DNA of 64,000 nt from assembly GCA_000004695.1 (NCBI GenBank), contig CM000152.2, positions 5,600,001 through 5,664,000 of the forward strand, read 5' to 3'. The position numbers were made by a program, and so were the translations under genes. The stretch is from Dictyostelium discoideum (taxonomy: Eukaryota). Below are positions 1 to 64,000 of this stretch, piece by piece; position 1 is the first letter of the stretch; every line of letters starts with the position of its first letter. The notes under the pieces were generated by a model. The model was not told where the DNA came from. It saw only the letters and a list, made by a program, of their open reading frames with translations, and did not search any database.

Positions 1-16
1 TTTTTATAATACTTTG

Positions 17-50
<34 letters not shown>

Positions 51-627
51 ATTATGTCGTTAATGAACATCTGTGTTATCAAAAAAAAAACATTGTGGTG
101 GAATTTTTTTTTTTCAGTAGGAAGGAATATTAAAAATTTATTAATAGAATGATTGTTTGTGACTTTTAAAAAAAAAATAAAAAAAAAGGTCAAAAAATAA
201 ACCTAAAAATAATCTACAGATCCATTTTGATTATTTTTTTAAGTTTTTTATTTATAATGAAAAAAAGTTTTTTCTATTTTTTCAAACAATTTTTTGTTGG
301 CACTTTTGAGAATTTTGTGAGTCATATGTTGATCATTTTTTGTGTGGAAAAAAAAAATTATGTCGAAAAGTTGCGACGTTATTTTAATTTTATTTATTTT
401 TATTTTTTTTTTTTTTTTTCTTTTTTTTTTTTTTAGAATGCATAAAATAATTTGGTGGCCACCATAATGTCAGAGATTCTTCAGAGTCATAATTTGACCC
501 TTGATTGCAAGGAAAAATTAGAAAATGTAGTGTTGCTAAAAAAGAAAGAAACTTAACTTTTTTTTTTTATTTTTCTTTTGTTAATTTTTATAAAATAACC
601 CATTTTTTTTTTTTTTTATTTAAAGAA

Positions 628-660
<33 letters not shown>

Positions 661-739
661 CTTTTGTTAATTTTTATAAAATAAAATAATATTAAAATAA
701 AAAAAAAATAAATAAAAAAAAGATACAAACTAAATAATT

Positions 740-834
740 ATGCCCTTTTTAAAGAAAAAAAATAATAATTTCGAAAACGATTATCTCAAAATGCCAATAT
801 TTAGTTCATTTAAAAAATTTGATTTAAATAATAA

Positions 835-865
<31 letters not shown>

Positions 866-946
866 AATAATATTAATAATAATATTAATAATAATAATAA
901 TAATAATAATAACAATAATAATAATAATTGCAATATGAATAATTTA

Positions 947-978
<32 letters not shown>

Positions 979-1411
979 TAATAATAATAATAATAATATT
1001 GAAAATAATAAAATTAAAAATTGGAAAGTTTTTAGTGATCATTTAATTAATGAGGGATTTTCAATGAGTTCAGTTGTCGATATAGAAAGTGGTGAAGTTT
1101 CATCAGGATTTTCAATTATTGGATACCATGAATTACAAGAAATTTTAAAATTATTATCAGGAAAATTTACCATCAGCATAAATTTATTATCAAGACGTTA
1201 TTTTATTGTAATGCAAAGTGAATTCTTTGTGTCAGGTCATGATTCAAATACCTCATCATTCTTAATACGTAGAACAAATAATAAATTAATTATTGGCACA
1301 TTTGAATTTGGTAAATTAACAATGGATAAAGCTCATCAAATCATAAATGACATTTATACTCAAATTACAAATTCAGACAAAGGAGAAATAGTTTCAAATT
1401 TATTTATTTAA
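740..1411 (+). CDS. Hypothetical Asn-rich protein; the C-terminal ~115 aa is a non-repetitive globular-looking domain (possible roadblock/LC7-like alpha/beta fold, weak)
   Basis: 223-aa ORF in the track. The N-terminal half is poly-Asn encoded by (AAT)n. The C-terminal half (WKVFSDHLINEGF...IYTQITNSDKGEIVSNLFI) has complex composition typical of real coding sequence. No family is recognised with confidence. Confidence 0.5.
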
Positions 1412-1673
1412 TTATAAAATTTTTTTAAAACCATTTCAAAATGTGAAAAAAAAAAAAAAAAAAAAAAAAAAATAATATATTTATATTGTAAAGTAGTCAA
1501 ATAAAATAAAATAAAAAAATACAACTCGAATTGAGTTATATATATTTAACCAATCAAAAACGTGTTCGTTTAATTTTATTGTTTTTTTTTTTTGTTAATG
1601 ATAATCCAATTCTATTTTCCTTTTTTTTTTTTTTTTTAAACAATCACCACCAATTTAAGTTTTATTGACTTGA

Positions 1674-1972
1674 TTAGGAGAGCTTATTCCAATCAGAGAT
1701 TTCTAAATTATTATTGAACTGTTTTTTCTTATTATTGCCAACTTGAGAGCTAGTTCCTTTTTTGCTTTTGAATACGATTCCGTTGAAGTTACTATTATTG
1801 TTATTATTATTATTATTATTATTATTGTAGTTGTTTTGATTTGAGAAGTTGTGGTTCATATTACTATTATTATTGTTATTGTTATTATTAAAACCATTAT
1901 CATTAAAATTTTGGTGAGAATCATCCTCAAATCTTCTTTTTTTAAGGCTATTGTCATTAAAATTTTGAATGG

Positions 1973-2003
<31 letters not shown>

Positions 2004-2159
2004 GTGGGTGTTGCTAAAGTTATTCATATTATTGTTCCTGTATTGATTATTCATATTGTTGCTCTGACAGATATTGTTGTTCATATTCGGATTATTATTG
2101 TTATTCATATTATTGTTATTGTTCATATTCATGTTAGTGTTACAATTGTTAGAGTTCAT
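1674..2159 (-). CDS. Probable C-terminal continuation (Asn/Met-rich low-complexity tail) of the HEPN-motif gene across the assembly gap
   Basis: 161-aa minus-strand ORF with the same NNNNMNNNN low-complexity style as the 2431..2650 part of the upstream ORF. It ends with a non-repetitive tail (SLKKRRFEDDSHQNF...ISDWNKLS). The frame relationship across the gap cannot be established. Confidence 0.3.
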
Positions 2160-2308
2160 ATTGTTATTATTATTATTATTTTAAATGTTATTATTATTAT
2201 TATTATTATTAAGTTGGTTATTAAATAAGTGATCTATATGTTGAATTTGATTATTTTCGTTTCCTATAGTCATTGTATGATAGTTGTTATTGTTACAAAG
2301 ATTATTGT

Positions 2309-3090
2309 TCATTGGATTATTAAAATCATTNNNNNNNNNNNNNNNNNNNNNNNNNNNNNNNNNNNNNNNNNNNNNNNNNNNNNNNNNNNNNNNNNNNNNN
2401 NNNNNNNNNNNNNNNNNNNNNNNNNNNNNNTATTCATACTATTATTATTCATATTATTATTCATATTATTATTATTATTATTCATATTATTCATATTCAT
2501 ATTATTATTATTATTCATATTATTATTCATACTATTATTATTATTATTCATATTATTATTATTCATACTATTATTATTATTATTCATACTATTATTATTA
2601 TTATTCATGTTATTATTCATACTATTATTACTGTTATTATTATTATTATAATTTAAAGGTGAAGAATTTAAAGAAGAAGGTGAAGACTGATTAGTTTTAT
2701 TAATATTAGTACCAGAATTTACGGAAGAGACAAATTTAAAAATATCTTGAAGGGAAGAAGACTTTTCTAGAGAGAACAAGTTGTAGATCTTGTTAAAGCT
2801 ATAAAAATAATGTGTATGCTTAAGTGTTTGCATCAAGGAGGCCATATTGGGATCACCAATAGTAAAAAACAAACGCTCCATTGAATCTAATAATCTATTT
2901 GCGTCATCGATTGAAAATGGACGTTGATGAGCCCAGGAATTTCTAAAATTATATATTTCATGTAAAAGATTTCTCAATTGAATAAAATCATCTGAAAAGA
3001 AAGAATTCAACATATATTTGTGGAAAAATTGAATAATACAAGATAAATCCCAACTTTCAAAATTTAAAATATTATTACTGTTATTGTTAC

Positions 3091-3181
<91 letters not shown>

Positions 3182-3475
3182 GTTATTATTATTATTGCCA
3201 TTTGATTTTGTCCTATTCTGTATTATAGTTTGTTGATTTATAATTTGTTTTTTTAAATCTTTTATCATATCACTGGTTATTGAAAAATCTTCTTTCGAAG
3301 AGGAAACGAAACCCATATCTAGGTCATTTTCATTTATAACAAATTTAGAATCTGAGCCGATACAATCTGATAGTTTAGAAATTAAAAAATCTCTACATAA
3401 ACTTAAAGATTTGCCTACAATAAGTTGGTTTGAACCAATTCCAAACTCGTCTAAATTATTTAATGTCAACTCCAT
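2309..3475 (-). CDS. HEPN-motif protein. N-terminal domain, poly-Asn linker, then a helical domain carrying an R-x4-H motif (FRNSWAHQRP). The 3' part is interrupted by a 100-N assembly gap.
   Basis: 388-aa ORF starting MELTLNNLDEFGIG. It contains LRNLLHEIYNFRNSWAHQRPFSIDDANRLLDSMERLF, which fits the HEPN Rx4-6H signature with a polar residue after R and surrounding helices. The ORF runs into the N-run at 2331..2430, so the true C-terminus is unresolved. Confidence 0.55.
2331..2430. other. Assembly gap (100 N)
   Basis: Literal run of n. It lies inside an (ATT/AAT)n coding repeat on the minus-strand gene, so the gap length is probably a placeholder. Confidence 0.95.
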
Positions 3476-3521
3476 TTCTATATTTTCGATTTTATTTATT
3501 TGTTTATTTGTTTATTATTAT

Positions 3522-3555
<34 letters not shown>

Positions 3556-3573
3556 TGTACAATAACTTTAGAG

Positions 3574-3604
<31 letters not shown>

Positions 3605-4393
3605 AATAATAAAATTTAATAAAATTTAATGAAACTTAATGATATTAATTATTTTTCTTAAAAATATAACCTTAACTCTCTTTTTTTTTTTTTGTTTTTT
3701 TTGTTTTTTATTTTCCTTCTAAACTCTCCTCTTAAAAAAATAAAAAAAATCTTAAATGAAGCTTATTAAATAACTTATTAAATAATATAGGTATATACTT
3801 ATTTTATTATATTAAGTGTATATACATGTATTATTATTATTGTTGTTATTAATAATAATATTATCACAATAATTGTTATTAAATAAAAAGAGTGTGGTTT
3901 TTTTTTTTTTTTTTTAATATGTAAAGAATTCCCTATTAAATTTCTTTTTTTTAATTTTATTGAAATATGAAAAAAAAAATCAATATTGGGTAGAAATAAA
4001 TAAATTGTTTCCTAAATGAATCTCTTACAATATATATTTTTTTTTCTTTACTTTTATTTATAAAATAAACTATTTTTTTTTTTTATATTTAAATATATTA
4101 GTGTACACCAATTATTGAATGAAAACAAACGGTTTGTCTATATGTTAACAAAATTGAAAAAAAAAAAAAAGAAAAAAAAAATTATATTTTTTTTAAAAAA
4201 AAAAAAAAAATTAAAAATAATTAAAAAATAACTTGCGGGTGAAAAAAATAATTAAAATAAAATAAAAAATAAAATTTAAAAAAAAAAAGTGCAACAAAAC
4301 CCAAAACAGATTTTTTTTTTTTTTTTTTTTTTTTTGCGTTTGGAAAGAATATATAAATATTTTTTTATTTTTTCCTATTAAGTTTTTATTTAA

Positions 4394-4612
4394 TTAGTAT
4401 GGAGTAAATCTTTTTTTTTGAAAATTTCCATTATTTAAGGAGTTCGGATAATTAAAATATAATTGTTGGGGTTGAAGTTGTTGTTGTTGCTGTAAAAGTT
4501 GTAAATATGTATTATCCATTGGTAAATTTCCATTAAAGTTATTAAAATTATTATTGGTATTATTATTTAAATAATTTAAAAATTGTTGTTGTAATAATTG
4601 TTTTTGTTGTTG

Positions 4613-4654
<42 letters not shown>

Positions 4655-6049
4655 TAGTTGGTTATAATGTACACTTGAGTTTTTATAATGTTGGGGAATA
4701 TGAGGATTAAAAGATGTACTTCCAAATAGATTCCCATTATTTATATTATTTAAATTATTAAAACTATTATTTAAATTATTCAAATTATTTTTTTGATTAT
4801 TGGAAATTCTTTGTAATTTTCTTTGAATCTTATCGGATCTTAATTTTTTATCTATTGGTTTTGCAAAACTTAATGACAAAACCTTACCATTTATATTTAT
4901 TGGTTTTTCTTCATGTATTCTTAAAATTTCTTCGGCCAATTCTCTAGTTTTTAAATGAACAAAAGCATAATCTCTTTTTGAATTATTTAAACTATTATTA
5001 TTATTATTAATATTATTATTATTTAAATTATTATTTAAATTATTAATAATTTCTAATGTTGGAGCACCTTGAGGTATTATTATTTTTTCGATTATATCAT
5101 CTTTGTTATTGTTATTATTATTTAAAAGTGATAAAGAATTTTCTTGAATTATATCATTAATTATTTTTGTAATTGATAGGTCGTTTCTATGATTTAATGG
5201 TAAATTTCTAATATAAATTGCTTTAATTTCTTTATTTTCCAATGGATCATTTTGAGGATCTAAAGTTGTAGGATCAGGATCTGACCAATTCACAGTGAGA
5301 GTAGTAATATAATCACCCAATTTTACAGTTGAAGCTGTTAAAATTCTACGAGCAGTATCGGCTAAATAATGATCTTGATATTCGATGAAAGCAAAACCTC
5401 TATTTTTATTTGGTTGGTCTGGTGACATTAAGAAATCGATTGATTCAATACCTTCAGTTTTTTCATTAAATATTGAAATGAATTGTTCCTTTGATAGATC
5501 TTTTGGTAAATTACCAATGAATAGTTTACGTTTGTTCTCGGATTGTTTAACTTCAATGATTTTACCTTTAATCGATTTACCATTTAATTTATCAATAACA
5601 TTTCTACACATTGATCTATCATTAAAAAGAACGAAACCAAATCCTTTACTCTCACCAGTTAATTTATCTTTCATTAATCTAATTTCCAATACATTATTAT
5701 CACTATTTTCATTGAAAATTTCTAATAACTCTTCTTCATTAACAGTTTTATTTACACCACCAAAAAATATTTCATTATTTGCATTTCTTTGACTTTTACT
5801 AATACTATTATTATTATTATTGATTGAAATGTTATTATCACCATCTTTAATTAAAGTACTTGTTGATGGTAATTTTTTATTTTTAGATTCTGGTGATCCA
5901 TTTGTTGAAATGGAAGTTGAAGTTGATTTTATATCATCATTTAATAAATTCTCTTCAATTAAATTATTATTACTAATTAATGACGAAGTTGGTGAACGAT
6001 CTGATGATGATAAAACACTTTCTTCATCACTCTGTGTATAAAAACCCAT
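4394..6049 (-). CDS. hnRNP R/Q (SYNCRIP/A1CF)-family RNA-binding protein with three RRM domains
   Basis: 551-aa ORF. RRM1 has RNP1 KGFGFVLF, RRM2 has RGFAFIEY and RRM3 has RDYAFVHL, with the spacing typical of the hnRNP-R/Q family. N- and C-terminal regions are low-complexity Asn/Gln. Confidence 0.8.
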
Positions 6050-6729
6050 ATATTTTAAAATTTTTATAATTATTGATACAAATAAAAATACAATTTAAAA
6101 TTAATAACATATAAATAAATTTAAAAAATATATAATAATATATATTTATTTTTAAAAAATTAGTTATTAAATAATAAAAAAAAAAAAAAAAAAAATTTCC
6201 AACACTTTTTTTATTTTTTTATTTTTTTAAGATAATTAAATTTTAAATTTTTTAAGAAATATTATTTTTTTTTTTTTATATTTAAGTGAAAATTATTATA
6301 GAAACATACAATTGAGTCGGTTGAAGATGTAGAGGATGGCATTTTTTTGGAATAGTTTTAAAATTCCAATAAATGAATTAACTTGAATATTTGGGATGAT
6401 TTGTAAATTTAAAAATAATAAAAACAATAATAATAATCTAGTATGGTGAATTATAATAATAATAAAAAAATATATATTTATATTTATATAAATAAAAAGA
6501 TAATTATTGTAAAAAAAAAAAAAAAGATTTTATTAAAAAAAAAAAATATTCCTTAAATTAATTTTTTTTTTTTTTTTTAAATTGACACACATTACGTGGA
6601 TTTTTTAAAACATCTTAAAATGGTGTTATTATATTATAATTCACTTCATTGTTTTTTTACCACTTAAAAGTTATCGTGTATTTTGTTTTTACCATTTTAG
6701 TTAAATTGAAAAACATAATTATACACAAA

Positions 6730-6768
<39 letters not shown>

Positions 6769-7243
6769 ACTAATTCGTGAAAATACCACACAATAGTTTT
6801 TTTTTTTTTAACAAAAAAACGAATTTATTTCCTTTTTTGAAATTTCTTTTACCCCCAAAAAAATAAAAAAATAAAATAAAATAAAATAAAATAAAATAAA
6901 ATAAAATCCCCCAATGATATAATTGATTTTCGCAATTCAAGTTTACGCATATGTGGGAATTCAAATTTTGAAATTAGTCAAAAAAAAAAAAAAAAAAAAC
7001 TAACTTTGTAAAAGATGGTCATGATGGTATATAAAAAAAAATAAAAAAAAAAAAAAAAAAAAAAATTAATAATTAATAATTAAAATTTGACACTTAAATA
7101 TACATAAAATGATTTTGAGTTCTCTATTTTATTTACTAAATTCATATTAAAAAAAAATAAAATTAAATGATTATTAAAAAAAAATAAAAAAAAATATTAT
7201 TTTTTTTTTTTTTTGTTTTATTTATTTTTTTTTGGTGGGGAAT

Positions 7244-9652
7244 TTAATGTTTAATATCAAGTTCATTTTCACTTTTTATTTGTATACCCAATTCATTTGC
7301 TTTATTTAATTTTGCAATTGCAGGTTTTTCACCAATTAATAGAATTTGAGTAAAAGAATTTATTGATGATTGAACTTTTGCATTAAATTTTCTTTGAATA
7401 AAATCTTTTACAAAATCTCTATCACCCAATTTAAATTTACCAGTAATTACAATATATTTATTTGATAAAAAACTATTATTATTTTCATTATTATTATTAT
7501 TATTATTATTACCAATTTCTTCATTATTATCATTATTGTTATTATGAGTTAATTTTAAATTATTTGATTTAAATTTAAAAATTAAATAATCTAAATATTG
7601 TTTTTCAAATTGATCTAATGGGTTAAAGAAATTAAAGATTGATTCAGAAGTTTGTCTACCAAGACCAGATTGTAATTCAATTGATTCGATTGATGGTGAA
7701 TTAATTAGATTATCCAGAGATTGAAATTTCTCAGAGAGGATCTTTGAATTTGAGCTTCCAATACCAGGTATACCTATAGCACAGAGTAGTGAAGCTAAAC
7801 CACGTGATTTACTATCCTCAATTGATTCTAATAAATTATTAACTTTTGTATGACTAAAACCTTTCAATGATAATAGTTTTTCCTTAAATTGATAAAGTTC
7901 ATACAAGTCACCGAAATCTTCAATTAATTGATTCTCTAATAATACTTGAATTTGACTTTTACCAACACCTTGAATATTCATTGCTTTCTTATCAACAAAC
8001 CATGAAATTTGTTGAACTAATTGATTTGGACAATTTTCAGCAACACAAAAATAATCAACATATCCAACTCTATTAACTAATTCACTTTTTAAATTACATG
8101 GACATAATATATTACCATTTTCATTACATTTAAATAATGATTCAATATTATTGGTATTATTGGTATTGGTATTGGTATTGGTATTATTGATATTATCATC
8201 AAGGTTAGTAATTATTTTTGGAATTACATCACCAGCACGTTCAATTAAAACTTTTGAACCAATTTTAATATTTAATTTATTGATGTATGAGAGATTATTT
8301 AAAGTTGCACGAGAAATGGTAACACCATGAACTTGAATTGGTTCAACCAATGCAACTGGTGTAATTCTACCACTTTTACCAACTTGTAAAACTATATCTT
8401 TTATTGTTGAAATTTCACTCTTTGCTCCAAATTTATATGCAAAAGCCCATCTTGGTGATCTATTAATGTCTCCTAATATTCTTTGAATATTTATATCATT
8501 CACTTTTATAACTATACCATCAATATCCCAATTATGATTCTCTCTTTTTTTAAGTTCCCATTCTTTTATAAATTCTTCAATATTTTTTATATCATTATTA
8601 TTACCACCACCACCAGTAGATAAAGTTACAACTGTATTTGAACCATTATCAATTTGAAATCCCATTTTTTCAAAAAGTTTTAAATTCTTTGATTGTGTAT
8701 TACAACGTTCATCATCAATTATCATTTCATTGTCATTTTCCTTTTCATTATCATTTTCATTTTCATTTTCACCATTATTAATATTATTATTGTTATTATT
8801 AGTTGGTATAAAAAAGTATGGAAAGAAATCAAATTTCATTTGTTCATTTAATAATAATATTGGTTCAATATTTAATGAATCATTAGCATCTTCTTCAATT
8901 GATTTCCTTAGAATACCAGATACAATATTTCTTGTATTTTTATATTGATGTTGATCATTATTATCAAGTTTTAATTTATTTATAATTTTTAAATATGATT
9001 TATTTAAAACAACCTCACCTCTAATTTCAAAATCTTTATATTTCTAATTAAAAAAAAAAAAAGGAATTAATATTAAATAATAATAATAATAATAATTACT
9101 AATATTAGAAATAAAATAAATACGGTTAAATTTGAAGGTAAAGTTAATAAATTTTTAAGTGATGGAATAAATTGTAATGCATTTGTTGTGATATCTTCAC
9201 CAATTTCACCATTACCTCTTGTTAAAACTCTTTTTAATTTATTATTTTCATAAACTAAACTTATACCAATACCATCATATTTCAATTCTAAAGAGTATTC
9301 AATTTGTTGTTGTGGTTGTTGTTGTTGTGATGTTTGTTTTTTTAATAGAAATTTCTCAATTTTATTTTTGAATGCAATTATATCATCTTTTGAATAAGTA
9401 TTTTGTAATGATAACATTCTTGATTTATGTCTGAATTTTAATCCTCTATTATTACTATAATCACTAATTGGTGCTCCAACTTGATTAGTAATAGTTTGTT
9501 GATTAAATTTCTTTTCTAAAATTTCTAATCTTTTAAATAATTTATCATATTCGAAATCTGATATTTCACTTTTAGATTTATTATAATATAAATCATTATA
9601 TCTATTAATTTTATTTCTTAATTCTTCAATTTCAATTATTTCATTATTATTA

Positions 9653-9690
<38 letters not shown>

Positions 9691-9734
9691 GTTTATAGTT
9701 GATGTAGTAGTAGTAAATTTACTACTTTTTAATA

Positions 9735-9771
<37 letters not shown>

Positions 9772-9831
9772 ATTACTATTTTTAAAATTTAAAAATAAAG
9801 TCTTTAAATATTTTGATTGTTGCCTAAACAT
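7244..9831 (-). CDS. ligA: Bacterial-type NAD+-dependent DNA ligase (LigA family), two exons
   Basis: Exon 1 is 9831..9124 and exon 2 is 9043..7244. The 80-nt AT-rich intron (9123..9044) is GT..AG on the minus strand, phase 0, and frame-consistent with both track ORFs. Exon 1 carries the Ia/adenylation domain: ISDFEYDKLFKRL, RMLSLQNTY, the KxDG motif LELKYDGIGISL and TRGNGEIGEDIT. Exon 2 carries DFEIRGEVV, NTRNIVSGILR, the OB fold RSPRWAFAYKF...ERAGDVIPKI, the Cys4 zinc finger CPCNLKS...CVAENCPNQL, the HhH LGIPGIGSSNSKIL and a C-terminal BRCT (KYIVITGKFKLGDRDFVKDFIQ...GEKPAIAKLNKANELGIQI). The N-terminus (MFRQQSKYLKTLFLNFKNS) is basic and hydroxyl-rich. Confidence 0.85.
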
Positions 9832-9951
9832 GATGAAACAACTTTTTTATTTTTTTATTTTTTTTTATTTTTTTTATTTTTTGGAAATAAACGAACTTTG
9901 GTTATTTTCCAATCTTATTCAATTTTTTTTTTTTTTTTGAAATTTTGATTT

Positions 9952-10011
<60 letters not shown>

Positions 10012-10070
10012 AAATTTGTTAAAAACTTAATAAAAGGAACCACAGACTTTAAATAAATAAAAATACAAAT

Positions 10071-10232
10071 ATGACAAGTATGTTTTTAAAAAAATTTATT
10101 AGTATTCAATAAAAAGAAAATGATGATTAAATAAAATAAAATAAAACAAAATAAAATAAAACAAAATAAAATAAAATATAAATTTAAAAAAAAAAAATCA
10201 TTTTGTGAAAATAATAAAATATTAAATTAAAT

Positions 10233-10273
<41 letters not shown>

Positions 10274-10561
10274 CTAACAATTTGAATATATTTATCTATT
10301 TAATTATTAATATTTTTCTATATAGGAGGTAATCAAAGAGAAATTGATAGAAAAAGAGCAGAAGCTAGATCAAAGAAAGGACCACAAAAGGGACAAGGTG
10401 ATTCTTTACAAAGAAAAGAAAAAGATTTACAAGAAATTCAAAAGAAACAACAAATATTTGAAGAGAAGAAAGCAAAGGAAGCAGAAGATGCAAGACTTGC
10501 AAAAATTGCAGAAATTGAAGCAAAGAAAGCTGCTCAACAATTAAAAGGTGCTCAAATTTAA
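10071..10561 (+). CDS. SERF/4F5-family small EDRK-rich protein; 7-nt first exon (ATGACAA) plus a 248-nt intron
   Basis: Exon 1 is 10071..10077 with donor GTATGT at 10078. The acceptor TATAG ends at 10325. Exon 2 (10326..10561) gives MTRGNQREIDRKRAEARSKKGPQKGQGDSLQRKEKDLQEIQKK...LKGAQI*. The MTRGNQRE start is diagnostic of the 4F5/SERF family. Confidence 0.6.
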
Positions 10562-10804
10562 ATCACCACCCTCTCAAAATATAATAATAATAATAATATG
10601 CATATTCCCCAATCATATCATATATACACTCTCCTGTTTTTTCTTTTTAATTTTTAAAAAAAAAAGGATGTAAATAAATAAAAAAAAAAAATAAAAAACA
10701 AATAATTTGTAATACTTAATCATTTAATAAATTTTATTTTATTACTTTTTTTTTTAATATAAAAAATATTAATTATTTATTTTATTATTTTATTTATTTA
10801 TTAT

Positions 10805-11967
10805 TTAATTTGTTGATGATAATGAAGCGGCATGTTTATCTTCCCAATATTGAATTCTTTTTGAACTAATTCTATGTTTTATTACATATTTAATAAAGAT
10901 ATCTTCATCAATTTCAAATGTTTCAAATGATCTTAAAATATTATAACATTTTTCAAAACTATCTTTATTTGCTAAAATTGATTCTTTAAAAAAAAAAAAA
11001 AAAAAAAAAAGGTCAGGATTTTGTTGTGTGTGTTTAGAATATGATATTATTTTTAATTTTTAACTTACTTTCATTTAATCTAAATAAAGCCATTGCAATT
11101 GAATAAACTATTGTATAACCTTCAGAGAAGATTAAATCCCAAACACGCAAGGAGATATGAAATGGGAAAGAATCTAAGAAACCAATTAGGAACCATTTTG
11201 TTGAATAAAGGGTGGTTGTTAAGTTAATATTATCTAAAGCATTTTTAGCAGCGGGGAAATAATGATTTAAAAGATTTTCAAAAACGAATGACATTCTTAT
11301 TAGACCTGGTAAACCTGATAAAAACATTGATCTCATTGAATATTCTGGTCTAGACATTAAAGATTGTAAAGTCCAAAAAGCATCTTCCTCTGATAGATAC
11401 ATCACTAATAAAGAAGCGATCGAACTCATACCTTGAGTATAGCCAACACCTTGGTCGTATAGTGAATAAACTTTCAAGACATTGAATAATGATACTTGAC
11501 CCATACCATAACGTTCTCTAAAAAATATATGATTTCTATAAGCTCTATTAACATCCAAATCTATATAAATCTCATTTGCAGAATGTTGATTCACCAATTG
11601 ATTGAATAAACCTGGATTCCTGGATTTCTCTTCTTGAGCATGTGATAACAATGGCCAAACCTCTGATCTCATTCTATCGGGTATACCTTTAATAGATCTA
11701 GATTTAAATTTACCTGTAAACTTGTGATTCAAATTATATCTCTTTATCATTGCATTCCATTTAATTGATCTTTCCAATTCTTTTTCAATCTCTTTTTTAT
11801 TCTTTAAAACACTTATATTTGATGTTAATCCACTATTAATAGTTGATCTTCTTGTATATTTTCTAGGTACTGGTGCAATTGGTGGTGATGGTGGTTCATT
11901 ATTAATTTCTTCATTTGTATTATTATTTGTATTATTATTTGTATTATTATTACTTGTATTATTATTT

Positions 11968-12004
<37 letters not shown>

Positions 12005-13253
12005 CATTTGAATTATTATAACCATACTGAATATTACCAAAACGATCTAATTTATTTAAAATTTTAATATCTTTATAATCTGAATAATCTTGTATTGATT
12101 GACGATAGGTATGATTATGTCTATTTAATGGTTTATAATGATATCTAAGGGAGATATCAGCACCATTTTGAGTTAGAGTTGTTGCTATATCATCATAGCC
12201 ACCATCCATTGCTAAATGAAGTGCTGTTTTTTGCTTTTTATCAATTTCATTAACTTTACAACCTTTTAATACTAATAATCTTGAACATTCAGTTTTACCA
12301 TTTGCACTTGATAGTATAATTGGTGTTCTTTCCAATGAATCCTTTTGATTCACATCAACATTATAATCCAATAATAAATTTAAAATTGTTGAATCACCGT
12401 TTCTAATTACTAAATGAATTGGACTTTCAATTTTTGTTGATTTTTTATAATATTCTAATAATTCATCAATTTCATTATTTGAATTATTTAAATTATTATT
12501 ATTATTATTATTACTACCACTACCACTACCACTACCACTACTACTAGTTGTAGTATTTTCATCTATATTTTCATTTAATGTTACAGTTTTATTTGGATCA
12601 GCTCCATATTTTAATAATAATAATACTATATCATTAAAACAATCAGATTCAATTGAAGTATATAATAAAGTTTTACCAGTTGATTCAATTGTTTTATTTA
12701 AAATTTCTTTAAAATTAAAATATTTATTATTTTCTTTAATTTCTTTCTCTCTTTCTAAATAAAGATTTAAATTTTCTTGAGAATATCTTATGGATTTTTT
12801 TTGTTGTGGTTGTTTCTTTTTTTCTATTTTCTCATCATCTTCATCATCTTCATCATCTTCCTTGTCATCATCTTTTATTATTTTTTCATTTTTTAAACCA
12901 GATAAATTCTCTAAATATTGACTTAATAAATTTGAATTATTTTCTTTAATTATTGATAAAATCTTATCAAATATTTCGTCCTTATTATCTTTTATTGCTG
13001 TTGAATTGTTTAAATATTTTTCTACTCCCTCGTTAATTTGTTGTTGTTGTATAATTGTTGGTTGCGGTATATTTTCGATTTCTACATTTATAGTTTCATT
13101 TGTTGTTATTGTATTGGTGGTTGTGGTTGTTGTATTATTATTATTTGTATTTTCCTTTATCTCCTTTTCTTCTTTTTCAATAATTATATTATTGTTGTCA
13201 TTACTAATATCTTGTGGTAAAGTTTGAGACTTTGTCTCTTCACTTGGATCCAT
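10805..13253 (-). CDS. TBC-domain Rab GTPase-activating protein with ankyrin repeats; probable short C-terminal exon
   Basis: 739-aa ORF 11034..13253. Ankyrin repeats: SPIHLVIRNGDSTILNLLLDYNVDVN...TALHLAMDGGYDDIATTLTQNGADI. TBC domain: RMRSEVWPLL, IDLDVNRAY (Arg finger) and YDQGVGYTQGMSSIASLL (Gln finger). A GTAAGT donor at about 11067 (minus) and an acceptor at about 10993 or 10960 give an in-frame terminal exon ending at the stop at 10805..10807. The 3' exon is inference. Confidence 0.7.
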
Positions 13254-13800
13254 AATTTACTATTATAGTAATAATAAAAATAATGGTGGTGTTAAAATAA
13301 TAAAAATAAAAATTTAAAAAAAATTAAAAATTTAGATTTTTTTTTTTTTTTTTTTTTTTTCAAAATAAAAATAAAAATAAAAATAAAAAAACAATACTCA
13401 ACGGTAAAAGCGCGGAATTAAAATAATAAACAATTATTTTTTTTTTTTTATATATATTTTTTTTTTTATTATTTCATTTTACAACAAGCCTCGTGCTCAC
13501 TTTTGTAATATTTTAAAATCTTAAGATTTAAAAAAAAATAATAATAAAAAAAAAAAAAATAAAAAAAAATAAAATATTTTAATAAAGATCTAATTATAGA
13601 TTCAAATTTTCGGTATCCTTTTATCTATAATAATCATATATTAATTGACTTTTTATCTATTTATTTTTCCATTTTATTTTATTTTATTTTATTTTTTTAA
13701 TTATTTTATATTGGTTTATTTTTATTTTTTTTTTTTTTTTTTTTTTTTATATTTTTTTTTTAATATATATCTAAGGTGTGCCTAATTTTATTTTTATTTT

Positions 13801-13834
<34 letters not shown>

Positions 13835-13857
13835 TATTTTAATTCCAGGATTTCCAT

Positions 13858-16404
<2,547 letters not shown>

Positions 16405-16529
16405 ATTATAAATTATATTTTACAAAAATATAATTATATAAAATAAAAAAATAAATAAAAAATTTATTTATTTATTTATTTAATTTATATATTAATTATT
16501 ATTTTTTTTTTTTTTTTTTTTTTTTTTTG

Positions 16530-16562
<33 letters not shown>

Positions 16563-18014
16563 ATTAATAATATGGATAGGAGAAGAATAAAAAAATAAAA
16601 TAAAGAGATAAAGAGAGAGAATGAAAAAAGGAGATATTGAAAAGTAAAAATAAAAGTAATTGTCCTCTATTGCAAATTAAATTTAATTTTTTCAAAAATA
16701 ATATGGTATTATTTGTTTAAAATTAATTATTAAATTTTTTTTTTTTTTTATTTATTTATTTATTTTTTTAATTATTATTATTGTTTTTATTTTTATTTTT
16801 AATTTTTAAAATTGTTATTTTTAAACTATCGATTATTTTTAGAAAAATAAAAATAAAAAAAAAAAAAAAAAAGAAATTCCAATTTTTATAAAAAAAAAAA
16901 TTTTATAATATCTATTTAATTTAATATAGTAATTAATAAATTAAGACTTTTTTTAAATAATACGTGATCTTGTGTGTGGATTTTTTTATTTTTAAAATAA
17001 GAAAATAAAAATAAAAAATAAAAAATAAAAAAAAAAATATATAGACTTTCCCAGTAATGTCATTGATAATTAAACAATGTACATTCAACTCTCCTATCCA
17101 ATAAATTTATGGTACGGTTTGTGGTATGTGTAATAAAAATAAAAATAAATATTATGGGGTGGTTGTTCCTTTTTTGTGGTTAAAAATTTTATTACTATTG
17201 GATTTATTTAATTATTTTAAAAATTTTATAAAAATAAAATTAAAAAAAAAAAATAAAATAAAATAAAAAATAAAACAAAACTCCCAATATTAAAAAAAAA
17301 TGGTGTAGGAGTTCTATCAAGAATTTACCACTCTACTTCTTTATTTTTTTGATATTTTGGATATTTTTAAAAAAATTAATAAATGTAGTTTTTTTTTTTC
17401 TTTAAAAATTTTTTTTTCCCAAATATGTAAATAGCGAATTAGGGCGTCATCCTTTCTATTTATAGTTTTTTTTTTTTTTTTTTTTTTTTTTTATTTTTTT
17501 TTTTTTTCGATATTATTATTATGAATTTTTAAATAATAGTAAAATCAATGACCCCCCTATTGTTGCAACATAAATAACTGGTTTTTTTTTTTTATTTTTT
17601 TTTTATTTTTAATTTTATTTTTTTAATTGCGGGGGAAAATAAAAAAAAAAAATAATTGAATAAATCTACTAAAGAATAGTAGTTGGTATTTTAACAATAA
17701 TGTAAATCAATTTTAATTGATATATAGGATTTTTAAAATTATTCTTTGTAAAATGGGTATAAAACCCCATTTTTTTTTATTTATGCAATGGTTTATATAA
17801 ATTAAAGTTTATTTCAGAATTTTAAAAAAAATAATAACCATTAAATAAAGGGGGTGGAAATCTTTTGGAAATAAAAATATTAATAAATATATATAAAATT
17901 AAGAGGATTATTTACTACTTTTAATTGGATTTTTTTTTTTTTTGTAATTTTTATCTAAAAAAAAAAAAAAAAAAAAAGATTCAAATATGGATAAAAATAA
18001 TATTAAAATTAATC

Positions 18015-18057
<43 letters not shown>

Positions 18058-18180
18058 TATTAAAATTGATTAATTTATAAAAAGACATAAAACTAATTTA
18101 TTAATAATTAATTAAATAAAAATAAATTTTCCAGAGTTTTTTTGCTTTTTGTTTATTTGGTCAATTTGCTACAAGTACAA

Positions 18181-18719
18181 TTATGCCTCAACACGTGCTT
18201 TGGCTTTAACATTAACAGTATCAGCTACGTTTGCCTTAACTCTTGCATGTACTGATAGGGTATCTAATAATCCAACATCTGCGTGGATGTCTAAATAAAT
18301 TATGTAATTTAAAATTAGTATAATAAATCTATTATTTTATAATATCTACTACTAAACATATTATTATAATAATAAAATAATAATAATAAAATTATAACAA
18401 TCATTAATTTCTTACCAATATTTGAATGTCCATTACCACCATTACCACCATGTCCACCGTGGGTTGCTGGTGATGTTTGTGAACCAGTTGTACCTCCAGT
18501 TGTGGTAGTTGCCCATGCTGAACTTGGTCCGGAAGTATTACCAAACTTTTTATTAAATTACAATAAATTAAATAACAAATTTTAGTAAATTAATTTCTTA
18601 ATTTAGTATTTTTAAAAAATAAAACAAAAAATTAAAAATAAAGGTTATAAAAATTTATAAAAACTTACAACAACAGAAATTAACAATACAATTAATAATA
18701 AAGCTGATAAAAATTTCAT
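18181..18719 (-). CDS. Small secreted Gly/His/Thr-rich protein (94 aa), three exons
   Basis: Exon 1 is 18719..18669 (MKFLSALLLIVLLISVV, signal peptide) with donor GTAAGT. Exon 2 is 18539..18416 (FGNTSGPSSAWATTTTGGTTGSQTSPATHGGHGGNGGNGHSNI). Exon 3 is 18290..18181 (DIHADVGLLDTLSVHARVKANVADTVNVKAKARVEA*). All junctions are GT..AG and the phases are consistent. It sits alone in a roughly 5-kb AT-rich gene-poor stretch. Confidence 0.5.
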
Positions 18720-19485
18720 TTTTTTTTTTTTGTACAAAAAAGATTAATAATAATAATGATTCTTTTTAAAAAAAAAATATTTTATATTTATAATCAAAAA
18801 AAAAAAAAAAAAAAATAATAAAAAGTAAAATAAAATAAAATTTTTAAATAATAAAATTAAATTAAAAATTGATTTAAGAAATTAAATCATGATTTTTAAA
18901 AAAGTTCGATAACGGTAACCACTACCTCTATATTCGATTGTTTAATTTATTTATTTCAAAGAAATTTGTAAAACAAGCATATATCGTTATTTACACAAAA
19001 TCATGAAATAAATTAAAATTTTAATTAAAAACTATTATAATTTAGTGTCTTTAATTTTATTTACAAATTTTATTTTATAAAAATTTTGTAAAATTGGAAA
19101 AAAAAAAATTAAATCATAATACTAATATGGGAATGGGGTAAATTATTTTTTTTTTTTTTTTTTTTTTTAATATTAATAGTTGCCTGTTTTGATTAAAAAA
19201 TTTATTTTAATTTCAAAAATATGAATTTTAATGTTTTAAATGTATTTAATGTTTATATATACTTTTTTTTTTTGTTTTTTTTTAATTAAAAAAAAAAATA
19301 AAAATATATTTTAAATAAAAAAATAAAAAAAGAATAAAGGGGTTATTAAATTATGCTATCTAAAATCTGCAAAAAATTAAATTTACAAATATTTTTAACT
19401 TTGTATAATTTTAAAATACTATTAATTATGATCAATAATCTTTAATAATAAAAAAAGTAATTTGTCAAAAAAGCAAATATTAAAA

Positions 19486-19516
<31 letters not shown>

Positions 19517-20093
19517 ATTTTTTTTTTTTAAAATAAAAATTAATATTAAAAATATTTGAGATGGGTGAATAAATAAAAATAAAAGTTTTAGGAAGTAACC
19601 CTATATGAATGGTAGCTTGTTTAAGAATTAAAAAAAAAAAAAAAATTTTAAGGGTTAGATTGTTTATTGCAATTAAATGGTGAAGATTTTTAACCATAAA
19701 ACACACCATTTCTAATTTTAAAAAACAAAAAAGAAAAAAAGAAAAAAAATTATTTATTAGCTTTTTTTTTTTTTCATAATATTTAAATATATTTAATATA
19801 TGTTTGAGGGCATATTAAATATTAGGATTGAAACTAGTTAAAATAAATTGGATAAAAAGATATTAACAATAAACTAAGATAATCTTTTTTTTTTTTTTTT
19901 TTTTTTTTTCTTAAACAATTAATATGAATGATAACCTATGAATTAATTTTACAATCGATTTCTTTTTTTTTTTTAATTAAAAAATTATTAAAAAAATGTG
20001 TGAAATTAAACCACCATTTAAGAAATCGAGGGAAAAATGAAAATTATATTAGAAAAAAAAAAAATTAATATTAAATGTTAAAAAGAAAGTATG

Positions 20094-20130
<37 letters not shown>

Positions 20131-20590
20131 TTTTTGATTAAAAATAAAACAAAAAAAAAAAAATTAAATTCCATATAAAAAAAATATAGGATTTATCTTA
20201 ACAAATACAAATATCAACTAACCGTTCTCCATTTTCAATTAAAATAAAAGATAATGTAAATAATAAACCATTGTTTTAAATAAAACTACCTTTGACCCTA
20301 TTTTTTTTTTTTTTTGTCTCAATTTGTTTTTTTTTTTTTCAAAATATTAATTTATACCCAAAAAAATCAAATCCTCACCTTTAAAATTGATTCTCTAAAA
20401 AACAATATATAATATTTAATATATTGTTCCCTAAAAATAAATATAACTACTATATATATAAATAGCAATTATCACCATTGGTAATAAAAATAATTTTAAA
20501 ATAAAACTTAAAGTGTTTGTTTTTTTTTTAAAAAAAATCATTTATTTCTAAAAACACATATGTATTTTAAACATAAAAGGTAGGTTTTTT

Positions 20591-20640
<50 letters not shown>

Positions 20641-20710
20641 CTTTTGGGAGATTTAATAAATGAAAAAATAATAGTTCGCAACACTACTTTATCCACCATG
20701 TAAATTTTTG

Positions 20711-20741
<31 letters not shown>

Positions 20742-21296
20742 AAAATTTAGAAAGATATCGATTAAATATTAATTAACAATAATAATATGTATATTTAATT
20801 ATTTTTTATTAAAAATAATATTGCTATTGTTTTAGAATAATAAATCAAATAATAAAAAATAAAAAAAAAATTAAAAAATTTTTTTAAAAATCTATTATCA
20901 AAAGATTTTAATCTTTTAATCATCTATTTGTTTTTTTTTTTTTTATTTATTTAAATATTTGATATTAAAAAAAAAAAAAACAAAAAAATTAGGGTTTTAA
21001 TTTTTTACATTCTTTCTAAAACATTGAGAAATAATAAAAATGAAAAATAATTGTAGTATACATAAGCATAAACCAATTTTAATATACAACTAATATTTTT
21101 TTTTTTTTTTTTTTTTAATTTTTTAAAAACAAAATAATATTTATTTCTTTTTTAAATAATAATTTTTTTCTTTTTTTTTTTCACCATTCACCAATTCTCA
21201 CCACCATCAATTTCTTTTCTGGATTCTTGTTTTTTTTTTTTTTTTTTTTTTTTTAATTTTATTTATTTATTTATTTATTTAGAGGTTGGAAAAGCC

Positions 21297-21558
21297 ATGG
21301 ACTTAAAAAACAATGAAATGGGTGATAATTTTGAAATACCCAAAATTCATGTTACACTACCAAAAGAAGAGTCTGAAAAAATTACAGAAATTGGTAAAGT
21401 TTTTTTTTTTTTTTTTTTAGGTTTTCAAATACTAATTAAAAAATTAAAATAATTATTAATAATAATTAATTATAATTATAATAATTATAGGTAATTGGGA
21501 AAATAATAATATAAAAAATATAAATTTGGAAAATAATGAAAAAACTCGAAAGGCACTT
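21297..21558 (+). CDS. Possible 5' exons of the downstream phosphate transporter gene, or a separate short gene
   Basis: Exon 21297..21393 (MDLKNNEMGDNFEIPKIHVTLPKEESEKITEI) ends at a GTAAAG donor. Exon 21491..21558 (GNWENNNIKNINLENNEKTRKAL) ends at a GTAAGT donor. An acceptor at 22556/22557 would splice in-frame into LGGVAMRKGNSERGDY, giving an atypically long intron of roughly 1 kb. Confidence 0.3.
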
Positions 21559-22020
21559 GTAAGTATTATAAAAAAAAAATTAAAAAAAAAAAAAAATCAC
21601 AAAAAAAAAAAAGTAGTATTTTCATATAAATTTGGTAGATTTATTTTTTTTTATTTTATTTTATATTATTTTTTTTTTTTTATTGATTTGTTTTTATTTG
21701 TATTTTTGGGTTTCATACCTTTTTTGTGGAGTATTAAAACGTCGGCAATGAAAAAAAAAAAAAAAATTTTAATTACCGATAGTGATCATATGTTGTCAAA
21801 AATATCAAAAATATCCAAAAAAAAAAAAAAAAATTAAAAATTAAAAAAAAAATAATAAAAAAATGAGAAAAAAAAACACAAAACAGTGAAGGGGTTTTAA
21901 TTTAATCAAAAAAATAGTTTTTTGCACCTTAATTATTATTTTTTTTTAAAATTTTTTTTTTATGCGAGGGCGAAACCCCACACCCAGCTTGGAAAAACAT
22001 AAAATTCAAGATGTGTGTTT

Positions 22021-22070
<50 letters not shown>

Positions 22071-22572
22071 TAAATAATTTTTAAAAAAAATTTTTTATGT
22101 GTTTCACATTATTTTATATATTTTTTTTTTTTTTTTATTGTAACACCACCTAACACACTTTAAAGAAATACACATATACAAAAAATAAAAAAACCTTAAA
22201 CAAAAGGCTTTTTTTTTTTTTTTTTTTTTTTTGTTGAATCGTTTTTTTTTTTTTTTTTTTATTTTTATAAAAAAAAAATCTTTTTTTTGTTGTATTTCAG
22301 ACTTTCTGTCATTTTTTTTTGTACGAAAACAATAATAAATAAAATTTAAAAGTCGTTTATTTTGGGAACAAATCGATCATTATTTCCTTTAAAAATAAAT
22401 ATTAAAAAAAAAATAAAAATCGCAACATTATAATTATAAAAAAAAAAAAACAGAGAGTCCCAACCAACGGAACTATTAAAAAAAAAAAAAAAATTAAAAT
22501 TAAATAAAATTAAATAAAATTAAATAAAAATAAAATAAAATAAAAAAAAAAAAAAAGTTAGGAGGTGTTGCA

Positions 22573-23058
22573 ATGAGGAAAGGAAATTCCGAAAGGGGTG
22601 ACTATTTAATACTATCAACCAACGATGATACTATTAATAAAAAAAACAACACCATTTTACTCGAGGAAGACGAAGAAGAAGAAATAGAGGAAAAACCCTT
22701 ATTATTGCCAACTACCTCCAATAACTATACAAATAATAAAATACAAATAGATAATAACAGTAATAATAATTATATAATAGATAAAAATAATATAAATAAT
22801 AATAATATTATTGCGTCCTCTTATCCTACTACTTATAATAATAACAATAATAATATGACTGGCATAAACGATAATAATAGTGAAAATGATAGTAATAATA
22901 ATAATAATAGCGAAAATAATTTGGGTGGAATAACGATAGATAAAACGAATACAGATTTACTAACAATACATAATAATAATATAAAACCAAATTTTAAAAA
23001 GAATATATTAACTCAATTAAAACAAACTATAGTGGCTGGTACCGGTAAGATATAATTA

Positions 23059-23103
<45 letters not shown>

Positions 23104-24547
23104 AAAATAGAAATAAAAAAAAAAATAAAAATATTTTTACTAATTTTTTTTAAATTAATTATATCTTTTTTTTTTTTTATTTTTAGGATTTTTATGTGAT
23201 GCATATGATTTATTTGTAATTAATTTAGTATTAGTTATATTACAAAAACTTTATAAAGAATCAAGTGGTGATTCATCGATGGTATCCACTGGTGCATTAT
23301 GGGGAGCAGTTGGTGGTCAAATTGTTTTTGGATTTTTAGCAGATAGAATTGGTAGAAAGATAGGGTTTATTATAACGTTATCATTTATTATTGTTGGGGC
23401 ATTTGCAAGTGCAGTTTCATTTGACAAGGCAGCATTGAATATTTTTGGTATGTTGACATTGTGGAGAACCATTTTGGGTTTCGGTATTGGTGGTGAGTAT
23501 CCATTGTCGGCCACAATCTCCAGTGAGAGTAGTAGCAGTGATAGAAAGCGTGGTTCTCAAGTGGCCTCAGTGTTTAGTATGCAAGGTTTGGGTATAATTC
23601 TATCGCCAGTGGTTGTTATAGTGCTCTTGAAAATCTGTGGTTCAAATCATATTGATTTAGTGTGGAGATTGGCATTGGGGTTCGGCGGCATACCAGGTTT
23701 GGTGATGATTTACTTTAGAATTAAAATGAAAGAGACTAAAAGCTTTTCAAATAAAGCAAAGATTCAAAAGAAACAAATGTTTTTATCAATTATGAAATAT
23801 TGGAAGACTTTAGCGGGTACTGCCGGTGGTTGGTTCATTTTCGATATCACATTCTATGCTAATGGTCTTTTCAATGGCACTATTGTGTCTTTGATTGGTT
23901 TCGATGATGCTAGCAATACTTATGATGAGATTTGGAATACAACTTTGGTTTCACTCTATCTTGCACTCATTGGTTTGCCAGGCTATTTCGTTGGTATCGC
24001 ATTGATTGACCGTTTGGGAAGAAAGAAGTTACAAATGTTGGGTTTCGCTCTACTAGGTATAACCTATATGGTGATGGGTATAAGTTATGATCATATCGTA
24101 AAGATTAAAGCTTTGTTCATTGTACTCTATGGTTTAACTTTCTTTTTCGGTAATGCTGGTCCAAATACTACAACTTTTGTATTGCCTTCAGAATCTTTCC
24201 CAACTAAAATTCGTGCAACTTGTCATGGTTTATCTGCTGCTGCCGGTAAAATTGGTGCTGTAATCGGTGGTGCAACAATCAAACCTTTATTTACAAACTA
24301 TGGATTAGGTAAAACTTTAATCGTTTGTGGTGCTATTGCTTTCGTTGGTTTAATTCTTACCTTTTTAATAGTTGAAGAAACAATGGGTAAACCAATCATT
24401 GAAGATGAAGATATTCAATTAGATAATATCTCTGATGATCCATCTTTACGTGAATCAACTGGTAGTTCAAGTTCTGGTGTTGAGGATAATATTGATAATA
24501 ATAATAATAATAATAATACTATTACAAATCCAATTGAAAGTAATTAA
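22573..24547 (+). CDS. PHO84-like inorganic phosphate:H+ symporter (MFS, PHS family), two exons
   Basis: Exon 1 is 22573..23044, an Asn-rich cytosolic N-terminus ending QTIVAGTG, with donor GTAAGA. Exon 2 is 23187..24547. The splice joins ...VAGTGFLCDAYDLFVINLV, matching PHO84 IAGVGFLTDSYDIFAINL. The signature GFGIGGEYPLSATISSE matches GIGIGGDYPLSSIITSE. There are 12 predicted TM helices. Confidence 0.85.
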
Positions 24548-24576
24548 TAACTAAAAAAAAAAAAAAAAAAAAAAAA

Positions 24577-24619
<43 letters not shown>

Positions 24620-24787
24620 TATACACAAAATATCATGACACACATAAATTCAAAAAAAAAAAAAAAAAAAACCTCAAAAAAAAAAAGAAATATTATAATA
24701 TATAAATGTATTAATATATATTTATATAATAATAACATATATATTAATTCATTTTATAATATAATAATAAATTAATAAAAATAATTT

Positions 24788-24822
<35 letters not shown>

Positions 24823-24969
24823 CCTTCCTCCAATTAAAGTAAAAATAAATAATAAAATTATCAAATAAAAAATAAAAAAAGTAATAATTACAATTTATTA
24901 TTTATTATTACAAAAATAAAATATATATATATTGTCTTTATTTTTTTATTTAATTTATTTTATTTTATT

Positions 24970-25478
24970 TTATTTTAATAATTTTTCAAAAGATAATTTA
25001 TCCTCGGCAGAAACTTTTTGTGGGAAAATAATATTGAAAATAACGTAAAGATCACCAGTTTGAGATGGGAAAGAATGATGTGGCATACCTTCACCATCAA
25101 CTTTAATGGTTAAACCTGGTGAAGTTACATCGACACGATTGATTTCAACTTTGTGACCATCTAAATGATCGATTTCCTTCTTGAAACCAACCAATGCTTC
25201 TAATAATGTAATTGACATATCATAGTAAAGATTATCACCAGATCTTCTAAATTTGCTATCTGGGGATGTAACAATTTTGAAAATGATATCACCTGGAGTA
25301 ACATCTGGTGATTCTTCACCTAATTGTTCTAATTTAATAATTGATTGATCATTCATACCTCTTTCAATTTCAATTGTATATGTTTCTTCTCCAATCTCTA
25401 CTTTCTTACCATGACAGTGTGGACATTTACTTGTAACCTTTTTACCTTTACCTCCACATTCATCACAACTATTATTAA

Positions 25479-25565
<87 letters not shown>

Positions 25566-26340
25566 CATCATCGTCATCATCATTAGTATTATTATTAATT
25601 AATTGAAAATGAAGTTTATAATTAAAATACATACGCTGATTGAATTTGTTGTACAAAACCTGGACCTAATTGTTGAACCTTTAATTTGATACCAGAACCT
25701 TTACAGCCACCGCAAGTAGTGACATCTGATGCTTTTTTAGCACCAGAACCACGACATTTTGTACAGAGAACTTGTTTCTTATGTGTTACTTTTGTGGTTT
25801 TTCCAATGTATAAATCCTTTAATGTAACTTCTAATTCCAATTCAATATCAGCTCCTCTTTGTTGTTGTTGGGCTTGTTGTTGATGTCTACCACCACCTCC
25901 AAATCTAATAAATAAATAAATAAATTAATTAATTAATTAATTAATTAATTAATAATAAATATTTTTATTTTTTATTATTATTTATTTTTTTTTATTTTTA
26001 TTTTTTTTTTTACTTACACAGAGAAAATATCAAATGGATCGAAACCACCACCGCCATGGTTTTGTTTTAAACCTTCTTCACCATATTGATCATAGATTCT
26101 TCTTTTTTCTGGATCACTTAATGTTTCATAAGCTGAATTGATTTCGATATACATATCTTTTTTATCTGGATTCTTATCTGGATGATATTTCACTGATAAT
26201 TTACGATATGATCTTTTGATATCAGCTGGTGAAGAATCTCTAGTTATACCTAATATATCATAGAAATCTCTACCTGCGTATGTAAAAACTGATAAACATA
26301 CAACAATAACTAAAATTATTAATGATTTTATTTTCATCAT
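24970..26340 (-). CDS. Type I DnaJ/Hsp40 with N-terminal signal peptide (Scj1/ER-lumenal-like), three exons
   Basis: Exon 1 is about 26340..26018: MKIKSLIILVIVVCLSVFTYA signal, then the J domain DFYDILGI...KYHPDKN with HPD, donor GTAAGT. Exon 2 is 25904..25635: G-rich linker plus CTKCRGSG and CGGCKGSG, donor GTATGT. Exon 3 is 25468..24970: CDECGGKG, CPHCHGKK and the C-terminal substrate-binding domain. The four CxxCxGxG repeats have E. coli DnaJ-like spacing. All splice phases were checked against the ORF-track frames. Confidence 0.85.
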
Positions 26341-26476
26341 TTTTTTTTTTCTTTTTTTCCTAAACTTATTTAAATAAATATTTTTATTGAAAAAAATAAA
26401 AAAATTATGTATATATTCGGTTGATGAAAACAAATATATTGAAATTACTATTATTACAATTCAAAAAACAAAAAAA

Positions 26477-26521
<45 letters not shown>

Positions 26522-26538
26522 AGGCGACTGTACAGCGC

Positions 26539-26578
<40 letters not shown>

Positions 26579-26848
26579 GCTTTTTTTTTTTAATTCCACA
26601 AACATATGCATAAATCTTAATTTTTTTTTTTTTTTTTTTTTTTTCAATTATTTTCCAATTCAACATTAGAAATATTGACTTGAATTATTATTATTTGAGT
26701 TTATTTTCAGTAATTTTTTTTTTTTTTTTTTTTTTTTCTTTCAAAAAAACAATTATCAATGGATTTTCTTATCTTAATATCTTTTTAACCAATTCCTTTT
26801 GTCAAGAATGAAATTCATTTTTTTTTTCATTTATATTATTGATGTTAT

Positions 26849-26905
<57 letters not shown>

Positions 26906-27326
26906 GATTAACTATATATAGCATTTTTAATTAGGAAATTACTATTAATAGCTTTTGTTGAACTGCTTTTTGTTTTTTTTATTATGTCACAGTTATATTA
27001 AATATTGTTATAAAAAAAAAAAAAAACAAAAAAAAAGCAAAAAATTGGTGTTAGCGATTATTGCTTGTGTTGAAAATATTGTATTCTTAAATTTAATTTT
27101 TCCCACACTTATTGGTAAATTAAAATATTATTAATATTGTTAATCATTTATATTAATTTTTAATAAATAATAAATATATATAAATATAAAAATATTATTA
27201 TTAATATTTAATTTAATTTTTTTTTAGAGAAAAAAAAAAAGTATAAATTGAAATTGAAAATATATTATTCATCATTTAAAAATAAATTATTTGTTTATTA
27301 AAAAATAATACACAAAGTAAAAAAAA

Positions 27327-27680
27327 TGACAATTTTATGTAAGTTCAATAAAATATTTAAAAAAAAAAAAAAAAAAAACCTATTATTTATTTTTCTAAAC
27401 ATTTTTTTTTTTTTTAATTTCTAATATAGCTGCAATTACTTCAATTTCAAGACCAAATAAAATTAGTAAATCAGTTATTTCATCAAATGGAGGTTCTTCA
27501 TTGTCAATGGGTTCTAATTCAGTCTCATGTTATAATGCTTGTGGAGGTGGTTCAAGTTATTCATATAGCTCAAGCTATTCAGGTTCAGGTTTAGATTATT
27601 CATATAAGGCAAACTATTCAAGTTCAACTGGTTATAATTCCTCTGTTGTAATTGCAAGTTCAACATGTCATTGCAGTTAA
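27327..27680 (+). CDS. hssA/2C/7E-like small Ser/Gly/Cys-rich protein, copy 1 (about 89 aa)
   Basis: ATG ACA ATT TTA T followed by GTAAGT (intron directly after codon 4), acceptor TATAG at about 27429. Exon 2 encodes [83 protein letters not shown]. Assignment to the Dictyostelium hssA/2C/7E (MTIL...) family is from memory of that family. Confidence 0.6.
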
Positions 27681-28149
27681 TTAATTTAATTAACTCTAAT
27701 TAATTAATTTATTAATTAATTCAACCTTGGAAATTATTTCTTTGGTCATTTAAAAAATGTATTTTAATAAAAAAAAAAAAAAAATTGAAAAAAAATTATA
27801 AATTTTAAATTGTTTTAAAATTATATTTACCTTAATAATATTATACAAATAAAATTAATTATTATTATAGTGACAATAATAAAAAAAAAATTTTAATAGT
27901 AATTAAATGATTTTTTTAAGTTATAAAATATTTTTTATTTTTAATATTGAATTTCATTTTTTTATTTTTTTTTTTGGATTTGAATATATATTATATTGAT
28001 GTTATTGAAAGTTTTTTTTATTTTTTATTTTTATTTTTTGAATCTACTATATAAATAGCTTTTTTAATTAGGAAATTACTATAAATAGCCTTTGATGGTG
28101 AACTGCTACTGTTTTTTTATTATGTCACAGTTAAAATTAATTGTTTGAA

Positions 28150-28260
28150 AAAAAAAAAAAACAAAAAATTGGTGGGAGCTATTATTGCTTGTGTTGAAAA
28201 TATTGTATTCTTAAATTTAAATTTTCCCACACATATTGGTAAATTAAAATAGTATTAAAA
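28150..28260 (+). promoter_or_regulatory. Conserved promoter module of the array (representative copy). It contains TATAAATAG boxes and a near-invariant roughly 60-bp GC-containing dyad element about 230-300 bp upstream of each ATG.
   Basis: The core TTGGTGGGAGC(G/T)ATTATTGCTTGTGTTGAAAATATTGTATTCTTAAATTTAA(T/A)TTTTCCCACAC recurs at about 27040..27110, 28170..28240, 29320..29390, 30430..30495 and 31400..31465. It shows only 1-3 substitutions among copies while the flanking A/T sequence drifts. GTGGGAG...CCCAC forms an inverted-repeat dyad. Confidence 0.4.
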
Positions 28261-28479
28261 TTGTTAATCATTTATATTTAATAAACAATAAATATATTTT
28301 TTAGTATTGTTTAAAATTATTTATTTATTTATTTATTCATTTATTTTTTTAAATTTTTTTATTTTTTTATTTTTTTTTGGTAAAAAAAAAATTATAAATA
28401 CAAATTAAAAATATATCATTCATCATTTTTAAAATAAAATATTTGTTTAATAAAAAATTAAACATAAAAATATAAAAAA

Positions 28480-28840
28480 ATGACAATTTTATGTAAGTTC
28501 AATAAAAAATTAAAATAAAAAAAAAAAACTAATTATTTATTTTCCTAAAATTTTTTTTTTTTTAATTTTTAAACATTTTTTTAATATAGCTGCAATTACT
28601 TCAATTTCAAGACCAAATAAAAGTAGTAAATCAGTTGTTTCATCAAATGGAGGTTCTTCATTATCAATGGGTTCTAATTCAGTATCATGTTTTAATGCTT
28701 GTGGAGGTGGCTCAAGTTATTCATATAGCTCAAGTTACTCAGGTTCAGGTTTAGATTATTCATATAAGGCAAACTACTCAAGTTCAAATGGTTATAATTC
28801 CTCTGTTGTAATTGCAAGTTCAACATGCCATTGCAGTTAA
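28480..28840 (+). CDS. hssA/2C/7E-like small protein, copy 2
   Basis: Same structure as copy 1: MTIL + GTAAGT intron, exon 2 from about 28600. Protein differs at a few positions (...[12 protein letters not shown]...CFNACGGG...SSNGYNSS...). Coordinates +/-2. Confidence 0.55.
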
Positions 28841-29261
28841 TTAGTTTAATTAACTATAATTAATTAATTTATTAATTGTTTCAACCTTGGAAATTATATC
28901 TTTGGTCATTAAAAAAATGTATATATGTAAAAAAAAAAATTATAATAAAAATTATCAATTTGAAATCGTTTAAAAAAACAATATAATTTACTTAATAATA
29001 TTAAACAAATTAAATTTATAATTTGATTACCATCTTCTAATGGCATGGTAAGATTGGAAAAGATATATTTTTTTTTTCTTTTTTTTTTCTGTTTGTGTTT
29101 TAAAATTTTTTTTTGAATTTGATTTGATATTAATATTGATGTTTAGACAGTTATTTTTTATATTTGGAACCTACTATTATAGGATTCTTAATAAGGAAAT
29201 TACTATTAATAGCTTTTGTGGGGAAGTGCTTCTGTTTTTTTATGTCACAGTTAAAATTATA

Positions 29262-29327
<66 letters not shown>

Positions 29328-29614
29328 TTGGTGTGAGCGATTATTGCTTGTGTTGAAAATATTGTATTCTTAAATTTAATTTTTCCCACACTTATTGGTA
29401 AATTAAAATATTATTAATACCGTTAACCATTTATATTTAATAAGCATATAAATAATATTATTTAAATAATATTATTTAAATAATATTATTTGTTATTTAT
29501 TTATTTTTTTTTTTTGTTAAAAAAAAAAAGTATAAATTGAAATTGAAAAAATATTATTAATTATTAGAAAATAAATATTTTGTTTATTATAAAAAAATAT
29601 TTTAAATTAAAAAA

Positions 29615-29961
29615 TGACAATTTTATGTAAGTTCAATAAAATATTTAAAAAATAATAAACAAAAAACTAATTTTTTTTTTTGTCTAAACTTTTTTTAATT
29701 TCCAATCTAGCTGCAATTACTTCAATTTCAAGACCAAATAAAATTAGTAAATCAGTTATTTCATCAAATGGAGGTGCATCATTATCAATGGGTTCTAATT
29801 CAGTATCATGTTTTAATGCTTGTGGAGGTGGCTCAAGTTATTCATATAGCTCAAGTTACTCAGGTTCAGGTTTAGATTATTCATATAAGGCAAACTACTC
29901 AAGTTCAACTGGCTATAATTCCTCTGTTGTAATTGCAAGTTCAACATGTCATTGCAGTTAA
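29615..29961 (+). CDS. hssA/2C/7E-like small protein, copy 3
   Basis: ATG at 29615, GTAAGT intron. Exon 2 corresponds to the [41 protein letters not shown]...TCHCS part of track ORF 29680..29961. Confidence 0.6.
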
Positions 29962-30696
29962 TTAATTTAATTAACTCTAATTAATTAATTTATTAATTAA
30001 TTCAACCTTGGAAATTATTTCTTTGGTCATTAAAAAATGTATATATGTAAAAAAATAAATAAATAAAAATTACAAAATAAATCATTGTGTGTTGGTTTTT
30101 TTTTAAGTGTTAATCTTTTCTCTATCTCTCAACAATTGGATTACCATATTCGAATGGCTTTGTAGGATCAGAAAGTATATTTATATATTTTTATTTTGAA
30201 TTTCATTTTATTTTAATTTATATTTCTAACTTTTTTTTTTGAATTTGAAATTATGTAATTAATAGTTTTTTTTTTTATTTTATTTTTTTATTTTAAACCT
30301 ACTATAAATGCATTTTATATATGGAAATTACTATAAATAGCTTTTGTGGTGAAGTGATACTGTTTTTTATTATGTCACAGTTAAAATTATATTGTTGGAA
30401 AAAAAAAAAACAAAAAAAAAAAAAAGCAAAAAATTGGTGGGAGCGATTATTGCTTGTGTTGAAAATATTGTATTCTTAAATTTAATTTTTCCCACGTATT
30501 GGTAAATTAAAATATTATTAAAACAGTTAATCATTTTTATTTATTATATCAATATCAATTAATTTAATTTTATTTAATTATATAATTTTTTTTTTTTGGT
30601 GAAAAAAAAAAGTATAAATTGAAATTAAAAATAAATTATTCATCATTGAAAAAATATATTATTTGTTAAATAAAAAATTAAATTTTAAATAAAAAA

Positions 30697-31035
30697 ATGA
30701 CAATTTTATGTAAGTTAAATAAAATAATTAAAAAAATAAAAAAAAAACTAATTATTTATTTTTTTAAACATTTTTTTAAAATAGCTACAATCACTTCAAT
30801 TTCAAGACCAAATAAAATTAGTAAATCATTTGTTTCATCAAATGGAGGCTCTTCAATATCAATGGGTTCTAATTCAGTAGCATGTTATAATGCTTGTGGA
30901 GGTGGCTCAAGTTATTCATATAGCTCAAGTTACTCAGGTTCAGGTTTAGATTATTCATATAAGGCAAACTACTCAAGTTCAACTGGTAATAATTCCTATG
31001 TTGTAATTGCAAGTTCAACATGCAATTGTAATTAA
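30697..31035 (+). CDS. hssA/2C/7E-like small protein, copy 4 (most divergent: [19 protein letters not shown]...GNNSYVV...TCNCN)
   Basis: The track ORF starts at the same ATG (MTIL). The GTAAGT donor sits directly after ATGACAATTTTAT as in the other copies. The long ORF in the track is intron read-through. Confidence 0.6.
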
Positions 31036-31244
31036 TTAATTTAAAAATAATTAATTGATTCAACCTTGGAAATTATTTCTCTGGTCATTAAAAAAATGTA
31101 TATATGTAAAAAAATAAATAAAAATTTCAAAATTAAGTAATGATTGTAGGTTTTTATTTTAAGTGTTAATCTTTTCTATTTTTCTTGATTTTTTAATACT
31201 CCGATAACCATCTTCAAATGGCCTGAAAAGATCAGAAAGTATAT

Positions 31245-31283
<39 letters not shown>

Positions 31284-31689
31284 TATAAATAGCTTTTTTA
31301 ATTAGGAAATTACTATTAATAGCTTTTGGGGTCAACTGCCACTGTTTTTTTATTATATCTCAGTTAAAATTAAAATGTTGAAAAAAAAAAAAAAAAAAAT
31401 TGGTGGGAGCGATTATTGCTTGTGTTGAAAATATTGTATTCTTAAATTTATATTTTCCCACACTTATTGGTATATTAAAATATAATTAAAACAGTTGATC
31501 ATTTGTATTTAATAATTAATAAACATAATATTAACATCACCATCAATTTATTTAATTTTATTTTATTTAATTATTTAAATTTTTTTTTTGGTAAAAAAAA
31601 AAAGTATAAATTGAAATTAAAAATATATTATTCATCATTAAAAAAATATATTATTTGTTAATTAAAAAAAAAAATTTTAAAATAAAAAA

Positions 31690-32034
31690 ATGACAATTTT
31701 ATGTAAGTCCAATAAAATAATAAAAAAAAAAAAAACTAATTATTTATTTTTCTTAACATTTTTTTTTTTAATATCTAATATAGCTGCAATTACTTCAATT
31801 TCAAGACCAAATAAAAGTAGTAAATCAGTTATTTCATCAAATGGAGGTTCTTCATTATCAATGGGTTCTAATTCAGTATCATGTTTTAATGCTTGTGGAG
31901 GTGGCTCAAGTTATTCATATAGCTCAAGTTACTCAGGTTCAGGTTTAGATTATTCATATAAGGCAAACTACTCAAGTTCAACTGGTTATAATTCCTCTGT
32001 TATAATTGCAAGTTCAACATGCCATTGCAGTTAA
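31690..32034 (+). CDS. hssA/2C/7E-like small protein, copy 5
   Basis: The track ORF starts at the MTIL ATG. Intron donor GTAAGT is at about 31703. Exon 2 gives [41 protein letters not shown]...[10 protein letters not shown]. Confidence 0.6.
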
Positions 32035-32342
32035 TTAATTTAATTAACTCTAATTAATTAATTTATTAATTAATTCAACCTTGGAATTAATTTCCTTTGG
32101 TCATTAAAAAAATGTATATATGTAAAAATATAAATAAAAATTAACATTGTGAAATTTTTTAAAAAATAAATCTATTTTAATAATAAATTAATAAAATGAA
32201 TAATTATTGTGAGGAAAAAAAAAAAAAAAAAAGAATAATAATTAAATGATATTACATTTATAATTTATTTTATTGTTTTTATTAAATATTATTTATGGAT
32301 ATTATTAATTTTATTAATTTAAATCTATTTTAATACGATAAA

Positions 32343-32382
<40 letters not shown>

Positions 32383-32423
32383 CTTTAAAATTAAATTGCA
32401 CATGTGGAATTAAAATATATTTT

Positions 32424-32497
32424 TTATTGAGAGTTTGCTTTTTTACAAGGTCTTGAATCAGTGAGTAATAGACTGTCATCATCATTACCATTATTGA

Positions 32498-32555
<58 letters not shown>

Positions 32556-33719
32556 GTTGTTGTTCTGTTCTTGTTCCTTTATTAAATCAATATTAACAGT
32601 TGTATTATATTTTTCGATTAAAGTTAAAATTGAATTTGAAAGTTCTAAAAAGTTTACAGGTTTTGAACAATGTAAATCGAAACCACTTTTTAAAACCTTT
32701 TCTTTATCAGATGAGGAAACGGAAGCAGTTAAAGCAATGATTGGAGTTTTTTTATTTTGAGTGTTAATCTTTTCTCTATCTCTTAATTTTCTAACCATTG
32801 AATAACCATCTTCAAATGGCATGGTAAGATCGGAAAGGATAATATCTGGTTGAGGTTTACTTGAATCACAGAGAAAAGCATAAGCATCAGAGACGCGTTG
32901 AAAAGTATCAATTCTTTTTGCACCCAATTTATAAAGCATCGACGAGAATAGATGTGTTGTCTCCTCTAAATCATCTACTAGCATTATTTGAATTCCACCT
33001 AATAAATTCTTATTACTATTTGCTTTTGGTGATCTCAAATTAGGACTCATACTATTATTATTATTATTATTACTATTATTATTATTATTATTATTGTTGT
33101 TTGACGATGATTTTAATTCAGATAAAGGAGATGAGAATGGTGATAAAGTTGGTAAAATAAATGATGGTGATGGCGATGGTAATGGTAATGAATTAATCAT
33201 GTTAATTGCTGAACTTGGAGGTGTTGGTATTGTAGTATTATTACTGTTATCATCGTTGTTACTATTATTAATGTTATTATTTATTGCATTTGTAATAATA
33301 GTTTTTAAAAGAGAGTTATTATTATTATTGTTGTTATTATTATTATTTATAACCAAAGATAATTTTGGATTTAAATTTGTTGATGGGATTTGTGATATTT
33401 CTAAATTAATTTTTTTGATATCACCAATGTTATTATTGTTATTATTACTATTATTATTATTATTGATTGGATTCAATGCTGGTGAAGGTATCAAATTTGA
33501 AGAGTTCACTAAAAAGTTTTCAGAAATTGATGAGGTTGGAGGTGGTGGTGGTGTTCTTAATCTTAAATCTACATTATTATTCTCATTATTGTTTATTTCT
33601 TCTCTTTGTCTTTTACCTAATTTTTCATTATTATTTGAATTATTATTATTATTATTATTATGATGATAATTATTATTATTATTATTATGATTATTATTAA
33701 TTAAATTATTAATATTTAA

Positions 33720-33805
<86 letters not shown>

Positions 33806-33845
33806 TATTATTATTATTACTATTATTATTATTATAATTATTATA

Positions 33846-33935
<90 letters not shown>

Positions 33936-36900
33936 ATAATTTGTTGGTTGACTAAAGAAAGGTTTTTTAATTAAAGGTGGTGAAGATGAACAAGATAATT
34001 GATTTGAAGGAGAAGAATTTGAAGAGGAAGAACCTTTAATGATAGGTAATACGACAGTGAATTGTGAACCTTTATTTTCACCTTCACTATTTGCATAGAC
34101 GGCACCTTTATGAAGGTGAATAATATTTTGAGTGATTGAAAGACCAATACCCAAACCACCATAGGATCTAGTTGAACTACAATCAGCTTGTTTAAAACGA
34201 TCGAAAACACTTGGAAGGAACTGTTTTGGTATGCCTTTACCATTGTCAGTGATAGTGAAAAGGATCCAACGATCACCATGACGATTGATTGTGTTAAACA
34301 TTGGATTGGAACAAAAACCCAATACTTCACGTGAAGGTATTTGATTTACAACCTTTAGATTTAAATGGATTCTACCTTTTTCTTTAGTGAATTTAATAGA
34401 GTTTGAAAGTAGATTCCAAATGACTTGTTGCAATCTTGCTTTATCACCAACGATGTTACGTAGAATTGAGGATTCTTCTTCACCTTCACCTTGAATATTG
34501 GAATGGACAGAGATCTTTTTAGATTGAGCTGTAACGAGTATTGAGGAGATTGCATTCTCAATTAAAATTGGTAAATCAACATCACCTAAAATTAAACTAA
34601 ACTTATCACCAATAATTAATGACATATCCAAAAGATCATTGATAAGTTGATTTTGAGAGCTTGCACAACGTTCAATAGTTTCTAAACCAGTTCTAACTGT
34701 TGAATCATCACCTGAAATTGAACCACTGCCACCACCACTACTACCACCACTATCAATATCATATAACAATAATTGACACCAACCTAAAATTCCATTTAAT
34801 GGAGTACGAAGTTCATGAGATAAATTCATAAAGAATTCATCTTTTGATTTATTTGTATTATTTAGTAGATTTCTTTCTTTTTCCAATTCACCAACCAAAG
34901 TTTGTAAATCTCTTTTCTTATTTGTTAATTGATTAATTAATTCTTGAAGATCTGTATTTGCAGAACTTAATTCTTCTTGTAGGAATTGTTTTGCTTTTTT
35001 CATAGTCATTAAATTAACTACACGTGCCACCAATTCTTCAGAGGAGAATGGTTTATTGACATAATCAGAGACACCATTTTGTAATAGTTTAATTCTTAAA
35101 TTTTCATCAGCTTTTGCAGTTAATAAAAGTATAGGAATATTATCAAATTGTTCATCGGATCTTAATTGTTCAACCATTTCATCACCACTCATACGTGGCA
35201 TCATACAATCGGTTACAATGAGATCGGGTGTTATTGCTCTTGTCTTTTCAATGCCCTCAACACCATCGAATGCTGTGACCACGAAATAATATTTACTTAA
35301 TAACTCTGCAATGAATCTATTCATCTCTGGATTATCTTCAACCACTAAAACTATTGGTTTATTATGTATATTTTCTTGTGATTGATAAAATTGTTTCTCT
35401 GTTAATTCCTCAACAGCTTGTTGAGCAATTGCATGAACTCCCATTATACTACCCATATTATCTTTTAATGCATTTGAAGCAATATCTGAAGATGTATTTG
35501 TTTTTTTTAAAATATTAAAATTTAAACCATCCTCATCATCGTCGTCGTCGTCGTCGTCATTATCGTCGTCGTTTATTTTATATTTATTATCGATATTATT
35601 TAAAATTAATTTTGGTTGTTGTAAATTTTGTTGTTGTTGTTGTTGTTGTTGTTGTTCTTGTTGTTGTTGTTGATATAATTGTTGTTGAATTTCAGAAATA
35701 TTTTGATCGGATATAGTTTTTTTATAAAGATGCTCATCCATATTTGGAGTGAGTGGTAGTCTGAGGGTGAATTGAGCACCACCAGTTGAAATGTTATGAA
35801 TGGTGACAGTGCCACCATGTAAAGTTACAAACTCCTTTACAATTGAAAGACCTAAACCAGTGCCACCATGCTTTCTAGTTGAAGAACCATCCACTTGTCT
35901 AAACCTTTCAAAGATGATCTCGTGTAAATTATCTGGTATACCAGGACCAGTATCAGACACCACGATTTGAAAGCCAGGTTTATTTGGTGACAAATCAAAT
36001 TTCTCTAAAATACACTTTACTGCACCACCTGATGGTGTGAATTTAAATGCATTGGAAATCAAATTTGTTATAACTCTTTGCATTTTATCTGCATCAATTG
36101 CTGCCATCATTGGTTCAGATGGTGTAATGATTGAGAAATCCAATGATTTCTCTCTTGCTAAAATCTCAAAACAACTTGCAATCAAATGAACGGTTTGACC
36201 TAAATTAACCATACTATAATTTAAATTCATTTTACCTGCTTCCAATCTACTTATATCTAATAAATTATTTACAATCTTTAATAATCCTCTTGCATTTCTT
36301 GCAACAATCTCTAAATCTTTTCTAACATTTATATCTACATTTTCATCTTTTAATAATTTATCTGTTGGTCCAACAATTAATGCTAATGGTGTTCTTAATT
36401 CATGTGAAACATTTGCACTAAAAAAAAAAAAAAAATTAGGTTATTATTATTTTTTTTTTTTTTTTTTTATTTTTTTATTTTTAAAAAATTACTTACAAAA
36501 ATTGAGTTTTTAATTCATCCAATTCTTTAATTTTTTCATATAAACTTCTTAATTCATTATTTTTTCTTTCGATTTCTAATTCACCTAATCTTTTTTCAGT
36601 GATATTTCTACCCTCGGGTAAGATGAGTGATACCTCACCTTTATCGTTAAATAATGGCATCAATGAGAAATCAATTGTAATCTTTTCGGTACCAGCTGAT
36701 TTACCAAAGATTTCAGTTTCATAACGTATAAATTCACCTTTTGATGCTTTATGAACTGCCTCTCTAACATTATCTATATTCTCTTGTGATGTTGCCCACC
36801 ATCTACAATCCCAAAATGGTATACCTTGAATACTTGAACGTATCATACCACCACCTTGTAATGCTGGTTCATTTACATCTAATAAATTACCATTAACATC

Positions 36901-37271
36901 TAATAATGCTACAAACTAAATAATTATTTAAAAAAAAATAATAAAAAAATAAAAATAAAAATAAAAAAATAAAAAATAAAAATAATTAATACAATATTAA
37001 AATTATTGATTAATTTATTAATTAAATAATATTTAAAACTTACTTGATACATTTCATCTAACATAATACGTGCATTTTTATTCGAATTTGAGACAGCTCT
37101 TAGATGATTAATTTCTTCAATAAGTTCTTCTCTAGTTTTTTCATGGTCAGGTTTTTGCTTTCTCATATAATGAATCTGTTGTTGTTGACTGGTTATACTA
37201 AATACTGCTCCTGTATCCCCATCAGCCTTTAAATAATTGGTTGAGGCCGTAGTTGTTGATATATCTTGCAT
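32424..37271 (-). CDS. Double hybrid histidine kinase: PAS - HisKA/HATPase - REC - HisKA/HATPase - REC (about 1547 aa), three exons
   Basis: Exon 1 is 37271..37044 (MQDISTTT...DEMYQ), donor GTAAGT. Exon 2 is 36915..36497, a PAS/PAC domain (IQGIPFWDCRWWATSQEN...), donor GTAAGT. Exon 3 is 36417..32424. It carries H-box 1 FSANVSHELRTPL, N/G1/F/G2 boxes (DTGPGIP, GGTGLGLSIV), REC1 (IVLVVEDNPEMN...VTDCMMPRMSGDEM...LLLTAKAD), a coiled coil, H-box 2 NLSHELRTPLNGILGW, HATPase 2 (TDNGKGIP, GGLGIGLSI), a roughly 300-aa Asn/Ser/Pro linker and REC2 (IMLVDDLEETT...ILSDLTMPFEDGYSM...IIALTAS). Phases match track ORFs 36924..37271, 36493..36846 and 32424..36245. The architecture resembles the Dictyostelium double kinase described as DhkD. 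That identification is from memory and is not verified. Confidence 0.85.
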
Positions 37272-38519
37272 TATTATTATTATTATACTTAATAATTATT
37301 ATTATTATAATAATTATAATTATTATTATTATTATTTATTATTTTTATTATTATTATTATTATTATTTATTATTGTTTTTTTTATATATATGTGAATTTA
37401 TGTGATAAAATAATGCAAATAAATAAATTTGTGGAGAGTGTGTTTGGTGTGTATTTATGCGTATGTGTGTTTTTGGTGTGTGTGTGAATGTGTTAGTGAG
37501 TGTGTATCAAATCATATATGTTTACATATAAAGTTTTTAATAAATAAATTAAAATAAAAATAAAAATAAAAAAAGAGAAAAGACACACTTATTTATGTTT
37601 CTAATATATTAATATGTAGTACATGTGTTATTTATTTATAATTATATTGTTTTGTTTTGTTTTTTTTTTTTTTTTTTTTTTGGTGTTTCGTTTATTTTTT
37701 TTTTTTTTTTTATTTTTTTTTTTTTTTTTTATTTTTTTATTTTCAAAATTTTTATTATTTTTAAATTTAGTTTAGTTTAGTTTATTATTAAATTATTTAA
37801 TTTGCTTATATATGTGTGCATTTTAACCAAAGGAAAAATAAAAAAAAATAGTTTTATTTTTTTATTTTTTTAATTAATTAATTCAAAAAAAAAGTTTTTT
37901 TAATTAAATTTTTTTTTTTTTTTTTTTTAAATTTTTTTTTTTAATTTTTTTTTTTTTTTTTTATTTTTTTATTTTTGTACCTCTTTTTTTATTATTGTTA
38001 TTATTATTTTTTTTTTTTTTCATAAAAAAATTAAAAATAATATTTAAACAGTTAGCAGTTAGAGTGAAAGACTTTTTTAGAAAAAATAAAAAATAAAAAA
38101 AAAATACCAAACTTATTATGAAATAAAATTTAAAATAAATAAATAAATTACATAAACCAAATTTAAAAAAAAAAATAAAAAATAAAAAAATTTAATTAAA
38201 AAAAGAGTTCATTGTTGGTGAGAGTGTATTTATTGGGCTACTTTGTTTCTTTTAAATCGAGATAAATCCCGAGATTCAATCTTTTTTATTTTTTTTTTGG
38301 AATTTTTTTTTTTTTTTGGAATTTTGTTTTGTTTAATTTTATTTTATTTTTATTTTTATTTTTTTTTTTGGGGGATTTAATTAATCTATAATCAAATTAC
38401 AAATGGTGTTATGTGAAAATGATTTGTTTTTTATTTTTTTTTTAATTAATTTATTATTATATTAATTAAAAAATTGACCAATGAAAAGTTGAATTAAATT
38501 TAGTTTAATCAAAAAAAAA

Positions 38520-38563
<44 letters not shown>

Positions 38564-39989
38564 ACTTTATATATAATGATAATTTTTTATTTTTATATAA
38601 ATATATATATATATTATTTTCCAAATTATTGAAAATTGAATTGATTGTTTAGTTTGGAGGCCACCTATTAAATTAACCCTATTAAAGGTATAAAAATAAA
38701 AAAACAATTGAAAATTAGTTTTCCACCATAATTGGTACATCTAATTAATAAATAATAAAATAAAAATTTCAGTATTTTAGAAACTTTTTTTTTTATTTAT
38801 TTATTTATTTATTTGTTTTAATAATATTCCTCAATTTTCAAAAGTATTAATTGGAATATTTTTTAATTCCAACATATCTAATATTTAAAATGAAAACCAA
38901 CAAAAATATTTTTTTTTTTAAATAACATCATAAAAAAACCTAATTCTATATAAGATATAATTCTATATATATATATAATTTATTTATAAATATTTAATAA
39001 ATAGATAATTTATTTCTTTTTTTTTTCATTTTTTTTTTTTTTTTTTTTCATTTTTTTTTTTTTTTTTTTTAAATAACACCATAATATTATTTTGATTAAA
39101 ATATATTTTTTTTTTTTTTTTTTGAAGTCTATTTTTATTTTTATATAAAATTATTTAATTATTCTATTTTTAAATACACACCACACATTCACACCACCAT
39201 AATTTTTTTTTATTTTTTTTTTTTCTATTTTTATTTTTTTTTTTTTTTTATTTTTTTTTTTTTCGAATGGAAAGTGTAAAAAAAAATTAATTTTAATAAA
39301 AATAATAATACAAAAAAGTGAAACTACCCCAATAATTCTTAAAATAATCTGTTGAAAAGGAAATTTTGTACACATAGAGACTAATTGTTTATTTATCCTT
39401 TCTAATCGATTGTTTTTTTTTTTTTTTTTTAAAATTTCACATTAAAAAAAAAATAAAAAATAAAAATTAAAAAAATTAAAAAAAGGAAAAGGGGTAGTCA
39501 CGCTGTTTCGTTTGATGTTAACTTAACTAACTTTTTTTTTTTTATTTTTTATTTTTTATTATTTTTTTTTTAATTAAAATTTTAATTTAATTTAATTTTT
39601 TTTTTTTTTTTTATAATTTTTTAATTTCTCTATAAAAAGATTTAAATTTTTTAATTTTTTATTTTTTCAAATTCATTTTTATTATACAAATATTAAATTG
39701 TATGTATTCAAATAAATTAACATATTTTTTAAAATCTATATTGAAATAAATTATTTGTTTTAATTACTATTTTTTTATAAAAAAAAATATTTAATTTTTT
39801 TTTTTTTTTTTTTAAAATTAATTACTAATATAAATATTTTTTTATTTTTTTTTATTCTTTTTTAATTTTTTATTCATTTTAATATTCTATAGCATATTTT
39901 ATTTTTTTATATATTGTAACATTTCATAAAAAAAAAAAAAAAAAAAAAAATTAAAAAATCAACTTATTTGAAAAAAAAAAAAATAATAA

Positions 39990-41144
<1,155 letters not shown>

Positions 41145-41698
41145 AATTACCCACACACAAAATTTATCTTATGTGACCTATTCCAAAAAAAAAAAAAAAA
41201 AAATATATTTTCAATAACAAAATAAAAATCTTTTTTTCAAATAGTTAAAAAAAAAAATCAATTTGTTTATTAATTTTAAATTTATTATTATTTTGTTTTT
41301 TTTTTTTTTTTCCCCAAGTTAATCCTTTAGTTAATTTATTTTTTATTTTGTTTTTTTTTTTTTTTTTTTTTTTCCTCAAGGTTTAATTATTTTCAAAAAC
41401 ATATGAATTTTCGGTTAATATCTGCAAATTTTCGAATCAGTTTATTTGAAAAAAAGTTAAAAAAAAAATTATTTTATTTTTTTTTTTTTTGAATTTAATA
41501 TTTTTTTTTTTTTTTTTTTTTTTATAAAAAAAAAACTCACAAACACCATCATTGTACCATAAAAAAAAAAAATAAAAAAAAAAAAAATAAAAAAAGAGAT
41601 AAAAATATCAATAGAATTCTAAAGAATTATTTAAATATTTATTTATACCTGTAATTTTAATTGTATTATAAAAACTTTTAAAAAAAAAAAAAAAAAAA

Positions 41699-44600
41699 AT
41701 GTTTTTTAAAGGTAAAAAAAAAGATAAAGAAAAGGAAAAATCACATGGTAATATTGGAAATGTAATATCAGTTGAAAATAAAACAGGTAGTCAATCAAAT
41801 TTACATGTTGAACAAAATTTATCAAATGAAGATTTAAAAATTCAATTCTCACAATTACTCTATGAATTGGGTGTACCAGAAGCAAAAAGAGTTGAAATGG
41901 AGTTATGGTCAAATGATAAGAAATGGATGTTATTAGTTCAAAATAAAGATAAAATCAAAGAGAATGAAGAAAAGATGAAACAAAAAGGTTCACTCTATGA
42001 AACACCACAATTTTATCTTTCATTATTACGTGAAAATGCTTCAATTCAAAAAACAATCTCTGATCTTAAAGTATCGTTGGCTTCAAATAAATTATCTTGG
42101 ATTGATTCTTTCATTGGTTTATCAGGTTTTGATGAAATTTTAAAAATTTTTCAAACTTTTCAATTAAAACCAGAGTAAGTTTTTAATTTAAATTAAAAAA
42201 AAAAAAAAATAGTATAAATTATTAATTAATTTTTATTTTTTTTAAATTTTTTAAAAAAATAATAAATAGAAAAAATTCAATTGATTTTTTAATTTTATTT
42301 GATTGTGTTAATATTATAAAATCAATATTAAATAGTCAAAGTGGTGTTAAATCAGTGATGACAACATCACATACATTTAAAGTATTGGTATTATGTTTAG
42401 ATCAAAGTTATCCACCAGAATTAAGAAATGCAGTATTACAATTGACAGCAGCATTAACATTGTTACCAACGGTTGGACATAGTTATGTATTGGAGGCAAT
42501 TGAAAATTTCAAAGTTTCAAATCGTGAGAAAGTACGTTTCCAAACCATTATTGAGGGTGCAAAATCAGTATCAAACACTCAACTTCATTATGAATATTTA
42601 ACAAGTTTTATGAATTTAGTAAACTCTATCGTAAATTCACCAGCAGATTTACAAGTTCGTATTGGTTTACGTTCAGAATTTACCGCTTTGAAATTGATTG
42701 AATTAATATCAAACTCAAAGGGTGTCTCTGAAGATTTAGACACTCAAATCAATCTATTCTTTGAATGTATGGAAGAGGATAACGATGAAGTTGGTGCACA
42801 TTACAAAGAGGTTAACATTAGATCACCAAGTGAAGTTAGCACTAAAATAGATACCCTATTACAAAGTCATCCAGCACTTCATCATCATTTCATTTCAATC
42901 ATTAAAGGATTATATACTTTAGCTTCAACTCAATCTGATTTAGGTGGTTCAATGTGGAATATTTTAGATGAATCTGTTGGTTTAATCTTAAAAGATCCTT
43001 CAAAAGAATCTCAACTTGAAAAATTACAAAATGAAAATAATAATTTAAAATTACAATTATCTGAAATAAAATTAAATAATAGTAATAATAATAATAATAA
43101 TAATAATAGTAATAATAATAATAATGATAGTAATGTTTCAACTCCAAATATTAATACTGGTTCACCTTTACTTCCACCACAACAATATCAAGATCTTGAA
43201 CAAAAATTACAATTAACTCAAAATGAAAAAAATGAATCACAAAATAAAGTTAAACAGTTGGAATCAGAGATTAAAGGTTTAAATTCAACTCTTACAGGTT
43301 TACAATTAAAAGTTACAAAATTAGAAGCAGATTTATTAAGTGTTAGTGTTACAACACCACCTTCAGATACTAATGGTACTACATCACCACCAATCGAAGC
43401 ACCATCATCACCATCATTGGGTGCCCCACCACCACCACCACCACCACCACCTGCTCCACCAGTTTCAGGAGGAGGTCCACCACCACCTCCACCTCCACCA
43501 CCACCATCATCAGGAGGAGGTCCACCACCACCACCTCCACCACCATCATCAGGAGGTCCACCACCACCACCTCCACCTCCAGGTGGAATGAAAAAACCAG
43601 GTGCACCAGCTGTACCAAATTTACCACCAAAAAAATCATCAGTACCATCTGTTAAAATGGTTGGTCTTCAATGGAAAAAAGTTAATAATAATGTAATTGA
43701 AAATTCAATTTGGATGAATGTTAAAGATTATAATTTGAATGATCAATTTAAACAACTTGAAGAATTATTCCAAGTTAAAAAACCAACTGCAACTACTCCA
43801 ACTGCTCCAGTAGGTGGTGCAAGTAATGTAGCAGTTGGTGGTGGTAGTGGTTCAAAATCAATAGTATCAACACCAACTATCAGTATTTTAGATCCAAAAA
43901 GATCACAAGCAATTATGATTATGTTATCAAGATTTAAGATTTCATTTCCAGATTTAAGTAAAGCAATAACAAATTTAGATGAAAGTAAATTAAATTTAGA
44001 GGATGCAAAATCTTTATTGAAATTTGTACCAAGTTCAGAGGAAATTGAATTATTAAAAGAAGAGGATCCATCATGTTTTGGTAAACCAGAACAATTCCTT
44101 TGGGAACTTAGTAAAATCAATAGAATCTCTGAGAAATTGGAATGTTTTATCTTTAAACAAAAACTTTCAACTCAAATCGAAGAATTAACACCAGATATTA
44201 ACGCATTATTAAAAGGTTCAATGGAAACCAAAAATAATAAATCATTCCATCAAATTCTAGAGATTGTATTATCATTGGGTAATTTCATTAATGGTGGTAC
44301 ACCACGTGGTGATATTTACGGTTTCAAATTGGATTCTCTTAGTGGTCTATTGGATTGTCGTTCACCTTCAGATTCAAAAGTAACCTTAATGACTTGGTTA
44401 ATTCAATTCTTGGAGAATAAACATCCATCTCTTTTGGAATTCCATCAAGAGTTTACTGCAATCGATGAGGCAAAGAGAGTATCAATTCAAAATTTACGTT
44501 CAGAAGTTGCTTCATTAAAGAAAGGTTTAACATTGCTAACTAATGAAGTTGAAAAGAGTGAAGGTGCTTCAAAGACAATTTTAAGTGGTTTCGTTGGTAA

Positions 44601-45174
44601 ATCAACAGATGCCGTCACTTTAATTGAAAAACAATTTAATACCGCCCTTGAATCCTTTAATTCAACCGTACAATTCTATGGTGAAGATGTTAAAACTTCA
44701 TCACCTGAAGAATTCTTCCAACATGTTTCAAAATTCAAAAATGAATTCAAACGTACAATTGAATCAATTCAAAAGGAAAGAGAAAATGTTCAAAAATTAG
44801 CCGCTAGAAAGAAAGCTGCTGCTTCTGGTCCATCTGTGCCATCTGCTTCTGGTTCTTCAATTAATATCGCTCCAAAATCTGGTGTTTCTCCAATTACTCC
44901 AACTTCAAAATCTTCAATTTCAATCTCACAAAAACCACCACAATCAACTCAACCATCAATTTCTGTTCAGCAACAACAACAACAACACCATGGCGACGAC
45001 GATGATGATATACCACAAAATGGTACTTTTATGGATCAATTAATGAGTAAAATGAAAGGTGGTGAAGCAATTCGTGCATCTAGAAGAGCTTCACAATATG
45101 TTTTCACTCAAAATGGCGCTGGTGGTGTTGGTGCAATCGATGCATTAAATGCTGCATTGAAAAATAAAAAATAA
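41699..45174 (+). CDS. Diaphanous-related formin (GBD/FH3 - coiled coil - FH1 - FH2 - DAD), two exons
   Basis: Exon 1 is 41699..42174, donor GTAAGT at 42175. The acceptor AG is at 42334/42335 and exon 2 is 42336..45174, phase-consistent. The FH1 proline tracts are PPPPPPPPPAPPVSGGGPPPPPPPPPPSSGGGPPPPPPPPSSGGPPPPPPPPGG. The FH2 domain follows (...GNFINGGTPRGDIYGFKLDSLSGL...). A C-terminal DAD-like motif is GTFMDQLMSKMKGGEAIRASRRA. Confidence 0.85.
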
Positions 45175-45344
45175 ATTAAAAAAACAAATATAATAAAAAA
45201 TAAAAAAAAAAAATAAAAAATTAAAAAAACAAAAATAATAAGAAAAAAATAAAAATAAAAAAAAATTCGCAAATATTTATTTATATAAAAATTAAAAAAA
45301 TTATGTTGTAATGTGTCACACAATAATTTTATTTTATTTATTTA

Positions 45345-45461
<117 letters not shown>

Positions 45462-45910
45462 TTAAAATTCAAATAACTCATTTGTACATTCAATGATATT
45501 TATAAAATTAATAGAACAACACGCTTAAAAAAAAACAAAAAAAACAATGTGTGTGTGGTGGTTATATTTAACCCCCCTCCCACTTAAAAAGACAAGAGAA
45601 ACTTTCTATTATGTACGACATACTTATTGACAACACAAATATTTCCATCGATTGAATTATATTAAACAAACTCTTCAAACACTCGCTAACGAAGTAATGT
45701 TAAACCCATACACAAAACAATGTTTTTTTTTAATTTATTTTTTTATTTTTTCTTAAAAAAATAGAAAAAAAAAAAATAAAAAAAAAGAGTATAAATAAAT
45801 TTTTTTTTTTTTTTTTTTTTTTCATTACCCTTAAAAAATAACAATTAACTTCTTAAACAAATCAAATAATAATTTATTACTTTTAAAAATAAAAAAAAAC
45901 TATCTAAAAA

Positions 45911-46187
45911 ATGTCAATTTTAAGTAAGTTAAAAAATATTATAAAAATAAATTAGATTTAAAATAAAAAAGTATTAATTAATTTTATAAAAAAAAAAAAA
46001 AAAAAAAAAAATAGAATCATTAACTTCAATTTCAAAAATTTCAAAATCATCAAATGATTCAATTTTAAATATAAATAATTCAAATAATTTAAATTCATCA
46101 AATCAAAACTCTAATAATGAAATCTCAAGATGGACTCCAATTTTTACAGTTATTGGTAGAGGTGGTAAAAATGTCATTGCTGCTTAA
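45911..46187 (+). CDS. Small Ser/Asn-rich protein (about 61 aa), second small-gene family sharing the ATG+13nt|GTAAGT architecture
   Basis: ATG TCA ATT TTA A followed by GTAAGT, acceptor at 46013/46014. Exon 2 gives KSLTSISKISKSSNDSILNINNSNNLNSSNQNSNNEISRWTPIFTVIGRGGKNVIAA*. Confidence 0.5.
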
Positions 46188-46215
46188 ATCAAATGTCATT
46201 GCTTCATTATAAAAT

Positions 46216-46255
<40 letters not shown>

Positions 46256-47194
46256 TTCATTTATTAGTTTGTACTTTAATGTATTTTTAATTTGAAGTCC
46301 GAATATATTTATTAATTTCCAAAATAAAAATTAAAAAAAAAAAAAAAAAAAAGTGTTTAATAAAATTAATTATTTATTATAAAATAAAAAAATTGGTTTT
46401 TTATTTATTTTTTTTTCAAAAAATATATAATCATATATTTTTTTTTTTAAATAATAATAATTTAATTGTGTTATGATAATTTTAGGTTTTTTTTTTTTTT
46501 TGAAAAAAGTAAAATTTAATAAACAGTTTTGTATATTGGACTTGGTTTCTTGAATAAATTTATAGTTAACTAAATCCAATAATAATTATTTTTACAAATC
46601 TCAAAGATTTTAATAATTACAAATTTTTTTTTTTTTTTTTTTTAACTTGGACATCATTTTTTCAACATATTATTTAAATTTTTTAATTTTAGTAACTACC
46701 TCGTATGTTTTTATAAAATTTTTTAAATCATAATTTTACATCAATGGTTCGATTTTTATTGAATGGAGTTATATATTTTTAAATAGTGTTTTAATTTATT
46801 GAACAGATTTTGTATTTTTGGATTGTTTTTTTGTTTTTTTTGTTTTTTTTTTTAAAAAAAAAAAAAAAAATTAAAATTCCTTTTTTTTAATTTTAACTTT
46901 CCAATATTGTTATTTCGTTTAAATGTAAAAAAAATGGTTTTAAGGTTTTTTTTGTAAATTATGTGTGTGTATAAATTTTTTAATTTTTATCACCCACCCT
47001 TATATAGTAATTAAAACAAATATAATAAATAAATTCTATAAAAAAAAAAAAAAAAAATCATTAAAAATTTTCAATAACATCATTAAATGAAAAAAGTCCA
47101 AAAAAAGAGTATATTTTAATTAATAAAGAGACACTAATCCATTCAAAACCAAATATTAAAAATTTGTTTTGTCAGTTTTTTTTTTTTAATAATT

Positions 47195-47241
<47 letters not shown>

Positions 47242-47341
47242 CAATAATTTATTTTATAAAATCTTTTTTTTATTTTTAATTATTATTATTTTAAAAAAAT
47301 AACAATAAATTATAAATTATAAAAAAAAACAAAATATAAAA

Positions 47342-47588
47342 ATGTCAGTTTTAAGTAAGTGCTACTTTTTTATAAAGTTTTTAAAATAAAAATATAATTA
47401 TTCTAATTAATTTTAATTTAGAAAATATAACCTCACTTTCAACTTTTTCAAAATCTTTAAATTTAAAAAAACAAATATCTGTTGACTTTTCAAACAATAA
47501 TTCCCTTCAATCATTTAATAATTATTCTAGATGGAGTCCAAATTATACAATAATTGGATATTGTTGTAAAAATATCATTGCTGCTTGA
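47342..47588 (+). CDS. Paralog of the 45911 gene (about 62 aa)
   Basis: ATG TCA GTT TTA A followed by GTAAGT, acceptor at 47420/47421. Exon 2 gives KNITSLSTFSKSLNLKKQISVDFSNNNSLQSFNNYSRWSPNYTIIGYCCKNIIAA*. It shares the SRW(T/S)P...IIG...KN(V/I)IAA* C-terminus with the 45911 gene. Confidence 0.5.
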
Positions 47589-47630
47589 TCATATTTTTAA
47601 AAATATTTATCCTAAACCGAATAATAAAAC

Positions 47631-47689
<59 letters not shown>

Positions 47690-48018
47690 TATATGTATAA
47701 TTAAACTTTAAAGAAGTAAAATGATAGATTTGTAATCATGGTTGATATATAAAAAAAGAATATGATTTATTTATTTCATTATAATAAATATTAAAAATTG
47801 TTTAATACAATGTTAAAGGATTATTAATAAAATTAAGGTGCAACAATTTATAAATTTAAATATGAAATTATAAATATAAATTAAAATCTTTATTTAAGTA
47901 AATTTATGAATTCCTAATTTAATAGGAATCAATGAAAAAATTAGAATGTTATTGGTGTTGTGCAGTCTCATTACAAATATAAATAAATGTATTATTGGTT
48001 TAAGTTGATTATAAATCA

Positions 48019-49047
48019 TTATTTTAAATAATTACATAATGCGGTTTTGCAATTTGAATTATTGGTTTCACTTCTAAAGAATTTTAACAAGGTTGCATAA
48101 CAACACTCTACATTAGCAAAATATTTTCTATGGAATTTCTTGGCACTCCATTTTTTGTTGTTTTTTTTCTTGAATTTTGATTTTACCTTTGAACATCGTT
48201 CAGGAATGGGAATTTCAATTTTTATTATGTCTTGTTTACCATTTTGTTTTTTTCTTGACTTTTCTTCTACAATATTTATATGTTGAGTTGGGTGGTTCCA
48301 TTGATTGTAACAAAGGTCATATAATCTTTGGATATCACCTTTATACAATTTAGTACCTTTTGTAAGTTTAAAAGTTGATCTTATAGCATAATGATTGATT
48401 TTTGCTTCTTCTGAGGATGTTGTTGCATTTTTCAATACTTTAAAACCTAATGATTTGCTGTTAGAGGAATACATTATGTTATCAATCGAGTTTCTACCAG
48501 TTGTTGTTTCTATATCTTTATCATTTGCAAAAGAAATTTCATTTCCTAATTTCTCTTTTATTTGAGTTCTATTATGATTTATATCACCAGCAATTAAAAA
48601 AGGAATATTTTTTTCAATAAGTTTTGATACCAATCTTTCCAAAATAAAAAAATTTTCCGAAGCACTATTTTGTGATTTCTTTTGTGGTATATGGCAATTA
48701 ATTACTACAAAGTAAACGTCCTTATGTTTAAACGAAACAATATGGAGTCTTGTACCACTCTTAGCTTCAAATTCTTCAATAACTTTAAGACTTGAATTAT
48801 TATATATTATTCTTTATTGATTTTCTTTTTTTGATTTATCTCTTGAACCTGTTTTATTTTTTAAATTTCCATAGTTCTCGAAATCCTGAAAATCTCTATC
48901 AATCTCTTGTAAACATAATATATCATTTTTATTAAAATTATTTAAAAGCAATTCATCCTTTATTTGATTTTTGAATGTATTTTTAAGAGGTTTACCACCT
49001 TGGATTCCTGCATTTAAACTTCCTACAGTTACCCTGGCTGAATCCAT
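48019..49047 (-). pseudogene. APE/EEP-type endonuclease-domain gene, copy A; single in-frame TAA (about 48810)
   Basis: Track ORFs 48814..49047 (MDSARVTVGSLNAGIQGGKPLKN...NDILCLQEIDRD...KKENQ*) and 48019..48642 (...NIPFLIAGDINHNR...NSIDNIMYS...INHYAIRSTF...) are the same frame separated by one stop. Motifs match AP-endonuclease/EEP motifs: DILCLQE(T/I), GD(F/I)N, (R)IDxI and (S/N)DHxP-like. Copy C has CTA (Leu) where copy A has TAA. Confidence 0.6.
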
Positions 49048-49509
49048 TTTTTAAATTTTTAAAATTTATGTGATTTTTTTTTTTGCTAATAAAAAAGAAT
49101 TTACAATAAATATAAAAAGATTAGTTTTATGTACAGTTTGTTAATGGTATCATTACAAATATAAATATATGTATTATTTATTGGTTTAAGCTGATTAGAT
49201 ATCATTATTTTAAATAATTATTTAATGCAGCTTTACAATTTAGATAATGGGTTTCACCTCTAAAGAATTTTAACAAAGTTGCATAACAACACTTTACATC
49301 ACCAAAATATGTTTTATGGAATTTCTTTGCACTCCATTTTTTATTTTCCTTCTAGAATTTTGATTTTACCATTGAACATAATACAAGATGTGGGAATATT
49401 GAGATTTTCATTTTTTGTTATGTTTTGGTTACCATTTTGTTTTTTTCTTGGCTTTTCTTGTTGAGTGGGGTGGTCTTTCAATTCATTGTAACAAAGGTCA
49501 TATAATTAT

Positions 49510-50040
49510 TTAATTATTTAATTCAGTACCTTTTTTAATGTTAAATGTTGATCTTATAGCGTAATGATTGATTTTTGCTTTTTCTGAGGATGTTATTGCA
49601 TTTTTCAATACTTTAAAATATAATGATTTGCTGTGAGAAGAAAACATAATGTGATCGATTGAGTTTTTACCAATCGTTGTTTCTATATCTTTATCATTTG
49701 CAAAAGAAATTTCATTTCCTAATTTCTCTTTTATTTGAATTCTATTATGATTTATATCACCAGCAATTAAAAAAGGAATATTTTTTTCATTAAGATTTGA
49801 TACCAATCTTTCCAAAATAAAAAAATTTTCAAATGCTTTTTCTTTGGATTTCATTTGTAGTATATGGCAATTAATTACTACAAAGTAAACGTCATTGAGT
49901 TCAAACGAAACAATCTGCCTATCTTAACTACAACTTCTTCAATAACTTTTAGATTGAATTATTATAGATTATTCTTAGTTGATTTTCTTTTTTTAATTTA
50001 TCTCTTGAACTTGTTTTATTTTTTAAATTTCCATAATTCT
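49510..50040 (-). pseudogene. APE/EEP-type endonuclease-domain gene, copy B; 5'-truncated with multiple stops
   Basis: Track ORF 49510..49854 (MKSKEKAFENFFILERLVSNLNEKNIPFLIAGDINHNRIQIKEKLGNEISFANDKD...INHYAIRSTFNIKKGTELNN) is homologous to copies A and C. The upstream part 49855..50040 retains recognisable codons (GNLKNKTSSRDKLKKENQLRIIYNNS) but carries several stops. The N-terminal third is absent. Confidence 0.45.
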
Positions 50041-51049
50041 TAAATTTAATTATATATTTATTTTATTTAATATTTTAAATTTTAATATTATGTGTTCATT
50101 ATAAGATTTATTATAATATTAAGATTTAAAAAATAGGGGTTTCGATTATTTAAAAATGGAATTTTTTTTTTTTTTTTTTATTTATGTTTTTTTATTTTGT
50201 TATTGAATTATTAAAAATAAAAAAAATAAATATAGAAATTAAAAATAGAAAAAAAAATATTTAATTTGTGAAGTTGGTTTTTGTGTAACAGAAATAATTA
50301 CTAAAAATAATTTGTTAAAAAAATAAAATAAAAAAAAAAAAAAAAATTATTTTTTTTTTTTTGAGAATTGATTTTTAAAAATTATTTCTGTGAATTATCC
50401 ATTTTTTTTTTTTTTTTTATTTAAAATTTCTATTTTTTTTTTTTTTTAATTTTATTTATTTTTATAGCTATTTAAAAATTTTCAAAAAAAGATTGTTGTA
50501 AAAATTCAAAATAATATAATCATTTCGTTTCAGAAGAAGTAGTTAATCAATTCAAAAAAAAGGAAAAAATAATATCAGATTTTGATTAAATTTTTTATTT
50601 TTTTGAACACAACCACTTGAAAATTAAAATCAAATAATAATATTGTTAAATACAATTATAATATTTAAGGATCCTAATTAAATAAAAAATAAGGTACAAC
50701 AGTTTATTAATAAAATATTATAAATATATATTTATATATAAAAGCTTTATTTAAGTATGAATTTAATAGAAATTATTGATGTTTGGATGTAATGATTTTA
50801 AACATTCATATTAATATTTTACAATTTGTTTAGTACTATTATCATTACATATATAAATGATATGTATTATATGTTTAAGTTGATTAAAAATTATTTAAAT
50901 AATTAATTAGTGCAATTTTGCAATTTAGATTTTGGCTTTCACCTTTAATGAGTCTTGACAATGTACTTTTAGAACAACTACCATTAAAATATTTTTCATG
51001 AAATCTAGTGGCATTCCATACTTTGTTTTCATTCTTGAATTTTGGTATT

Positions 51050-51940
51050 ACCAATTTAACTAATATATCATTGGGAATATCATCACCAATTTCAAATTTT
51101 TGTTTTGTTTTGTTGACAATTTTGTTTTTCTATTGGTCTTTCAATTTCTTTGTTAATAATTATTTGTTGATTGAGGCGGTTTTTCCATTGATTACTACAA
51201 TTATTATATAAATATTGGATATTTCCTTTAAGCAAATTTATACCTTTTTTAAGTTTAAATTTAGATCTTTAAGCAAAATGATTGATTTTTGCATTTTCTG
51301 AGGATATTGTAGCATCGTTGAATACTTGGAAATTTTCTAATATATTGTGATTGGAGTACATAATGTGATCGATTGAGTTACCACCTGTTGTTGTTATTTT
51401 ATCTTTATCATTTGCAAAATAAAAATGATGACCTATTAAGTTGATTATTTGAGTTCTATTATGATTTATATCACCAGCAATTATAAAAGGAATATTATAA
51501 TAATGAAAATTTTTTACCATTTCTCTCAAAATAAAAAAATTTTCTATTGCACCAAGTTTTAATTTCTTCTTTTGTGGTATATGGCAATTAATTAATACAA
51601 AGTAAACATCATTAAGTTTAAAAGAAACAATCTGGAGTCTTGAACCAATGTCAACTAAAACTTCTTCAATAACTTCAAGATTTGAATTATTATATATTAT
51701 TCTTAGTTGATTTTCTTTTTTTGATTTATCTTTTGAACTTGTTTTATTTTTTAAATTTCCATAATTCTTGAAATCCTGAAAATCTCTATCAATCTCTTGT
51801 ATACATAATATAAAATTTTCAATTAATTTATAATTCTCATCAAAAAACAAATTAGTTTTTATTTGATTTCTGTATGTATTCTTAAGTGATTTACCCCCTT
51901 GGATTCCTGCATTTAAACTTACTAATGTTGCAGTCTCCAT
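51050..51940 (-). pseudogene. APE/EEP-type endonuclease-domain gene, copy C; premature TAA at about 51269
   Basis: Track ORF 51269..51940 (METATLVSLNAGIQGGKSLKN...ILCIQEIDRD...IIAGDINHNRTQI...NSIDHIMYS...INHFA*). The homologous frame continues after the stop (RSKFKLKKGINLLKGNIQYLYNNCSNQW...), matching the copy A C-terminus. The conserved 3' flanks at 47960..48170, 49150..49340 and 50850..51030 define the tandem unit. Confidence 0.55.
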
Positions 51941-52431
51941 TTTTAAATTTTTAAAAATTAAAATTATATGTAATGATTTTTTTAATATTTAATTAATGTT
52001 AAAAAAATAGAAGAAACAATGAATAAATATTTATTTATAATTTTTTTTTCTCAATTTGATGAGTGGATGTAAATTTTAAAAATTTCAGCAATTAAAGTGG
52101 TGAAAAGTAATTTTATGGGTTTGTCGCACTTTTTTTTACTTTTGTTTTTTATTTTCTATGCGACTTACAATTTGCACACTTAAAAATTTAAAAAAACTTA
52201 ATAATAAATAAAAAAATTTAATTACATTTAAATAAATAAAAAATTAAACAATTTTTTTATTTATTTATTTTGTTTATTTTTTTAATTTTCAATAAAAATT
52301 AATTGTTTATTTTGTAATGAAAGTGGCTTTATTTAATTTATAATTTATAATATGAGTTGATGTTATGGAAGTATTTTTTTTTTTTTAATAACATCACTCA
52401 ATTTGAGTGTGTTCTAGGAGAGTTTATTTGT

Positions 52432-52480
<49 letters not shown>

Positions 52481-52493
52481 CTTGTTATTCTTA

Positions 52494-52562
<69 letters not shown>

Positions 52563-52579
52563 TTTATTAATGTTGTTAT

Positions 52580-52626
<47 letters not shown>

Positions 52627-52918
52627 GTAGTTGGTGTTATATCAGTATGGTATGAAGTGTTCCGGGATGTTTATGGTCATGAGTTTCGAGTTCCAGTTGT
52701 GGCTGAATTTTTCGAGTCTTCTTTTTATTGATGCGGTCCGATTGATTGATTCTTGGTTATCAGTGCATCTTAGTTCTTGACGTAATTGCCTTTCTACTAT
52801 CTTTCTTGTTCTATCCCATTCGGCATCTCTCGCTTTTTTGATTTTATGAATTATTTGGTTCTCTGTTATTTTATGGAAGTATCGAAAATAGTTATTCAAA
52901 ATAAATTTTCATAAAAAT

Positions 52919-52991
52919 GCCCGGCTAGCTCAGTCGGTAGAGCGCCAGACTCTTAATCTGGTGGTCGGGGGTTCGAGCCCCCCGTTGGGCG
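52919..52991 (+). tRNA. tRNA-Lys (anticodon CTT)
   Basis: 73-nt cloverleaf GCCCGGCTAGCTCAGTCGGTAGAGCGCCAGACTCTTAATCTGGTGGTCGGGGGTTCGAGCCCCCCGTTGGGCG. It has A and B boxes, anticodon loop CUCUUAA and the same acceptor stem as metazoan tRNA-Lys(CUU). It is followed by T-rich Pol III terminator AATTTTTTATTTT. Confidence 0.9.
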
Positions 52992-53080
52992 AATTTTTTA
53001 TTTTAAAATTTAATAGTACACTGGTTCAATTCTTAACTTGGTCCCACCAATGGTTTAAGAGGATTGTGTAATTATTTACC

Positions 53081-53683
53081 TATTCAAAAAAAATAATAGG
53101 TCACACGAAAGAATTACCAAAAAGAACAATACAAAAAACAAAATCACACCTATAATACCTTCCAACATGAAAAAAGATCATGAAGTAAACATAAACTACA
53201 TTCATTCAAAATTTCATTAACAACATTTTGAATGTTCTATAAAGAAATAGACTATGACCTTTCTAGACATTTTGTATATATAATAGCATTGATTTTACAC
53301 CAAATTTAGATATGGGTTTGGAATAATATACAGCGATGACAAAATTCAGTTAGACTACAACACTATTCTCAAAAAATGTTAAAACATTAGACTATATAAA
53401 AAAAAAAAAAACTTTAAAATATCATCATCAAAAGATTCAATGTCAATCTGAAACAAAAATGAATACCTAAAACAAATTAAAAATATCTAAAATCAAATAA
53501 TCAAAGAATACTGTACCAATGATAGCGTACCAAATAGAGTAATTGTGGAATAAAAAAAATAAATCAAATTATAACAATATAACTAATTGTTGTTATTCAA
53601 AAAAAATTAAAATAATTAAAATAAAATAAAAAAACATTTATTATTGCAGAAGGTTTTAATACTAGCAAATAATTAATTAATAT

Positions 53684-53720
<37 letters not shown>
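53081..53720 (+). mobile_element. 5'-truncated non-LTR retroelement (TRE3-like) or SINE-like retroposed fragment with a poly(A) tail and 11-bp target-site duplication
   Basis: CCTATTCAAAA occurs at 53069..53079 and again at 53721..53731 immediately after an A(36) run (53685..53720). The enclosed roughly 640 bp has markedly higher complexity and C/A content than local intergenic DNA and no long ORF. The insertion point is 87 bp downstream of tRNA-Lys. Confidence 0.45.
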
Positions 53721-53723
<3 letters not shown>

Positions 53724-54002
53724 ATTCAAAACCTTGACATAGAAACATAATGGCATTAATAACTGATAAAATCTGTTTTTGCTTCTGCAACCAATTCACA
53801 TAATTTTAAAAAAAAAGAAGTAATAATAATTGTAATAACACATTTTTAAAAAAATACTGTTTTAGATAATCTAAAACATAATAACAACTGTAATTTAAAA
53901 ATTTAAATTCGGTAAACCTATTTATTTCCTTTAATGAATAAATATTGATTTCTCCAAAATGACATCGAACCTACGACATTATCTTGACTCGATTTAAAAA
54001 TT

Positions 54003-54075
54003 TCACCCATTGTGGGTCTCGATCCCACGACCTGCAGCTTAGAAGGCTGCCGCAATTCCAACTTTGCTAAACGGG
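54003..54075 (-). tRNA. tRNA-Arg (anticodon TCT), probable
   Basis: The reverse complement gives GCCCGTTTAGCAAAGTTGGAATTGCGGCAGCCTTCTAAGCTGCAGGTCGTGGGATCGAGACCCACAATGGGTG. It has D-arm, anticodon stem GCAGC/GCTGC with loop CUUCUAA, T-arm GTGGG-ATCGAGA-CCCAC and a 7-bp acceptor with two G-U pairs. A poly-T follows within 10 nt. It is head-to-head with tRNA-Lys about 1 kb away. Confidence 0.6.
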
Positions 54076-54661
54076 CTTTGTTGAATTTAAAAAAAATTAT
54101 AGCCAAAATCGGCATTAATTTTAAAGTTTGTACCTTGTTTTATTTCTGATGAAAAACATCGGGTATTGTTATTATTTAAATATTTTGTAATTTTCAGCCT
54201 CTATACCATTATTATTTTAATTTTTTTTTTTTTTTTTTTTTTTTTTTGAATTTAATATTTTAAATTTAATAATAATATTTTTTATTATTGTTGAAAAATA
54301 TATGTGGTCAATATTTCAAATAAATATAATAATTTACAATAGATTTATTTAGATATATAATGTAAATTAATAAATGGTTATTAATATTATTATAATTATT
54401 TTTTTTAAATTTTTTTAAATTCTACACAACCTAATATTTAAACCTAATATTTTTTTTTTTCATTTTATTATTGCTTTTTCACACCCAATATTTAAACCAC
54501 AAAGATATCAAAAAAATATCTTAGGAATAAAAAAAAAAAAAAATTTAAAAAATTTTTTTCATTGATTTTTATTTTAGTTTTTTTTTTTTATTTTTTTTAT
54601 TTTTTATAATTATAAAAACACAACAATTTAAAAAAAAAAAATATTTTTTTATCTCTTAAAA

Positions 54662-54771
54662 ATGGATAAAATTGAAAACATTGTTTCAATAACAGGTATG
54701 AAAAAAAAAAAAAAATTTTAACAGTTATAACAAAAATGAAAAAAAAAAAAAATTGGCATATTAATAATTTT

Positions 54772-54802
<31 letters not shown>

Positions 54803-56554
54803 CTATTTTTAGTATGTAGCGCTAGAAATTTACCAAATATGGATTTATTATCACAATCAGCCGATCCATATTGTGAAATTTTCTTTGAAAATCAACAAGT
54901 TTTTAAAACTAATATAATTAAAAAAACAAAGAATCCAACTTGGAATGCACATTATAATTTAATTGTTAACGAATCAAAATTAAAATATGATATTACATTT
55001 AAACTTTGGGATTGGGATAAAACATCACAAAATGGTAAATTTAATTTTATTTTTTATTTTTATTTTATTTTTTTTTTATTAATTATTAATTTAATTTTTT
55101 ATTTTTTTATTTTTTAAGATTATATTGGTAAAGTTGAATTATCATTAAATGATATATTAAATAAACCAATTAAAGATGAATGGTATAAAATTATAAAAGA
55201 GAAAAAGAATGGTAAAATTAAAGAACGTGGTGAAATTCATATTTTAACTAAAGTGATAACAAAAGAAGAGGTTTATGATTCATTTGTTAGTAGTATTACC
55301 AAACATTTTTCACATACAGAAGATGATACATTAAATATTACAGATTTCACAGGTCTAATTACAACATTGAATAGTGAATATCCAGAACCAGATATAGTTC
55401 AACTATTTAAGAAAACCGATTCCGATTCGAATGAAACTATATCAGTATCTGAATTAAAGCATTTATTTTGTGAAACTGAGCAAGGCAAAGAATTGATCAA
55501 CACTTTATTCCAAGGTAATACCAATTTAATGTGGGAAGCATACGCAATCTCTGATAGCTATTCCACGATTGCCGATAACATTTTCCATAAGAATTTCGGT
55601 GGATCTTTAAAATCAGATTCAGATAGTAAACAAAAGGTGAAAATCATCTACATTCACGATAGAGAGAGTGGAAAATTAGTTGAAGAGAAAATCCCACACT
55701 ATATCGAGGTTAGTCTTAGAATTATGTATTCAACAAGTGGTGGTAGATCCGCAATAAATAATAGTCAAGTAAAACGATTAATGAGATATTTAACCAATAA
55801 AACTGGTAAAAAGTATGAAGCACCAGAATCTGTGAAAGAGATTCAACCATTCATTAAATTCCATTCACTAAATGTCGATGAAATACTTGACCCATTATCT
55901 AGTTTTAAGAATTTTAATCAATTTTTCTATAGAAAATTAAAAGATTCCGCCAGACCAATCGCCTCACCAAATGACCCAAAAATCGCTGTATCCCCTGCTG
56001 ATTGTAGATTAAATGTTTTCCCAACTATTAAATTAGCAACTGAACTTTGGATTAAAGGTAAGAATTTCACATTGACAACATTGATTCAAGACGAGCAATT
56101 GGCAAGTCAATATGAAGATGGCTCATTGGTAATTGCAAGATTAGCACCACAAGATTATCATAGATTCCATGTACCAGTATCTGGTGTTATTGGTAAATCA
56201 ACACCAATCGATGGTGAACTATATACCGTTAATCCAATTGCAATTCGTGAAAATGTTGATGTCTATTGCGAAAATAAACGTATTGTAACCGAGATTGATT
56301 CAAAGGAATTTGGTAAAGTTTTATTCATTAGTGTTGGTGCAACTTTGGTTGGTTCCATTCATTTAACTACTAAACAAGGTCAACATGTAAATAAAGGTGA
56401 TGAACAAGGTTATTTCGCTTTTGGTGGTTCAACAATTTTATTATTATTTGAAAAGAATACAATTGAATTTGATAATGATTTAATTGTAAATTCTTTAAAA
56501 CCAACTGAAACTTTAATAAAAGTTAATTCATCATTAGGTAAAAGTTTATTATAA
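54662..56554 (+). CDS. Phosphatidylserine decarboxylase proenzyme, PSD2-type, with N-terminal C2 domain and an EF-hand; three exons
   Basis: Exon 1 is 54662..54695 (MDKIENIVSIT-G), donor GTATG. Exon 2 is 54813..55034 (C2: VCSARNLPNMDLLSQSADPYCEIFF...), donor GTAAAT. Exon 3 is 55119..56554. It contains the EF-hand FKKTDSDSNETISVSELKHLF and a PSD domain with the autocleavage motif FAFGGSTI (LGST-type) and catalytic HRFHVPV. Phases were verified against track ORFs 54839.. and 55253... Confidence 0.85.
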
Positions 56555-56916
56555 AAAAAAAATAATTAAAAATAAAAAATAAAAAAAAAACTAAAAATAA
56601 AAAAAAGTTTCGTTTTTCCAGTTTTTTTTTTCCCAAAAAAATTTTTTTTTTTTTTTTTATTTTTTTTTTTTTTTTTATTTTTTTTTTTATTTTTTATTTT
56701 TTTTTTTTTACCAATTTGACGAATAAACTCATTCATTTTTTTTTTTTTTTAATTATTATTTTCAAATAAATCTTTAAAACACGGAGTTAATTTACTTTTT
56801 TTTTTTTTTTTCCTTTTAAAAAAAGATAATCAAAAAGAATTTTTTTTTTTTTTTTTAAAAAAATTTCCAAAATCATAATAAATAAAATAAAATAAAATAA
56901 AATAAAATAAATAAAA

Positions 56917-58092
56917 ATGGTAAATAAATCAACAACTAATGGAGTTTCAGATCCAAATTTAGAAAATAAAAGAACAAAAGTTACATTAACAAATTCAGGT
57001 GTTGAAAATGTAATTATCTAAATAAATAAATAAAAAAAATAAAAAAAATAAAAAAAATAAAAAAAAAAAAATTAATATGTTTTTATATTTATTTTATATA
57101 TATTTTATAAATATATTTATATATATTTTTTTAAATTTTTTTTTTAGGCAAGAGGTACATATTATAGTGGTGCATATACATCAGTTGGATATGATAATAG
57201 TTTTAATTTAAATAGATTTAAAGAAAATTTTAAAATTAATATATTATCAGAATCAGCAAATGAATTAGTATTTGAAATGATTGGTATTGATGCACCAATT
57301 GCAAATGCATTACGTCGTATTATGATATCAGAGATACCAACAATGGCAATTGAAAAAGTTTATATTATAAATAATACATCTATTTTACAAGATGAAGTAT
57401 TAGCACATAGATTAGGTATGATACCAATTAAAGTTGATCCAAGAAAATTCAATTTTAAATTACCAAATAAAGAATACACAGCAGAGGATACATTGATTTT
57501 TCAATTAAAAGTAAAATGTGAAAAGGATTCAGTCACTGGTAAAATTATAAATGAAACTGCATTATCAAAACATTTAATTTGGGTGCCAACTCAAGATCAA
57601 GAGGAAATGTTCCCAAACGAAGAGGATCGTCCACGTCCAATGGAGGATGACATCCCAATCATGAAGTTAAGACCCGGTCAAGTCATCGATATTCAATGTT
57701 ATTGTGAGAAAAACATTGGTAGAGAACATATTAAATGGTCACCAGTTTGCACTGCCTCCTATAGATTACAACCTGTCATCTCTGTCGATAAATCAATCAA
57801 AGGTGATAAAGCAAACCAATTGCTTGAGAAATGTCCAAAGAAAGTTTTTGATATTGAAGATTCTGGTCAAGTCGTTGCTGCTCGTCCATTAGATTGTACA
57901 ATGTGTAGAGAATGCATTAGAGATCCTGAATTTGAACAAAATGTTAAAATTGAACGTGTTAGAGATCATTTCATTTTCTCAATAGAATCAACTGGTGCTT
58001 TAAAATCAAGAGAAATTTTCCAAGAAGCAATTAAAATCTTTATTGAAAAATGTAATATTGTTGAAGAAAGTATTAATAAATTAGTAAATTAA
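56917..58092 (+). CDS. DNA-directed RNA polymerase I/III subunit AC40 (RPAC1/Rpc40; Rpb3/RpoA-like), two exons
   Basis: Exon 1 is 56917..57009 (MVNKSTTNGVSDPNLENKRTKVTLTNSGVEN), donor GTAATT. The acceptor is at 57146/57147 and exon 2 is 57148..58092. The dimerisation domain IGIDAPIANALRRIMISEIPTMAIEKVYIINNTSILQDEVLAHRLGMIPI and a Cys-containing insert domain match the AC40 family. Confidence 0.85.
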
Positions 58093-58261
58093 AAAAAAAA
58101 AAATAAAAAAATAAAAAAAAAAATAAAAAATAAAAAAAGTCATATTAAATAAAATAAAATAAATAAAATAATTATAAACATTTTTTTTTTAAAAAAATTT
58201 ATTACTTTTTTTTTTTTTTTTTTTTTTTTATACACATTTCTTTTCTTTTTTTTTTTTTTTT

Positions 58262-58966
58262 TTATAATTTTGATTCAAATAATTTTAATCTACTTGCAAA
58301 ACCAATTGTTTTTTCAAGTAATTCTTTGGAAGCATTTTTATACATTTCTTCTTTTAAAGAACCAAAAGTAATTCTGTCTTTTCCTTTTGTATGTAATAAT
58401 TCTGCTAATTCAACAGATTTCTCTAATATATCAGTACATGATTTATCAACTAATTGTAATTTCTCTGCTTCTTTACCTCCAAATCTTTTACCAGTTAAAA
58501 CAACATCTCTAAATATATTTGAATTTGTAATTTTACATCTATTTTTTTTAATAATAATAAAAAAAAAAAAAAATATTATTAGTTTATTATTTTTTATTTT
58601 TTTTTTAAAAATAAAAAATTTTAATTTAAACTTACTGTAAAATAGCATTCATACCAGGAGTTAATGGAATATGAATATCAATTTCAGGTAAACAAAAGAA
58701 ACCTTTATCAGATTTCATTATTCTGTAGTCATGTGCCATTGAAAACATAGCACCACCCGCGAATGAATGACCATTGATACATGAGATGGTTGGAATTGGG
58801 AATACTAATATTCTTTGTAATAATGCATGAAATCTAAATACAAATTCTTGGAAATTCTTTGCACCTCTTGGTAATGCCCAATCTAAATCTAATCCTAATG
58901 AATAAAATTTTGGACTAATTGATGTTGTAATTAAACATGATGCATTTTCACAACTATTTTTTTAAA

Positions 58967-59008
<42 letters not shown>

Positions 59009-59241
59009 AAAATTAAAATTAAAATTATTTATTATAATTATTATTAATTATAAATTAAAAAGAAAAATAAATAAAAAAAAACAAACCTTTCAACATAATC
59101 TAATGATTTGTGAAAATGACCAAGATTATCATCATTAAATCTATTTTCATTATCATTTAAAGTAAGCAAGAAAATATCTTCATTTGATTCTAATTGTTCA
59201 ACATAAAAATTACCAAATTCTTTTTTGTTAATCCACTTCAT
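58262..59241 (-). CDS. Enoyl-CoA hydratase/isomerase (crotonase-fold) protein with C-terminal PTS1 (-SKL), peroxisomal; three exons
   Basis: Exon 1 is 59241..59087 (MKWINKKEFGNFYVEQLESNEDIFLLTLNDNENRFNDDNLGHFHKSLDYVE), donor GTTTGT. Exon 2 is about 58953..58636 (...GLDLDWALPRGAKNFQEFVFRFHALLQRILVFPIPTISCINGHSFAGGAMFSMAHDYRIM..., the oxyanion-hole region of the crotonase fold), donor GTAAGT. Exon 3 is about 58537..58262 and ends ...ASRLKLFESKL*. Junction coordinates are +/-2 nt. Confidence 0.75.
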
Positions 59242-59333
59242 CCTTTTTTTTATTTTTTTATTTATTTATTTTATTAAATTCTAATTGTTTTTTTATGGTT
59301 TACAAATTTTAATTAAATTTTTGAAATTTTCTG

Positions 59334-59384
<51 letters not shown>

Positions 59385-60191
59385 ATTATAAAAAAAAAAA
59401 AAAAATTTCTCACAACATGTTGCAATTTATTAACTTTTTTAGTTTGGTTGTGTTGTGATGTTAAAAAAAAAATAAAAAAAATAACAAAATAAAATAATAT
59501 CAAAATTTAGTCATTAAAAAAAAGATAATAAAAAAAAAGTAAAAAAAAAAAAAAAAAAATAATAATTAATTAATAAAAAAATATATTATAAAATATATAA
59601 ATAGATAATTAATTAATTTTATTGGGATCGAACTCCAAAAATATATTTTTTTTTTTTTTGATTACACCAAAAGGCGGTTTTAAAATTAAAAAAAAAAAAT
59701 AAAATTTTTTATTATTTTTTTTTTTTTTGTATTTTTTTTTTTTTTTTTTTATTTTAAACTTTCAGACTCAAAAAAAGAAATCGATTTTTTTTTTTTTCCA
59801 CACATTTTTTTTTTTTTTTTTTTTACCGGGGCGTGTAAATATACAAATAATGATGTTTTAAATAAATTTACAATTAAACTATATATATATAAAAAATAAA
59901 AATAAAATTTTATAAAATCAACGATAAATTACAGAAAACAATAGTTTTTACAAAGCGACACATTCAAAAACACTAATATTTTTTTTTTTTTTAAAATTAT
60001 CGGAGAAAATTATTTATATTTTTTTTTTATTCATTAAAATTTTTTTTTTTTTTTTTTTTTAAAAATACAATATAATAATAATTGTAATAATAATAAAAAT
60101 AGTAATAGTAATAGTAATAGTAATATTAATAAATAATAAATAATAATATAAAGTAATAATCAATATATTTAAAAAAAAAAAAAAGAAAAAA

Positions 60192-63100
60192 ATGGCAGGA
60201 GGACCAATCGGAGCAACAGCTATTTGGGAGAATAGTTTAAAAGTTGCATTGATATGGGGTATTTTTATGTTAATTTCATCATTAACGATTATATTAGTTA
60301 GAATATTAAGAAAGAATAAACCACCCGAACTTAAACTATCACTTCGTTCAAAATTGGAGATATATTTAGCATACACTCATATTGGTGAAATGATAGAATT
60401 TATTCAAGTAGCTTTTAGTATATTTTCAGTATTACTATTTATATATGGTACATACATAACATCAAAAGAACCACCAACATTTTATTTAGTATTAGAAGTT
60501 GTTTTAGTTTTCTTTTTCATTTTACATTGGTCTTTAGATTTTTTCATTTCAAAGGATAAGTAAGTTAATATAATTATATATTTTATTTAAAACCAATAAT
60601 AATAATAATAAAAAATAATAATAATAATAATAATAATAAACATCATCATCATTATTATAGATTAAGATATTTATTTTCATTCTTTTCAATAGTTGATATG
60701 ATTTGTGTTTTACCAATTTTAATTGATATTCAAAGTGGTGATTTTAAAAATCTATTAAATACATTTCAATTCCTAAGAGTTTTAAGAGTAATTAGAATTT
60801 TAAGATTACAAAGAGTACTTCATTATTTTAAAAATGGTTAGTATTTATAAAATAATTAAATAGATATATATAAATGATAGATGATTGAATTTAATTTAGT
60901 ATTATATACAATACTAATTAAATAAATGATGATGATGATGATTGTTATTTTAGAGGTTACAAAATATACATTTAAAGCATTTATAGTTGTATTTTCATTT
61001 ATTATGGTATTAGCAGGATTTTATATGAATGTTGAAGTTCATCCATCAGGAACTCCATTACAATTTCATGAAACTGTTTACTTTTTAGTAATTACATTGG
61101 CAACTGTTGGTTATGGCGATATTTATCCAACTACTGCTTTAGGTCAAATTACAATCACTCTAGCATTAACGATTGGTGCTGGTGTTTTAATTCCATATCA
61201 TATATCAAAATTAATGGAAAAATTACAACAAGATTCTCGTATGTACACCTCTTTTTTTTTATTTTTTTTTATTTTTTTTTCATTTTTTTTTTATACTTGT
61301 ACTAATAATTAAAAAAAAAAAAAAAAAAAAAAGCATTTTTAAGAAATTTATCATCATCATCAATTACAGGACATGTTATATTATGTGGTGATATAACAAT
61401 ATCACATTTATTAGATTTTTTATCAGAGTTTTATCATGAAAGATATGGAAAATTAAAGAAAGAATTGGTAATATTATCACCAAAAGCACCAGATGATAGA
61501 ATTAAAGCATTATTACTTCACCCATTTTATAAGAATCGTTTAATCTATTTAAAGGGATCACCATTATTTGAACATGATTTACAACGTACTAAAATTTCAA
61601 AAGCAGATTCAGTATTTATAACATTACCATCATCTTGGAATTCAGCAGATACAGATAATATTTTATGTTCATATGCTGTAAAAAGTCAATATAAAAATTT
61701 GAAAATATTTTCACATTTAATTTCATCGAAAAATAAGAATAAATCACCATTTTTAAAAGGATCGATTTATGTTGAAGAATTTAGATGTGCAATGTTGGCA
61801 CAATCAATAGTGTGTCCAGGATATAATATTTTATTTTCAAATTTATTTACAAGTAGAACTATACCAACGATGGTATCACATAAATGGTTAACAGAGTATT
61901 ATTATGGTACCAATCATTCGATTTACATAATAAAAGTACCAGAGTTTTTAGTTGGTGAACAGTTGACAGATGTTATACTTTCAATGTATTTTGGTAATGG
62001 TAGTTTATTGATTGGTATAATGGAGCCACAAATTGTAGTCTCTGTTTGTTCTCAACAAGGTCCAAGTTTAACTTCAAGTGGTACCTATATACCAACATCA
62101 CAAAAACCAACAACCTTACCACCTAAATTTCATTTAAATCCACCTCAAACTACAATTTTAACAATAGATATGCAATTGGTATTAATATCACATACTGTAA
62201 ATTTAACAAGTAAACATTCATCAAGAGCAGAGAAAAGACAACAACAAAAACAACAAGAAATTCAAAAAAGAAAAAAAATTCAAATTAATAGTATTGGTGG
62301 TGAATATGATGATGAAAATACTGATGATACTGATTTTCAATCAATGAATGAAGTTTTAAATTTTAATTCAAATTTAACAAATAATAATTTAAATAATAGT
62401 TTAACAAATAATAATAATAATTTAAATAATAATGATGATGATTATAATAATAATAATTTTATAATTAAAATTTATAAAAAAATTAATCAATTTTTTAATA
62501 AATTAGCAGTACCAGATTTAGAATTATTAATTAATGAAGTTGAACAACAAAATAATCAAGAAACTAAAGATCAAGCTATGAATGAATCATTAAAAACTTT
62601 TATAGTTTCAAATAAATCAAAAAATAAAGATAATAATGGTAGTGGTGGTAATGGTAGTGGTGGTAATGGATTTAGTCGTGGTGGATCATCAATGAATTTT
62701 AGAAATAATAGTATGACTGGATTTGGATCATTATCAAGTCCACAATCAATTGATGAGAATCTTGATCAATCAATTATGGAATTCAATAGAGAACACGAAG
62801 AAGAGGAATTAACCTCTAAGGAATTAATAAAATCATTATGTCTTTCAGAATATAATGGTGATTGGATTGCTCTATTAAGTGATATTAGTTCACAAAAAAC
62901 ATCAAATCCAAAGACAGAGGAGATTTTAGAAAGAATTCGATTGGTAATTGATAAACATTCTCTAATGACTTTTACAACTCATGGAAAATTTGGTAAAGGT
63001 AAAAAAGGTTCAAAAAATTCAATGAAAGGTCATATGTTAATCATTTGTAAATCGTTGAGAGGTTTAGATTTATTTTTACATCATTTACGTTTACCTTATA

Positions 63101-63954
63101 TTTCATCGATTAAAACAAATACAATGGCTAAATCTGGTGTTCAACCAATCGTTGTACTCTATAAAGATGAACCACAAGATGAGAGTTGGTTTTCAACTGT
63201 TAAAACGTTACCATTGATTGCATTTATTAAAGGTTCATCATCGAATAATGTCGATCTTGATAAATGTGGTGCAAAAAATGCTGAAACCATTATAATCACT
63301 TCGGATCCATATTATGATCAATCCAATTTATCATCGGCTCAAGAGAATTTAGTAGATTCATTCACATTGATGTCCTATGTCGACGTAATCAAGGTTAATA
63401 GAATCGCAAAGATAACCGTTGAATTAGTACATGAACCAAATATTAGATTTTTAGAGGATAAGAAAATTCAAGCATGTGGTTCCAATAAAAGATTTCATAC
63501 TTATTTACAAGCTAATCAAGAGAAAACTTTCTTAAAACCAGAGTTTTTCTCAACTCCACATTATGCATCGGGTGGTGTTATAACATTCACTGTATTGGAT
63601 TCATTAACTTGTCAAGCTCATAATAATCATTTGATAAAAGATGTCGCCCATGAATTGGCATTTGGTGTAAATGGTTTATCACAATCTTATTCAACATTTG
63701 GTTTATCAAGTTGTGTTAATCAAGATTCAAAATGTTTTAGTAGATTAATTGGTATACCTGCAATGTTTCATGGTAGATCCTATGGTGAAGTTTTAAAATA
63801 CTTTTTACAACAAAAAAATCTTTTGGTTTTAGGTCTTTATCGTTCAAAAATACCAATGAGTGCTCCTGTTGATTATATTTATACTTGTCCACCACCAACT
63901 TGTATTTTACATGAAGGTGATCAAGCTTATGTTTTATCAAATTCACCAATTTAA
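60192..63954 (+). CDS. BK/Slo-like large-conductance K+ channel (voltage-sensor S4, TVGYGD pore, tandem RCK domains), four exons
   Basis: Exon 1 is 60192..60559 (TM segments), donor GTAAGT. Exon 2 is about 60660..60836, with the S4 helix FLRVLRVIRILRLQRVL. Exon 3 is about 60953..61238, with the pore helix and selectivity filter TLATVGYGDIYP. Exon 4 is 61334..63954, with RCK1 starting GHVILCGDITISHLLDFL and continuing through two RCK/TrkA-like domains (829-aa track ORF). Introns are 95-115 nt with GTAAGT/GTTAGT/GTATGT donors. Confidence 0.8.
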
Positions 63955-64000
63955 TAAAATAAAAAATAAAAAATAAAAAAAAAAAAAAAAAAAAAATAAA

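Follow-up and report, generated by a model that had tools for sequence, protein, structure and literature searches.

The window, meaning the whole 64,000-nt stretch of Dictyostelium discoideum DNA analysed here, carries on its minus strand (9831..7244) the gene ligA, which encodes an 835-aa NAD+-dependent DNA ligase (LigA). The gene is already known and is not a new discovery: its product is annotated in UniProt as Q1ZXG5, "DNA ligase (NAD(+))", and the Dictyostelium NAD ligase was included in a ligase tree published in 2009 (Yutin & Koonin, PMC2806865). Its structure in the window is as follows.

7244..9831, minus strand: whole ligA gene, start codon 9831..9829, stop codon 7246..7244; 2 exons, 835 aa
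9831..9124, minus strand: exon 1, 236 codons
9123..9044, minus strand: spliceosomal intron, 80 nt, GTATTT...TTAG, phase 0, 7.5% GC
9043..7244, minus strand: exon 2, 599 codons plus stop

The spliced 835-aa product matches NCBI KAM9950550.1 exactly (D. discoideum, 6.43-Mb contig), and the unspliced frame reaches a stop codon 16 codons into the intron. The AX4 reference model is 843 aa long, with a donor 24 nt downstream of that in the 835-aa model, which adds the residues VFILFLIL. This longer splice model is less likely, since in D. firmibasis an in-frame stop 3 codons into the intron makes a downstream donor of the AX4 type unusable, the upstream intron position of the 835-aa model is used by both D. 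firmibasis and Planoprotostelium, and the extra hydrophobic octapeptide is present in none of the homologues compared. The reference model thus probably uses the wrong donor, and the intron boundaries given in the first-pass annotation (9044..9123, phase 0) are better backed than those of AX4. The corrected gene model is part of the value of this analysis.

The encoded protein contains the full LigA domain series, in the order domain Ia, nucleotidyltransferase (NTase), OB, a putative Zn finger of variant spacing, helix-hairpin-helix (HhH) and BRCT.

9439..9642, minus strand: domain Ia (NMN/NAD+-binding module), aa 64-131, aligning to Thermus filiformis LigA from residue 9
9124..9438, minus strand: NTase (adenylation) domain, exon-1 part, aa 132-236, with motif I LELKYDG
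8417..9043, minus strand: NTase domain, exon-2 part, aa 237-445, with motifs III (E246), IV (D411, K416) and V (K440)
8177..8416, minus strand: OB-fold domain, aa 446-525, PF03120 at 2.9e-26, 91.6 bits against a cutoff of 32.9
8012..8116, minus strand: variant tetracysteine Zn-finger region, aa 546-580, C550, C552, C569 and C574, spaced CxC...Cx4C
7547..7996, minus strand: HhH domain, aa 586-735, HHH_2 at 7.4e-9 and HHH_5 at 2.8e-5
7247..7477, minus strand: BRCT domain, aa 759-835, PF00533, 26.8 bits against a cutoff of 21.3

Pfam, NCBIfam, PDB and Foldseek matches agree on this assignment, bearing out the first-pass claim that every LigA domain is present in order. Pfam recovers DNA_ligase_aden (PF01653, 9.5e-52), OB (2.9e-26), HHH_2 (7e-9; 36.1 bits against a cutoff of 27) and BRCT (6e-6), and the BRCT domain also aligns to that of T. 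filiformis. The HMMER comparison proposed earlier thus holds for PF01653, PF03120 and PF00533, but PF03119 (Zn finger) has no Pfam match in the protein, and Nlig-Ia scores 21.5 bits where its cutoff asks for 27; the NMN-contact residues align nonetheless. The LigA equivalog model TIGR00575 scores 506.1 bits (cutoff 444.45, E 1.4e-151) and NF005932 scores 495 (cutoff 369). The best matches in a PDB sequence search are all bacterial LigA proteins, e.g. 1v9p at 1.8e-76. In the AlphaFold2 (AF2) model, mean pLDDT is 79 and the HhH domain reaches ~90-96. Foldseek against the PDB returns NAD+-dependent ligases or their derivatives as its top 38 matches (bacterial LigA, a LigA-based sensor and the PR1 phage ligase), with E values for the top matches of 1e-58 to 1e-40 and, for the adenylation domain, TM scores of 0.81-0.85 and an rmsd of ~3.5 A; ATP-dependent ligases reached only ~1e-7. 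These searches thus return LigA proteins as best matches, not the ATP-dependent ligases that would have refuted the first reading.

The nucleophile lysine is K184 in LELKYDG (codon 9282..9280). We compared the protein with E. coli LigA at the residues that we take to be essential, and found kept equivalents of Y22, D32, Y35, D36, E113, K115, D117, G118, R136, E173, R200, R208, R277, D285, K290 and K314. The NMN contacts Y22/D32/Y35/D36 align with Y82/D92/Y95/D96 in D. discoideum, and the conserved NTase residues are R205, E246, R274, R282, R403, D411, K416 and K440. As every essential equivalent checked is kept, the catalytic motifs are intact, as the first reading had it. Two further positions differ from E. 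coli: H23 is replaced by Tyr, as it also is in T. filiformis LigA and three aligned bacterial matches, and D138 corresponds to N207, a change seen only in D. discoideum. The zinc finger, earlier described as a plain Cys4 type, has the four cysteines, with C550/C552/C569/C574 aligning to E. coli C408/C411/C426/C432, but its first pair is CxC rather than CxxC and the region is not recognized by PF03119. This CPC spacing is common to all amoebozoan orthologues and to one bacterial group. Taken together, the locus is apparently a complete and active bacterial-type LigA gene, as judged from its domains and residues.

In addition to the conserved domains, we identified low-complexity tracts and an N-terminal extension.

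9643..9831, minus strand: N-terminal extension, aa 1-63, absent in bacterial LigA, putative mitochondrial presequence
8726..8803, minus strand: TNNNNNNINNGENENENDNEKENDNE, low-complexity insert lying within an NTase surface loop, aa 317-342
8147..8188, minus strand: TNTN insert NNTNTNTNTNNTNN, aa 522-535, preceding the Zn finger
7475..7546, minus strand: poly-Asn linker HNNNNDNNEEIGNNNNNNNNENNN, aa 736-759, between HhH and BRCT

The TNNNNNNINNGENENENDNEKENDNE insert is missing in bacteria and in Tieghemostelium lacteum; pLDDT falls under 50 at aa 320-347 and, in the poly-Asn linker, at aa 746-759. The inserts lie mostly where the first-pass annotation placed them, except that the TNTN insert precedes the Zn finger and not the BRCT domain, which has just the poly-N stretch (aa 736-759) ahead of it. 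These Asn/Thr/Glu-rich tracts are best explained as lineage-specific expansions of disordered loops and linkers without a catalytic role.

Orthologues of ligA were identified in other dictyostelids, in Planoprotostelium (Variosea) and in Balamuthia. In neighbor-joining (NJ) trees, the only kind built, with a Poisson-type correction and with Dayhoff-6 recoding, the amoebozoan proteins form one clade with a bootstrap of 92-93, falling to 53-57 after Dayhoff recoding; in the recoded data the clade receives 57% with Balamuthia and 89% without it. All share a clade-specific insertion of ~15 aa after GILRK. The D. discoideum intron occupies the same alignment column and phase as that of D. firmibasis (69 nt there) and intron 3 of Planoprotostelium, and a second intron, at Q|VGRTG in phase 0, is common to Planoprotostelium and Balamuthia. 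The single clade and the two common intron positions show an acquisition that, judged from these alignments, is older than amoebozoan diversification, ligA having entered the nuclear genome before Dictyostelia, Planoprotostelium and Balamuthia diverged. On the same comparison, the transfer was not one into Dictyostelium alone. The earlier proposal that the gene was acquired horizontally and later gained an intron is right in outline, though clade and common introns make the event an ancient one. Conversely, our orthologue searches gave no match for Acanthamoeba, D. purpureum or Cavenderia. Judged from this patchy distribution, LigA cannot be the universal amoebozoan mtDNA ligase. Some orthologous models were judged to be annotation fusions, namely the very long Heterostelium and Synstelium LigA models and an Uma2-LigA fusion in Tieghemostelium, where an in-frame ATG within the annotated 'intron' yields a stand-alone LigA with a presequence.

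The ligA gene is under purifying selection and fully adapted to its host genome. Relative to D. firmibasis, dN/dS is 0.205 overall and 0.12-0.15 in the Ia, NTase and HhH domains; GC3 is 8%, RSCU correlates with that of neighbouring genes at r = 0.98, and the neighbours are typical eukaryotic genes. This agrees with the first description of a spliced, host-adapted nuclear gene with host-style Asn-rich decorations. That the locus might instead be a bacterial contaminant, a gene transferred very recently or a pseudogene in decay has negligible probability: nothing beyond the bacterial-type domain architecture speaks for it. Contaminating bacterial DNA, raised at the outset as an alternative, was checked and is excluded because the neighbouring genes are eukaryotic and the codon usage host-like. 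Two independent assemblies moreover place the gene inside a D. discoideum chromosome of 6.4 Mb, with eukaryotic genes on both sides; it has a spliceosomal intron, a dN/dS of 0.2 and intact catalytic residues. As to an older source, a donor search covering GTDB genomes, IMG/VR and 5.8 billion clustered proteins and 1.84 billion representatives returned nothing above ~40% identity, bacterial or viral, and its best matches are scattered among Bacteroidota, Acidobacteriota, Bacillota, Fusobacteriota and MAGs; from such matches no donor of the amoebozoan gene can be named. The bacterial group that shares the CxC finger (P0008-10), whose contig is genuinely bacterial, was rejected as donor, as it joined the amoebae in 0/100 bootstraps. 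Endosymbiotic gene transfer from the alphaproteobacterial ancestor of mitochondria, with retention only in Amoebozoa and a few other eukaryotes, would suit an acquisition old enough for common introns and a protein that is probably mitochondrial, and a divergence from all sampled bacteria (at most ~40% identity) fits great age. This origin is nonetheless improbable: six alphaproteobacterial LigAs grouped with the amoebozoan clade in 0/100 bootstraps (NJ, Rickettsiales not included, composition bias possible), for which we rejected it; their mean identity is 31-37%, against 34-40% for other bacteria; and most eukaryotes are without ligA. A viral donor, whether a giant virus or a large phage that infected an ancestor of these amoebae, is very improbable. 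NCLDVs with NAD+ ligases do infect amoebae (PMC2806865), and some NJ trees put IMG/VR sequences with long branches next to the amoebozoan clade as its sister (at most 28% of bootstraps), but this low support is typical of long-branch attraction, none of the NJ trees gave a supported grouping with IMG/VR viral sequences, and viral identity (at most 33-40%) is no higher than bacterial. Furthermore, PMC2806865 calls the NCLDV clade of its ML tree unequivocally supported, and the order of names in the figure legend suggests that the Dictyostelium sequence stands among bacteria, outside that clade.

The N-terminal extension bears on where the enzyme acts. It reads MFRQQSKYLKTLFLNFKNS, followed by two poly-N tracts flanking SKFTTTT; it is mostly poly-Asn and holds eight K/R and no D/E residues. 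In the AF2 model a helix spans aa 7-20 and the remainder is disordered, with low pLDDT throughout. Since there is no further Met ahead of M139, all product would bear the extension. Extensions of this kind, 35-130 aa long and missing in bacteria, are present in all amoebozoan sequences whose 5' end is complete; they are basic, with 0-6 acidic residues (none in D. discoideum, T. lacteum and Acytostelium). A motif R-x-[FYW]-[STA]-[STA], resembling the R-3 cleavage motif of MPP, occurs in 5/9 extensions, against a chance expectation of 0.03-0.12 each: RYFSS in Tieghemostelium, RAWSS in Synstelium, RRFSS in Planoprotostelium, RSFAS in P0220 and RGYTA in Balamuthia. At this place the sequence is SKF|TT in both D. 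discoideum and D. firmibasis, with K instead of the R expected from the R-2/R-3 consensus, R-x-(F/Y/L)-(S/A). Mitochondrial import of the D. discoideum protein is plausible and somewhat favoured on these features, and it is strengthened because the orthologues with a complete 5' end all have presequence-like extensions. A literature search, with proteomics supplementary tables outside its scope, found no functional or localisation work on amoebozoan LigA.

An active enzyme that is nuclear or dual-targeted, with an extension that is not a mitochondrial presequence, would be another way to read these data; such a ligase could assist in repair or serve the extrachromosomal rDNA palindrome. Dictyostelium proteins often begin with poly-Asn, whatever their compartment, Acanthamoeba possesses mtDNA though no orthologue was found in it, the BRCT domain is retained and the D. 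discoideum motif is without Arg, all of which count towards a nuclear role; so does the ligase III orthologue that D. discoideum keeps, which could serve mitochondria (PMC2806865). We consider this unlikely, as the presequence-like extensions are alike in kind across ~9 divergent orthologues, with R-x-aromatic-S/T motifs, as no NLS is obvious by eye, and as there is no downstream Met to yield an isoform without the extension. Our preferred reading, to which we give a probability of roughly 0.6, is that ligA encodes a catalytically competent LigA of an ancient amoebozoan clade that acts in mitochondria.

In the mitochondrial reading, LigA would be made in the cytosol with its N-terminal presequence and then imported into the matrix, where it would draw on matrix NAD+ to close nicks as mtDNA is replicated and repaired. 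Domain Ia would place the NMN moiety of NAD+ for attack by K184, giving ligase-AMP and releasing NMN. The AMP would then be moved to the 5'-phosphate at the nick while the DNA is held in a clamp of the OB, Zn and HhH domains, and attack by the 3'-OH would seal it.

We hypothesize, as a tentative generalization with somewhat less than an even chance of being right, that Amoebozoa (Dictyostelia, Variosea and at least Balamuthia) kept an ancient, nuclear and intron-bearing LigA as a mitochondrial DNA ligase. The usual description of NAD+-dependent ligases makes them enzymes of bacteria, with some viral and archaeal examples, which is why they are pursued as antibiotic targets. If the hypothesis is true, nick sealing in amoebozoan mtDNA would run on NAD+, not ATP, through a class usually held to be bacteria-specific and an antibacterial target. 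A conserved, selected and probably organelle-targeted amoebozoan LigA would be a clear exception to the rule that eukaryotic cellular ligases are ATP-dependent only; amoebozoan mtDNA maintenance would gain a bacterial-type component, and LigA inhibitors might act on pathogenic amoebae such as Balamuthia. New here are the comparative picture, of an ancient clade with common introns and a conserved putative presequence, and the corrected gene model.

Compared with bacterial LigA (E. coli 2owo/5tt5; T. filiformis 1v9p/1dgs), the D. discoideum protein is alike in domain order, catalytic residues and predicted fold. It differs in being the product of a eukaryotic nuclear gene with an intron, in adding a 63-aa N-terminal extension and four low-complexity inserts, in the clade insertion of ~15 aa after GILRK and the CxC rather than CxxC first pair, and in an identity to any bacterium of only 30-40%. 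The ligases of giant viruses and entomopoxviruses (mimivirus R303, AmEPV, iridoviruses) are likewise NAD+-dependent, present in a eukaryotic cell and outliers to the bacterial rule, but they are not host nuclear genes and form their own clade near gammaproteobacteria and phages (PMC2806865); in none of our NJ trees did the amoebozoan clade join viral sequences with support. NAD ligases are described as occurring sporadically in eukaryotes (Yutin & Koonin 2009, PMC2806865). Outside Bacteria, the LigN of Haloferax volcanii is also of LigA type after an apparent lateral transfer (PMC1684257), though its host is archaeal and so without introns or organelle targeting. The ligase of the bdelloid rotifer Adineta vaga is also a non-standard, horizontally gained ligase that functions in a eukaryote, yet it is of another type and lineage and is reported to act in DNA damage tolerance (PMC10665377). 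The opisthokont mitochondrial ligases (vertebrate LIG3, yeast Cdc9/Lig1 isoforms) do the job that is proposed for amoebozoan LigA, mtDNA nick sealing after presequence import. They are ATP-dependent, of the archaeo-eukaryotic lineage, and isoforms of nuclear ligases. The mitochondrial role of LIG3 is stated in a review (PMC7470946). That LigA stands in for ligation of the LIG3/Cdc9 type, as the first reading proposed, would be a hypothesis for an organism that keeps a ligase III orthologue (PMC2806865). The amoebozoan enzyme, by contrast, belongs to the NAD+-dependent class and the bacterial lineage, and has a single start codon and a putative mitochondrial role.

As judged from its domains and predicted fold, the D. 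discoideum ligA product is a member of the NAD+-dependent DNA ligase (LigA) family. Pfam matches above cutoffs were obtained for DNA_ligase_aden (9.5e-52), the LigA OB domain (2.9e-26), HHH_2 and BRCT, the NCBIfam equivalog TIGR00575 scored 506 bits (cutoff 444), and the significant PDB sequence matches were bacterial LigA without exception. An AlphaFold2 model (input alignment of 46 sequences, mean pLDDT 79) likewise found its best Foldseek matches among structures of bacterial LigA (E-values from 1e-58 to 1e-40; TM 0.81-0.85 for the adenylation domain), while ATP-dependent ligases reached only ~1e-7. The family assignment made in the first-pass annotation therefore stands, and the ATP-dependent best hits that it had named as a counter-indication were not found.

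Alignment with E. coli LigA (record L164) showed conservation of Y22, D32, Y35, D36, E113, K115, D117, G118, R136, E173, R200, R208, R277, D285, K290 and K314 (E. coli numbering), which we take to be the essential residues of the E. coli mutational literature; the nucleophile lysine is K184 in D. discoideum. Two deviations were identified. E. coli D138, in the TRGDG motif, is replaced by N207 (codon 9211-9213, in both assemblies), an Asp that D. firmibasis and all other sequences of this alignment retain, and the first Zn-finger pair is C550-x-C552 instead of CxxC, which is presumably why Pfam PF03119 has no match. Apart from this atypical finger spacing, the predicted protein has every LigA-defining feature that could be tested. 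The low-confidence segments of the model (aa 1-6, 8-10, 15-54, 125-128, 320-347 and 746-759) are, except for the short 125-128, the N-terminal extension and Asn-rich inserts, so the inserts decorate loops and linkers and spare the domain cores. In the comparison with D. firmibasis, dN/dS is 0.205 for the gene as a whole and falls to 0.12-0.15 in the Ia, NTase and HhH domains, so selection maintains the gene.

The gene is organized as follows.

9831 (ATG) to 9124, minus strand: ligA exon 1, 236 codons
9123..9044, minus strand: ligA intron, 80 nt, GT..AG, phase 0, 7.5% GC
to the stop at 7246..7244, minus strand: ligA exon 2, 599 codons

Unspliced, the frame reaches a stop 16 codons inside the intron; spliced, it yields an 835-aa product identical at every residue to NCBI KAM9950550.1, which is encoded on a D. 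discoideum contig of 6.43 Mb. The 90% cluster of this product also holds the 843-aa protein of strain AX4 (XP_001134548.1 / UniProt Q1ZXG5, "DNA ligase (NAD(+))"), whose sole difference is the octapeptide VFILFLIL, that is, intron sequence read through an alternative donor 24 nt downstream (9099/9100, within 9044-9123). The upstream donor, and with it the intron at 9044..9123 proposed in the first-pass annotation, is the better-supported model on comparative grounds: the D. firmibasis intron (69 nt) lies exactly at this position and has an in-frame stop three codons in, Planoprotostelium intron 3 occupies the same alignment column and phase, and an insertion at the position of VFILFLIL is seen in no homologue. 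An older 852-aa model (UPI00004E4D17) differs at the C-terminus as well.

The window is ~20% GC, and the surroundings of ligA in it are ordinary eukaryotic genes, namely those for an RRM protein, an ankyrin/RabGAP-TBC protein, leishmanolysin, an MFS transporter, a hybrid histidine kinase, polyubiquitin, a formin, PS decarboxylase and a BK-type channel. Because of these neighbours and a host-like codon usage (GC3 8%, RSCU correlation with neighbouring genes 0.98), contamination, which had been raised as a possible objection, and recent transfer are both ruled out as the source of the gene. A poly(T) run of ~85 nt (9925-10010) just upstream of the ligA start and (AAAAT)n-type AT microsatellites on both sides (6860-6907; 10120-10178) are typical of Dictyostelium intergenic DNA. 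Other features of the window include:

2309-3475, minus strand: ORF with Swt1-like HEPN domain (PF18731, 2.6e-11); a contractile-injection-system tape-measure family also matches, but below threshold
32424-36245, minus strand: large ORF whose HATPase_c, HisKA and response-regulator receiver domains are those of a hybrid histidine kinase; prokaryote-like two-component proteins of this kind are common in Dictyostelium
39999-41144, plus strand: polyubiquitin gene, five repeats
52918-52992, plus strand: tRNA-Lys(CTT)
54004-54076, minus strand: tRNA-Arg(TCT)

Protein searches that covered 5.8 billion clustered sequences and 1.84 billion representatives recovered orthologues in seven further named species: D. 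firmibasis (81% identity), the dictyostelids Tieghemostelium lacteum, Acytostelium subglobosum, Heterostelium album and Synstelium polycarpum, the variosean Planoprotostelium fungivorum and the discosean Balamuthia mandrillaris, a human-pathogenic amoeba. Three environmental or SRA proteins (P0220, P0221 and P0376) were also found. These protein searches, which unannotated genes would escape, gave no match in D. purpureum, Cavenderia or Acanthamoeba, and the distribution within Amoebozoa looks patchy.

Several of the gene models are irregular. The 1100-aa T. lacteum model DLAC_00157 (L002 6001-9625) fuses an upstream ORF matching Pfam Uma2 (PF05685) to LigA through a 215-nt 'intron', inside which an in-frame ATG would yield a stand-alone LigA beginning MIHIKNIHYVIYNRLTSSITTFGGSNKRYFSSTTAS; the models for Heterostelium (1835 aa) and Synstelium (2793 aa) also extend into downstream genes. 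The Planoprotostelium model (L003 6001-9409; 12 introns) is missing the first two Zn-finger cysteines exactly where an intron falls (after aa 470); the model may have skipped a small exon there. Balamuthia has LigA copies on two contigs (P0258 / P0366, L167), allelic or duplicated, each with an annotated 675-aa 'variant 2', probably an annotation artefact, whose start lies within the NTase domain and which has no Ia.

In NJ trees of ~200 sequences and ~650 columns, the amoebozoan LigAs formed one clade with P0220 and P0221 (bootstrap 93 and 92 in two trees); Dayhoff-6 recoding reduced this support to 57 and 53, climbing to 89 without Balamuthia, and Dictyostelia alone received 98-100. The amoebozoan proteins also have in common an insertion after GILRK and a CPC finger, and two intron positions are shared, one between Dictyostelium and Planoprotostelium (intron 3) and one between Planoprotostelium and Balamuthia (...Q|VGRTG, phase 0). 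As independent characters, the insertion, finger and introns agree in pointing to a single origin. The divergence of Dictyostelia, Variosea and probably Discosea thus came after ligA had become a spliced gene of the nucleus. The proposal of horizontal acquisition followed by intron gain survives in outline, though the clade and shared introns place the event far deeper than an acquisition at the level of Dictyostelium.

The nearest bacterial and viral relatives share only ~30-40% identity and are scattered across many phyla. The sister group of the amoebozoan clade shifts among NJ bootstrap replicates: no more than 47% of them have a bacterium in this position and no more than 28% have viral sequences on long branches, and the six alphaproteobacterial LigAs joined the clade in 0/100. 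In the ML tree of Yutin & Koonin, an NCLDV clade is described as "unequivocally supported", and the tree legend has the Dictyostelium sequence among bacterial taxa (PMC2806865). Three bacterial LigAs (P0008, P0009 and P0010; L174 8001-10034) have a CxC first finger pair (CSC) like that of the amoebozoan clade and are also without a PF03119 match; their contig is bacterial (ftsY, queA, a sigma-70 gene, rpsR and rpmE), and they grouped with the amoebae in 0/100 NJ replicates.

Bacterial LigAs start 5-15 residues ahead of the first Ia helix, whereas all amoebozoan LigAs with a complete 5' end have 35-130 additional N-terminal residues. In D. discoideum, aa 1-63 begin MFRQQSKYLKTLFLNFKNS, a region modelled with low confidence as a helix at aa 7-20, and contain 8 K/R and no D/E; the remaining extensions are basic too, most of them with few acidic residues (0-6 D/E). 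The pattern [RK]-x-[FYW]-[STA]-[STA], which is similar to the R-3 motif at which the mitochondrial processing peptidase cleaves, occurs in 5/9 extensions (RYFSS, RAWSS, RRFSS, RSFAS and RGYTA), with a chance expectation per motif of 3-12% of composition-matched shuffles; the Dictyostelium counterpart is weaker (SKF|TT). We favour, with a probability of roughly 0.6, a reading in which LigA would be imported into mitochondria and would there seal mtDNA nicks by standard three-step LigA chemistry. Confidence is held at this level because Acanthamoeba is apparently without ligA and D. discoideum also encodes a ligase III orthologue (as mentioned in PMC2806865), both of which lend some credit to the main rival, a nuclear or dual role. 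Against that role stand the presequence-like extensions across amoebozoan LigAs and the lack of any Met between M1 and M139, whereby no isoform without the extension can retain domain Ia.

The literature searched yielded no paper on the function or localisation of D. discoideum LigA. The gene itself is already known, being annotated as DNA ligase (NAD(+)), and its product served as a eukaryotic representative in a study that describes NAD ligases as sporadic in eukaryotes (PMC2806865). Compared with this, the amoebozoan clade, its shared introns and conserved presequence-like extensions, and the corrected splice site appear to be unreported in the literature searched.

Follow-up and report, generated by a model that had tools for sequence, protein, structure and literature searches.

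Five tandem genes in Dictyostelium discoideum AX4 each carry an upstream sequence element that has changed less than most of the DNA around it, and the question raised by this locus is what holds that element in place. We analysed a window of 64 kb (the whole stretch of DNA considered here), together with related loci in other genomes. Our preferred reading, to which we give a probability of roughly 0.6, is that the block containing the element, here called block D, would serve the hssl54-58 subfamily as a composite cis-regulatory module of the enhancer type, with GBF-like G/T boxes.

A five-unit array of hssA/2C/7E genes

The array consists of five plus-strand tandem units at 26.9-32.1 kb of the window, with a period of 993-1160 bp (Table 1). 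All five units share the same gene structure, with an exon 1 of 13 nt, an intron of 75-97 nt and an exon 2 of 251 nt that together yield a product of 87 aa, and the five proteins are exact matches to NCBI/UniProt HssA/B-like protein 54-58, the genes being annotated in AX4 under the NCBI and UniProt names hssl54-58. The family identity and the five-copy tandem arrangement proposed in the earlier note are thereby borne out, and the residue variants it listed (Y/F, T/N and HCS/NCN) are all found in the five proteins; the intron, which it had placed directly after codon 4, lies after nucleotide 13, within codon 5. According to the accessible part of the published family survey (PMC2257962), 89 of 96 hssA/2C/7E genes have a 13-nt coding exon 1 and one short intron, with the remaining coding sequence in exon 2. 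This structure is found in 5/5 array units, each of which also encodes a small (<120 aa) Ser/Gly/Cys-rich protein of the family type, and PF05710 is on record for cluster representatives of the array proteins. The unit 4 gene is the most divergent of the five and has the terminus CNCN. A literature search found no paper naming hssl54-58, and a guess that G0282307 is a member of the array was not supported.

Position and anatomy of block D

Block D lies ~220-300 bp 5' of the ATG in every unit, and a conserved TATA box follows it at roughly 140-215 bp. Each unit has one copy of the ~64-bp element, always in the same position, and the remainder of the 64-kb window has none; a 34-nt core of the element has five matches at up to two mismatches in the 64 kb, all in the array, where shuffled sequences give an expectation of 0. 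The 64-mer originally put forward is the consensus of these copies and is exact in none of the units, with one mismatch in unit 3, two each in units 1, 4 and 5, and three in unit 2 (read from the alignment).

For comparison we used a second genome, GCA_054859385.1, with its array locus (L002) and its single-copy paralogue locus (L003), and D. citrinum (L001), giving 12 sequences: the ten array copies of AX4 and L002, plus L001 and L003. Across these, 47 columns are invariant, all of them within block D (window 27060-27145). The constrained parts of the element are ATTGCTTGTGTTRAAAAWATTGTATT, CCCAC and TATTGG, and in block D as a whole constraint falls on the G/T box TTGGTGGG, on the central motif ATTGCTTGTGTTGAAAATATTGTATTC, on CCCACAC, a C/A box complementary to GTGTGGG, on TATTGG, which resembles an inverted CCAAT, and on GTTAATCA. 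The best-conserved segment, ATTGCTTGTGTT..ATTGTATT, gave no match to a nameable factor. The spacing of the motifs has absorbed indels of 1, 2 and 7 nt, which fits a set of separate binding sites; the 2-nt deletion after CCCAC in unit 4 is also present in its L002 positional orthologue.

Table 1. Features of the hssl54-58 array, in window coordinates
Feature	Position	Strand	Details
Block C, unit 1	26905..27001	+	CTA(A/T)4TAG boxes at 26912, 26942; G/T-rich stretch; T run; GTCACAGTTA
Block C, unit 2	28041..28139	+	strict box 28079
Block C, unit 3	29165..29259	+	strict box 29203
Block C, unit 4	30297..30389	+	strict box 30331
Block C, unit 5	31276..31372	+	strict boxes 31283, 31313
Block D, unit 1	27040..27160	+	core 27040-27115, extension to 27160; 5' G/T box mutated to GTGTTA
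Block D, unit 2	28164..28284	+	core 28164-28239
Block D, unit 3	29323..29443	+	core 29323-29398; 5' box GTGTGA
Block D, unit 4	30429..30547	+	core 30429-30500
Block D, unit 5	31395..31515	+	core 31395-31470
Likely core TATA, unit 1	27241..27260	+	GTATAAATTGAAATTGAAAA; ~83 nt 5' of ATG; equivalents 28392, 29530, 30612, 31604
hssl54 (unit 1)	27326..27680	+	exon 1 27326-27338, intron 27339-27429, exon 2 27430-27680; 87 aa; exact match XP_640252/Q54SP9
Unit 2 gene (one of hssl54-58)	28480..28840	+	exon 1 28480-28492, exon 2 28590-28840; 87 aa
Unit 3 gene (one of hssl54-58)	29614..29961	+	exon 1 29614-29626, exon 2 29711-29961; 87 aa
Unit 4 gene, hssl57 (HssA/B-like protein 57)	30697..31035	+	exon 1 30697-30709, exon 2 30785-31035
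Unit 5 gene (one of hssl54-58)	31690..32034	+	exon 1 31690-31702, exon 2 31784-32034; 87 aa
3' flank / 3'UTR block, unit 5	32035..32130	+	conserved; has GGAAATTATTTC..GTCATT; equivalents 27681-27775, 28841-28935, 29962-30055, 31036-31114
Decayed receiver-domain copy, spacer of units 2/3	29010..29065	-	source 32783-32841, downstream histidine-kinase gene
Decayed receiver-domain fragment with stop codons, spacer of units 3/4	30087..30179	-	
Decayed receiver-domain fragment, spacer of units 4/5	31135..31243	-	81% identical to 32732-32841

Block D is constrained and was not homogenised

The same five units are found in the same order in GCA_054859385.1, ~10% diverged from AX4 at silent sites (gene dS 0.097). 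Between AX4 and the positional orthologues, the element core differs at 16/369 positions (4.3%) and other non-coding DNA at 319/3182 (10.0%; Fisher p = 1.5e-4). Block D, which is under selective constraint, evolves at about half the rate of neutral DNA, a difference of only ~2.3-fold over roughly 75 bp. Among the AX4 units the element core has 4.1% substitutions and exon 2 has 4.5%; the figure is 9.5% for the intron, 13% for block C, 15% for the core promoter with the 5'UTR, and 18-23% for the spacers, so that the claim of an element conserved far better than its surroundings holds up against all the non-coding parts (9.5-23%).

A block with no function could nevertheless look conserved through copying, by recent duplication or ongoing gene conversion, combined with a better alignment of mixed-base DNA than of its A/T homopolymer surroundings. 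Gene conversion is indeed active in the array: for 9/10 exon 2 sequences the nearest neighbour is a paralogue from the same genome, with differences of 1.2% between AX4 units 2 and 5 and of 2.4% between L002 units 4 and 5. In addition, the distance between block D paralogues is about that between orthologues (4.1% and 4.3%), and the spacers are rich in homopolymer runs that make their alignment unreliable. Against this, the difference in rate persists when only well-alignable non-coding DNA is counted (180/1887 versus 16/369, p = 8e-4), and the five-unit array is older than the AX4/L002 split (dS ~0.10). Block D variants specific to units 2, 4 and 5 are common to both genomes, which implies that block D has not been homogenised since the split, and its nearest neighbours form four AX4-L002 pairs (units 2, 3 and 5, together with unit 4, the only pair that is not reciprocal). 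In two genomes (L003 and L001) the element has also survived at a paralogous locus that is not linked to the array, where blocks C and D both lie 270-283 bp 5' of the single-copy paralogue; the copy there is diverged, and the introns and spacers no longer align. We therefore regard copying without function as improbable. The earlier note had itself named recent duplication alone as an explanation that would defeat its proposal, and this did not hold, since the array pre-dates the split and the spacers have diverged far more than the core; recent duplication does not explain the slow evolution of the element. The divergence of coding and non-coding parts, suggested there as a check for gene conversion, points to conversion that acts in exon 2 and not in the element, with tracts that appear confined to the coding exon.

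The inverted repeat is an improbable functional unit

The element had been described as built around an inverted repeat, GTGGGA(N45)TCCCAC, which might serve as a symmetric dyad for a dimeric factor. The gap is in fact 47 nt, unusually long for a dimer site, and the repeat is intact in only three of the five AX4 units, units 1 and 3 having altered 5' boxes (Table 1). Most L002 units retain the dyad and, since units 1 and 3 have GTGGGA in their L002 positional orthologues, this form appears to be ancestral; within the window it occurs 19 times against 6.8 expected, with 8 of the 19 in the array. Nevertheless, conservation within the element is lowest in the 5' arm, below that of the central 30 nt, and this arm is broken in 4/12 sequences (AX4 units 1 and 3, L002 unit 4 and D. 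citrinum) in which the 3' arm stays constant. No pair has changed on both sides, there being no compensatory change in the 12 sequences, and the arms pair no better than shuffled controls do. The spacing varies as well, the arms being 7 nt closer in two sequences, and the central motif, 42 nt from CCCAC in ten of the sequences, is only 35 nt from it in the other two. Inverted repeats of 6 bp are trivial in themselves; a scan of the surrounding 11 kb yielded 763 inverted-repeat pairs of 40 nt or more. Thus the two conserved arms at fixed spacing that define a symmetric dyad were not found, and we think it unlikely that the repeat is the functional core the earlier note took it to be.

Block C and the core promoter

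A/T-rich consensus sequences are easily matched in this genome. Block C sits 50-110 bp 5' of block D, and its TATAAATAG boxes, 366-411 bp 5' of the ATG, fit the MEF2-type consensus CTA(A/T)4TAG (PMC3640940). The boxes first reported for these promoters therefore exist, but they do not form the core promoter; another conserved box, GTATAAATTGAAATT at about -83, is likely to be the core TATA, and the L001, L002 and L003 genes have similar GTATAAAT boxes upstream. The proximal MEF2-type box is exact in 5/5 AX4 units and in 3/4 L002 units retaining block C and is relaxed to ...TAA in L001 and L003, and several units have a decayed distal box. The window holds 12 such boxes against 2.2 expected, an inflated count in that 7 of the 12 are copies of two ancestral sites.

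Transcribed and coding readings of block D

In block C, TATAAATAG is followed by an oligo(dT) run ~30 nt on, an arrangement similar to that of Dictyostelium core promoters. Block D might then be transcribed, whether as a small structured RNA or hairpin precursor, as a DUSE-driven non-coding RNA gene, or as part of a transcript initiated in block C, at its TATA-like boxes and T run. CCCAC(A) resembles the DUSE, which has three consecutive Cs (PMC7919456), and the complementary termini of block D are reminiscent of the 5'/3' stem in Class I RNAs. We consider such a transcript doubtful, since Rfam gives one sub-threshold chance match and nothing more, folding energies are unremarkable (z between +0.9 and -1.3 for the plus strand, and -2.1 for one copy on the minus strand), the terminal stem has no covariation, and ~60 nt downstream of CCCAC, where conservation fades, there is neither conserved sequence nor a TGTG box. 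For a minus-strand transcript, the CCCAC-like box lies at a variable distance from block C because the poly(A) tract ranges from ~19 to ~60 nt. A search of block D for the hallmarks of Class I RNAs and the DUSE (a TGTG box ~60 nt on, a covarying stem and the 11-nt motif) found none of them, and an RNA role has no support.

A coding role likewise has no support, and we hold it very improbable that block D represents a plus-strand exon, coding or relic-coding (LVGAIIACVENIVFLNLIFPTL, then a donor-like GGTAAAT split after its first G) carried along by duplication like the receiver-domain fragments (Table 1): one plus frame is open in 9/10 array copies, one minus frame is open in most, and the array does carry pseudo-fragments of the neighbouring gene, but AX4 unit 3 has an in-frame stop, deletions of 7 nt (L002 unit 1, D. 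citrinum), 2 nt (units 4) and 1 nt (L003) shift the frame, the start codon and splice acceptor are not conserved, the block C ATG is in frame with the element only in unit 4, and tblastn of the block D peptide found no other match in the window.

Block D as a candidate cis-regulatory module

Block D, a subfamily-specific stretch of ~75-120 bp per unit, is most likely a transcription-factor binding platform of an ordinary kind. The GBF G-box formula given in the accessible part of the family survey is (T/G)G(T/G)G(T/G)G(T/G) (PMC2257962). The strict 7-nt formula is matched inside block D in one unit only (28227, CCACACA), and the other boxes match at 6/7 positions, all copies having G/T-only or C/A-only runs of this kind (TTGGTGKG, TTGTGTTG and CCCACAC). 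Within 64 bp there are three such runs in 4/5 units and two in unit 4, whose CCCACG run falls below the cut-off; every unit has at least two closely spaced runs.

In the cis-regulatory reading that we prefer, the G/T and C/A boxes would act as GBF-type G-box half-sites and could confer post-aggregative induction, as documented for other family members; the accessible part of the survey describes hssA/2C/7E members as GBF-dependent (PMC2257962). The invariant central motif may bind a further factor and so provide subfamily specificity, and one or two MEF2-type MADS-box sites in block C may add SrfA/Mef2A-type input. What the data show is the anatomy of the element, its constraint, and its conservation between genomes and at one paralogous locus; that proteins bind it, which ones these are and how they act on transcription is what we infer.

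Such control would belong to a subfamily. The earlier note had proposed the element as a possible shared control of the hssA/2C/7E genes; in a profile search it was present at 12 sites of the hssl54-58 subclade and was not found 5' of two D. firmibasis hssA/hssB-like genes, which have generic G/T boxes only, with AGTGGTGGGT and TTGTGTTTGTGTGG ~310-380 bp upstream. Looking for the element at other family genes, as that note suggested, thus gave a divided answer, with a diverged copy ~270-285 bp 5' of the paralogue in two genomes and none at the two D. firmibasis genes.

Comparison with known systems

The DUSE-driven Class I RNA genes of Dictyostelia (PMC7919456) share with block D a CCC motif and an element of ~60 nt with complementary ends; block D differs from them in having no conserved RNA, TGTG box or 11-nt motif at the ~60 nt required, no covariation in the stem, and no signal in Rfam or in structure. 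Like tandem arrays in concerted evolution by gene conversion, hssl54-58 have an exon 2 that groups by genome and flanks that keep positional orthology, whereas their promoter element is conserved without homogenisation.

For MEF2-type control, the Mef2A study reports mis-expression of hssA-related prestalk genes in structures formed by mef2A-null cells, with the genes up in the mutant, and its authors looked for sites in down-regulated genes only (PMC3640940). The boxes of block C match the consensus of that study exactly in every unit, and the family gene sigN1 is partly dependent on the MADS factor SrfA; the block C boxes could equally be TATA-like sequences.

The sigN promoters of Vicente et al. 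2008 (PMC2257962) offer a further comparison, drawn from the accessible part of that paper. The hssl54-58 genes belong to a different subclade and chromosome and form direct tandem repeats, not inverted pairs; most of their boxes fit the 7-nt formula at only 6/7 positions, and their most conserved part, the central A/T-rich ATTGCTTGTGTTRAAAAWATTGTATT, is not mentioned in the accessible sigN promoter analysis. Nevertheless, the two sets of genes share family and gene structure, both have several close G/T-rich (or C/A-rich) boxes a few hundred bp upstream in A/T-rich DNA, and both show promoter conservation between paralogues that arose by tandem duplication.

Organization of the hssl54-58 array

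The hssA/2C/7E family comprises nearly 100 members, whose expression during Dictyostelium development is high and sharply regulated, and since to our knowledge knock-outs have yielded no phenotype, regulation is the most tractable aspect of the family. The hssl54-58 array of Dictyostelium discoideum AX4, which is flanked by a DnaJ gene and a hybrid histidine-kinase gene, consists of five head-to-tail units of 993-1160 bp, each with a single plus-strand gene that encodes 87 aa in a 13-nt first coding exon (ATGACAATTTTAT), a phase 1 intron of 75-97 nt and a 251-nt second exon. The five proteins are identical to the NCBI/UniProt entries 'hssA/2C/7E family protein / HssA/B-like protein 54-58', so that both genes and array had already been annotated; a literature search found no paper that names hssl54-58, and tblastn of the window detected no other member of the family. 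Guessed identifiers for the array, DDB_G0282299-307, were dropped: they are absent from main texts, and a supplement does not annotate G0282305 or G0282307 as hssA family. Elsewhere the window holds a polyubiquitin gene and, on opposite strands ~1 kb apart, two tRNA genes.

Read from the stop codon onward, each unit comprises the elements A to E listed in the table. The spacing between blocks C and D is free of constraint, since the poly(A) tract that separates them differs in length among units. Box E is likely the core TATA box, and lies nearer to the gene than the boxes of block C (366-411 bp upstream of the ATG); the latter, earlier taken for TATA boxes, are not supported as the core promoter. 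The 3' flank carries a motif, GGAAATTATTTC(C/T)TT.GTCATT, that is kept in 12/12 genes, the unlinked paralogue included, and that forms a perfect palindrome, AAGGAAAT-T-ATTTCCTT, at the paralogue loci of D. citrinum (L001) and of a second genome (L003). A role of this motif as a 3'UTR or termination signal is possible.

Of the four internal spacers, three contain decayed copies, 60-110 nt long and with stop codons, of a stretch of the downstream kinase gene that encodes ILSDLTMPFEDGYSMVRKLRDREKINTQNK of the receiver domain. It follows that the unit first duplicated extended into the histidine-kinase gene and ended there, and the ~590 bp that separate the 3' flank from the kinase fragment are absent from the spacer copies. 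By eye, similar sequence (…CATCTTCAAATG…GAAAG…) can be read at corresponding places in the spacers of the second genome.

Features of the array, its surroundings and related loci (window coordinates unless a locus is named; L002, array locus of the second genome)
Feature	Location	Strand	Description
DnaJ gene	end near 26350	-	flanks array
A, 3' flank	units 1-5: 27681-27775, 28841-28935, 29962-30055, 31036-31114, 32035-32130		conserved, ~95 nt, directly after stop codon
Spacer after A			rich in homopolymer runs
C			~95 nt: one or two ACTAT(A/T)AATAGC boxes, G/T stretch, T run, GTCACAGTTA
Poly(A) tract, C to D	units 1-5: 27002-27039, 28140-28163, 29260-29322, 30390-30428, 31373-31394		~19 to ~60 nt
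D	all invariant columns at 27060-27145		core ~76 nt, extension ~45 nt
Spacer between D and E			A/T-rich
E	82-86 nt upstream of ATG		GTATAAATTGAAATT
Exon 2	AX4 27430-27680 to 31784-32034; L002 7941-13959		
Decayed receiver-domain fragments	29010-29065, 30087-30179, 31135-31243		
Source of fragments	32732-32841	-	
Hybrid histidine kinase, large ORF	32424-36245	-	long poly-Asn and poly-Gln tracts
Polyubiquitin gene	39999-41144	+	five head-to-tail ubiquitin repeats, 381 aa
tRNA gene	52919-52991	+	Rfam 66.9 bits
tRNA gene	54004-54076	-	Rfam 59.2 bits
Insertion	L002 10680-12060		~1.4 kb
ORF in insertion	L002 11455-11775		106 aa
Palindromic 3' flank motif	L001 10357-10410; L003 6391-6450		
Second central-motif copy	L001 9693-9712; L003 5661-5677		

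Divergence within and between genomes

A 34-nt piece of the element has five matches (<=2 mismatches) in the 64 kb, all within the units, where 0 are expected. Among the AX4 units, substitutions per aligned site amount to 4.1% in the element core and 4.5% in exon 2, and rise through the intron (9.5%), the 3' flank (12%), block C (13%) and the core promoter with the 5'UTR (15%) to 18-23% in the spacers. These figures bear out the earlier observation of far stronger conservation inside the element than around it.

The array itself has one close outgroup only, the second genome, GCA_054859385.1 (labelled D. discoideum), where locus L002 has the same order of DnaJ gene, five units and kinase gene. 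For non-coding blocks a unit is usually closest to the one at its own position in the other genome (for example units 1 and 2 for block C; units 2, 3 and 5 for block D), and units 2, 4 and 5 carry position-specific variants within the element that are common to both genomes; the array is therefore older than the split of the two. Positional orthologues have dS = 0.097 and dN = 0.039, with 8-11% difference in spacers, intron and core promoter. In the element core 16/369 sites differ (4.3%), against 319/3182 in the pooled other non-coding sequence (Fisher p = 1.5e-4), or p = 8e-4 when set against the well-alignable non-coding parts only; the core thus evolves ~2.3-fold slower than neutral DNA, at about the rate of exon 2. 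Recent duplication alone, a condition under which the earlier note would have given up its claim, does not explain the identity, since the array pre-dates the split and the core differs by 4.3% against a dS of 0.097.

Homogenisation by gene conversion, for which a comparison of coding and non-coding divergence had been proposed, is seen in exon 2, where a same-genome paralogue is nearest in 9/10 cases (AX4 units 2/5 differ by 1.2% and L002 units 4/5 by 2.4%, their orthologues by 3-8%) and dN/dS is ~0.4. As the element, like the flanks, keeps positional orthology, selection is the better explanation of its conservation, and the element is under constraint.

One further rearrangement is found in L002, where a ~1.4 kb insertion, with a called ORF that has no Pfam hit, stands in place of block C of unit 4. 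Because the gene and block D are intact despite the insertion, this unit represents a natural deletion of block C.

Block D beyond the array

The closest relatives beyond the array are the single-copy paralogue of the second genome (P0008, at L003) and its D. citrinum counterpart (P0007, at L001), which lie in a genomic neighbourhood different from that of the array. In both, block C is followed by block D as it is in the array, and the ATG lies 270-283 bp downstream of the central motif. An alignment of all 12 sequences has 47/47 invariant columns within block D. The conserved parts are ATTGCTTGTGTT-R-AAAA-W-ATTGTATT, CCCAC, TATTGG and GTTAATCA, and the central motif is ATTGCTTGTGTTGAAAATATTGTATTC; the 5' G/T box is displaced or different at the two single-copy loci (TTTGGTAGG and TAGTGGGTGAG), and the AATTTTT stretch preceding CCCAC is absent from D. 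citrinum and from L002 unit 1. At both of these loci the central motif occurs a second time (as ATTGTTTGTGTTAA...), ~40-57 nt upstream of its first copy and directly before the poly(A) tract; the corresponding position in the array holds only a truncated TATATTGTT.

Profile searches (nhmmer) returned 12 sites for block D and 11 for block C, with no further sites in the window or the fetched loci, including the upstream regions of two D. firmibasis hssA/hssB-like genes (L013), which carry only generic G/T boxes (AGTGGTGGGT, TTGTGTTTGTGTGG) ~310-380 bp upstream. Since the sites are confined to this subclade, the element is specific to a subfamily, and the earlier suggestion of a control shared by the hssA family fails at these two genes, the distant promoters compared. 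Nine metagenome matches to ATTGCTTGTGTTN{5,6}ATTGTATT were set aside as chance, having no flanking motifs, no hssl-like gene and a GC content of 26-47%.

Candidate functions of blocks C and D

Block D is most likely a composite protein-binding enhancer. Its ends are formed by a G/T-only run, TTGGTGGG, and a C/A-only run, CCCACAC (the complement of GTGTGGG), with a third run, TTGTGTTG, inside the block. Several hssA/2C/7E family members are described as GBF-dependent in PMC2257962, and a paper on hssA, by its title as cited in PMC6198379, concerns GBF dependence. That GBF binds block D is something we infer, because most copies match the strict GBF formula at only 6/7 positions; a literature search for a fuller consensus gave nothing usable. 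The invariant central motif and TATTGG (an inverted CCAAT) would probably account for the subfamily specificity.

The block C boxes fit the MEF2-type MADS consensus CTA(A/T)4TAG exactly, structures of the mef2A-null mutant mis-express hssA-related genes (PMC3640940), and sigN1 depends partially on SrfA. As MEF2-type sites, these boxes are suggestive but weak candidates, because of the A/T-richness of the consensus and because the seven matches within the array descend from only two ancestral sites. A second possibility is that block C serves as an upstream promoter, given its TATA-like box with a T run after it.

Extending this, blocks C and D might together form a separate transcription unit that controls the downstream hssl gene in cis, which we regard as very improbable. 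The TATA-like boxes and the oligo(dT) run would then come from block C, transcription would start near ATTATGTCACAG, and a non-coding or upstream-ORF transcript would cross the poly(A) tract and the element, so that selection on block D would be exerted through an RNA instead of a DNA site bound by protein. As published context, transcripts of the family can act as RNA, since hssA rescues a STATa mutant even when frame-shifted (PMC6198379).

The 64-bp sequence quoted in the earlier note is a consensus of the units and is found exactly in none of them. Units 2, 4 and 5 have its inverted repeat, GTGGGA...TCCCAC, in unbroken form with a gap of 47 nt, and the first arm reads GTGTTA in unit 1 and GTGTGA in unit 3; with conservation in the 3' arm only and variable spacing, the dyad is not supported as the functional core. 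Nor does it behave as a helix: the putative stem shows no compensatory change and pairs no better than shuffled controls.

A structured RNA was rejected, as folding energies are ordinary (seven copies or strands; plus-strand z-scores +0.9 to -1.3), covariation is lacking, and Rfam finds nothing in the whole window at gathering thresholds other than two unrelated tRNAs, and over the array at E<=1 a single chance match to mir-651 (22.8 bits; gathering score 106). A DUSE or Class I RNA gene (PMC7919456) was dismissed because conservation is absent ~60 nt downstream of the CCC motif, as are a TGTG box and an 11-nt motif, and an exon because block D has a stop codon in one copy and frame-shifting indels in five.

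Comparison with known systems

With five paralogues, five positional orthologues and two copies at an unlinked locus, the comparison set provides natural contrasts that set constrained motifs apart from neutral A/T-rich DNA, and promoter constraint apart from conversion of the coding exon. As an enhancer candidate the hssl array is compact and well delimited, and it yields a short list of motifs. Block D is best filed as an ordinary conserved promoter module of a duplicated gene cluster, which changes no concept, and it fits a known kind, the conserved G-box-containing upstream regulatory modules of tandemly duplicated developmental gene clusters.

Follow-up and report, generated by a model that had tools for sequence, protein, structure and literature searches.

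Dictyostelium DhkD as a probably soluble double sensor kinase with a TodS-type PAS domain and bacterial counterparts

The gene at 32424..37271 on the minus strand of the 64,000-nucleotide stretch of Dictyostelium discoideum DNA analyzed here (the window) is dhkD, which has already been named. Comparison of the encoded protein with its relatives indicates that it is most likely a double sensor kinase that is soluble, resides in the cytoplasm, and has bacterial origins, and we lean toward the view that its modules work in series and not as parallel relays. Neither the gene nor its double architecture is new to the literature: Singleton & Xiong 2013 described DhkD with two kinase and two receiver domains, and the published protein (UniProt Q54SP4) also carries a PAS/PAC region and has been placed in the "DhkD branch" of amoebozoan dual histidine kinases (PMC6324907). 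What is new here is the match of the sensor half to TodS, the finding of no transmembrane segment, the positional bacterial counterparts of the individual domains, and an LvrB-like helix between receiver 1 (REC1) and kinase 2.

The identity of the gene was established from published primers and a partial GenBank protein, an exact look-up of the 1546-aa protein having given no match. Since five of the six primers (dhkD-3, -5, -6, -17, and -23) matched the window exactly, and GenBank AAB84171.1 (D. discoideum, partial) was 99.0% identical to the encoded protein over 702 aa, the gene proved to be dhkD itself, the kinase with which the initial annotation had proposed to compare it; primer dhkD-4 matched with three differences. 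The published amplicons were reproduced at 1174 bp (promoter, exactly) and 812 bp, and the codons published for the 812-bp fragment, 310-580, agree with the gene model. The promoter fragment of 1174 bp is bounded by dhkD-23 (38421..38400) and dhkD-17 (37271..37248), so placing the intergenic upstream promoter of the published lacZ fusion at 37272..38421 on the minus strand. In the gene model, three exons (37271..37044, 36915..36497, and 36417..32424, stop codon included) are separated by two GT..AG introns of 128 and 79 nt (37043..36916 and 36496..36418; G+C, 4-6%), and the spliced coding sequence of 4641 nt encodes 1546 aa. Both splice junctions (slashes) restore motifs conserved among homologs, i.e., DEMYQ/FVALLD and KTQF/FANVSHELRTPL. 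A single ORF continuous over 3.8 kb had been read from the DNA beforehand; it was right to treat the locus as one gene, but that ORF (32424..36245) begins within exon 3 of a three-exon gene and so leaves the first H-box further upstream, and intron 1 divides the PAS domain. That the domains sit in a single polypeptide is supported by the same collinear order in five other dictyostelid sequences, including P. violaceum, Acytostelium subglobosum, and Synstelium polycarpum, and in bacteria, as well as by the published codon numbering. An antisense ORF on the plus strand (33094..33663) reads as Leu-rich, mirroring the linker rich in Asn, and was not taken as a gene.

A Pfam search (HisKA, HATPase_c, and Response_reg, each found twice) together with residue alignment bore out the PAS-kinase-receiver-kinase-receiver order that had been proposed, the second kinase and second receiver (REC2) being separated by an Asn-rich linker. 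Pfam PAS_4 scored 20.6 bits at residues 72-185, slightly under its 23.1-bit cut-off; the crystal structure of TodS PAS1, to which this domain aligns without gaps (5hwv/5hwt; 48% identity, E = 5e-37), establishes the PAS fold. On the minus strand, Pfam and the alignments place the TodS-PAS1-type PAS domain (residues 74-198, split by intron 1) at 36550..37052 and kinase 1 (HisKA, residues 212-277, split by intron 2; HATPase_c, 324-439) at 35748..36510. A Gln/Asp/Asn-rich linker delimited by spacing and composition (about residues 440-571; 35352..35747), which is expanded relative to bacterial homologs, leads to REC1 (residues 572-682; 35019..35351; Pfam and alignment). Next come the signaling helix (34845..35018; spacing, periodicity, and AlphaFold2) and kinase 2 (residues 741-1008; 34041..34844; Pfam, alignment, and AlphaFold2), whose DHp loop holds a Gly/Ser-rich insertion. 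The low-complexity Asn/Ser/Pro-rich linker behind kinase 2 (residues 1009-1357; 32994..34040; spacing and composition) had been described correctly in composition (46% Asn, 13% Ser, and 8% Pro), but its length is 349 aa rather than roughly 300. REC2 (residues 1358-1480; 32625..32993; Pfam and alignment) is followed by an Asn-rich C-terminal tail (residues 1481-1546), read from the translation, which occupies 32424..32624 together with the stop codon. The distance between the final Gly of the G2 box and the acidic pair of REC2 is 390 residues in DhkD but 67 in Synstelium and in the compact Acytostelium ortholog (1104 aa), and bacterial values are usually 63-73.

The catalytic residues of all four signaling domains are intact, as had been stated for both H-boxes and both receiver Asp sites. 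The H-boxes read VSHELRTPL (H221, codon 36404..36402) and LSHELRTPL (H750, codon 34817..34815); kinase 1 further retains N338, D371/G373/G375, F385, and G401/403/405, and kinase 2 retains N888, D940/G942/G944, F954, and G970/G972/G974. REC1 has E576, D577, D619 (codon 35210..35208), T649, and K671, and REC2 has D1364, D1365, D1412 (codon 32831..32829), T1446, and K1468. Across the six dictyostelid sequences all of these positions, from the H-boxes and the N, G1, F, and G2 boxes to the phospho-accepting Asp, acidic-pair, Thr, and Lys residues of the receivers, are identical, and in 114 bacterial homologs they are invariant or conservatively replaced (Ser/Thr, Asp/Glu).

The closest relatives of DhkD share its central order of domains. 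Kinase-REC-kinase was found in all of the best 120 homologs, among which REC2 was absent in 32 and REC1 in none. It also recurred in about 130 of the 143 proteins newly returned among the best 150 cluster representatives (50% identity), a search that adds scores over repeated domains and so favors multi-domain proteins, the count being a lower bound on architectural diversity rather than a frequency. That tandem modules are rare, as the initial annotation had it, is true only in a relative sense. Bacterial PAS_4 (or ETR1_N)-kinase-REC-kinase(-REC) proteins of ~850-1100 aa (e.g., Myxococcus sp. P0035 and cyanobacterial P0022 and P0055) are collinear with DhkD and 50-53% identical to it over PAS and kinase 1 (PAS-HK1). 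They differ in having no low-complexity linkers, in lacking REC2 in about a quarter of cases, and in a sensor that is sometimes an ethylene-receptor-type membrane domain. When the dictyostelid domains were compared with bacterial profiles of the same versus the other position, the scores were 325/207 bits for kinase 1 (K1), 186/61 for REC1 (R1), 212/141 for kinase 2 (K2), and 88/41 for REC2 (R2). Because each domain scores best against the bacterial profile of its own position, the cassette appears to have been inherited as a unit. Within DhkD, identity is 32% between K1 and K2 and 25% between R1 and R2; given these values, and with each domain nearer to its positional bacterial counterpart, we rejected the idea that the two modules arose by internal duplication within Dictyostelium. 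A neighbor-joining tree, built without support values, gave a hint of bacterial ancestry. These comparisons document a whole five-domain signaling cassette common to bacteria and social amoebae.

A search with PAS-HK1 only returned many short single-kinase proteins with 46-53% identity, some of them on long contigs. Since single-kinase proteins of similar identity exist, the DhkD-type sensor module is not confined to double kinases; the proteins returned were 298-663 aa long, many were fragments from 1-8 kb contigs, and the dictyostelid orthologs were missing, so this search does not rank single against double kinases. The genomic neighborhoods of two bacterial homologs were dissimilar, with no adjacent response regulator and no shared regulon, and in the literature on bacterial histidine kinases with doubled modules we found nothing on this family and no characterized member of it. 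Among eukaryotes, fungal dual histidine kinases (group XII, e.g., Cryptococcus Tco2) are likewise described as single chains with a pair of kinase and a pair of receiver modules, and dual kinases are described as polyphyletic (PMC6324907).

The stretch joining REC1 to kinase 2 has a conserved length. From K671 of REC1 to H750 there are 79 residues, and every one of the six dictyostelid sequences has this same Lys-to-His spacing, as do 33 of the 114 bacterial proteins; 72, 47, and 40 are further length classes, the classes differing pairwise by seven residues. This linker has a hydrophobic period of 3.5, contains no conserved Pro or Gly, and is conserved in sequence from bacteria to Dictyostelium. 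In the AlphaFold2 monomer model (mean pLDDT 84.5), residues 675-772 form a single helix running from REC1 alpha5 through H750, with pLDDT of ~68 in part of it. A Foldseek search with the REC1-kinase 2 half returned, as its top solved match, LvrB of Leptospira (8vc9; E = 4e-21 over 456 aligned columns), the prototype Rec-controlled histidine kinase, in which a REC domain is joined directly to DHp/CA by a coiled-coil signaling helix. The TM-score was low (0.33), and the likeness therefore lies in domain order and helix rather than in rigid-body geometry. The two proteins are ~18% identical, the DhkD helix is ~24 residues longer, and DhkD, unlike LvrB, fuses an upstream kinase (the role of LvrA) and a downstream receiver into the same chain. 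In LvrB, phosphorylation of Rec causes a coiled coil to form and sets the catalytic domain free (PMC13269768).

The sensor half, on the other hand, resembles the Pseudomonas aromatic hydrocarbon sensors TodS, TmoS, and StyS. With these DhkD shares a soluble character (predicted for DhkD), a PAS1-type pocket, the spacing of kinase 1, a central receiver, a conserved helical extension behind that receiver, and a second kinase, at 42-48% identity across PAS-HK1-REC. The spacing from PAS to H-box is free of gaps, such that TodS numbering equals the DhkD residue minus 31 and TodS H190 corresponds to H221. Among the 12 toluene-pocket positions listed by Koh et al. 2016, nine are identical between TodS and DhkD, as are TodS I74 and the switch triad F46/E146/R148 (F77/E177/R179 in DhkD); the pocket equivalents in DhkD are F77, A79, V90, A94, I105, F110, W115, W116, I145, I157, F159, P176, and G178. 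F110 is the counterpart of TodS F79, whose F79A mutant is ligand-blind. Since three pocket positions are larger than in TodS (G48A, V126I, and A145P), the cavity may be smaller than toluene-sized, or closed; these larger states are also common across the bacterial relatives, for which ligands are known only for TodS, TmoS, and StyS. StyS from a genuine styS-styR-styA-styB cluster was 42% identical to DhkD over the 397 aa of PAS-HK1 (E = 1e-101) and 44% identical over REC1 and the start of the linker. The remainder differs: the StyS HK2 is only 25% identical to DhkD kinase 2 (H-box THELNQPL versus SHELRTPL), DhkD kinase 2 being of another type and non-orthologous to the HK2 of TodS and StyS. 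DhkD also has a fused C-terminal receiver where TodS, TmoS, and StyS have a separate NarL-type regulator, and, being a eukaryotic protein, it is encoded by a gene with introns and is expanded by low-complexity stretches. Between REC1 and kinase 2, Pfam gave no PAS match corresponding to PAS2, the 79-residue helix lying there instead.

These comparisons bear on whether kinase 1 feeds kinase 2, a question raised in the initial annotation, for which serial wiring is the favored answer. In the proposed scheme, the PAS domain, with its TodS-PAS1-type pocket, would bind a small hydrophobic, possibly aromatic molecule and thereby control autophosphorylation of kinase 1 at H221, as expected from homology to TodS. 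The phosphoryl group would pass from H221 to D619 of REC1, and REC1, judging from the anatomy of the protein and the LvrB precedent, would serve as the input domain of kinase 2: once phosphorylated, it would switch on autophosphorylation of H750 through the fixed-length coiled-coil helix that continues unbroken into the second H-box. Direct Asp-to-His transfer, which has been shown for TodS, may contribute at the step from REC1 to H750. From H750 the phosphoryl group would move to D1412 of REC2, and the signal would then enter the RdeA/RegA cAMP-phosphodiesterase relay, as suggested by published Dictyostelium genetics, in which regA is epistatic to dhkD (PMC3783435). We infer all of these transfer steps in DhkD. 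Serial wiring is favored because a REC domain lies between the kinases in every one of the best 120 homologs while REC2 can be missing, and because of the fixed 79-residue spacing, the 3.5 period, the unbroken AlphaFold2 helix, and the precedents of LvrB and TodS.

The wiring could alternatively follow TodS strictly, as a His-Asp-His-Asp relay in which the phosphate of D619 is passed chemically to H750, the kinase 2 His acts mainly as a transfer station, and the helix plays no allosteric part. Among the relatives, TodS alone has been dissected biochemically, its relay runs H190-D500-H760-TodT (PMC4861429), and phosphorylation of TodT needs all three of these residues (PMC4861429, PMC4321377); in addition, DhkD is homologous to StyS over PAS-HK1-REC1 and the first ~50 residues of the linker, and over the PAS domain also to TodS. 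Nevertheless, we regard a strict relay as rather unlikely, as the predicted helix of ~75 residues (~11 nm) between REC1 and H750 is unfavorable for transfer within one protomer, the ATP-binding boxes of kinase 2, which a pure transfer station would not need, are all invariant across the family, and kinase 2 is not of the TodS/StyS HK2 type and lacks a preceding PAS2. Two parallel modules, with kinase 1 serving REC1 only, kinase 2 serving REC2 only, and each receiver signaling to RdeA separately, would agree with the complete and intact receiver that follows each kinase, and dual kinases also occur in fungi (PMC6324907). This arrangement is improbable, however, given that the conserved bacterial core is kinase-REC-kinase with an optional REC2 and an ever-present REC1, that the spacing from REC1 to the second H-box is fixed and heptad-stepped with a linker sequence conserved from bacteria to Dictyostelium, and that kinase 2 has no other input domain. 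Against the favored explanation itself stand the three larger pocket residues, the second half of DhkD, which departs from the TodS model in having no PAS2 and a different type of H-box, the low TM-score with LvrB, the monomeric AlphaFold2 model with its lower pLDDT in part of the helix, the single-kinase proteins with a similar sensor module, and the dissimilar neighborhoods of the two bacterial homologs.

The published picture of DhkD is that of a single-pass membrane receptor whose extracellular PAS/PAC region, beyond a transmembrane helix, binds an extracellular ligand, as stated by Singleton & Xiong 2013, citing UniProt Q54SP4. To this picture we give very little credence. A hydropathy scan of the whole protein found no transmembrane segment, the highest 19-residue Kyte-Doolittle mean being 1.43 against the usual threshold of 1.6, and this best candidate, located within the core of kinase 2, includes three Asp and a Lys; an extracellular PAS domain is therefore unsupported. 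No N-terminal hydrophobic signal was found in the sequence either, and the PAS domain is separated from H221 by only ~35 residues, all charged helix, which align without gaps to TodS, a soluble protein without transmembrane regions (PMC4321377). The comparative results would thus recast DhkD: not a receptor in the membrane for some extracellular ligand, but a soluble sensor of the TodS type that responds to a small hydrophobic molecule.

The TodS match of the sensor half suggests what kind of molecule is detected. More speculatively, DhkD could be a eukaryotic member of the TodS-like kinases acquired by horizontal transfer, a cytosolic receptor with a conserved PAS pocket for a small hydrophobic or aromatic compound able to cross membranes; volatiles from bacteria or food and aromatic polyketide signals made by the cell itself would be examples. 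We raise this possibility tentatively. If true, it would for the first time predict a ligand class for this kinase, without which tip formation and prestalk patterning are lost; dhkD-null cells show a pollywog phenotype. In the literature, we found no link between TodS and Dictyostelium, the two names co-occurring, unconnected, in one paper. A TodS-type sensor would narrow the search for the DhkD signal to a few binding experiments and point mutants, e.g., F110A. The wiring scheme, for its part, offers a concrete proposal on a question posed by all eukaryotic dual kinases, with two experimentally solved bacterial precedents in TodS and LvrB.

The dhkD gene occupies 32424..37271 on the minus strand, where the initial annotation had proposed a PAS-kinase-receiver-kinase-receiver order in one polypeptide. 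By reading and assembling the sequence, we modeled three exons (37271..37044, 36915..36497, and 36417..32424) separated by two GT..AG introns of 128 and 79 nt with 4-6% G+C, in a window of ~20% G+C whose composition includes long poly-Asn coding tracts. The 4641-nt CDS encodes 1546 aa, and both splice junctions restore homologue-conserved motifs: DEMYQ joined to FVALLD resembles LYEFVGLLD of TodS, and KTQF joined to FANVSHELRTPL agrees with the family consensus. Pfam matched HisKA, HATPase_c, and Response_reg twice each, while PAS_4 on residues 72-185 scored a little under the curated cut-off; the gene model and this domain search bear out the proposed order. The H-boxes and receiver Asp sites are intact, as had been claimed, among the canonical residues of kinase 1 (H221, N338, D371/G373/G375, F385, G401/403/405), the middle receiver REC1 (E576, D577, D619, T649, K671), kinase 2 (H750, N888, D940/G942/G944, F954, G970/972/974), and the terminal receiver REC2 (D1364, D1365, D1412, T1446, K1468). 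With codon coordinates of key residues checked against the window, these positions were conserved in 6 dictyostelid and 114 bacterial sequences, a few in bacteria being conservative swaps (Ser/Thr, Asp/Glu). The Asn-rich linker between kinase 2 and REC2, put at ~300 aa in that annotation, measures 349 aa (46% Asn). The original observation is thus confirmed and its interpretation supported.

The suggested comparison with annotated DhkD established the gene as dhkD, whose disruption and primers were described by Singleton & Xiong 2013 (PMC3783435). Primers dhkD-3, -5, -6, -17, and -23 each had one exact site in the window, all where expected; dhkD-23 to dhkD-17 spans 38421..37248, exactly the published promoter fragment size of 1174 bp, and dhkD-3 to dhkD-4 spans 812 bp (codons 310-580), agreeing with the publication. 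A partial GenBank protein, AAB84171.1 ('hybrid histidine kinase [Dictyostelium discoideum]', 709 aa; P0271 in our homologue searches), was 99.0% identical over 702 aa. Its mismatches fall at residues 114-115 (including W115, a pocket position), 147, 292, 349, and from 479 on, with a one-residue gap in a poly-Gln tract and eight divergent final residues; the pattern suggests errors in early sequencing or a different strain. Most amoebozoan dual kinases have been placed in a 'DhkD branch', and fungi also have dual kinases (Kabbara et al. 2018). Since both identity and dual architecture are published, dhkD and its double architecture were already known, and we have rediscovered them.

What can usefully be added concerns, in part, topology. 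DhkD has been described as spanning the membrane in a single pass and having an extracellular PAS/PAC (PMC3783435). However, a 19-residue Kyte-Doolittle scan of the whole protein gave no candidate transmembrane span; the maximum mean, 1.43, lay in a segment inside the kinase 2 core bearing three Asp and one Lys. The ~35 residues between the PAS domain and H221 form a charged helix. DhkD would in this respect resemble TodS, a Pseudomonas aromatic-hydrocarbon sensor kinase that is soluble and lacks transmembrane regions, and the published membrane-receptor picture, unsupported by the sequence, is corrected.

The sensor half can be assigned to the TodS family, with its hydrophobic pocket conserved, a second addition. 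Among solved structures, the DhkD PAS domain matched only TodS PAS1 (5hwv/5hwt; 130 bits, E = 5e-37), without gaps, so that TodS residue numbers equal DhkD numbers minus 31; this offset places the published TodS H190 on H221. Of the 12 TodS toluene-pocket residues (F46, G48, V59, A63, F79, W84, W85, I114, V126, F128, A145, G147; Koh et al. 2016), 9 are identical among the 12 DhkD equivalents (F77, A79, V90, A94, F110, W115, W116, I145, I157, F159, P176, G178). The three replacements, G48A, V126I, and A145P, are bulkier, and the DhkD pocket may be the smaller one. The switch F46/E146/R148, strictly conserved in the TodS family (Koh et al. 2016), corresponds to F77/E177/R179. Pocket and triad patterns are the same in each of the six dictyostelids and hold across 81 PAS domains from bacteria. 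PAS identity is 48% between DhkD and TodS PAS1, close to the 51% between TodS and StyS. For StyS we used the protein encoded in the styS-styR-styA-styB cluster on plasmid pSTY. Over PAS-HK1 (397 aa, E = 1e-101) it shares 42% identity with DhkD, and over REC1 and the initial ~50 linker residues 44%; beyond these, it carries PAS2 and a kinase whose H-box differs (THELNQPL) and whose identity to DhkD kinase 2 is only 25%. In the literature library searched, no paper connected TodS with DhkD.

Kinase 2 itself appears to follow a Rec-controlled design, a third addition. The REC1 Lys lies 79 residues from the second H-box His in 6/6 dictyostelids and 33/114 bacteria; other spacing classes are 72, 47, and 40, with pairs differing by seven residues, and longer spacings reflect an inserted domain. 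The linker sequence is kept between bacteria and Dictyostelium with a hydrophobic period of 3.5, and its alignment contains no conserved Pro or Gly. AlphaFold2 (residues 568-1010, 40 aligned sequences, mean pLDDT 84.5) predicted a single helix, 675-772, from REC1 alpha5 onward through H750. The top solved-structure match to this region was Leptospira LvrB (8vc9; 456 aligned columns, E = 4e-21, albeit with a low TM-score), the prototype Rec-controlled kinase, in which phosphorylated Rec induces a coiled coil in the signaling helix, freeing the catalytic domain to autophosphorylate (PMC13269768).

We favor a serial wiring, inferring every transfer step: a PAS ligand would act on H221 of kinase 1, H221 would pass phosphate to D619, D619 would switch on kinase 2 through the helix so that H750 is phosphorylated, and H750 would feed D1412, which would signal to RdeA/RegA. 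The last step is proposed because regA is epistatic to dhkD and from the general Dictyostelium relay (PMC3783435). A 2025 study reports that dhkD-null mounds were rescued by ammonia or adenosine deaminase, with cAMP raised. For the middle step, the chief alternative is direct Asp-to-His transfer, for which TodS offers a precedent. The ATP-binding boxes are invariant in kinase 2 and the predicted helix is long and rigid, which favors allosteric control, but both could operate. Two parallel, independent phosphorelay modules are unlikely, since REC2 is often missing among family relatives, whereas REC1 never is. Together with the topology and the TodS-type sensor, a Rec-controlled kinase 2 yields testable predictions on ligand class and wiring.

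In a large protein collection that lacks the full-length D. discoideum DhkD entry, the top matches to DhkD were dictyostelid orthologues of identical five-domain order (Polysphondylium violaceum, Acytostelium subglobosum, Synstelium polycarpum, and two more). Acytostelium and Synstelium have 67 residues separating the G2 box of kinase 2 from the acidic pair of REC2, versus 390 in D. discoideum, so the Asn-rich tract is a lineage-specific expansion. Bacterial proteins of ~850-1400 aa followed (600-700 bits), with PAS_4 as N-terminal sensor or, in some (cyanobacteria), an ethylene-receptor-type domain. Kinase-REC-kinase order was present in 120/120 best matches, 88 of them with the terminal REC; an exhaustive REC1-linker-kinase 2 search (representatives of 50%-identity clusters) found kinase-REC-kinase(-REC) order in ~130 of 143 newly returned proteins among the best 150. 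When profiles of the four bacterial domains were scored on dictyostelid domains, each was best on its positional counterpart: first kinase on K1 (325 vs 207 bits), middle receiver on R1 (186 vs 61), second kinase on K2 (212 vs 141), and terminal receiver on R2 (88 vs 41). These scores and the mutual K1/K2 identity of only 32% rule out duplication within the amoeba, and thus the cassette was inherited whole. The six dictyostelids formed a single clade among bacteria in a neighbor-joining tree of K1+R1 (StyS root, no support values), and over PAS-HK1 a Protostelium nocturnum homologue was less like DhkD (41%) than bacterial proteins were (50-53%), which together hint at horizontal acquisition from bacteria.

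The PAS-HK1 module also occurs in single-kinase proteins, and one 2017-aa protein from the linker search (P0250) carries two double-kinase units in one chain (kinase-REC-kinase-kinase-REC-kinase). The two bacterial neighborhoods examined had no common theme: P0116 (contig L002) follows an Rnf operon, while directly downstream of P0035 and convergent with it (Myxococcus sp., L003:2808-5060) are dienelactone hydrolase, Fe-dependent alcohol dehydrogenase family, and ABM monooxygenase genes, a set reminiscent of aromatic-compound catabolism.

Elsewhere in the window, an ORF at 7244..8839 (-), possibly continuing into 9073..9831 (-), encodes LigA-type NAD-dependent DNA ligase domains (adenylation domain end, OB fold, HHH, BRCT). 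Such ligases are typical of bacteria, so this window of an amoeba genome may contain a second case of bacterial ancestry. A polyubiquitin gene at 39999..41144 (+), with five head-to-tail repeats and a terminal extra Asn, is oriented divergently to dhkD, and 2.7 kb of AT-rich spacer lies between the two. Immediately downstream of dhkD are tandem paralogues at 30697..31035 (+) and 31690..32034 (+) whose small products (112 and 114 aa; PF05710, 'Coiled') are rich in Gly and Ser. A Leu-rich mechanical ORF of 189 aa at 33094..33663 (+), antisense to the Asn-rich linker, mirrors that low-complexity tract and shows no sign of being a gene. By domain match, the HEPN_Swt1 (2309..3475, -), ankyrin and RabGAP-TBC (11034..13253, -), leishmanolysin M8 (13858..16404, -), formin FH3/FH2 (42355..45174, +), phosphatidylserine decarboxylase (55253..56554, +), and BK-channel RCK (61465..63954, +) ORFs are ordinary eukaryotic content.

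Follow-up and report, generated by a model that had tools for sequence, protein, structure and literature searches.

Three related minus-strand reading frames, lying near two tRNA genes in a 64,000-nt stretch of AX4-type Dictyostelium discoideum DNA (the window), raise the question of whether they are relics of a mobile element or decaying genes of the host, and of what the two gene models annotated there stand for. We consider it quite probable that the array consists of three inactivated paralogues of a dictyostelid cellular nuclease-like gene family, at a fixed site flanked by psd (phosphatidylserine decarboxylase) and a tRNA pair on one side and by a formin gene on the other.

The array comprises three homologous units (A, B and C) with pairwise DNA identities of 75-88%, spaced 1173 and 1714 nt apart according to a repeat finder. 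In BLASTN (E = 0 in either case), A (47965-48878) and B (49147-50040) align over 931 nt with 84% identity, and a 1360-nt alignment of A (47778-49068) with C (50623-51960) shows 75%. Past the stop codon, the 3′ flank is kept for 240 nt between A and C and for 54 nt between A and B. The ATG of C lies 0.98 kb (978 bp) from tRNA-Lys(CTT) and 2.06 kb from tRNA-Arg(TCT), and an Rfam search of the whole window returned these two tRNAs and nothing else. No fourth copy of the unit was found within the window. The array region is extremely AT-rich, with many homopolymers. An initial annotation of this DNA had already described most of this layout, namely a triplet of minus-strand copies 1.2-1.7 kb apart with conserved 3′ flanks, two tRNAs 1-2 kb away, a single TAA in copy A and a truncated copy B with multiple stops, and it had proposed the search for further copies. 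The protein motifs that it quoted are all present, NSIDHIMYS being exact in C only (NSIDNIMYS in A, NSIDHIMFS in B). For copy C, the different TAA is there as reported, while a net +7-nt frameshifting indel had been missed.

Table 1. Features of the array and its surroundings, in window coordinates.
Feature	Position	Strand	Remarks
Conserved 3′ flank of duplication unit, probable 3′ UTR	47778..48018	-	From the A/C and A/B BLASTN alignments
Copy A, full-length gene with EEP and C-terminal helical domains, 342 codons	48019..49047	-	One in-frame TAA; annotated DDB_G0282329
Copy B, 5′-truncated dead copy of the A lineage	49205..50045	-	Frameshifts and nonsense codons; TAA of A absent from B
Copy C, full-length, second paralogue lineage	50884..51940	-	TAA at 51269-51271 plus frameshift; annotated DDB_G0282333
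Copy C upstream region (promoter/5′ UTR)	51941..52058	-	Kept in C-lineage copies of other strains
tRNA-Lys(CTT)	52918..52992	+	Context only, outside the gene family; proximal boundary of the syntenic locus
tRNA-Arg(TCT)	54004..54076	-	Context only

The nature of the encoded protein was assessed with an intact homologue, P0002, as lead sequence for both structure and profile searches. Its AF2 model (pLDDT 78.2) is a four-layer alpha/beta sandwich, which Foldseek matched with probability 1.0 and E about 1e-10 to Tdp2, CNOT6L, nocturnin and L1 EN. A total of 172 PDB matches reached E <= 0.001, and 50 of 50 among the matches listed are EEP enzymes (the four just named and OCRL). At the sequence level, nine of 11 family members match Pfam Exo_endo_phos (PF03372) at E <= 1, the best at 5.4e-6; copy A, once repaired, scores 23.9 bits (gathering threshold 24.5), and P0012 has a precomputed PF03372 hit. 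Canonical EEP motifs are Asn, Glu, Asp-x-Asn, Asp and Asp-His. Residues were assigned to these motifs by their position in the predicted strands together with established knowledge of the motifs, and all 11 members, from Dictyostelium to Heterostelium, share N12, E51, H122, D158, N160, D193, N222 and H223 without exception. The predicted fold, the Pfam matches and the invariant catalytic residues all point to the EEP fold, as the initial annotation had recognised.

Within the EEP superfamily (Tdp2, CCR4/CNOT6L, nocturnin, ExoIII/APE1 and bacterial hydrolases), the family shares the predicted fold and the catalytic set (Asn, Glu, His/Tyr, Asp-x-Asn, Asp, His), and its Pfam and PDB profile matches are weak but consistent. 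Solved members show only 12-16% identity to the family proteins. The sequences of solved structures that come nearest are those of bacterial-type EEP hydrolases, nocturnin and ExoIII-like nucleases, and a phmmer search of PDB sequences with repaired copy A gave no hit. The family differs from the superfamily in its sixth motif, which is Asn-His in place of the canonical Asp-His, and in a fused helix-turn-helix-like C-terminal domain; its distribution, too, sets it apart, being confined to dictyostelids. A search with PADLOC gave no hits. An identity as CdtB was considered and rejected: the NCBIfam match reached 17 bits where the cut-off is 189, and was put down to generic EEP similarity.

The C-terminal domain is modelled as four helices resembling lambda-repressor-type domains (POU-specific, CUT, MuB N-terminal and XRE/Cro-CI), a predicted likeness for which Foldseek gives E > 1. 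A Pfam search with this domain alone returned noise only, with no sequence-profile match, and its conserved cysteines (of which C337 is invariant) are atypical for the class. The intact protein would combine an N-terminal EEP-fold, Mg2+-dependent phosphodiesterase, a basic disordered linker and a C-terminal four-helix domain with a predicted helix-turn-helix. We infer a nucleic-acid substrate and DNA binding by the C-terminal domain, so that the protein may act as a nuclease or nucleic-acid phosphodiesterase tethered to DNA by its helical domain. To our knowledge, no EEP enzyme with a helix-turn-helix-like C-terminal fusion has been characterised. These proteins make up a small orphan family whose architecture, a nuclease joined to a putative helix-turn-helix, is unusual.

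In each of the three copies this reading frame is disabled. The sole TAA of copy A (48814-48816) corresponds to a CTA (Leu) codon in B and C, and every intact homologue has Leu at this position. In copy C, the TAA stands directly after the catalytic His, so that the final core strand (225-233 of the model) is lost together with the entire C-terminal domain. The net +7-nt indel, near 51080-51097, breaks the frame again; after repair, the frame is open as far as a proper stop at 50884-50886. At the nucleotide level, copy C is 93% identical to P0006, which another strain carries as an intact gene. Copy B lacks its first ~165 nt (~55 codons), the catalytic Asn and Glu among them, and carries at least six further lesions, with frameshifting indels of -1, -10, -8 and +10 nt as well as two nonsense codons; a residual 114-aa ORF (49510-49854) is called as a gene in GCA_054883475.1.

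AT-rich sequence laden with homopolymers can cause indel errors, and the stops might accordingly be assembly or sequencing artefacts in genes that are intact in the organism, a condition under which the initial annotation would have been wrong. We regard this as having a negligible chance of being right. Across the whole 4.4-kb array, the independent assembly GCA_054883475.1 shows 0 mismatches and 1 gap relative to the window; elsewhere, its differences from the window come to 25 mismatches and 18 gaps over 21 kb. Since an assembly that differs elsewhere agrees base for base over the three copies, the stops in A, B and C are not read errors. Moreover, the nonsense codons of A and C are each two changes away from the sense codon (for A, CTA in copies B and C; for C, ATA in copy A), and neither TAA falls within a homopolymer run. 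Relative to intact homologues, A, B and C therefore all carry disabling lesions that are reproduced in a second assembly.

A different objection is that the AX4 genes work as annotated. The DDB_G0282329 model bypasses the stop of copy A through a 66-nt intron, yielding a protein of 320 aa (P0001) that equals the translation of copy A minus 22 residues; the DDB_G0282333 model terminates at the TAA of copy C and would give a 223-aa protein with the catalytic domain only. These models are called in the reference and in a newer annotation, the putative intron has GT...AG ends and a length that is a multiple of 3, and up to their lesions both A and C have every catalytic residue intact. It could conceivably be that the annotated intron of A (48783-48848) is spliced or that the 223-aa product of C exists, but we judge functional genes of this kind unlikely. 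The stretch removed from A is coding in all intact homologues, includes seven positions that are invariant in a nine-sequence alignment and takes in a core beta-strand (80-85) that the AF2 model predicts. Its 5′ end, GTTCAA, differs from the D. discoideum 5′ splice consensus, GTAAGT. For C, the truncation costs the protein its last core strand and C-terminal domain, and the frameshift lies further downstream. Full-text searches of the literature with the gene identifiers brought up no relevant paper. DDB_G0282329 and DDB_G0282333 are most likely young pseudogenes, both reference models probably being pseudogenes rescued by annotation. With all three copies dead, AX4 would probably make no functional product from this locus.

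The pseudogene reading is set in context by other strains and species. The order psd, tRNA-Arg, tRNA-Lys, array, formin is common to D. discoideum, D. cf. discoideum and D. citrinum. Six further loci have these flanking genes and this tRNA pair as well (seven loci from three named taxa in all), each of the six with one to three copies in differing mixes of intact and broken, and intact copies in wild strains encode 326-372 aa. The finding of intact orthologues and paralogues at the same syntenic locus bears out the decaying cellular gene family that the initial annotation had offered as one of its two readings. Homologues of the AX4-type subfamily amount to 10 proteins, DDB_G0282329 and DDB_G0282333 included, from these three taxa only. 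A profile search across 1.84 billion representatives added D. dimigraforme, a second D. cf. discoideum subfamily and PPL_04577 of Heterostelium album; its non-dictyostelid matches were two weak environmental proteins (E 7e-6 and 2e-4). Judged by these searches, the family combining the EEP and helical domains is restricted to dictyostelids. A horizontal origin was also considered and is unsupported, those two weak proteins being the only matches outside dictyostelids.

The other reading in the initial annotation linked the copies to tRNA-targeting non-LTR retrotransposons, as relics of a non-autonomous element centred on a retrotransposon-type APE endonuclease and brought to tRNA genes by TRE-type targeting. 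The attraction is evident: the EEP fold is common to L1 and TRE endonucleases, L1 ORF2p is among the Foldseek matches, two tRNA genes are nearby, a genuine TRE remnant adjoins tRNA-Lys, and one strain has a copy on another chromosome. Beyond the superfamily fold and the proximity to tRNA genes, however, the array genes share little with TRE5 and TRE3. They show no specific sequence relationship to the TRE-type APE domain (hhalign against a TRE-like ORF2, probability 1.6%), Pfam Exo_endo_phos_2 touches only one of 11 members (E = 0.07), and the nearest PDB sequences are the bacterial-type, nocturnin and ExoIII proteins named above. TRE elements insert ~50 bp upstream (TRE5) or ~100 bp downstream (TRE3) of a tRNA gene (PMC5006619), and the copies lie at least 0.98 kb away. 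ORF1 is lacking, and no reverse-transcriptase ORF occurs in or beside the array units, an absence that the initial annotation had itself pointed out. The check for target-site duplications, which it had proposed, found none around the units; they have no poly(A) either, and their ends are ordinary promoter and 3′ UTR. Finally, the genes occupy the same syntenic position in all seven loci. We therefore hold an origin from a mobile element to be very improbable. Because its site is fixed and it is intact in wild strains, the array gene is a host gene and not a piece of a jumping element. The copies belong to a little-studied nuclease family of the host and are in decay. The connection between an EEP fold near tRNA genes and tRNA-targeting retrotransposons, tempting as it is, proves wrong here.

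The surroundings of the tRNA genes do draw genuine retroelements: beside the TRE remnant next to tRNA-Lys in the window, full elements are present there in other strains. All of these are separate from the EEP genes.

The copy on another chromosome, in L004, was found in one strain and is a 1.76-kb genomic chunk that includes the promoter. Its joints are microhomologies with a ~18-bp target deletion and no target-site duplication, which again argues against a mobile element; the empty site for comparison was taken from P0070, a cluster sibling of the AX4 neighbour protein P0071. This copy abuts an A-run, and an origin as a retrocopy was ruled out because it carries ~350 nt of promoter and array-distal flank and because the A-run is already in the empty site. 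L004 positions 9872-11240 match window positions 52058-50715, the upstream region of C among them, at 90%.

The history of the array is longer than its present decay. Three paralogue lineages are older than the divergence of the strains and the wider family reaches Heterostelium, so that the description of the genes as recently amplified was only partly right. Between strains, the family has diverged 3-4 times as much as its flanks. The Ka/Ks comparison suggested earlier gave dN/dS of 0.46-0.96 among family copies, and given such high values parts of the protein may be unconstrained. In a neutral simulation, the probability of finding no stop was below 0.001 for the deeper pairs, and copy A has one stop where ~6 are expected; there is selection for open reading frames. 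In two strains, a partial tRNA-Lys duplicate follows an extra copy, giving units of ~2.3-2.4 kb. We propose a birth-and-death process in which segmental duplication at the DNA level and unequal exchange, in units of ~1.3 to 2.4 kb, enlarge or reduce the array and copies are subsequently lost. On the way to AX4, B would have died long ago, and A, with one nonsense codon, and C, with one nonsense codon and one frameshift, recently. Like birth-and-death tandem gene families with strain-specific pseudogenes in general, the array shows variable copy number (one to three between strains), differential retention of lineages, partial duplicates, young pseudogenes and elevated dN/dS; a role in recognition, defence or toxicity is not part of this likeness. 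On a small scale, the locus clearly exemplifies birth and death, and also the relocation of a gene through microhomology, in a genome that is very rich in AT.

These results correct the reading of DDB_G0282329 and DDB_G0282333, the former of which stays open only through an intron that costs it a conserved core strand. No intact annotated copy seems to be left in the standard laboratory strain, and wild isolates keep one to three, so functional work will need wild strains or a reintroduced intact allele. As to what the intact proteins do, one speculative idea, which we rate as doubtful, is that they are DNA-targeted nucleases in genetic conflict, either in defence against retroelements or foreign DNA or as a strain-specific toxin or selfish gene. 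If true, this would explain the restriction to dictyostelids, the dN/dS near 1 together with invariant catalytic residues, and the divergence relative to the flanks. It would also explain the turnover in copy number, the ectopic jump in one strain and the repeated loss of function, which is complete in the axenic laboratory lineage.

Three homologous units lie on the minus strand between 47.8 and 52.0 kb of the window, whose A+T content is about 80%. A repeat finder recovered them as 300-nt cores (family D5) spaced 1173 and 1714 nt apart, and a BLASTN run of unit A on the full window paired A (47965-48878) with B (49147-50040; 84% over 931 nt) and A (47778-49068) with C (50623-51960; 75% over 1360 nt); no further copy was found in the 64 kb. 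By these match extents, the homologous part comprises the coding region together with some 20 nt before the ATG and a stretch past the stop codon (54 nt for A/B, 240 nt for A/C). When its indel is repaired, the frame of copy C is open as far as the proper stop. The TAA of copy A is absent from copy B, and the relative lesion loads mark B as an old wreck and A and C as probable young pseudogenes. BLASTN, the repeat finder and translation thus confirm the three disabled copies described in the initial annotation, to which the frameshift in C is added. That annotation had also considered that the stops might be sequencing errors. This is ruled out by a second assembly (GCA_054883475.1), which differs from the window outside the array and shows 0 mismatches and 1 gap in 4400 nt across all of it. 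Judged by sequence, copies A, B and C in the window are probably dead. Very long pure A or T homopolymer runs (40-55 nt) occur on either side of the array, and variation in the length of such runs probably accounts for most of the 18 gaps that separate the two assemblies.

Coordinates of the EEP (endonuclease/exonuclease/phosphatase) copies and neighboring features; L numbers denote loci from other assemblies
Feature	Location	Position	Strand	Description
Copy A	window	48019-49047	minus	342 codons; one TAA at 48814-48816 (translation)
Copy B	window	49205-50045	minus	~165 nt missing at 5' end; 4 frameshifting indels, 2 nonsense codons
Copy C	window	50884-51940	minus	TAA at 51269-51271; net +7-nt frame-shifting indel near 51080-51097
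Homopolymer runs	window	47630-47685, 47199-47245, 52431-52480, 52580-52622		pure A or T
Polyubiquitin gene	window	39999-41137		five head-to-tail 228-nt ubiquitin repeats
Formin gene	window	~41.8-45.2 kb		adjoins polyubiquitin gene
TRE-type non-LTR remnant	window	52430-52870	minus	5'-truncated; directly upstream of tRNA-Lys 52918-52992 (+)
Full non-LTR element	strain FIZ, L005	635-5606		ORF1, APE+RT ORF2; at tRNA-Arg/tRNA-Lys pair
LTR element	strain FIY, L007	3520-8089		RT, RNase H, integrase; at tRNA-Arg/tRNA-Lys pair
Partial tRNA-Lys(CTT) duplicate	L002	7300-7338		downstream of extra third-lineage EEP copy
Partial tRNA-Lys(CTT) duplicate	L003	11655-11693		downstream of extra third-lineage EEP copy

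Six further loci from other assemblies share one gene order with the array site: enoyl-CoA hydratase, RNA polymerase subunit, phosphatidylserine decarboxylase, tRNA-Arg(TCT), tRNA-Lys(CTT), EEP gene(s), formin and polyubiquitin. (The ubiquitin repeats of the window are mutually 88-91% identical.) The syntenic locus holds three broken copies in AX4-type assemblies, two intact and one broken in strain FIR, two intact and a fragment in FIW (plus one intact copy on another contig), one intact in FIZ, one intact in D. citrinum and two broken in FIY. In a DNA tree the copies fall into three paralogue lineages, namely the A lineage (AX4_A, AX4_B, FIR_3, FIW_2, FIY_2), the C lineage (AX4_C, FIR_2, FIW_L2, FIY_1) and a third that is not present in AX4 (FIR_1, FIW_1). 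Both strains having the third lineage carry a partial tRNA-Lys(CTT) duplicate, 2.3-2.4 kb away from the genuine tRNA-Lys gene. Its position past the extra copy means that the tandem duplication unit there took in part of the tRNA gene, and it is a signature of tandem segmental duplication.

Used as a protein query, repaired copy A returned ten relatives, all from D. discoideum, D. cf. discoideum or D. citrinum, two of them AX4 reference models. DDB_G0282333 (223 aa) is copy C ending at its TAA, and DDB_G0282329 (320 aa) is copy A minus 22 residues, dropped as a 66-nt GT...AG 'intron' (48783-48848) that contains the stop codon. This segment is coding in all intact homologues, contributes core strand 80-85 to the predicted fold and holds seven invariant residues (listed S, S, K, N, Q, L, R, I; 9-sequence alignment) within ...SSxDKSKKENQLRIIYNNSNLK..., while its 5' end, GTTCAA, departs from the D. 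discoideum 5' splice consensus GTAAGT. The 'intron' is therefore most likely an annotation device. A full-text search by gene identifiers found no mention of either model in the papers covered.

Between intact copies, dN/dS is 0.46-0.96 (Nei-Gojobori); by domain it is ~0.4-0.9 for EEP, ~1 for the linker and 0.45-1.5 for the C-terminal part in most comparisons, with 2.2 in one low-divergence pair. Despite these high ratios, reading frames have clearly been maintained. With the observed substitution count placed at random along the sequence, 7-12 stops are expected in the deeper pairs (P(0) < 0.001), and copy A has 1 stop against ~6 expected under drift since its split from the nearest intact relative. 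Between strains the EEP genes show 7-14% nucleotide divergence (dS 0.11-0.16), 3-4 times the ~3.2-3.7% mismatches of coding and non-coding flanks (L001 vs L002/L003). This excess may stem from the sorting of paralogues, from gene conversion or from long-lived alleles. The family evolves by birth and death; a conflict-related role for it is unlikely.

The initial annotation had weighed a decaying cellular gene family against a non-autonomous element built around an endonuclease domain, given the tRNA genes nearby. The former is supported by the syntenic locus and the intact copies in other strains. Retroelement origin failed every specific test and is rejected: reverse transcriptase, poly(A) and target-site duplications are all lacking at the EEP units, the site is syntenic, and hhalign gives a probability of 1.6% between the family and the TRE-type APE domain of the full FIZ element. 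The closest tRNA is 978 bp from the array, whereas TRE5/TRE3 elements prefer sites ~50 bp upstream or ~100 bp downstream of tRNA genes (PMC5006619). These tRNA genes do serve as target sites for genuine retroelements. In the window, a TRE-type remnant contains an ORF (52642-52899) that aligns with the C-terminal end of a TRE-like ORF2 at 30% identity (70 aa, E 1e-12), and behind this ORF comes a long poly(A)/(TAA)n tract, the poly(A) tail of the remnant; its homology starts roughly at the ~50 bp upstream expected of TRE5-type elements. With further, full-length elements at the same tRNA pair in FIZ and FIY, the pair is a polymorphic insertion hotspot, and the proximity of the EEP array is thus a coincidental co-location.

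The C-lineage copy outside the array in FIW lies on another contig or chromosome amid unrelated genes. Compared with the AX4-type empty site, a 1.76-kb insertion (L004 9660-11414) stands in place of ~18 bp (L010 7363-7380). It comprises ~350 nt of upstream sequence (promoter), the gene, its 3' flank and a terminal 170 nt of array-distal flank corresponding to window 47487-47648, beyond copy A. Both junctions show 8-10-bp microhomology (TGTTTAATTG and TTGTTTGA). Transposition or retroposition is rejected, since comparison with the empty site revealed no target-site duplication and the A-run beside the insert already exists there. The relocation of this array piece is DNA-level and microhomology-mediated.

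Copy A scores 23.9 bits for Exo_endo_phos, borderline to the Pfam cut-off of 24.5, and 9 of 11 family members match. Modelled with AlphaFold2 (pLDDT 78), the intact homologue P0002 resembles Tdp2, CNOT6L, nocturnin, bacterial EEP proteins and L1 endonuclease (probability 1.0), at just 12-16% identity and with no subfamily favored. Among 1.84 billion representative proteins searched by profile, strong E-values were confined to dictyostelids (D. dimigraforme, a second D. cf. discoideum subfamily at other loci, and Heterostelium album PPL_04577). A profile run on PDB sequences placed at the top bacterial-type EEP hydrolases, nocturnin and ExoIII-type nucleases. Residues N12, E51, H122, D158, N160, D193, N222 and H223 are invariant in 11 sequences. 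From strand position in the model and general EEP knowledge, we take these to represent the canonical motifs; the family thus shares the catalytic set of the superfamily, with N-H in place of the canonical D-H in the last motif. We infer that the protein would be a nuclease or nucleic-acid phosphodiesterase, DNA-tethered through a putative helix-turn-helix domain. The family is an uncharacterised, dictyostelid-restricted EEP + HTH-like architecture, a new subfamily of a known enzyme superfamily whose evolutionary mode is familiar.

Follow-up and report, generated by a model that had tools for sequence, protein, structure and literature searches.

Non-LTR retrotransposons that target tRNA genes (TREs) accompany 61% of the tRNA genes of Dictyostelium discoideum (PMC5006619). 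Those of the TRE3 class follow a rule by which they lie 40-150 bp downstream from a tRNA gene and in the same orientation (PMC5911963), with an observed range of 14-305 bp for Dd_TRE3-A to Dd_TRE3-D (PMC5006619 Table 1). They encode an ORF2 with apurinic endonuclease (APE), reverse transcriptase (RT) and zinc-finger domains and finish in an oligo(A) end (PMC5911963, PMC5006619), and their copies are mostly 5'-truncated (PMC5006619 Table 1, PMC5911963). In D. purpureum, the only TREs reported are TRE3-like (PMC5006619). A sister group of tRNA-targeted non-LTR elements is represented by TRE5-A (DRE); TRE5 elements reside ~44-54 bp upstream of the tRNA gene in the opposite orientation, and the dependence of TRE5-A on TFIIIB and TFIIIC has been documented (PMC5911963).

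Here we analysed an insert downstream of a tRNA-Lys(CUU) gene of D. discoideum which, with a probability that we put at roughly 0.9, is a dead and 5'-truncated copy of a TRE3-type element, that is, of an L1-like non-LTR retrotransposon targeted to tRNA genes. The insert is like the TRE3 elements of D. discoideum (TRE3-A/Tdd-3, -B, -C and -D) in its position, 97 bp from the tRNA gene, in its orientation, poly(A) tail and target-site duplication and in the homology of its ORF2 tail, and its family, like TRE3, is of non-LTR type, has an ORF2 composed of APE, RT and zinc finger, and terminates in a short 3' UTR with an oligo(A) end. It differs from TRE5-A in lying downstream of its tRNA gene and being co-oriented with it. 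The presumptive TRE3 name was given from the architecture of ORF2, the homology of the tail and the way in which the copies integrate.

Results

An insert with a perfect 11-bp duplication follows tRNA-Lys(CUU)

The stretch of DNA under study, hereafter the window, comprises 64 kb of D. discoideum chromosome 3, with the phosphatidylserine decarboxylase gene (PSD, DDB_G0282337) and, in the neighbourhood of the insert, a 223-aa ORF. The landmark Pol III gene of the locus is tRNA-Lys(CUU), at 52918-52992 on the plus strand (66.9 bits with the Rfam tRNA model), whose T6 terminator can be read from the sequence at 52995-53000 of the same strand. Both ARAGORN and Rfam also identified tRNA-Arg(UCU) at 54004-54076 on the minus strand, so that the two genes converge, as an earlier note on this DNA had recognized. 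Between tRNA-Lys and the insertion there is a putative external B-box-like motif, GGTTCAATTCT (53023-53033, plus strand), which we assigned by resemblance only to the ex-B box concept (PMC5911963). The motif is 30 bp past tRNA-Lys, the insertion follows another 56 bp on, and the counterparts GGTTCGACTCT and GGTTCGAATCT are found at the orthologous sites in two related strains (loci L002 and L004), respectively. This placement would fit that of the described external B box.

The 11-bp sequence CCTATTCAAAA has exactly 2 matches in the 64 kb, at 53079-53089 and 53721-53731, both on the plus strand, where ~0.17 matches per window would be expected by chance, and at least two matches were seen in 0 of 100 shuffles. 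These two copies are the left and right target-site duplications, set in the target context TTTA/CCTATTCAAAA/CC, and they enclose an insert of 631 bp (53090-53720) that ends in a pure A36 run (53685-53720, plus strand) abutting the right copy. The earlier note had already claimed the perfect duplication and the A36 tail, and on both it was right, but it placed the start of the left repeat at 53069, 10 bases lower than the actual one, and gave the insert as 53081-53720 (~640 bp), of which the right end stands and the left end does not. Its distance of 87 bp downstream of tRNA-Lys is correct for the start of the duplication, but the first base of the element lies 97 bp past the 3' end of the tRNA gene. 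Insert and tRNA-Lys(CUU) have the same orientation on the plus strand, with the poly(A) at the right end of the element, and, given the orientation rule of TRE3 (PMC5911963), tRNA-Lys and not tRNA-Arg(UCU) would be the gene to which the insert was targeted.

Since pure A or T runs of at least 30 nt are frequent in the window (n = 23), the A36 run taken alone is weak evidence of retroposition; in one further assembly from the window's lineage its length is 29 instead of 36. What sets the run apart is its place beside the repeat. Of 130 A/T runs of at least 15 nt, only 2 precede a G/C-containing 10-mer of which another copy exists no more than 7 kb upstream, and these correspond to the A36 run of the insert and to one repeated gene-family unit. 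The unusual base composition noticed previously was also borne out, the insert being 50% A and, without its tail, ~22% G+C compared with 8-16% G+C in the neighbouring intergenic DNA. Self-BLAST detected no second copy of the insert in the 64-kb window, where it returned matches between A/T runs only.

The body of the insert is a decayed ORF2 tail

The earlier description of the insert as lacking ORFs is literally true, with none longer than 34 aa, but misleading, because its body is decayed coding sequence. The related copy at L002 (L002-A) keeps a 97-codon frame still open, and the encoded peptide matched four clusters of short predicted proteins (P0131-P0134) from several new Dictyostelium assemblies, short ORFs of 90-141 aa of the type MKKDHEINIDY...LPNRVIVDQFI. 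A profile of these short ORFs was searched against 1.84 billion representatives, and it matched P0150 (1189 aa) and P0162 (1448 aa) at their extreme C-termini, two proteins that both contain the Pfam domains Exo_endo_phos and RVT_1, as well as the RT proteins P0153 and P0144. In P0144 and P0174, a single ORF runs from the RT through a CCHC zinc finger (e.g. CKLCEENLGKDPYGHLFFSC) to the tail. The names given by the protein searches went no further than 'hypothetical' or 'reverse transcriptase domain-containing'. Two of the proteins sharing the C-terminal tail domain are RT proteins of D. purpureum, the species of the Dp_TRE3 elements, P0153 and P0138 (profile E-values of 1.9e-11 and 1.4e-30, respectively), which differ in coming from another species and in being distant relatives only, with ~35% identity in the short part that can be aligned with the window copy.

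In tblastn searches, the family proteins P0132, P0133, P0137, P0174 and P0180 mapped onto 53086-53550 through stops and frameshifts, and a codon-by-codon comparison of the window copy with the intact ORF of the L006 copy counted 5 in-frame stops and 6 frameshifting indels. Among less decayed copies, the differences are concentrated at third codon positions (e.g. 30/22/83), and this excess indicates that the tail is genuine coding sequence in an active lineage. The insert thus retains the last ~155 codons of ORF2, those after the zinc finger (53090-~53560, plus strand), followed by a ~125-nt 3' UTR, delimited at 53561-53684 of the same strand by the multiple alignment of 8 copies, and the poly(A). 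Because the insert is homologous to the end of ORF2 in an APE-RT-zinc-finger family of the D. discoideum group and D. purpureum, the 5'-truncated non-LTR retrotransposon proposed in the earlier note is upheld. The best-conserved non-coding part in the 8-copy alignment is a terminal block of ~45 nt in the UTR, ATTATTGC...GCAAATAAT(T/A)AATTAATATC. RNAalifold predicts a weak stem between ATTATTGC and GCAAATAAT (-2.7 kcal/mol), in which there is little covariation (2 pairs, at its loop end), a hint only that this block may fold.

The other candidate named in that note was a SINE, and the insert does resemble SINEs in that it is short, encodes nothing in its present state, bears a poly(A) tail and relies on the proteins of LINEs. 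However, the insert has no tRNA-, 5S- or 7SL-derived head, and its entire body consists of a LINE ORF2 tail plus 3' UTR. Rfam scans detected no family inside the insert at gathering or E-value thresholds, the two genuine tRNA genes being the only hits in the E-value scan of 52300-54400, and for want of a Pol III-type head the SINE receives no support.

Related copies lie downstream of tRNA genes and share their orientation

Copies of the family in other loci and strains have 72-83% DNA identity, which removes the concern, raised beforehand, that the insert might have no homology to any repeat. The L006 copy (6877-7522) begins 138 bp after tRNA-Arg(ACG) (6665-6738) and has the duplication ACTTCTTTTAT, and the L007 copy (6892-7558) begins 77 bp after tRNA-Ser(UGA) (6733-6814) and has the duplication ATATAATAAC. 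The L008 copy (~3860-4545), which comes from the AX4 lineage but from another chromosome, lies 78 bp after tRNA-Gln(UUG) (3709-3781) with a duplication of approximately GTMAAAAAAC. A shorter copy of ~200 bp, L002-B, sits ~150 bp after the convergent tRNA-Arg(UCU), in reverse at its locus. All 4 of these short copies are co-oriented with their tRNA genes and end in poly(A), and 3 of the 4 have a readable target-site duplication of ~9-11 bp. Together with the window copy, the same rule of position and orientation holds across five copies, in agreement with the TRE3 class suggested in the earlier note.

L002-B is missing from the close strain L004, whose PSD is 99.8% identical and whose site is uninterrupted, and its presence in one strain and absence from the other indicates that the family has been mobile recently in that lineage. 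The remaining short copies are of comparable size, with 631 bp in the window, ~585 in L002-A, 645 in L006, 667 in L007 and ~680 in L008, and the 5' ends of all five fall within ~95 nt of each other, just 3' of the zinc-finger codons.

A long copy and the subfamily of the insert

At locus L010 (GCA_054859355.1) we found a long copy of the insert's lineage extending from ORF1 to the poly(A). It encodes an ORF1 of 360 aa, followed by an APE (4677-5744), an RT (5816-7750) and the zinc finger and tail (8482-9094), after which come the 3' UTR and an A13 run. The copy is interrupted by two 741-bp elements, 99.9% identical to each other, that resemble the termini of a DDE_Tnp_4 transposon lying next to it, and once these two insertions are removed it measures ~5.3 kb, which agrees with the size of full-length TRE3 (PMC5006619 Table 1). 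The family therefore has the ORF1 and the ORF2 with APE, RT and zinc finger of TRE3, of which the window copy preserves the decayed tail only. Counting against the assignment, no tRNA gene was detected upstream of the long L010 copy, although the flank there is scrambled by transposon fragments.

The long proteins of the AX4 lineage, P0180 (79 cluster members), P0181 (= DDB_G0285835), P0183, P0185, P0191 and P0195, make up one family with 92-100% mutual identity, which we take to be TRE3-A. The ORF2 of the insert's lineage, represented by that of L010 (P0182), has 58-66% identity to this abundant family, the window copy itself, read through stops, has 28% identity to its RT proteins, and P0162 constitutes a third and more distant type. 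As judged from these sequences, the lineage of the insert is distinct from the abundant AX4 TRE3 family. A long intact ORF2 of this lineage was absent from the AX4-lineage proteins recovered. Such a result is in keeping with a subfamily that is minor or extinct, for instance TRE3-D or TRE3-C, and we infer only that the insert could belong to one of this kind. The published consensus of TRE3-D is incomplete (1559 bp), with 11 copies, none of them full length.

The insertion is probably old

By means of the PSD orthologues we obtained six orthologous loci (L002, L003, L004, L005, L011 and L012), which represent strains as well as species within the D. discoideum group. On the negative side, none of the six offers an empty site. 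L002 and L004 have a related copy at the same site and L003 represents the window lineage itself; both tRNA genes are missing from L005 and L011 (D. cf. discoideum), and L012 (D. dimigraforme) has tRNA-Arg only. In L002, the related and poly(A)-ended copy follows the orthologous tRNA-Lys at nearly the same position, the insertion points of the two copies differing by no more than ~10 bp with both flanks loosely alignable. The window copy has 83% identity to L002-A, 82% to the L004 copy and 72-76% to all other copies. Intergenic DNA of L002, a strain labelled D. discoideum, has ~76-83% identity to the window, and the orthologous flanks have 77-83%, so the two copies have diverged about as much as the DNA around them.

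Since a divergent strain from the D. discoideum group has an 83%-identical copy at this very position, the insertion is likely to be old, and the presence of an insert at the orthologous site argues for this age and not against retroposition. A single ancestral insertion is the more economical reading of these alignments and would make the window copy and L002-A probable orthologues. Parallel hits at this site by the same subfamily are possible, since the codon comparison found no disabling mutation common to the window and L002-A copies and a separate, plausible duplication can be read around the L002 copy (TATAGGATCT / TATAGTATCT). Whether there was one insertion or two in parallel, the window copy is long dead. 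As a point against, a perfect 11-bp duplication is somewhat unexpected at such an age, our rough estimate of its intact survival being ~0.15.

A putative TRE5-like remnant upstream of the same tRNA gene

On the other side of tRNA-Lys, a putative 5'-truncated TRE5-like fragment was noted at 52582-52863 on the minus strand, composed of a T41 run (a minus-strand poly(A)) and then mixed sequence over ~240 bp. It is opposite in orientation to tRNA-Lys, with its 5' end ~54 bp upstream of the gene, and it is flanked by a weak 7-bp repeat, TGTTATT, whose right copy ends 47 bp upstream of the gene. By analogy with TRE5 in position and orientation, and with the T41 run also fitting, the fragment is probably a TRE5-like remnant. 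Its 85-aa minus-strand ORF had no Pfam match, and the fragment had no similarity to any protein or locus fetched for comparison. In L002 and L004, the orthologous tRNA-Lys has no such fragment on its upstream side.

Discussion

The insertion of the element can be envisaged as follows. The APE endonuclease encoded by the element would have nicked the DNA ~90-100 bp downstream of tRNA-Lys(CUU), presumably led there by the Pol III factors that occupy the B box and the external B box, a recognition that we propose by analogy with TRE5-A. Reverse transcription would then have been primed at the poly(A) end of the RNA and would have stopped or switched template after ~0.6 kb, and a second staggered nick 11 bp away would have produced the CCTATTCAAAA duplication. 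Target-primed reverse transcription whose premature termination causes 5' truncation is borrowed here from L1-like elements. Truncated L1/LINE insertions indeed share with the insert the poly(A), a duplication of variable length, the 5' truncation and a dead-on-arrival condition without RT. The two differ in their targets, since L1 uses loosely defined TT/AAAA sites genome-wide whereas the insert's family is position-specific to Pol III genes, and the target of the insert is unlike the T-rich nick site of L1 type.

The reading that competes most seriously with a truncated TRE3, although we consider it quite unlikely, sees in the insert one member of a discrete non-autonomous retroposon of ~0.6-0.7 kb, a TRE3 3' module mobilised in trans by the proteins of full-length TRE3. 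Its source could be a subgenomic RNA, a fixed short master copy or a preferred template switch 3' of the zinc-finger codons. Such a retroposon would account for the similar lengths of the copies in the window, L002-A, L006, L007 and L008 (~585-680 bp), for four or five independent 5' ends falling within ~95 nt, which plain random truncation does not predict, and for the conservation of the last ~45 nt, expected of a 3' recognition module. However, the route to three of the copies was a predicted ORF that begins at one shared internal ATG, so the sample is skewed in favour of copies this long or longer, and the 5' ends, spread over ~95 nt, are not identical. Moreover, the same lineage also includes longer copies, such as the ~5.3-kb one of L010 and those of P0137 and P0142, which extend through the zinc finger, and the much shorter L002-B of ~200 bp, and neither a Pol III head nor a match to any other RNA family was found. 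If real, such a retroposon would amount to a parasite of Dictyostelium that is SINE-like yet derived from a LINE, of a kind that, to our knowledge, has not been described.

Other readings do without TRE3 altogether, and we give them hardly any credence. A direct repeat that happens to lie beside an ordinary intergenic A run, with no insertion at all, could be imagined in a window with 23 long A/T runs, the more so because the left copy of the repeat ends in an A-rich context, and the earlier note had named such a coincidence as a danger. Against it, CCTATTCAAAA is seen 2 times for 0.17 expected and brackets a body homologous to a mobile family, whose other copies have their own and different duplications and one of which, L002-B, is present or absent between close strains, so that the family evidence effectively refutes a chance repeat. 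Equally improbable is that the insert derives from a cellular mRNA as a processed pseudogene, with which poly(A) and duplication would be compatible as with any retroposed mRNA, or that it is a solo LTR of Skipper-2, an element that also inserts downstream of tRNA genes (PMC5006619). A solo LTR would neither end in poly(A) nor encode an ORF2 tail, and for both candidates the body is homologous to the C-termini of APE- and RT-containing proteins and recurs beside different tRNA genes; both were rejected on this family evidence.

As a dead and truncated TRE3-type element, the insert is a known kind of element and one more decayed copy, with little value beyond annotation. The locus around it nevertheless has a tRNA-Lys gene that has been struck from both sides, by the TRE3 remnant downstream and by a probable TRE5 remnant upstream. 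Since a strain that has diverged holds an 83%-identical copy in this position, the locus can be used for dating insertions and for measuring neutral decay. Finally, the clustering of 5' ends in the insert's lineage provides a hypothesis that is cheaply testable on multi-strain assemblies.

Truncation and 3′ end of the window TRE3 copy

Alignment of the short TRE3 copies belonging to the lineage of the window insert (53090-53720, + strand) revealed that 4 or 5 independent copies have their 5′ ends within about 95 nucleotides of each other, just 3′ of the zinc-finger codons, with lengths of 585-680 bp. These copies are the window insert itself, one in L002 (3652-4234), the orthologous locus of a divergent strain, and those downstream of other tRNA genes in L006 (6877-7522), L007 (6892-7558) and L008 (approximately 3860-4545). 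This clustering could mean that truncation has a preferred point, that the copies form a short subfamily, or that the sampling was biased.

The 3′ UTR of the window copy carries about 35 additional nucleotides (AAATTATAACAATATAACTAATTGTTGTTATT, window 53566-53598) that are present in no other copy and are partly palindromic (ATAACAA...TTGTTAT). Its poly(A) run comprises 36 residues (53685-53720) versus 29 in L003 (5034-5062), which is another assembly of the same lineage. Since the two assemblies differ and long pure A or T runs are frequent across the window (23 of at least 30 nucleotides and 72 of at least 20), homopolymer length is unreliable evidence in this genome.

Other features of the window

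Upstream of tRNA-Lys, a T41 run followed by a stretch of approximately 240 bp with mixed base composition (34% G+C) occupies window 52582-52863 on the minus strand. The 5′ end of this fragment lies about 54 bp upstream of the tRNA, in the opposite orientation, and this placement and orientation is the geometry of TRE5, the sister class that inserts upstream of tRNA genes. A weak 7-bp repeat, TGTTATT, brackets the fragment (52574 and 52864), its right copy ending 47 bp upstream of tRNA-Lys. In L002 and L004, the loci of two divergent strains, the orthologous tRNA has no such fragment upstream of it, and neither a Pfam search with its 85-aa ORF nor comparison with the fetched proteins and loci established any homology.

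A 223-aa ORF (51269-51940, minus strand) gave a weak, sub-threshold match to Exo_endo_phos, the EEP nuclease domain (E = 0.0048). It is one of a small group of neighbouring paralogues, the other matches lying at about 49330-50045 and 48641-49069; the gene called at the matching position in both L002 and L004 encodes 372 aa. A unit of about 160 bp is repeated three times (28050-28210, 30315-30475 and 31280-31440), with the layout ...GTCACAGTTAAAATTA..., an A run and then TTGGTGGGAGC[T/G]ATTATTGCTTGTGTTGAAAATATTG, and is probably the 5′ flank shared by the members of a tandem gene family. An assembly gap of 100 N lies at 2331-2430.

Mobile elements in related strains

Two D. cf. discoideum assemblies (L005 407-4976; L011 1-4568) have neither tRNA-Lys nor tRNA-Arg upstream of the PSD gene. 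An LTR retrotransposon with RT, RNase H and integrase fills this space in L005, and a 1568-aa RT-containing non-LTR ORF, only 28-38% identical to TRE3 proteins, does so in L011.

L010, from strain GCA_054859355.1, contains a 741-bp MITE-like element whose copies (3769-4508, 7741-8490, 9209-9401 and 11142-11511) are 99.5-99.9% identical, two of them lying within the long TRE3 element of this locus. The element matches the ends of an adjoining DDE_Tnp_4 (PIF/Harbinger-type) transposon gene (9512-11153), and this looks like a DNA transposon active very recently in this strain.

Finally, L002 carries a 5′-truncated member of the window insert's TRE3 family, about 200 bp long, downstream of tRNA-Arg(UCU) (4893 to approximately 5095, minus strand). 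The corresponding site is uninterrupted in L004 (approximately 5100-5135). The PSD proteins of the two strains share 99.8% identity, and the insertion is polymorphic between them, so the TRE3 family has been recently active there.
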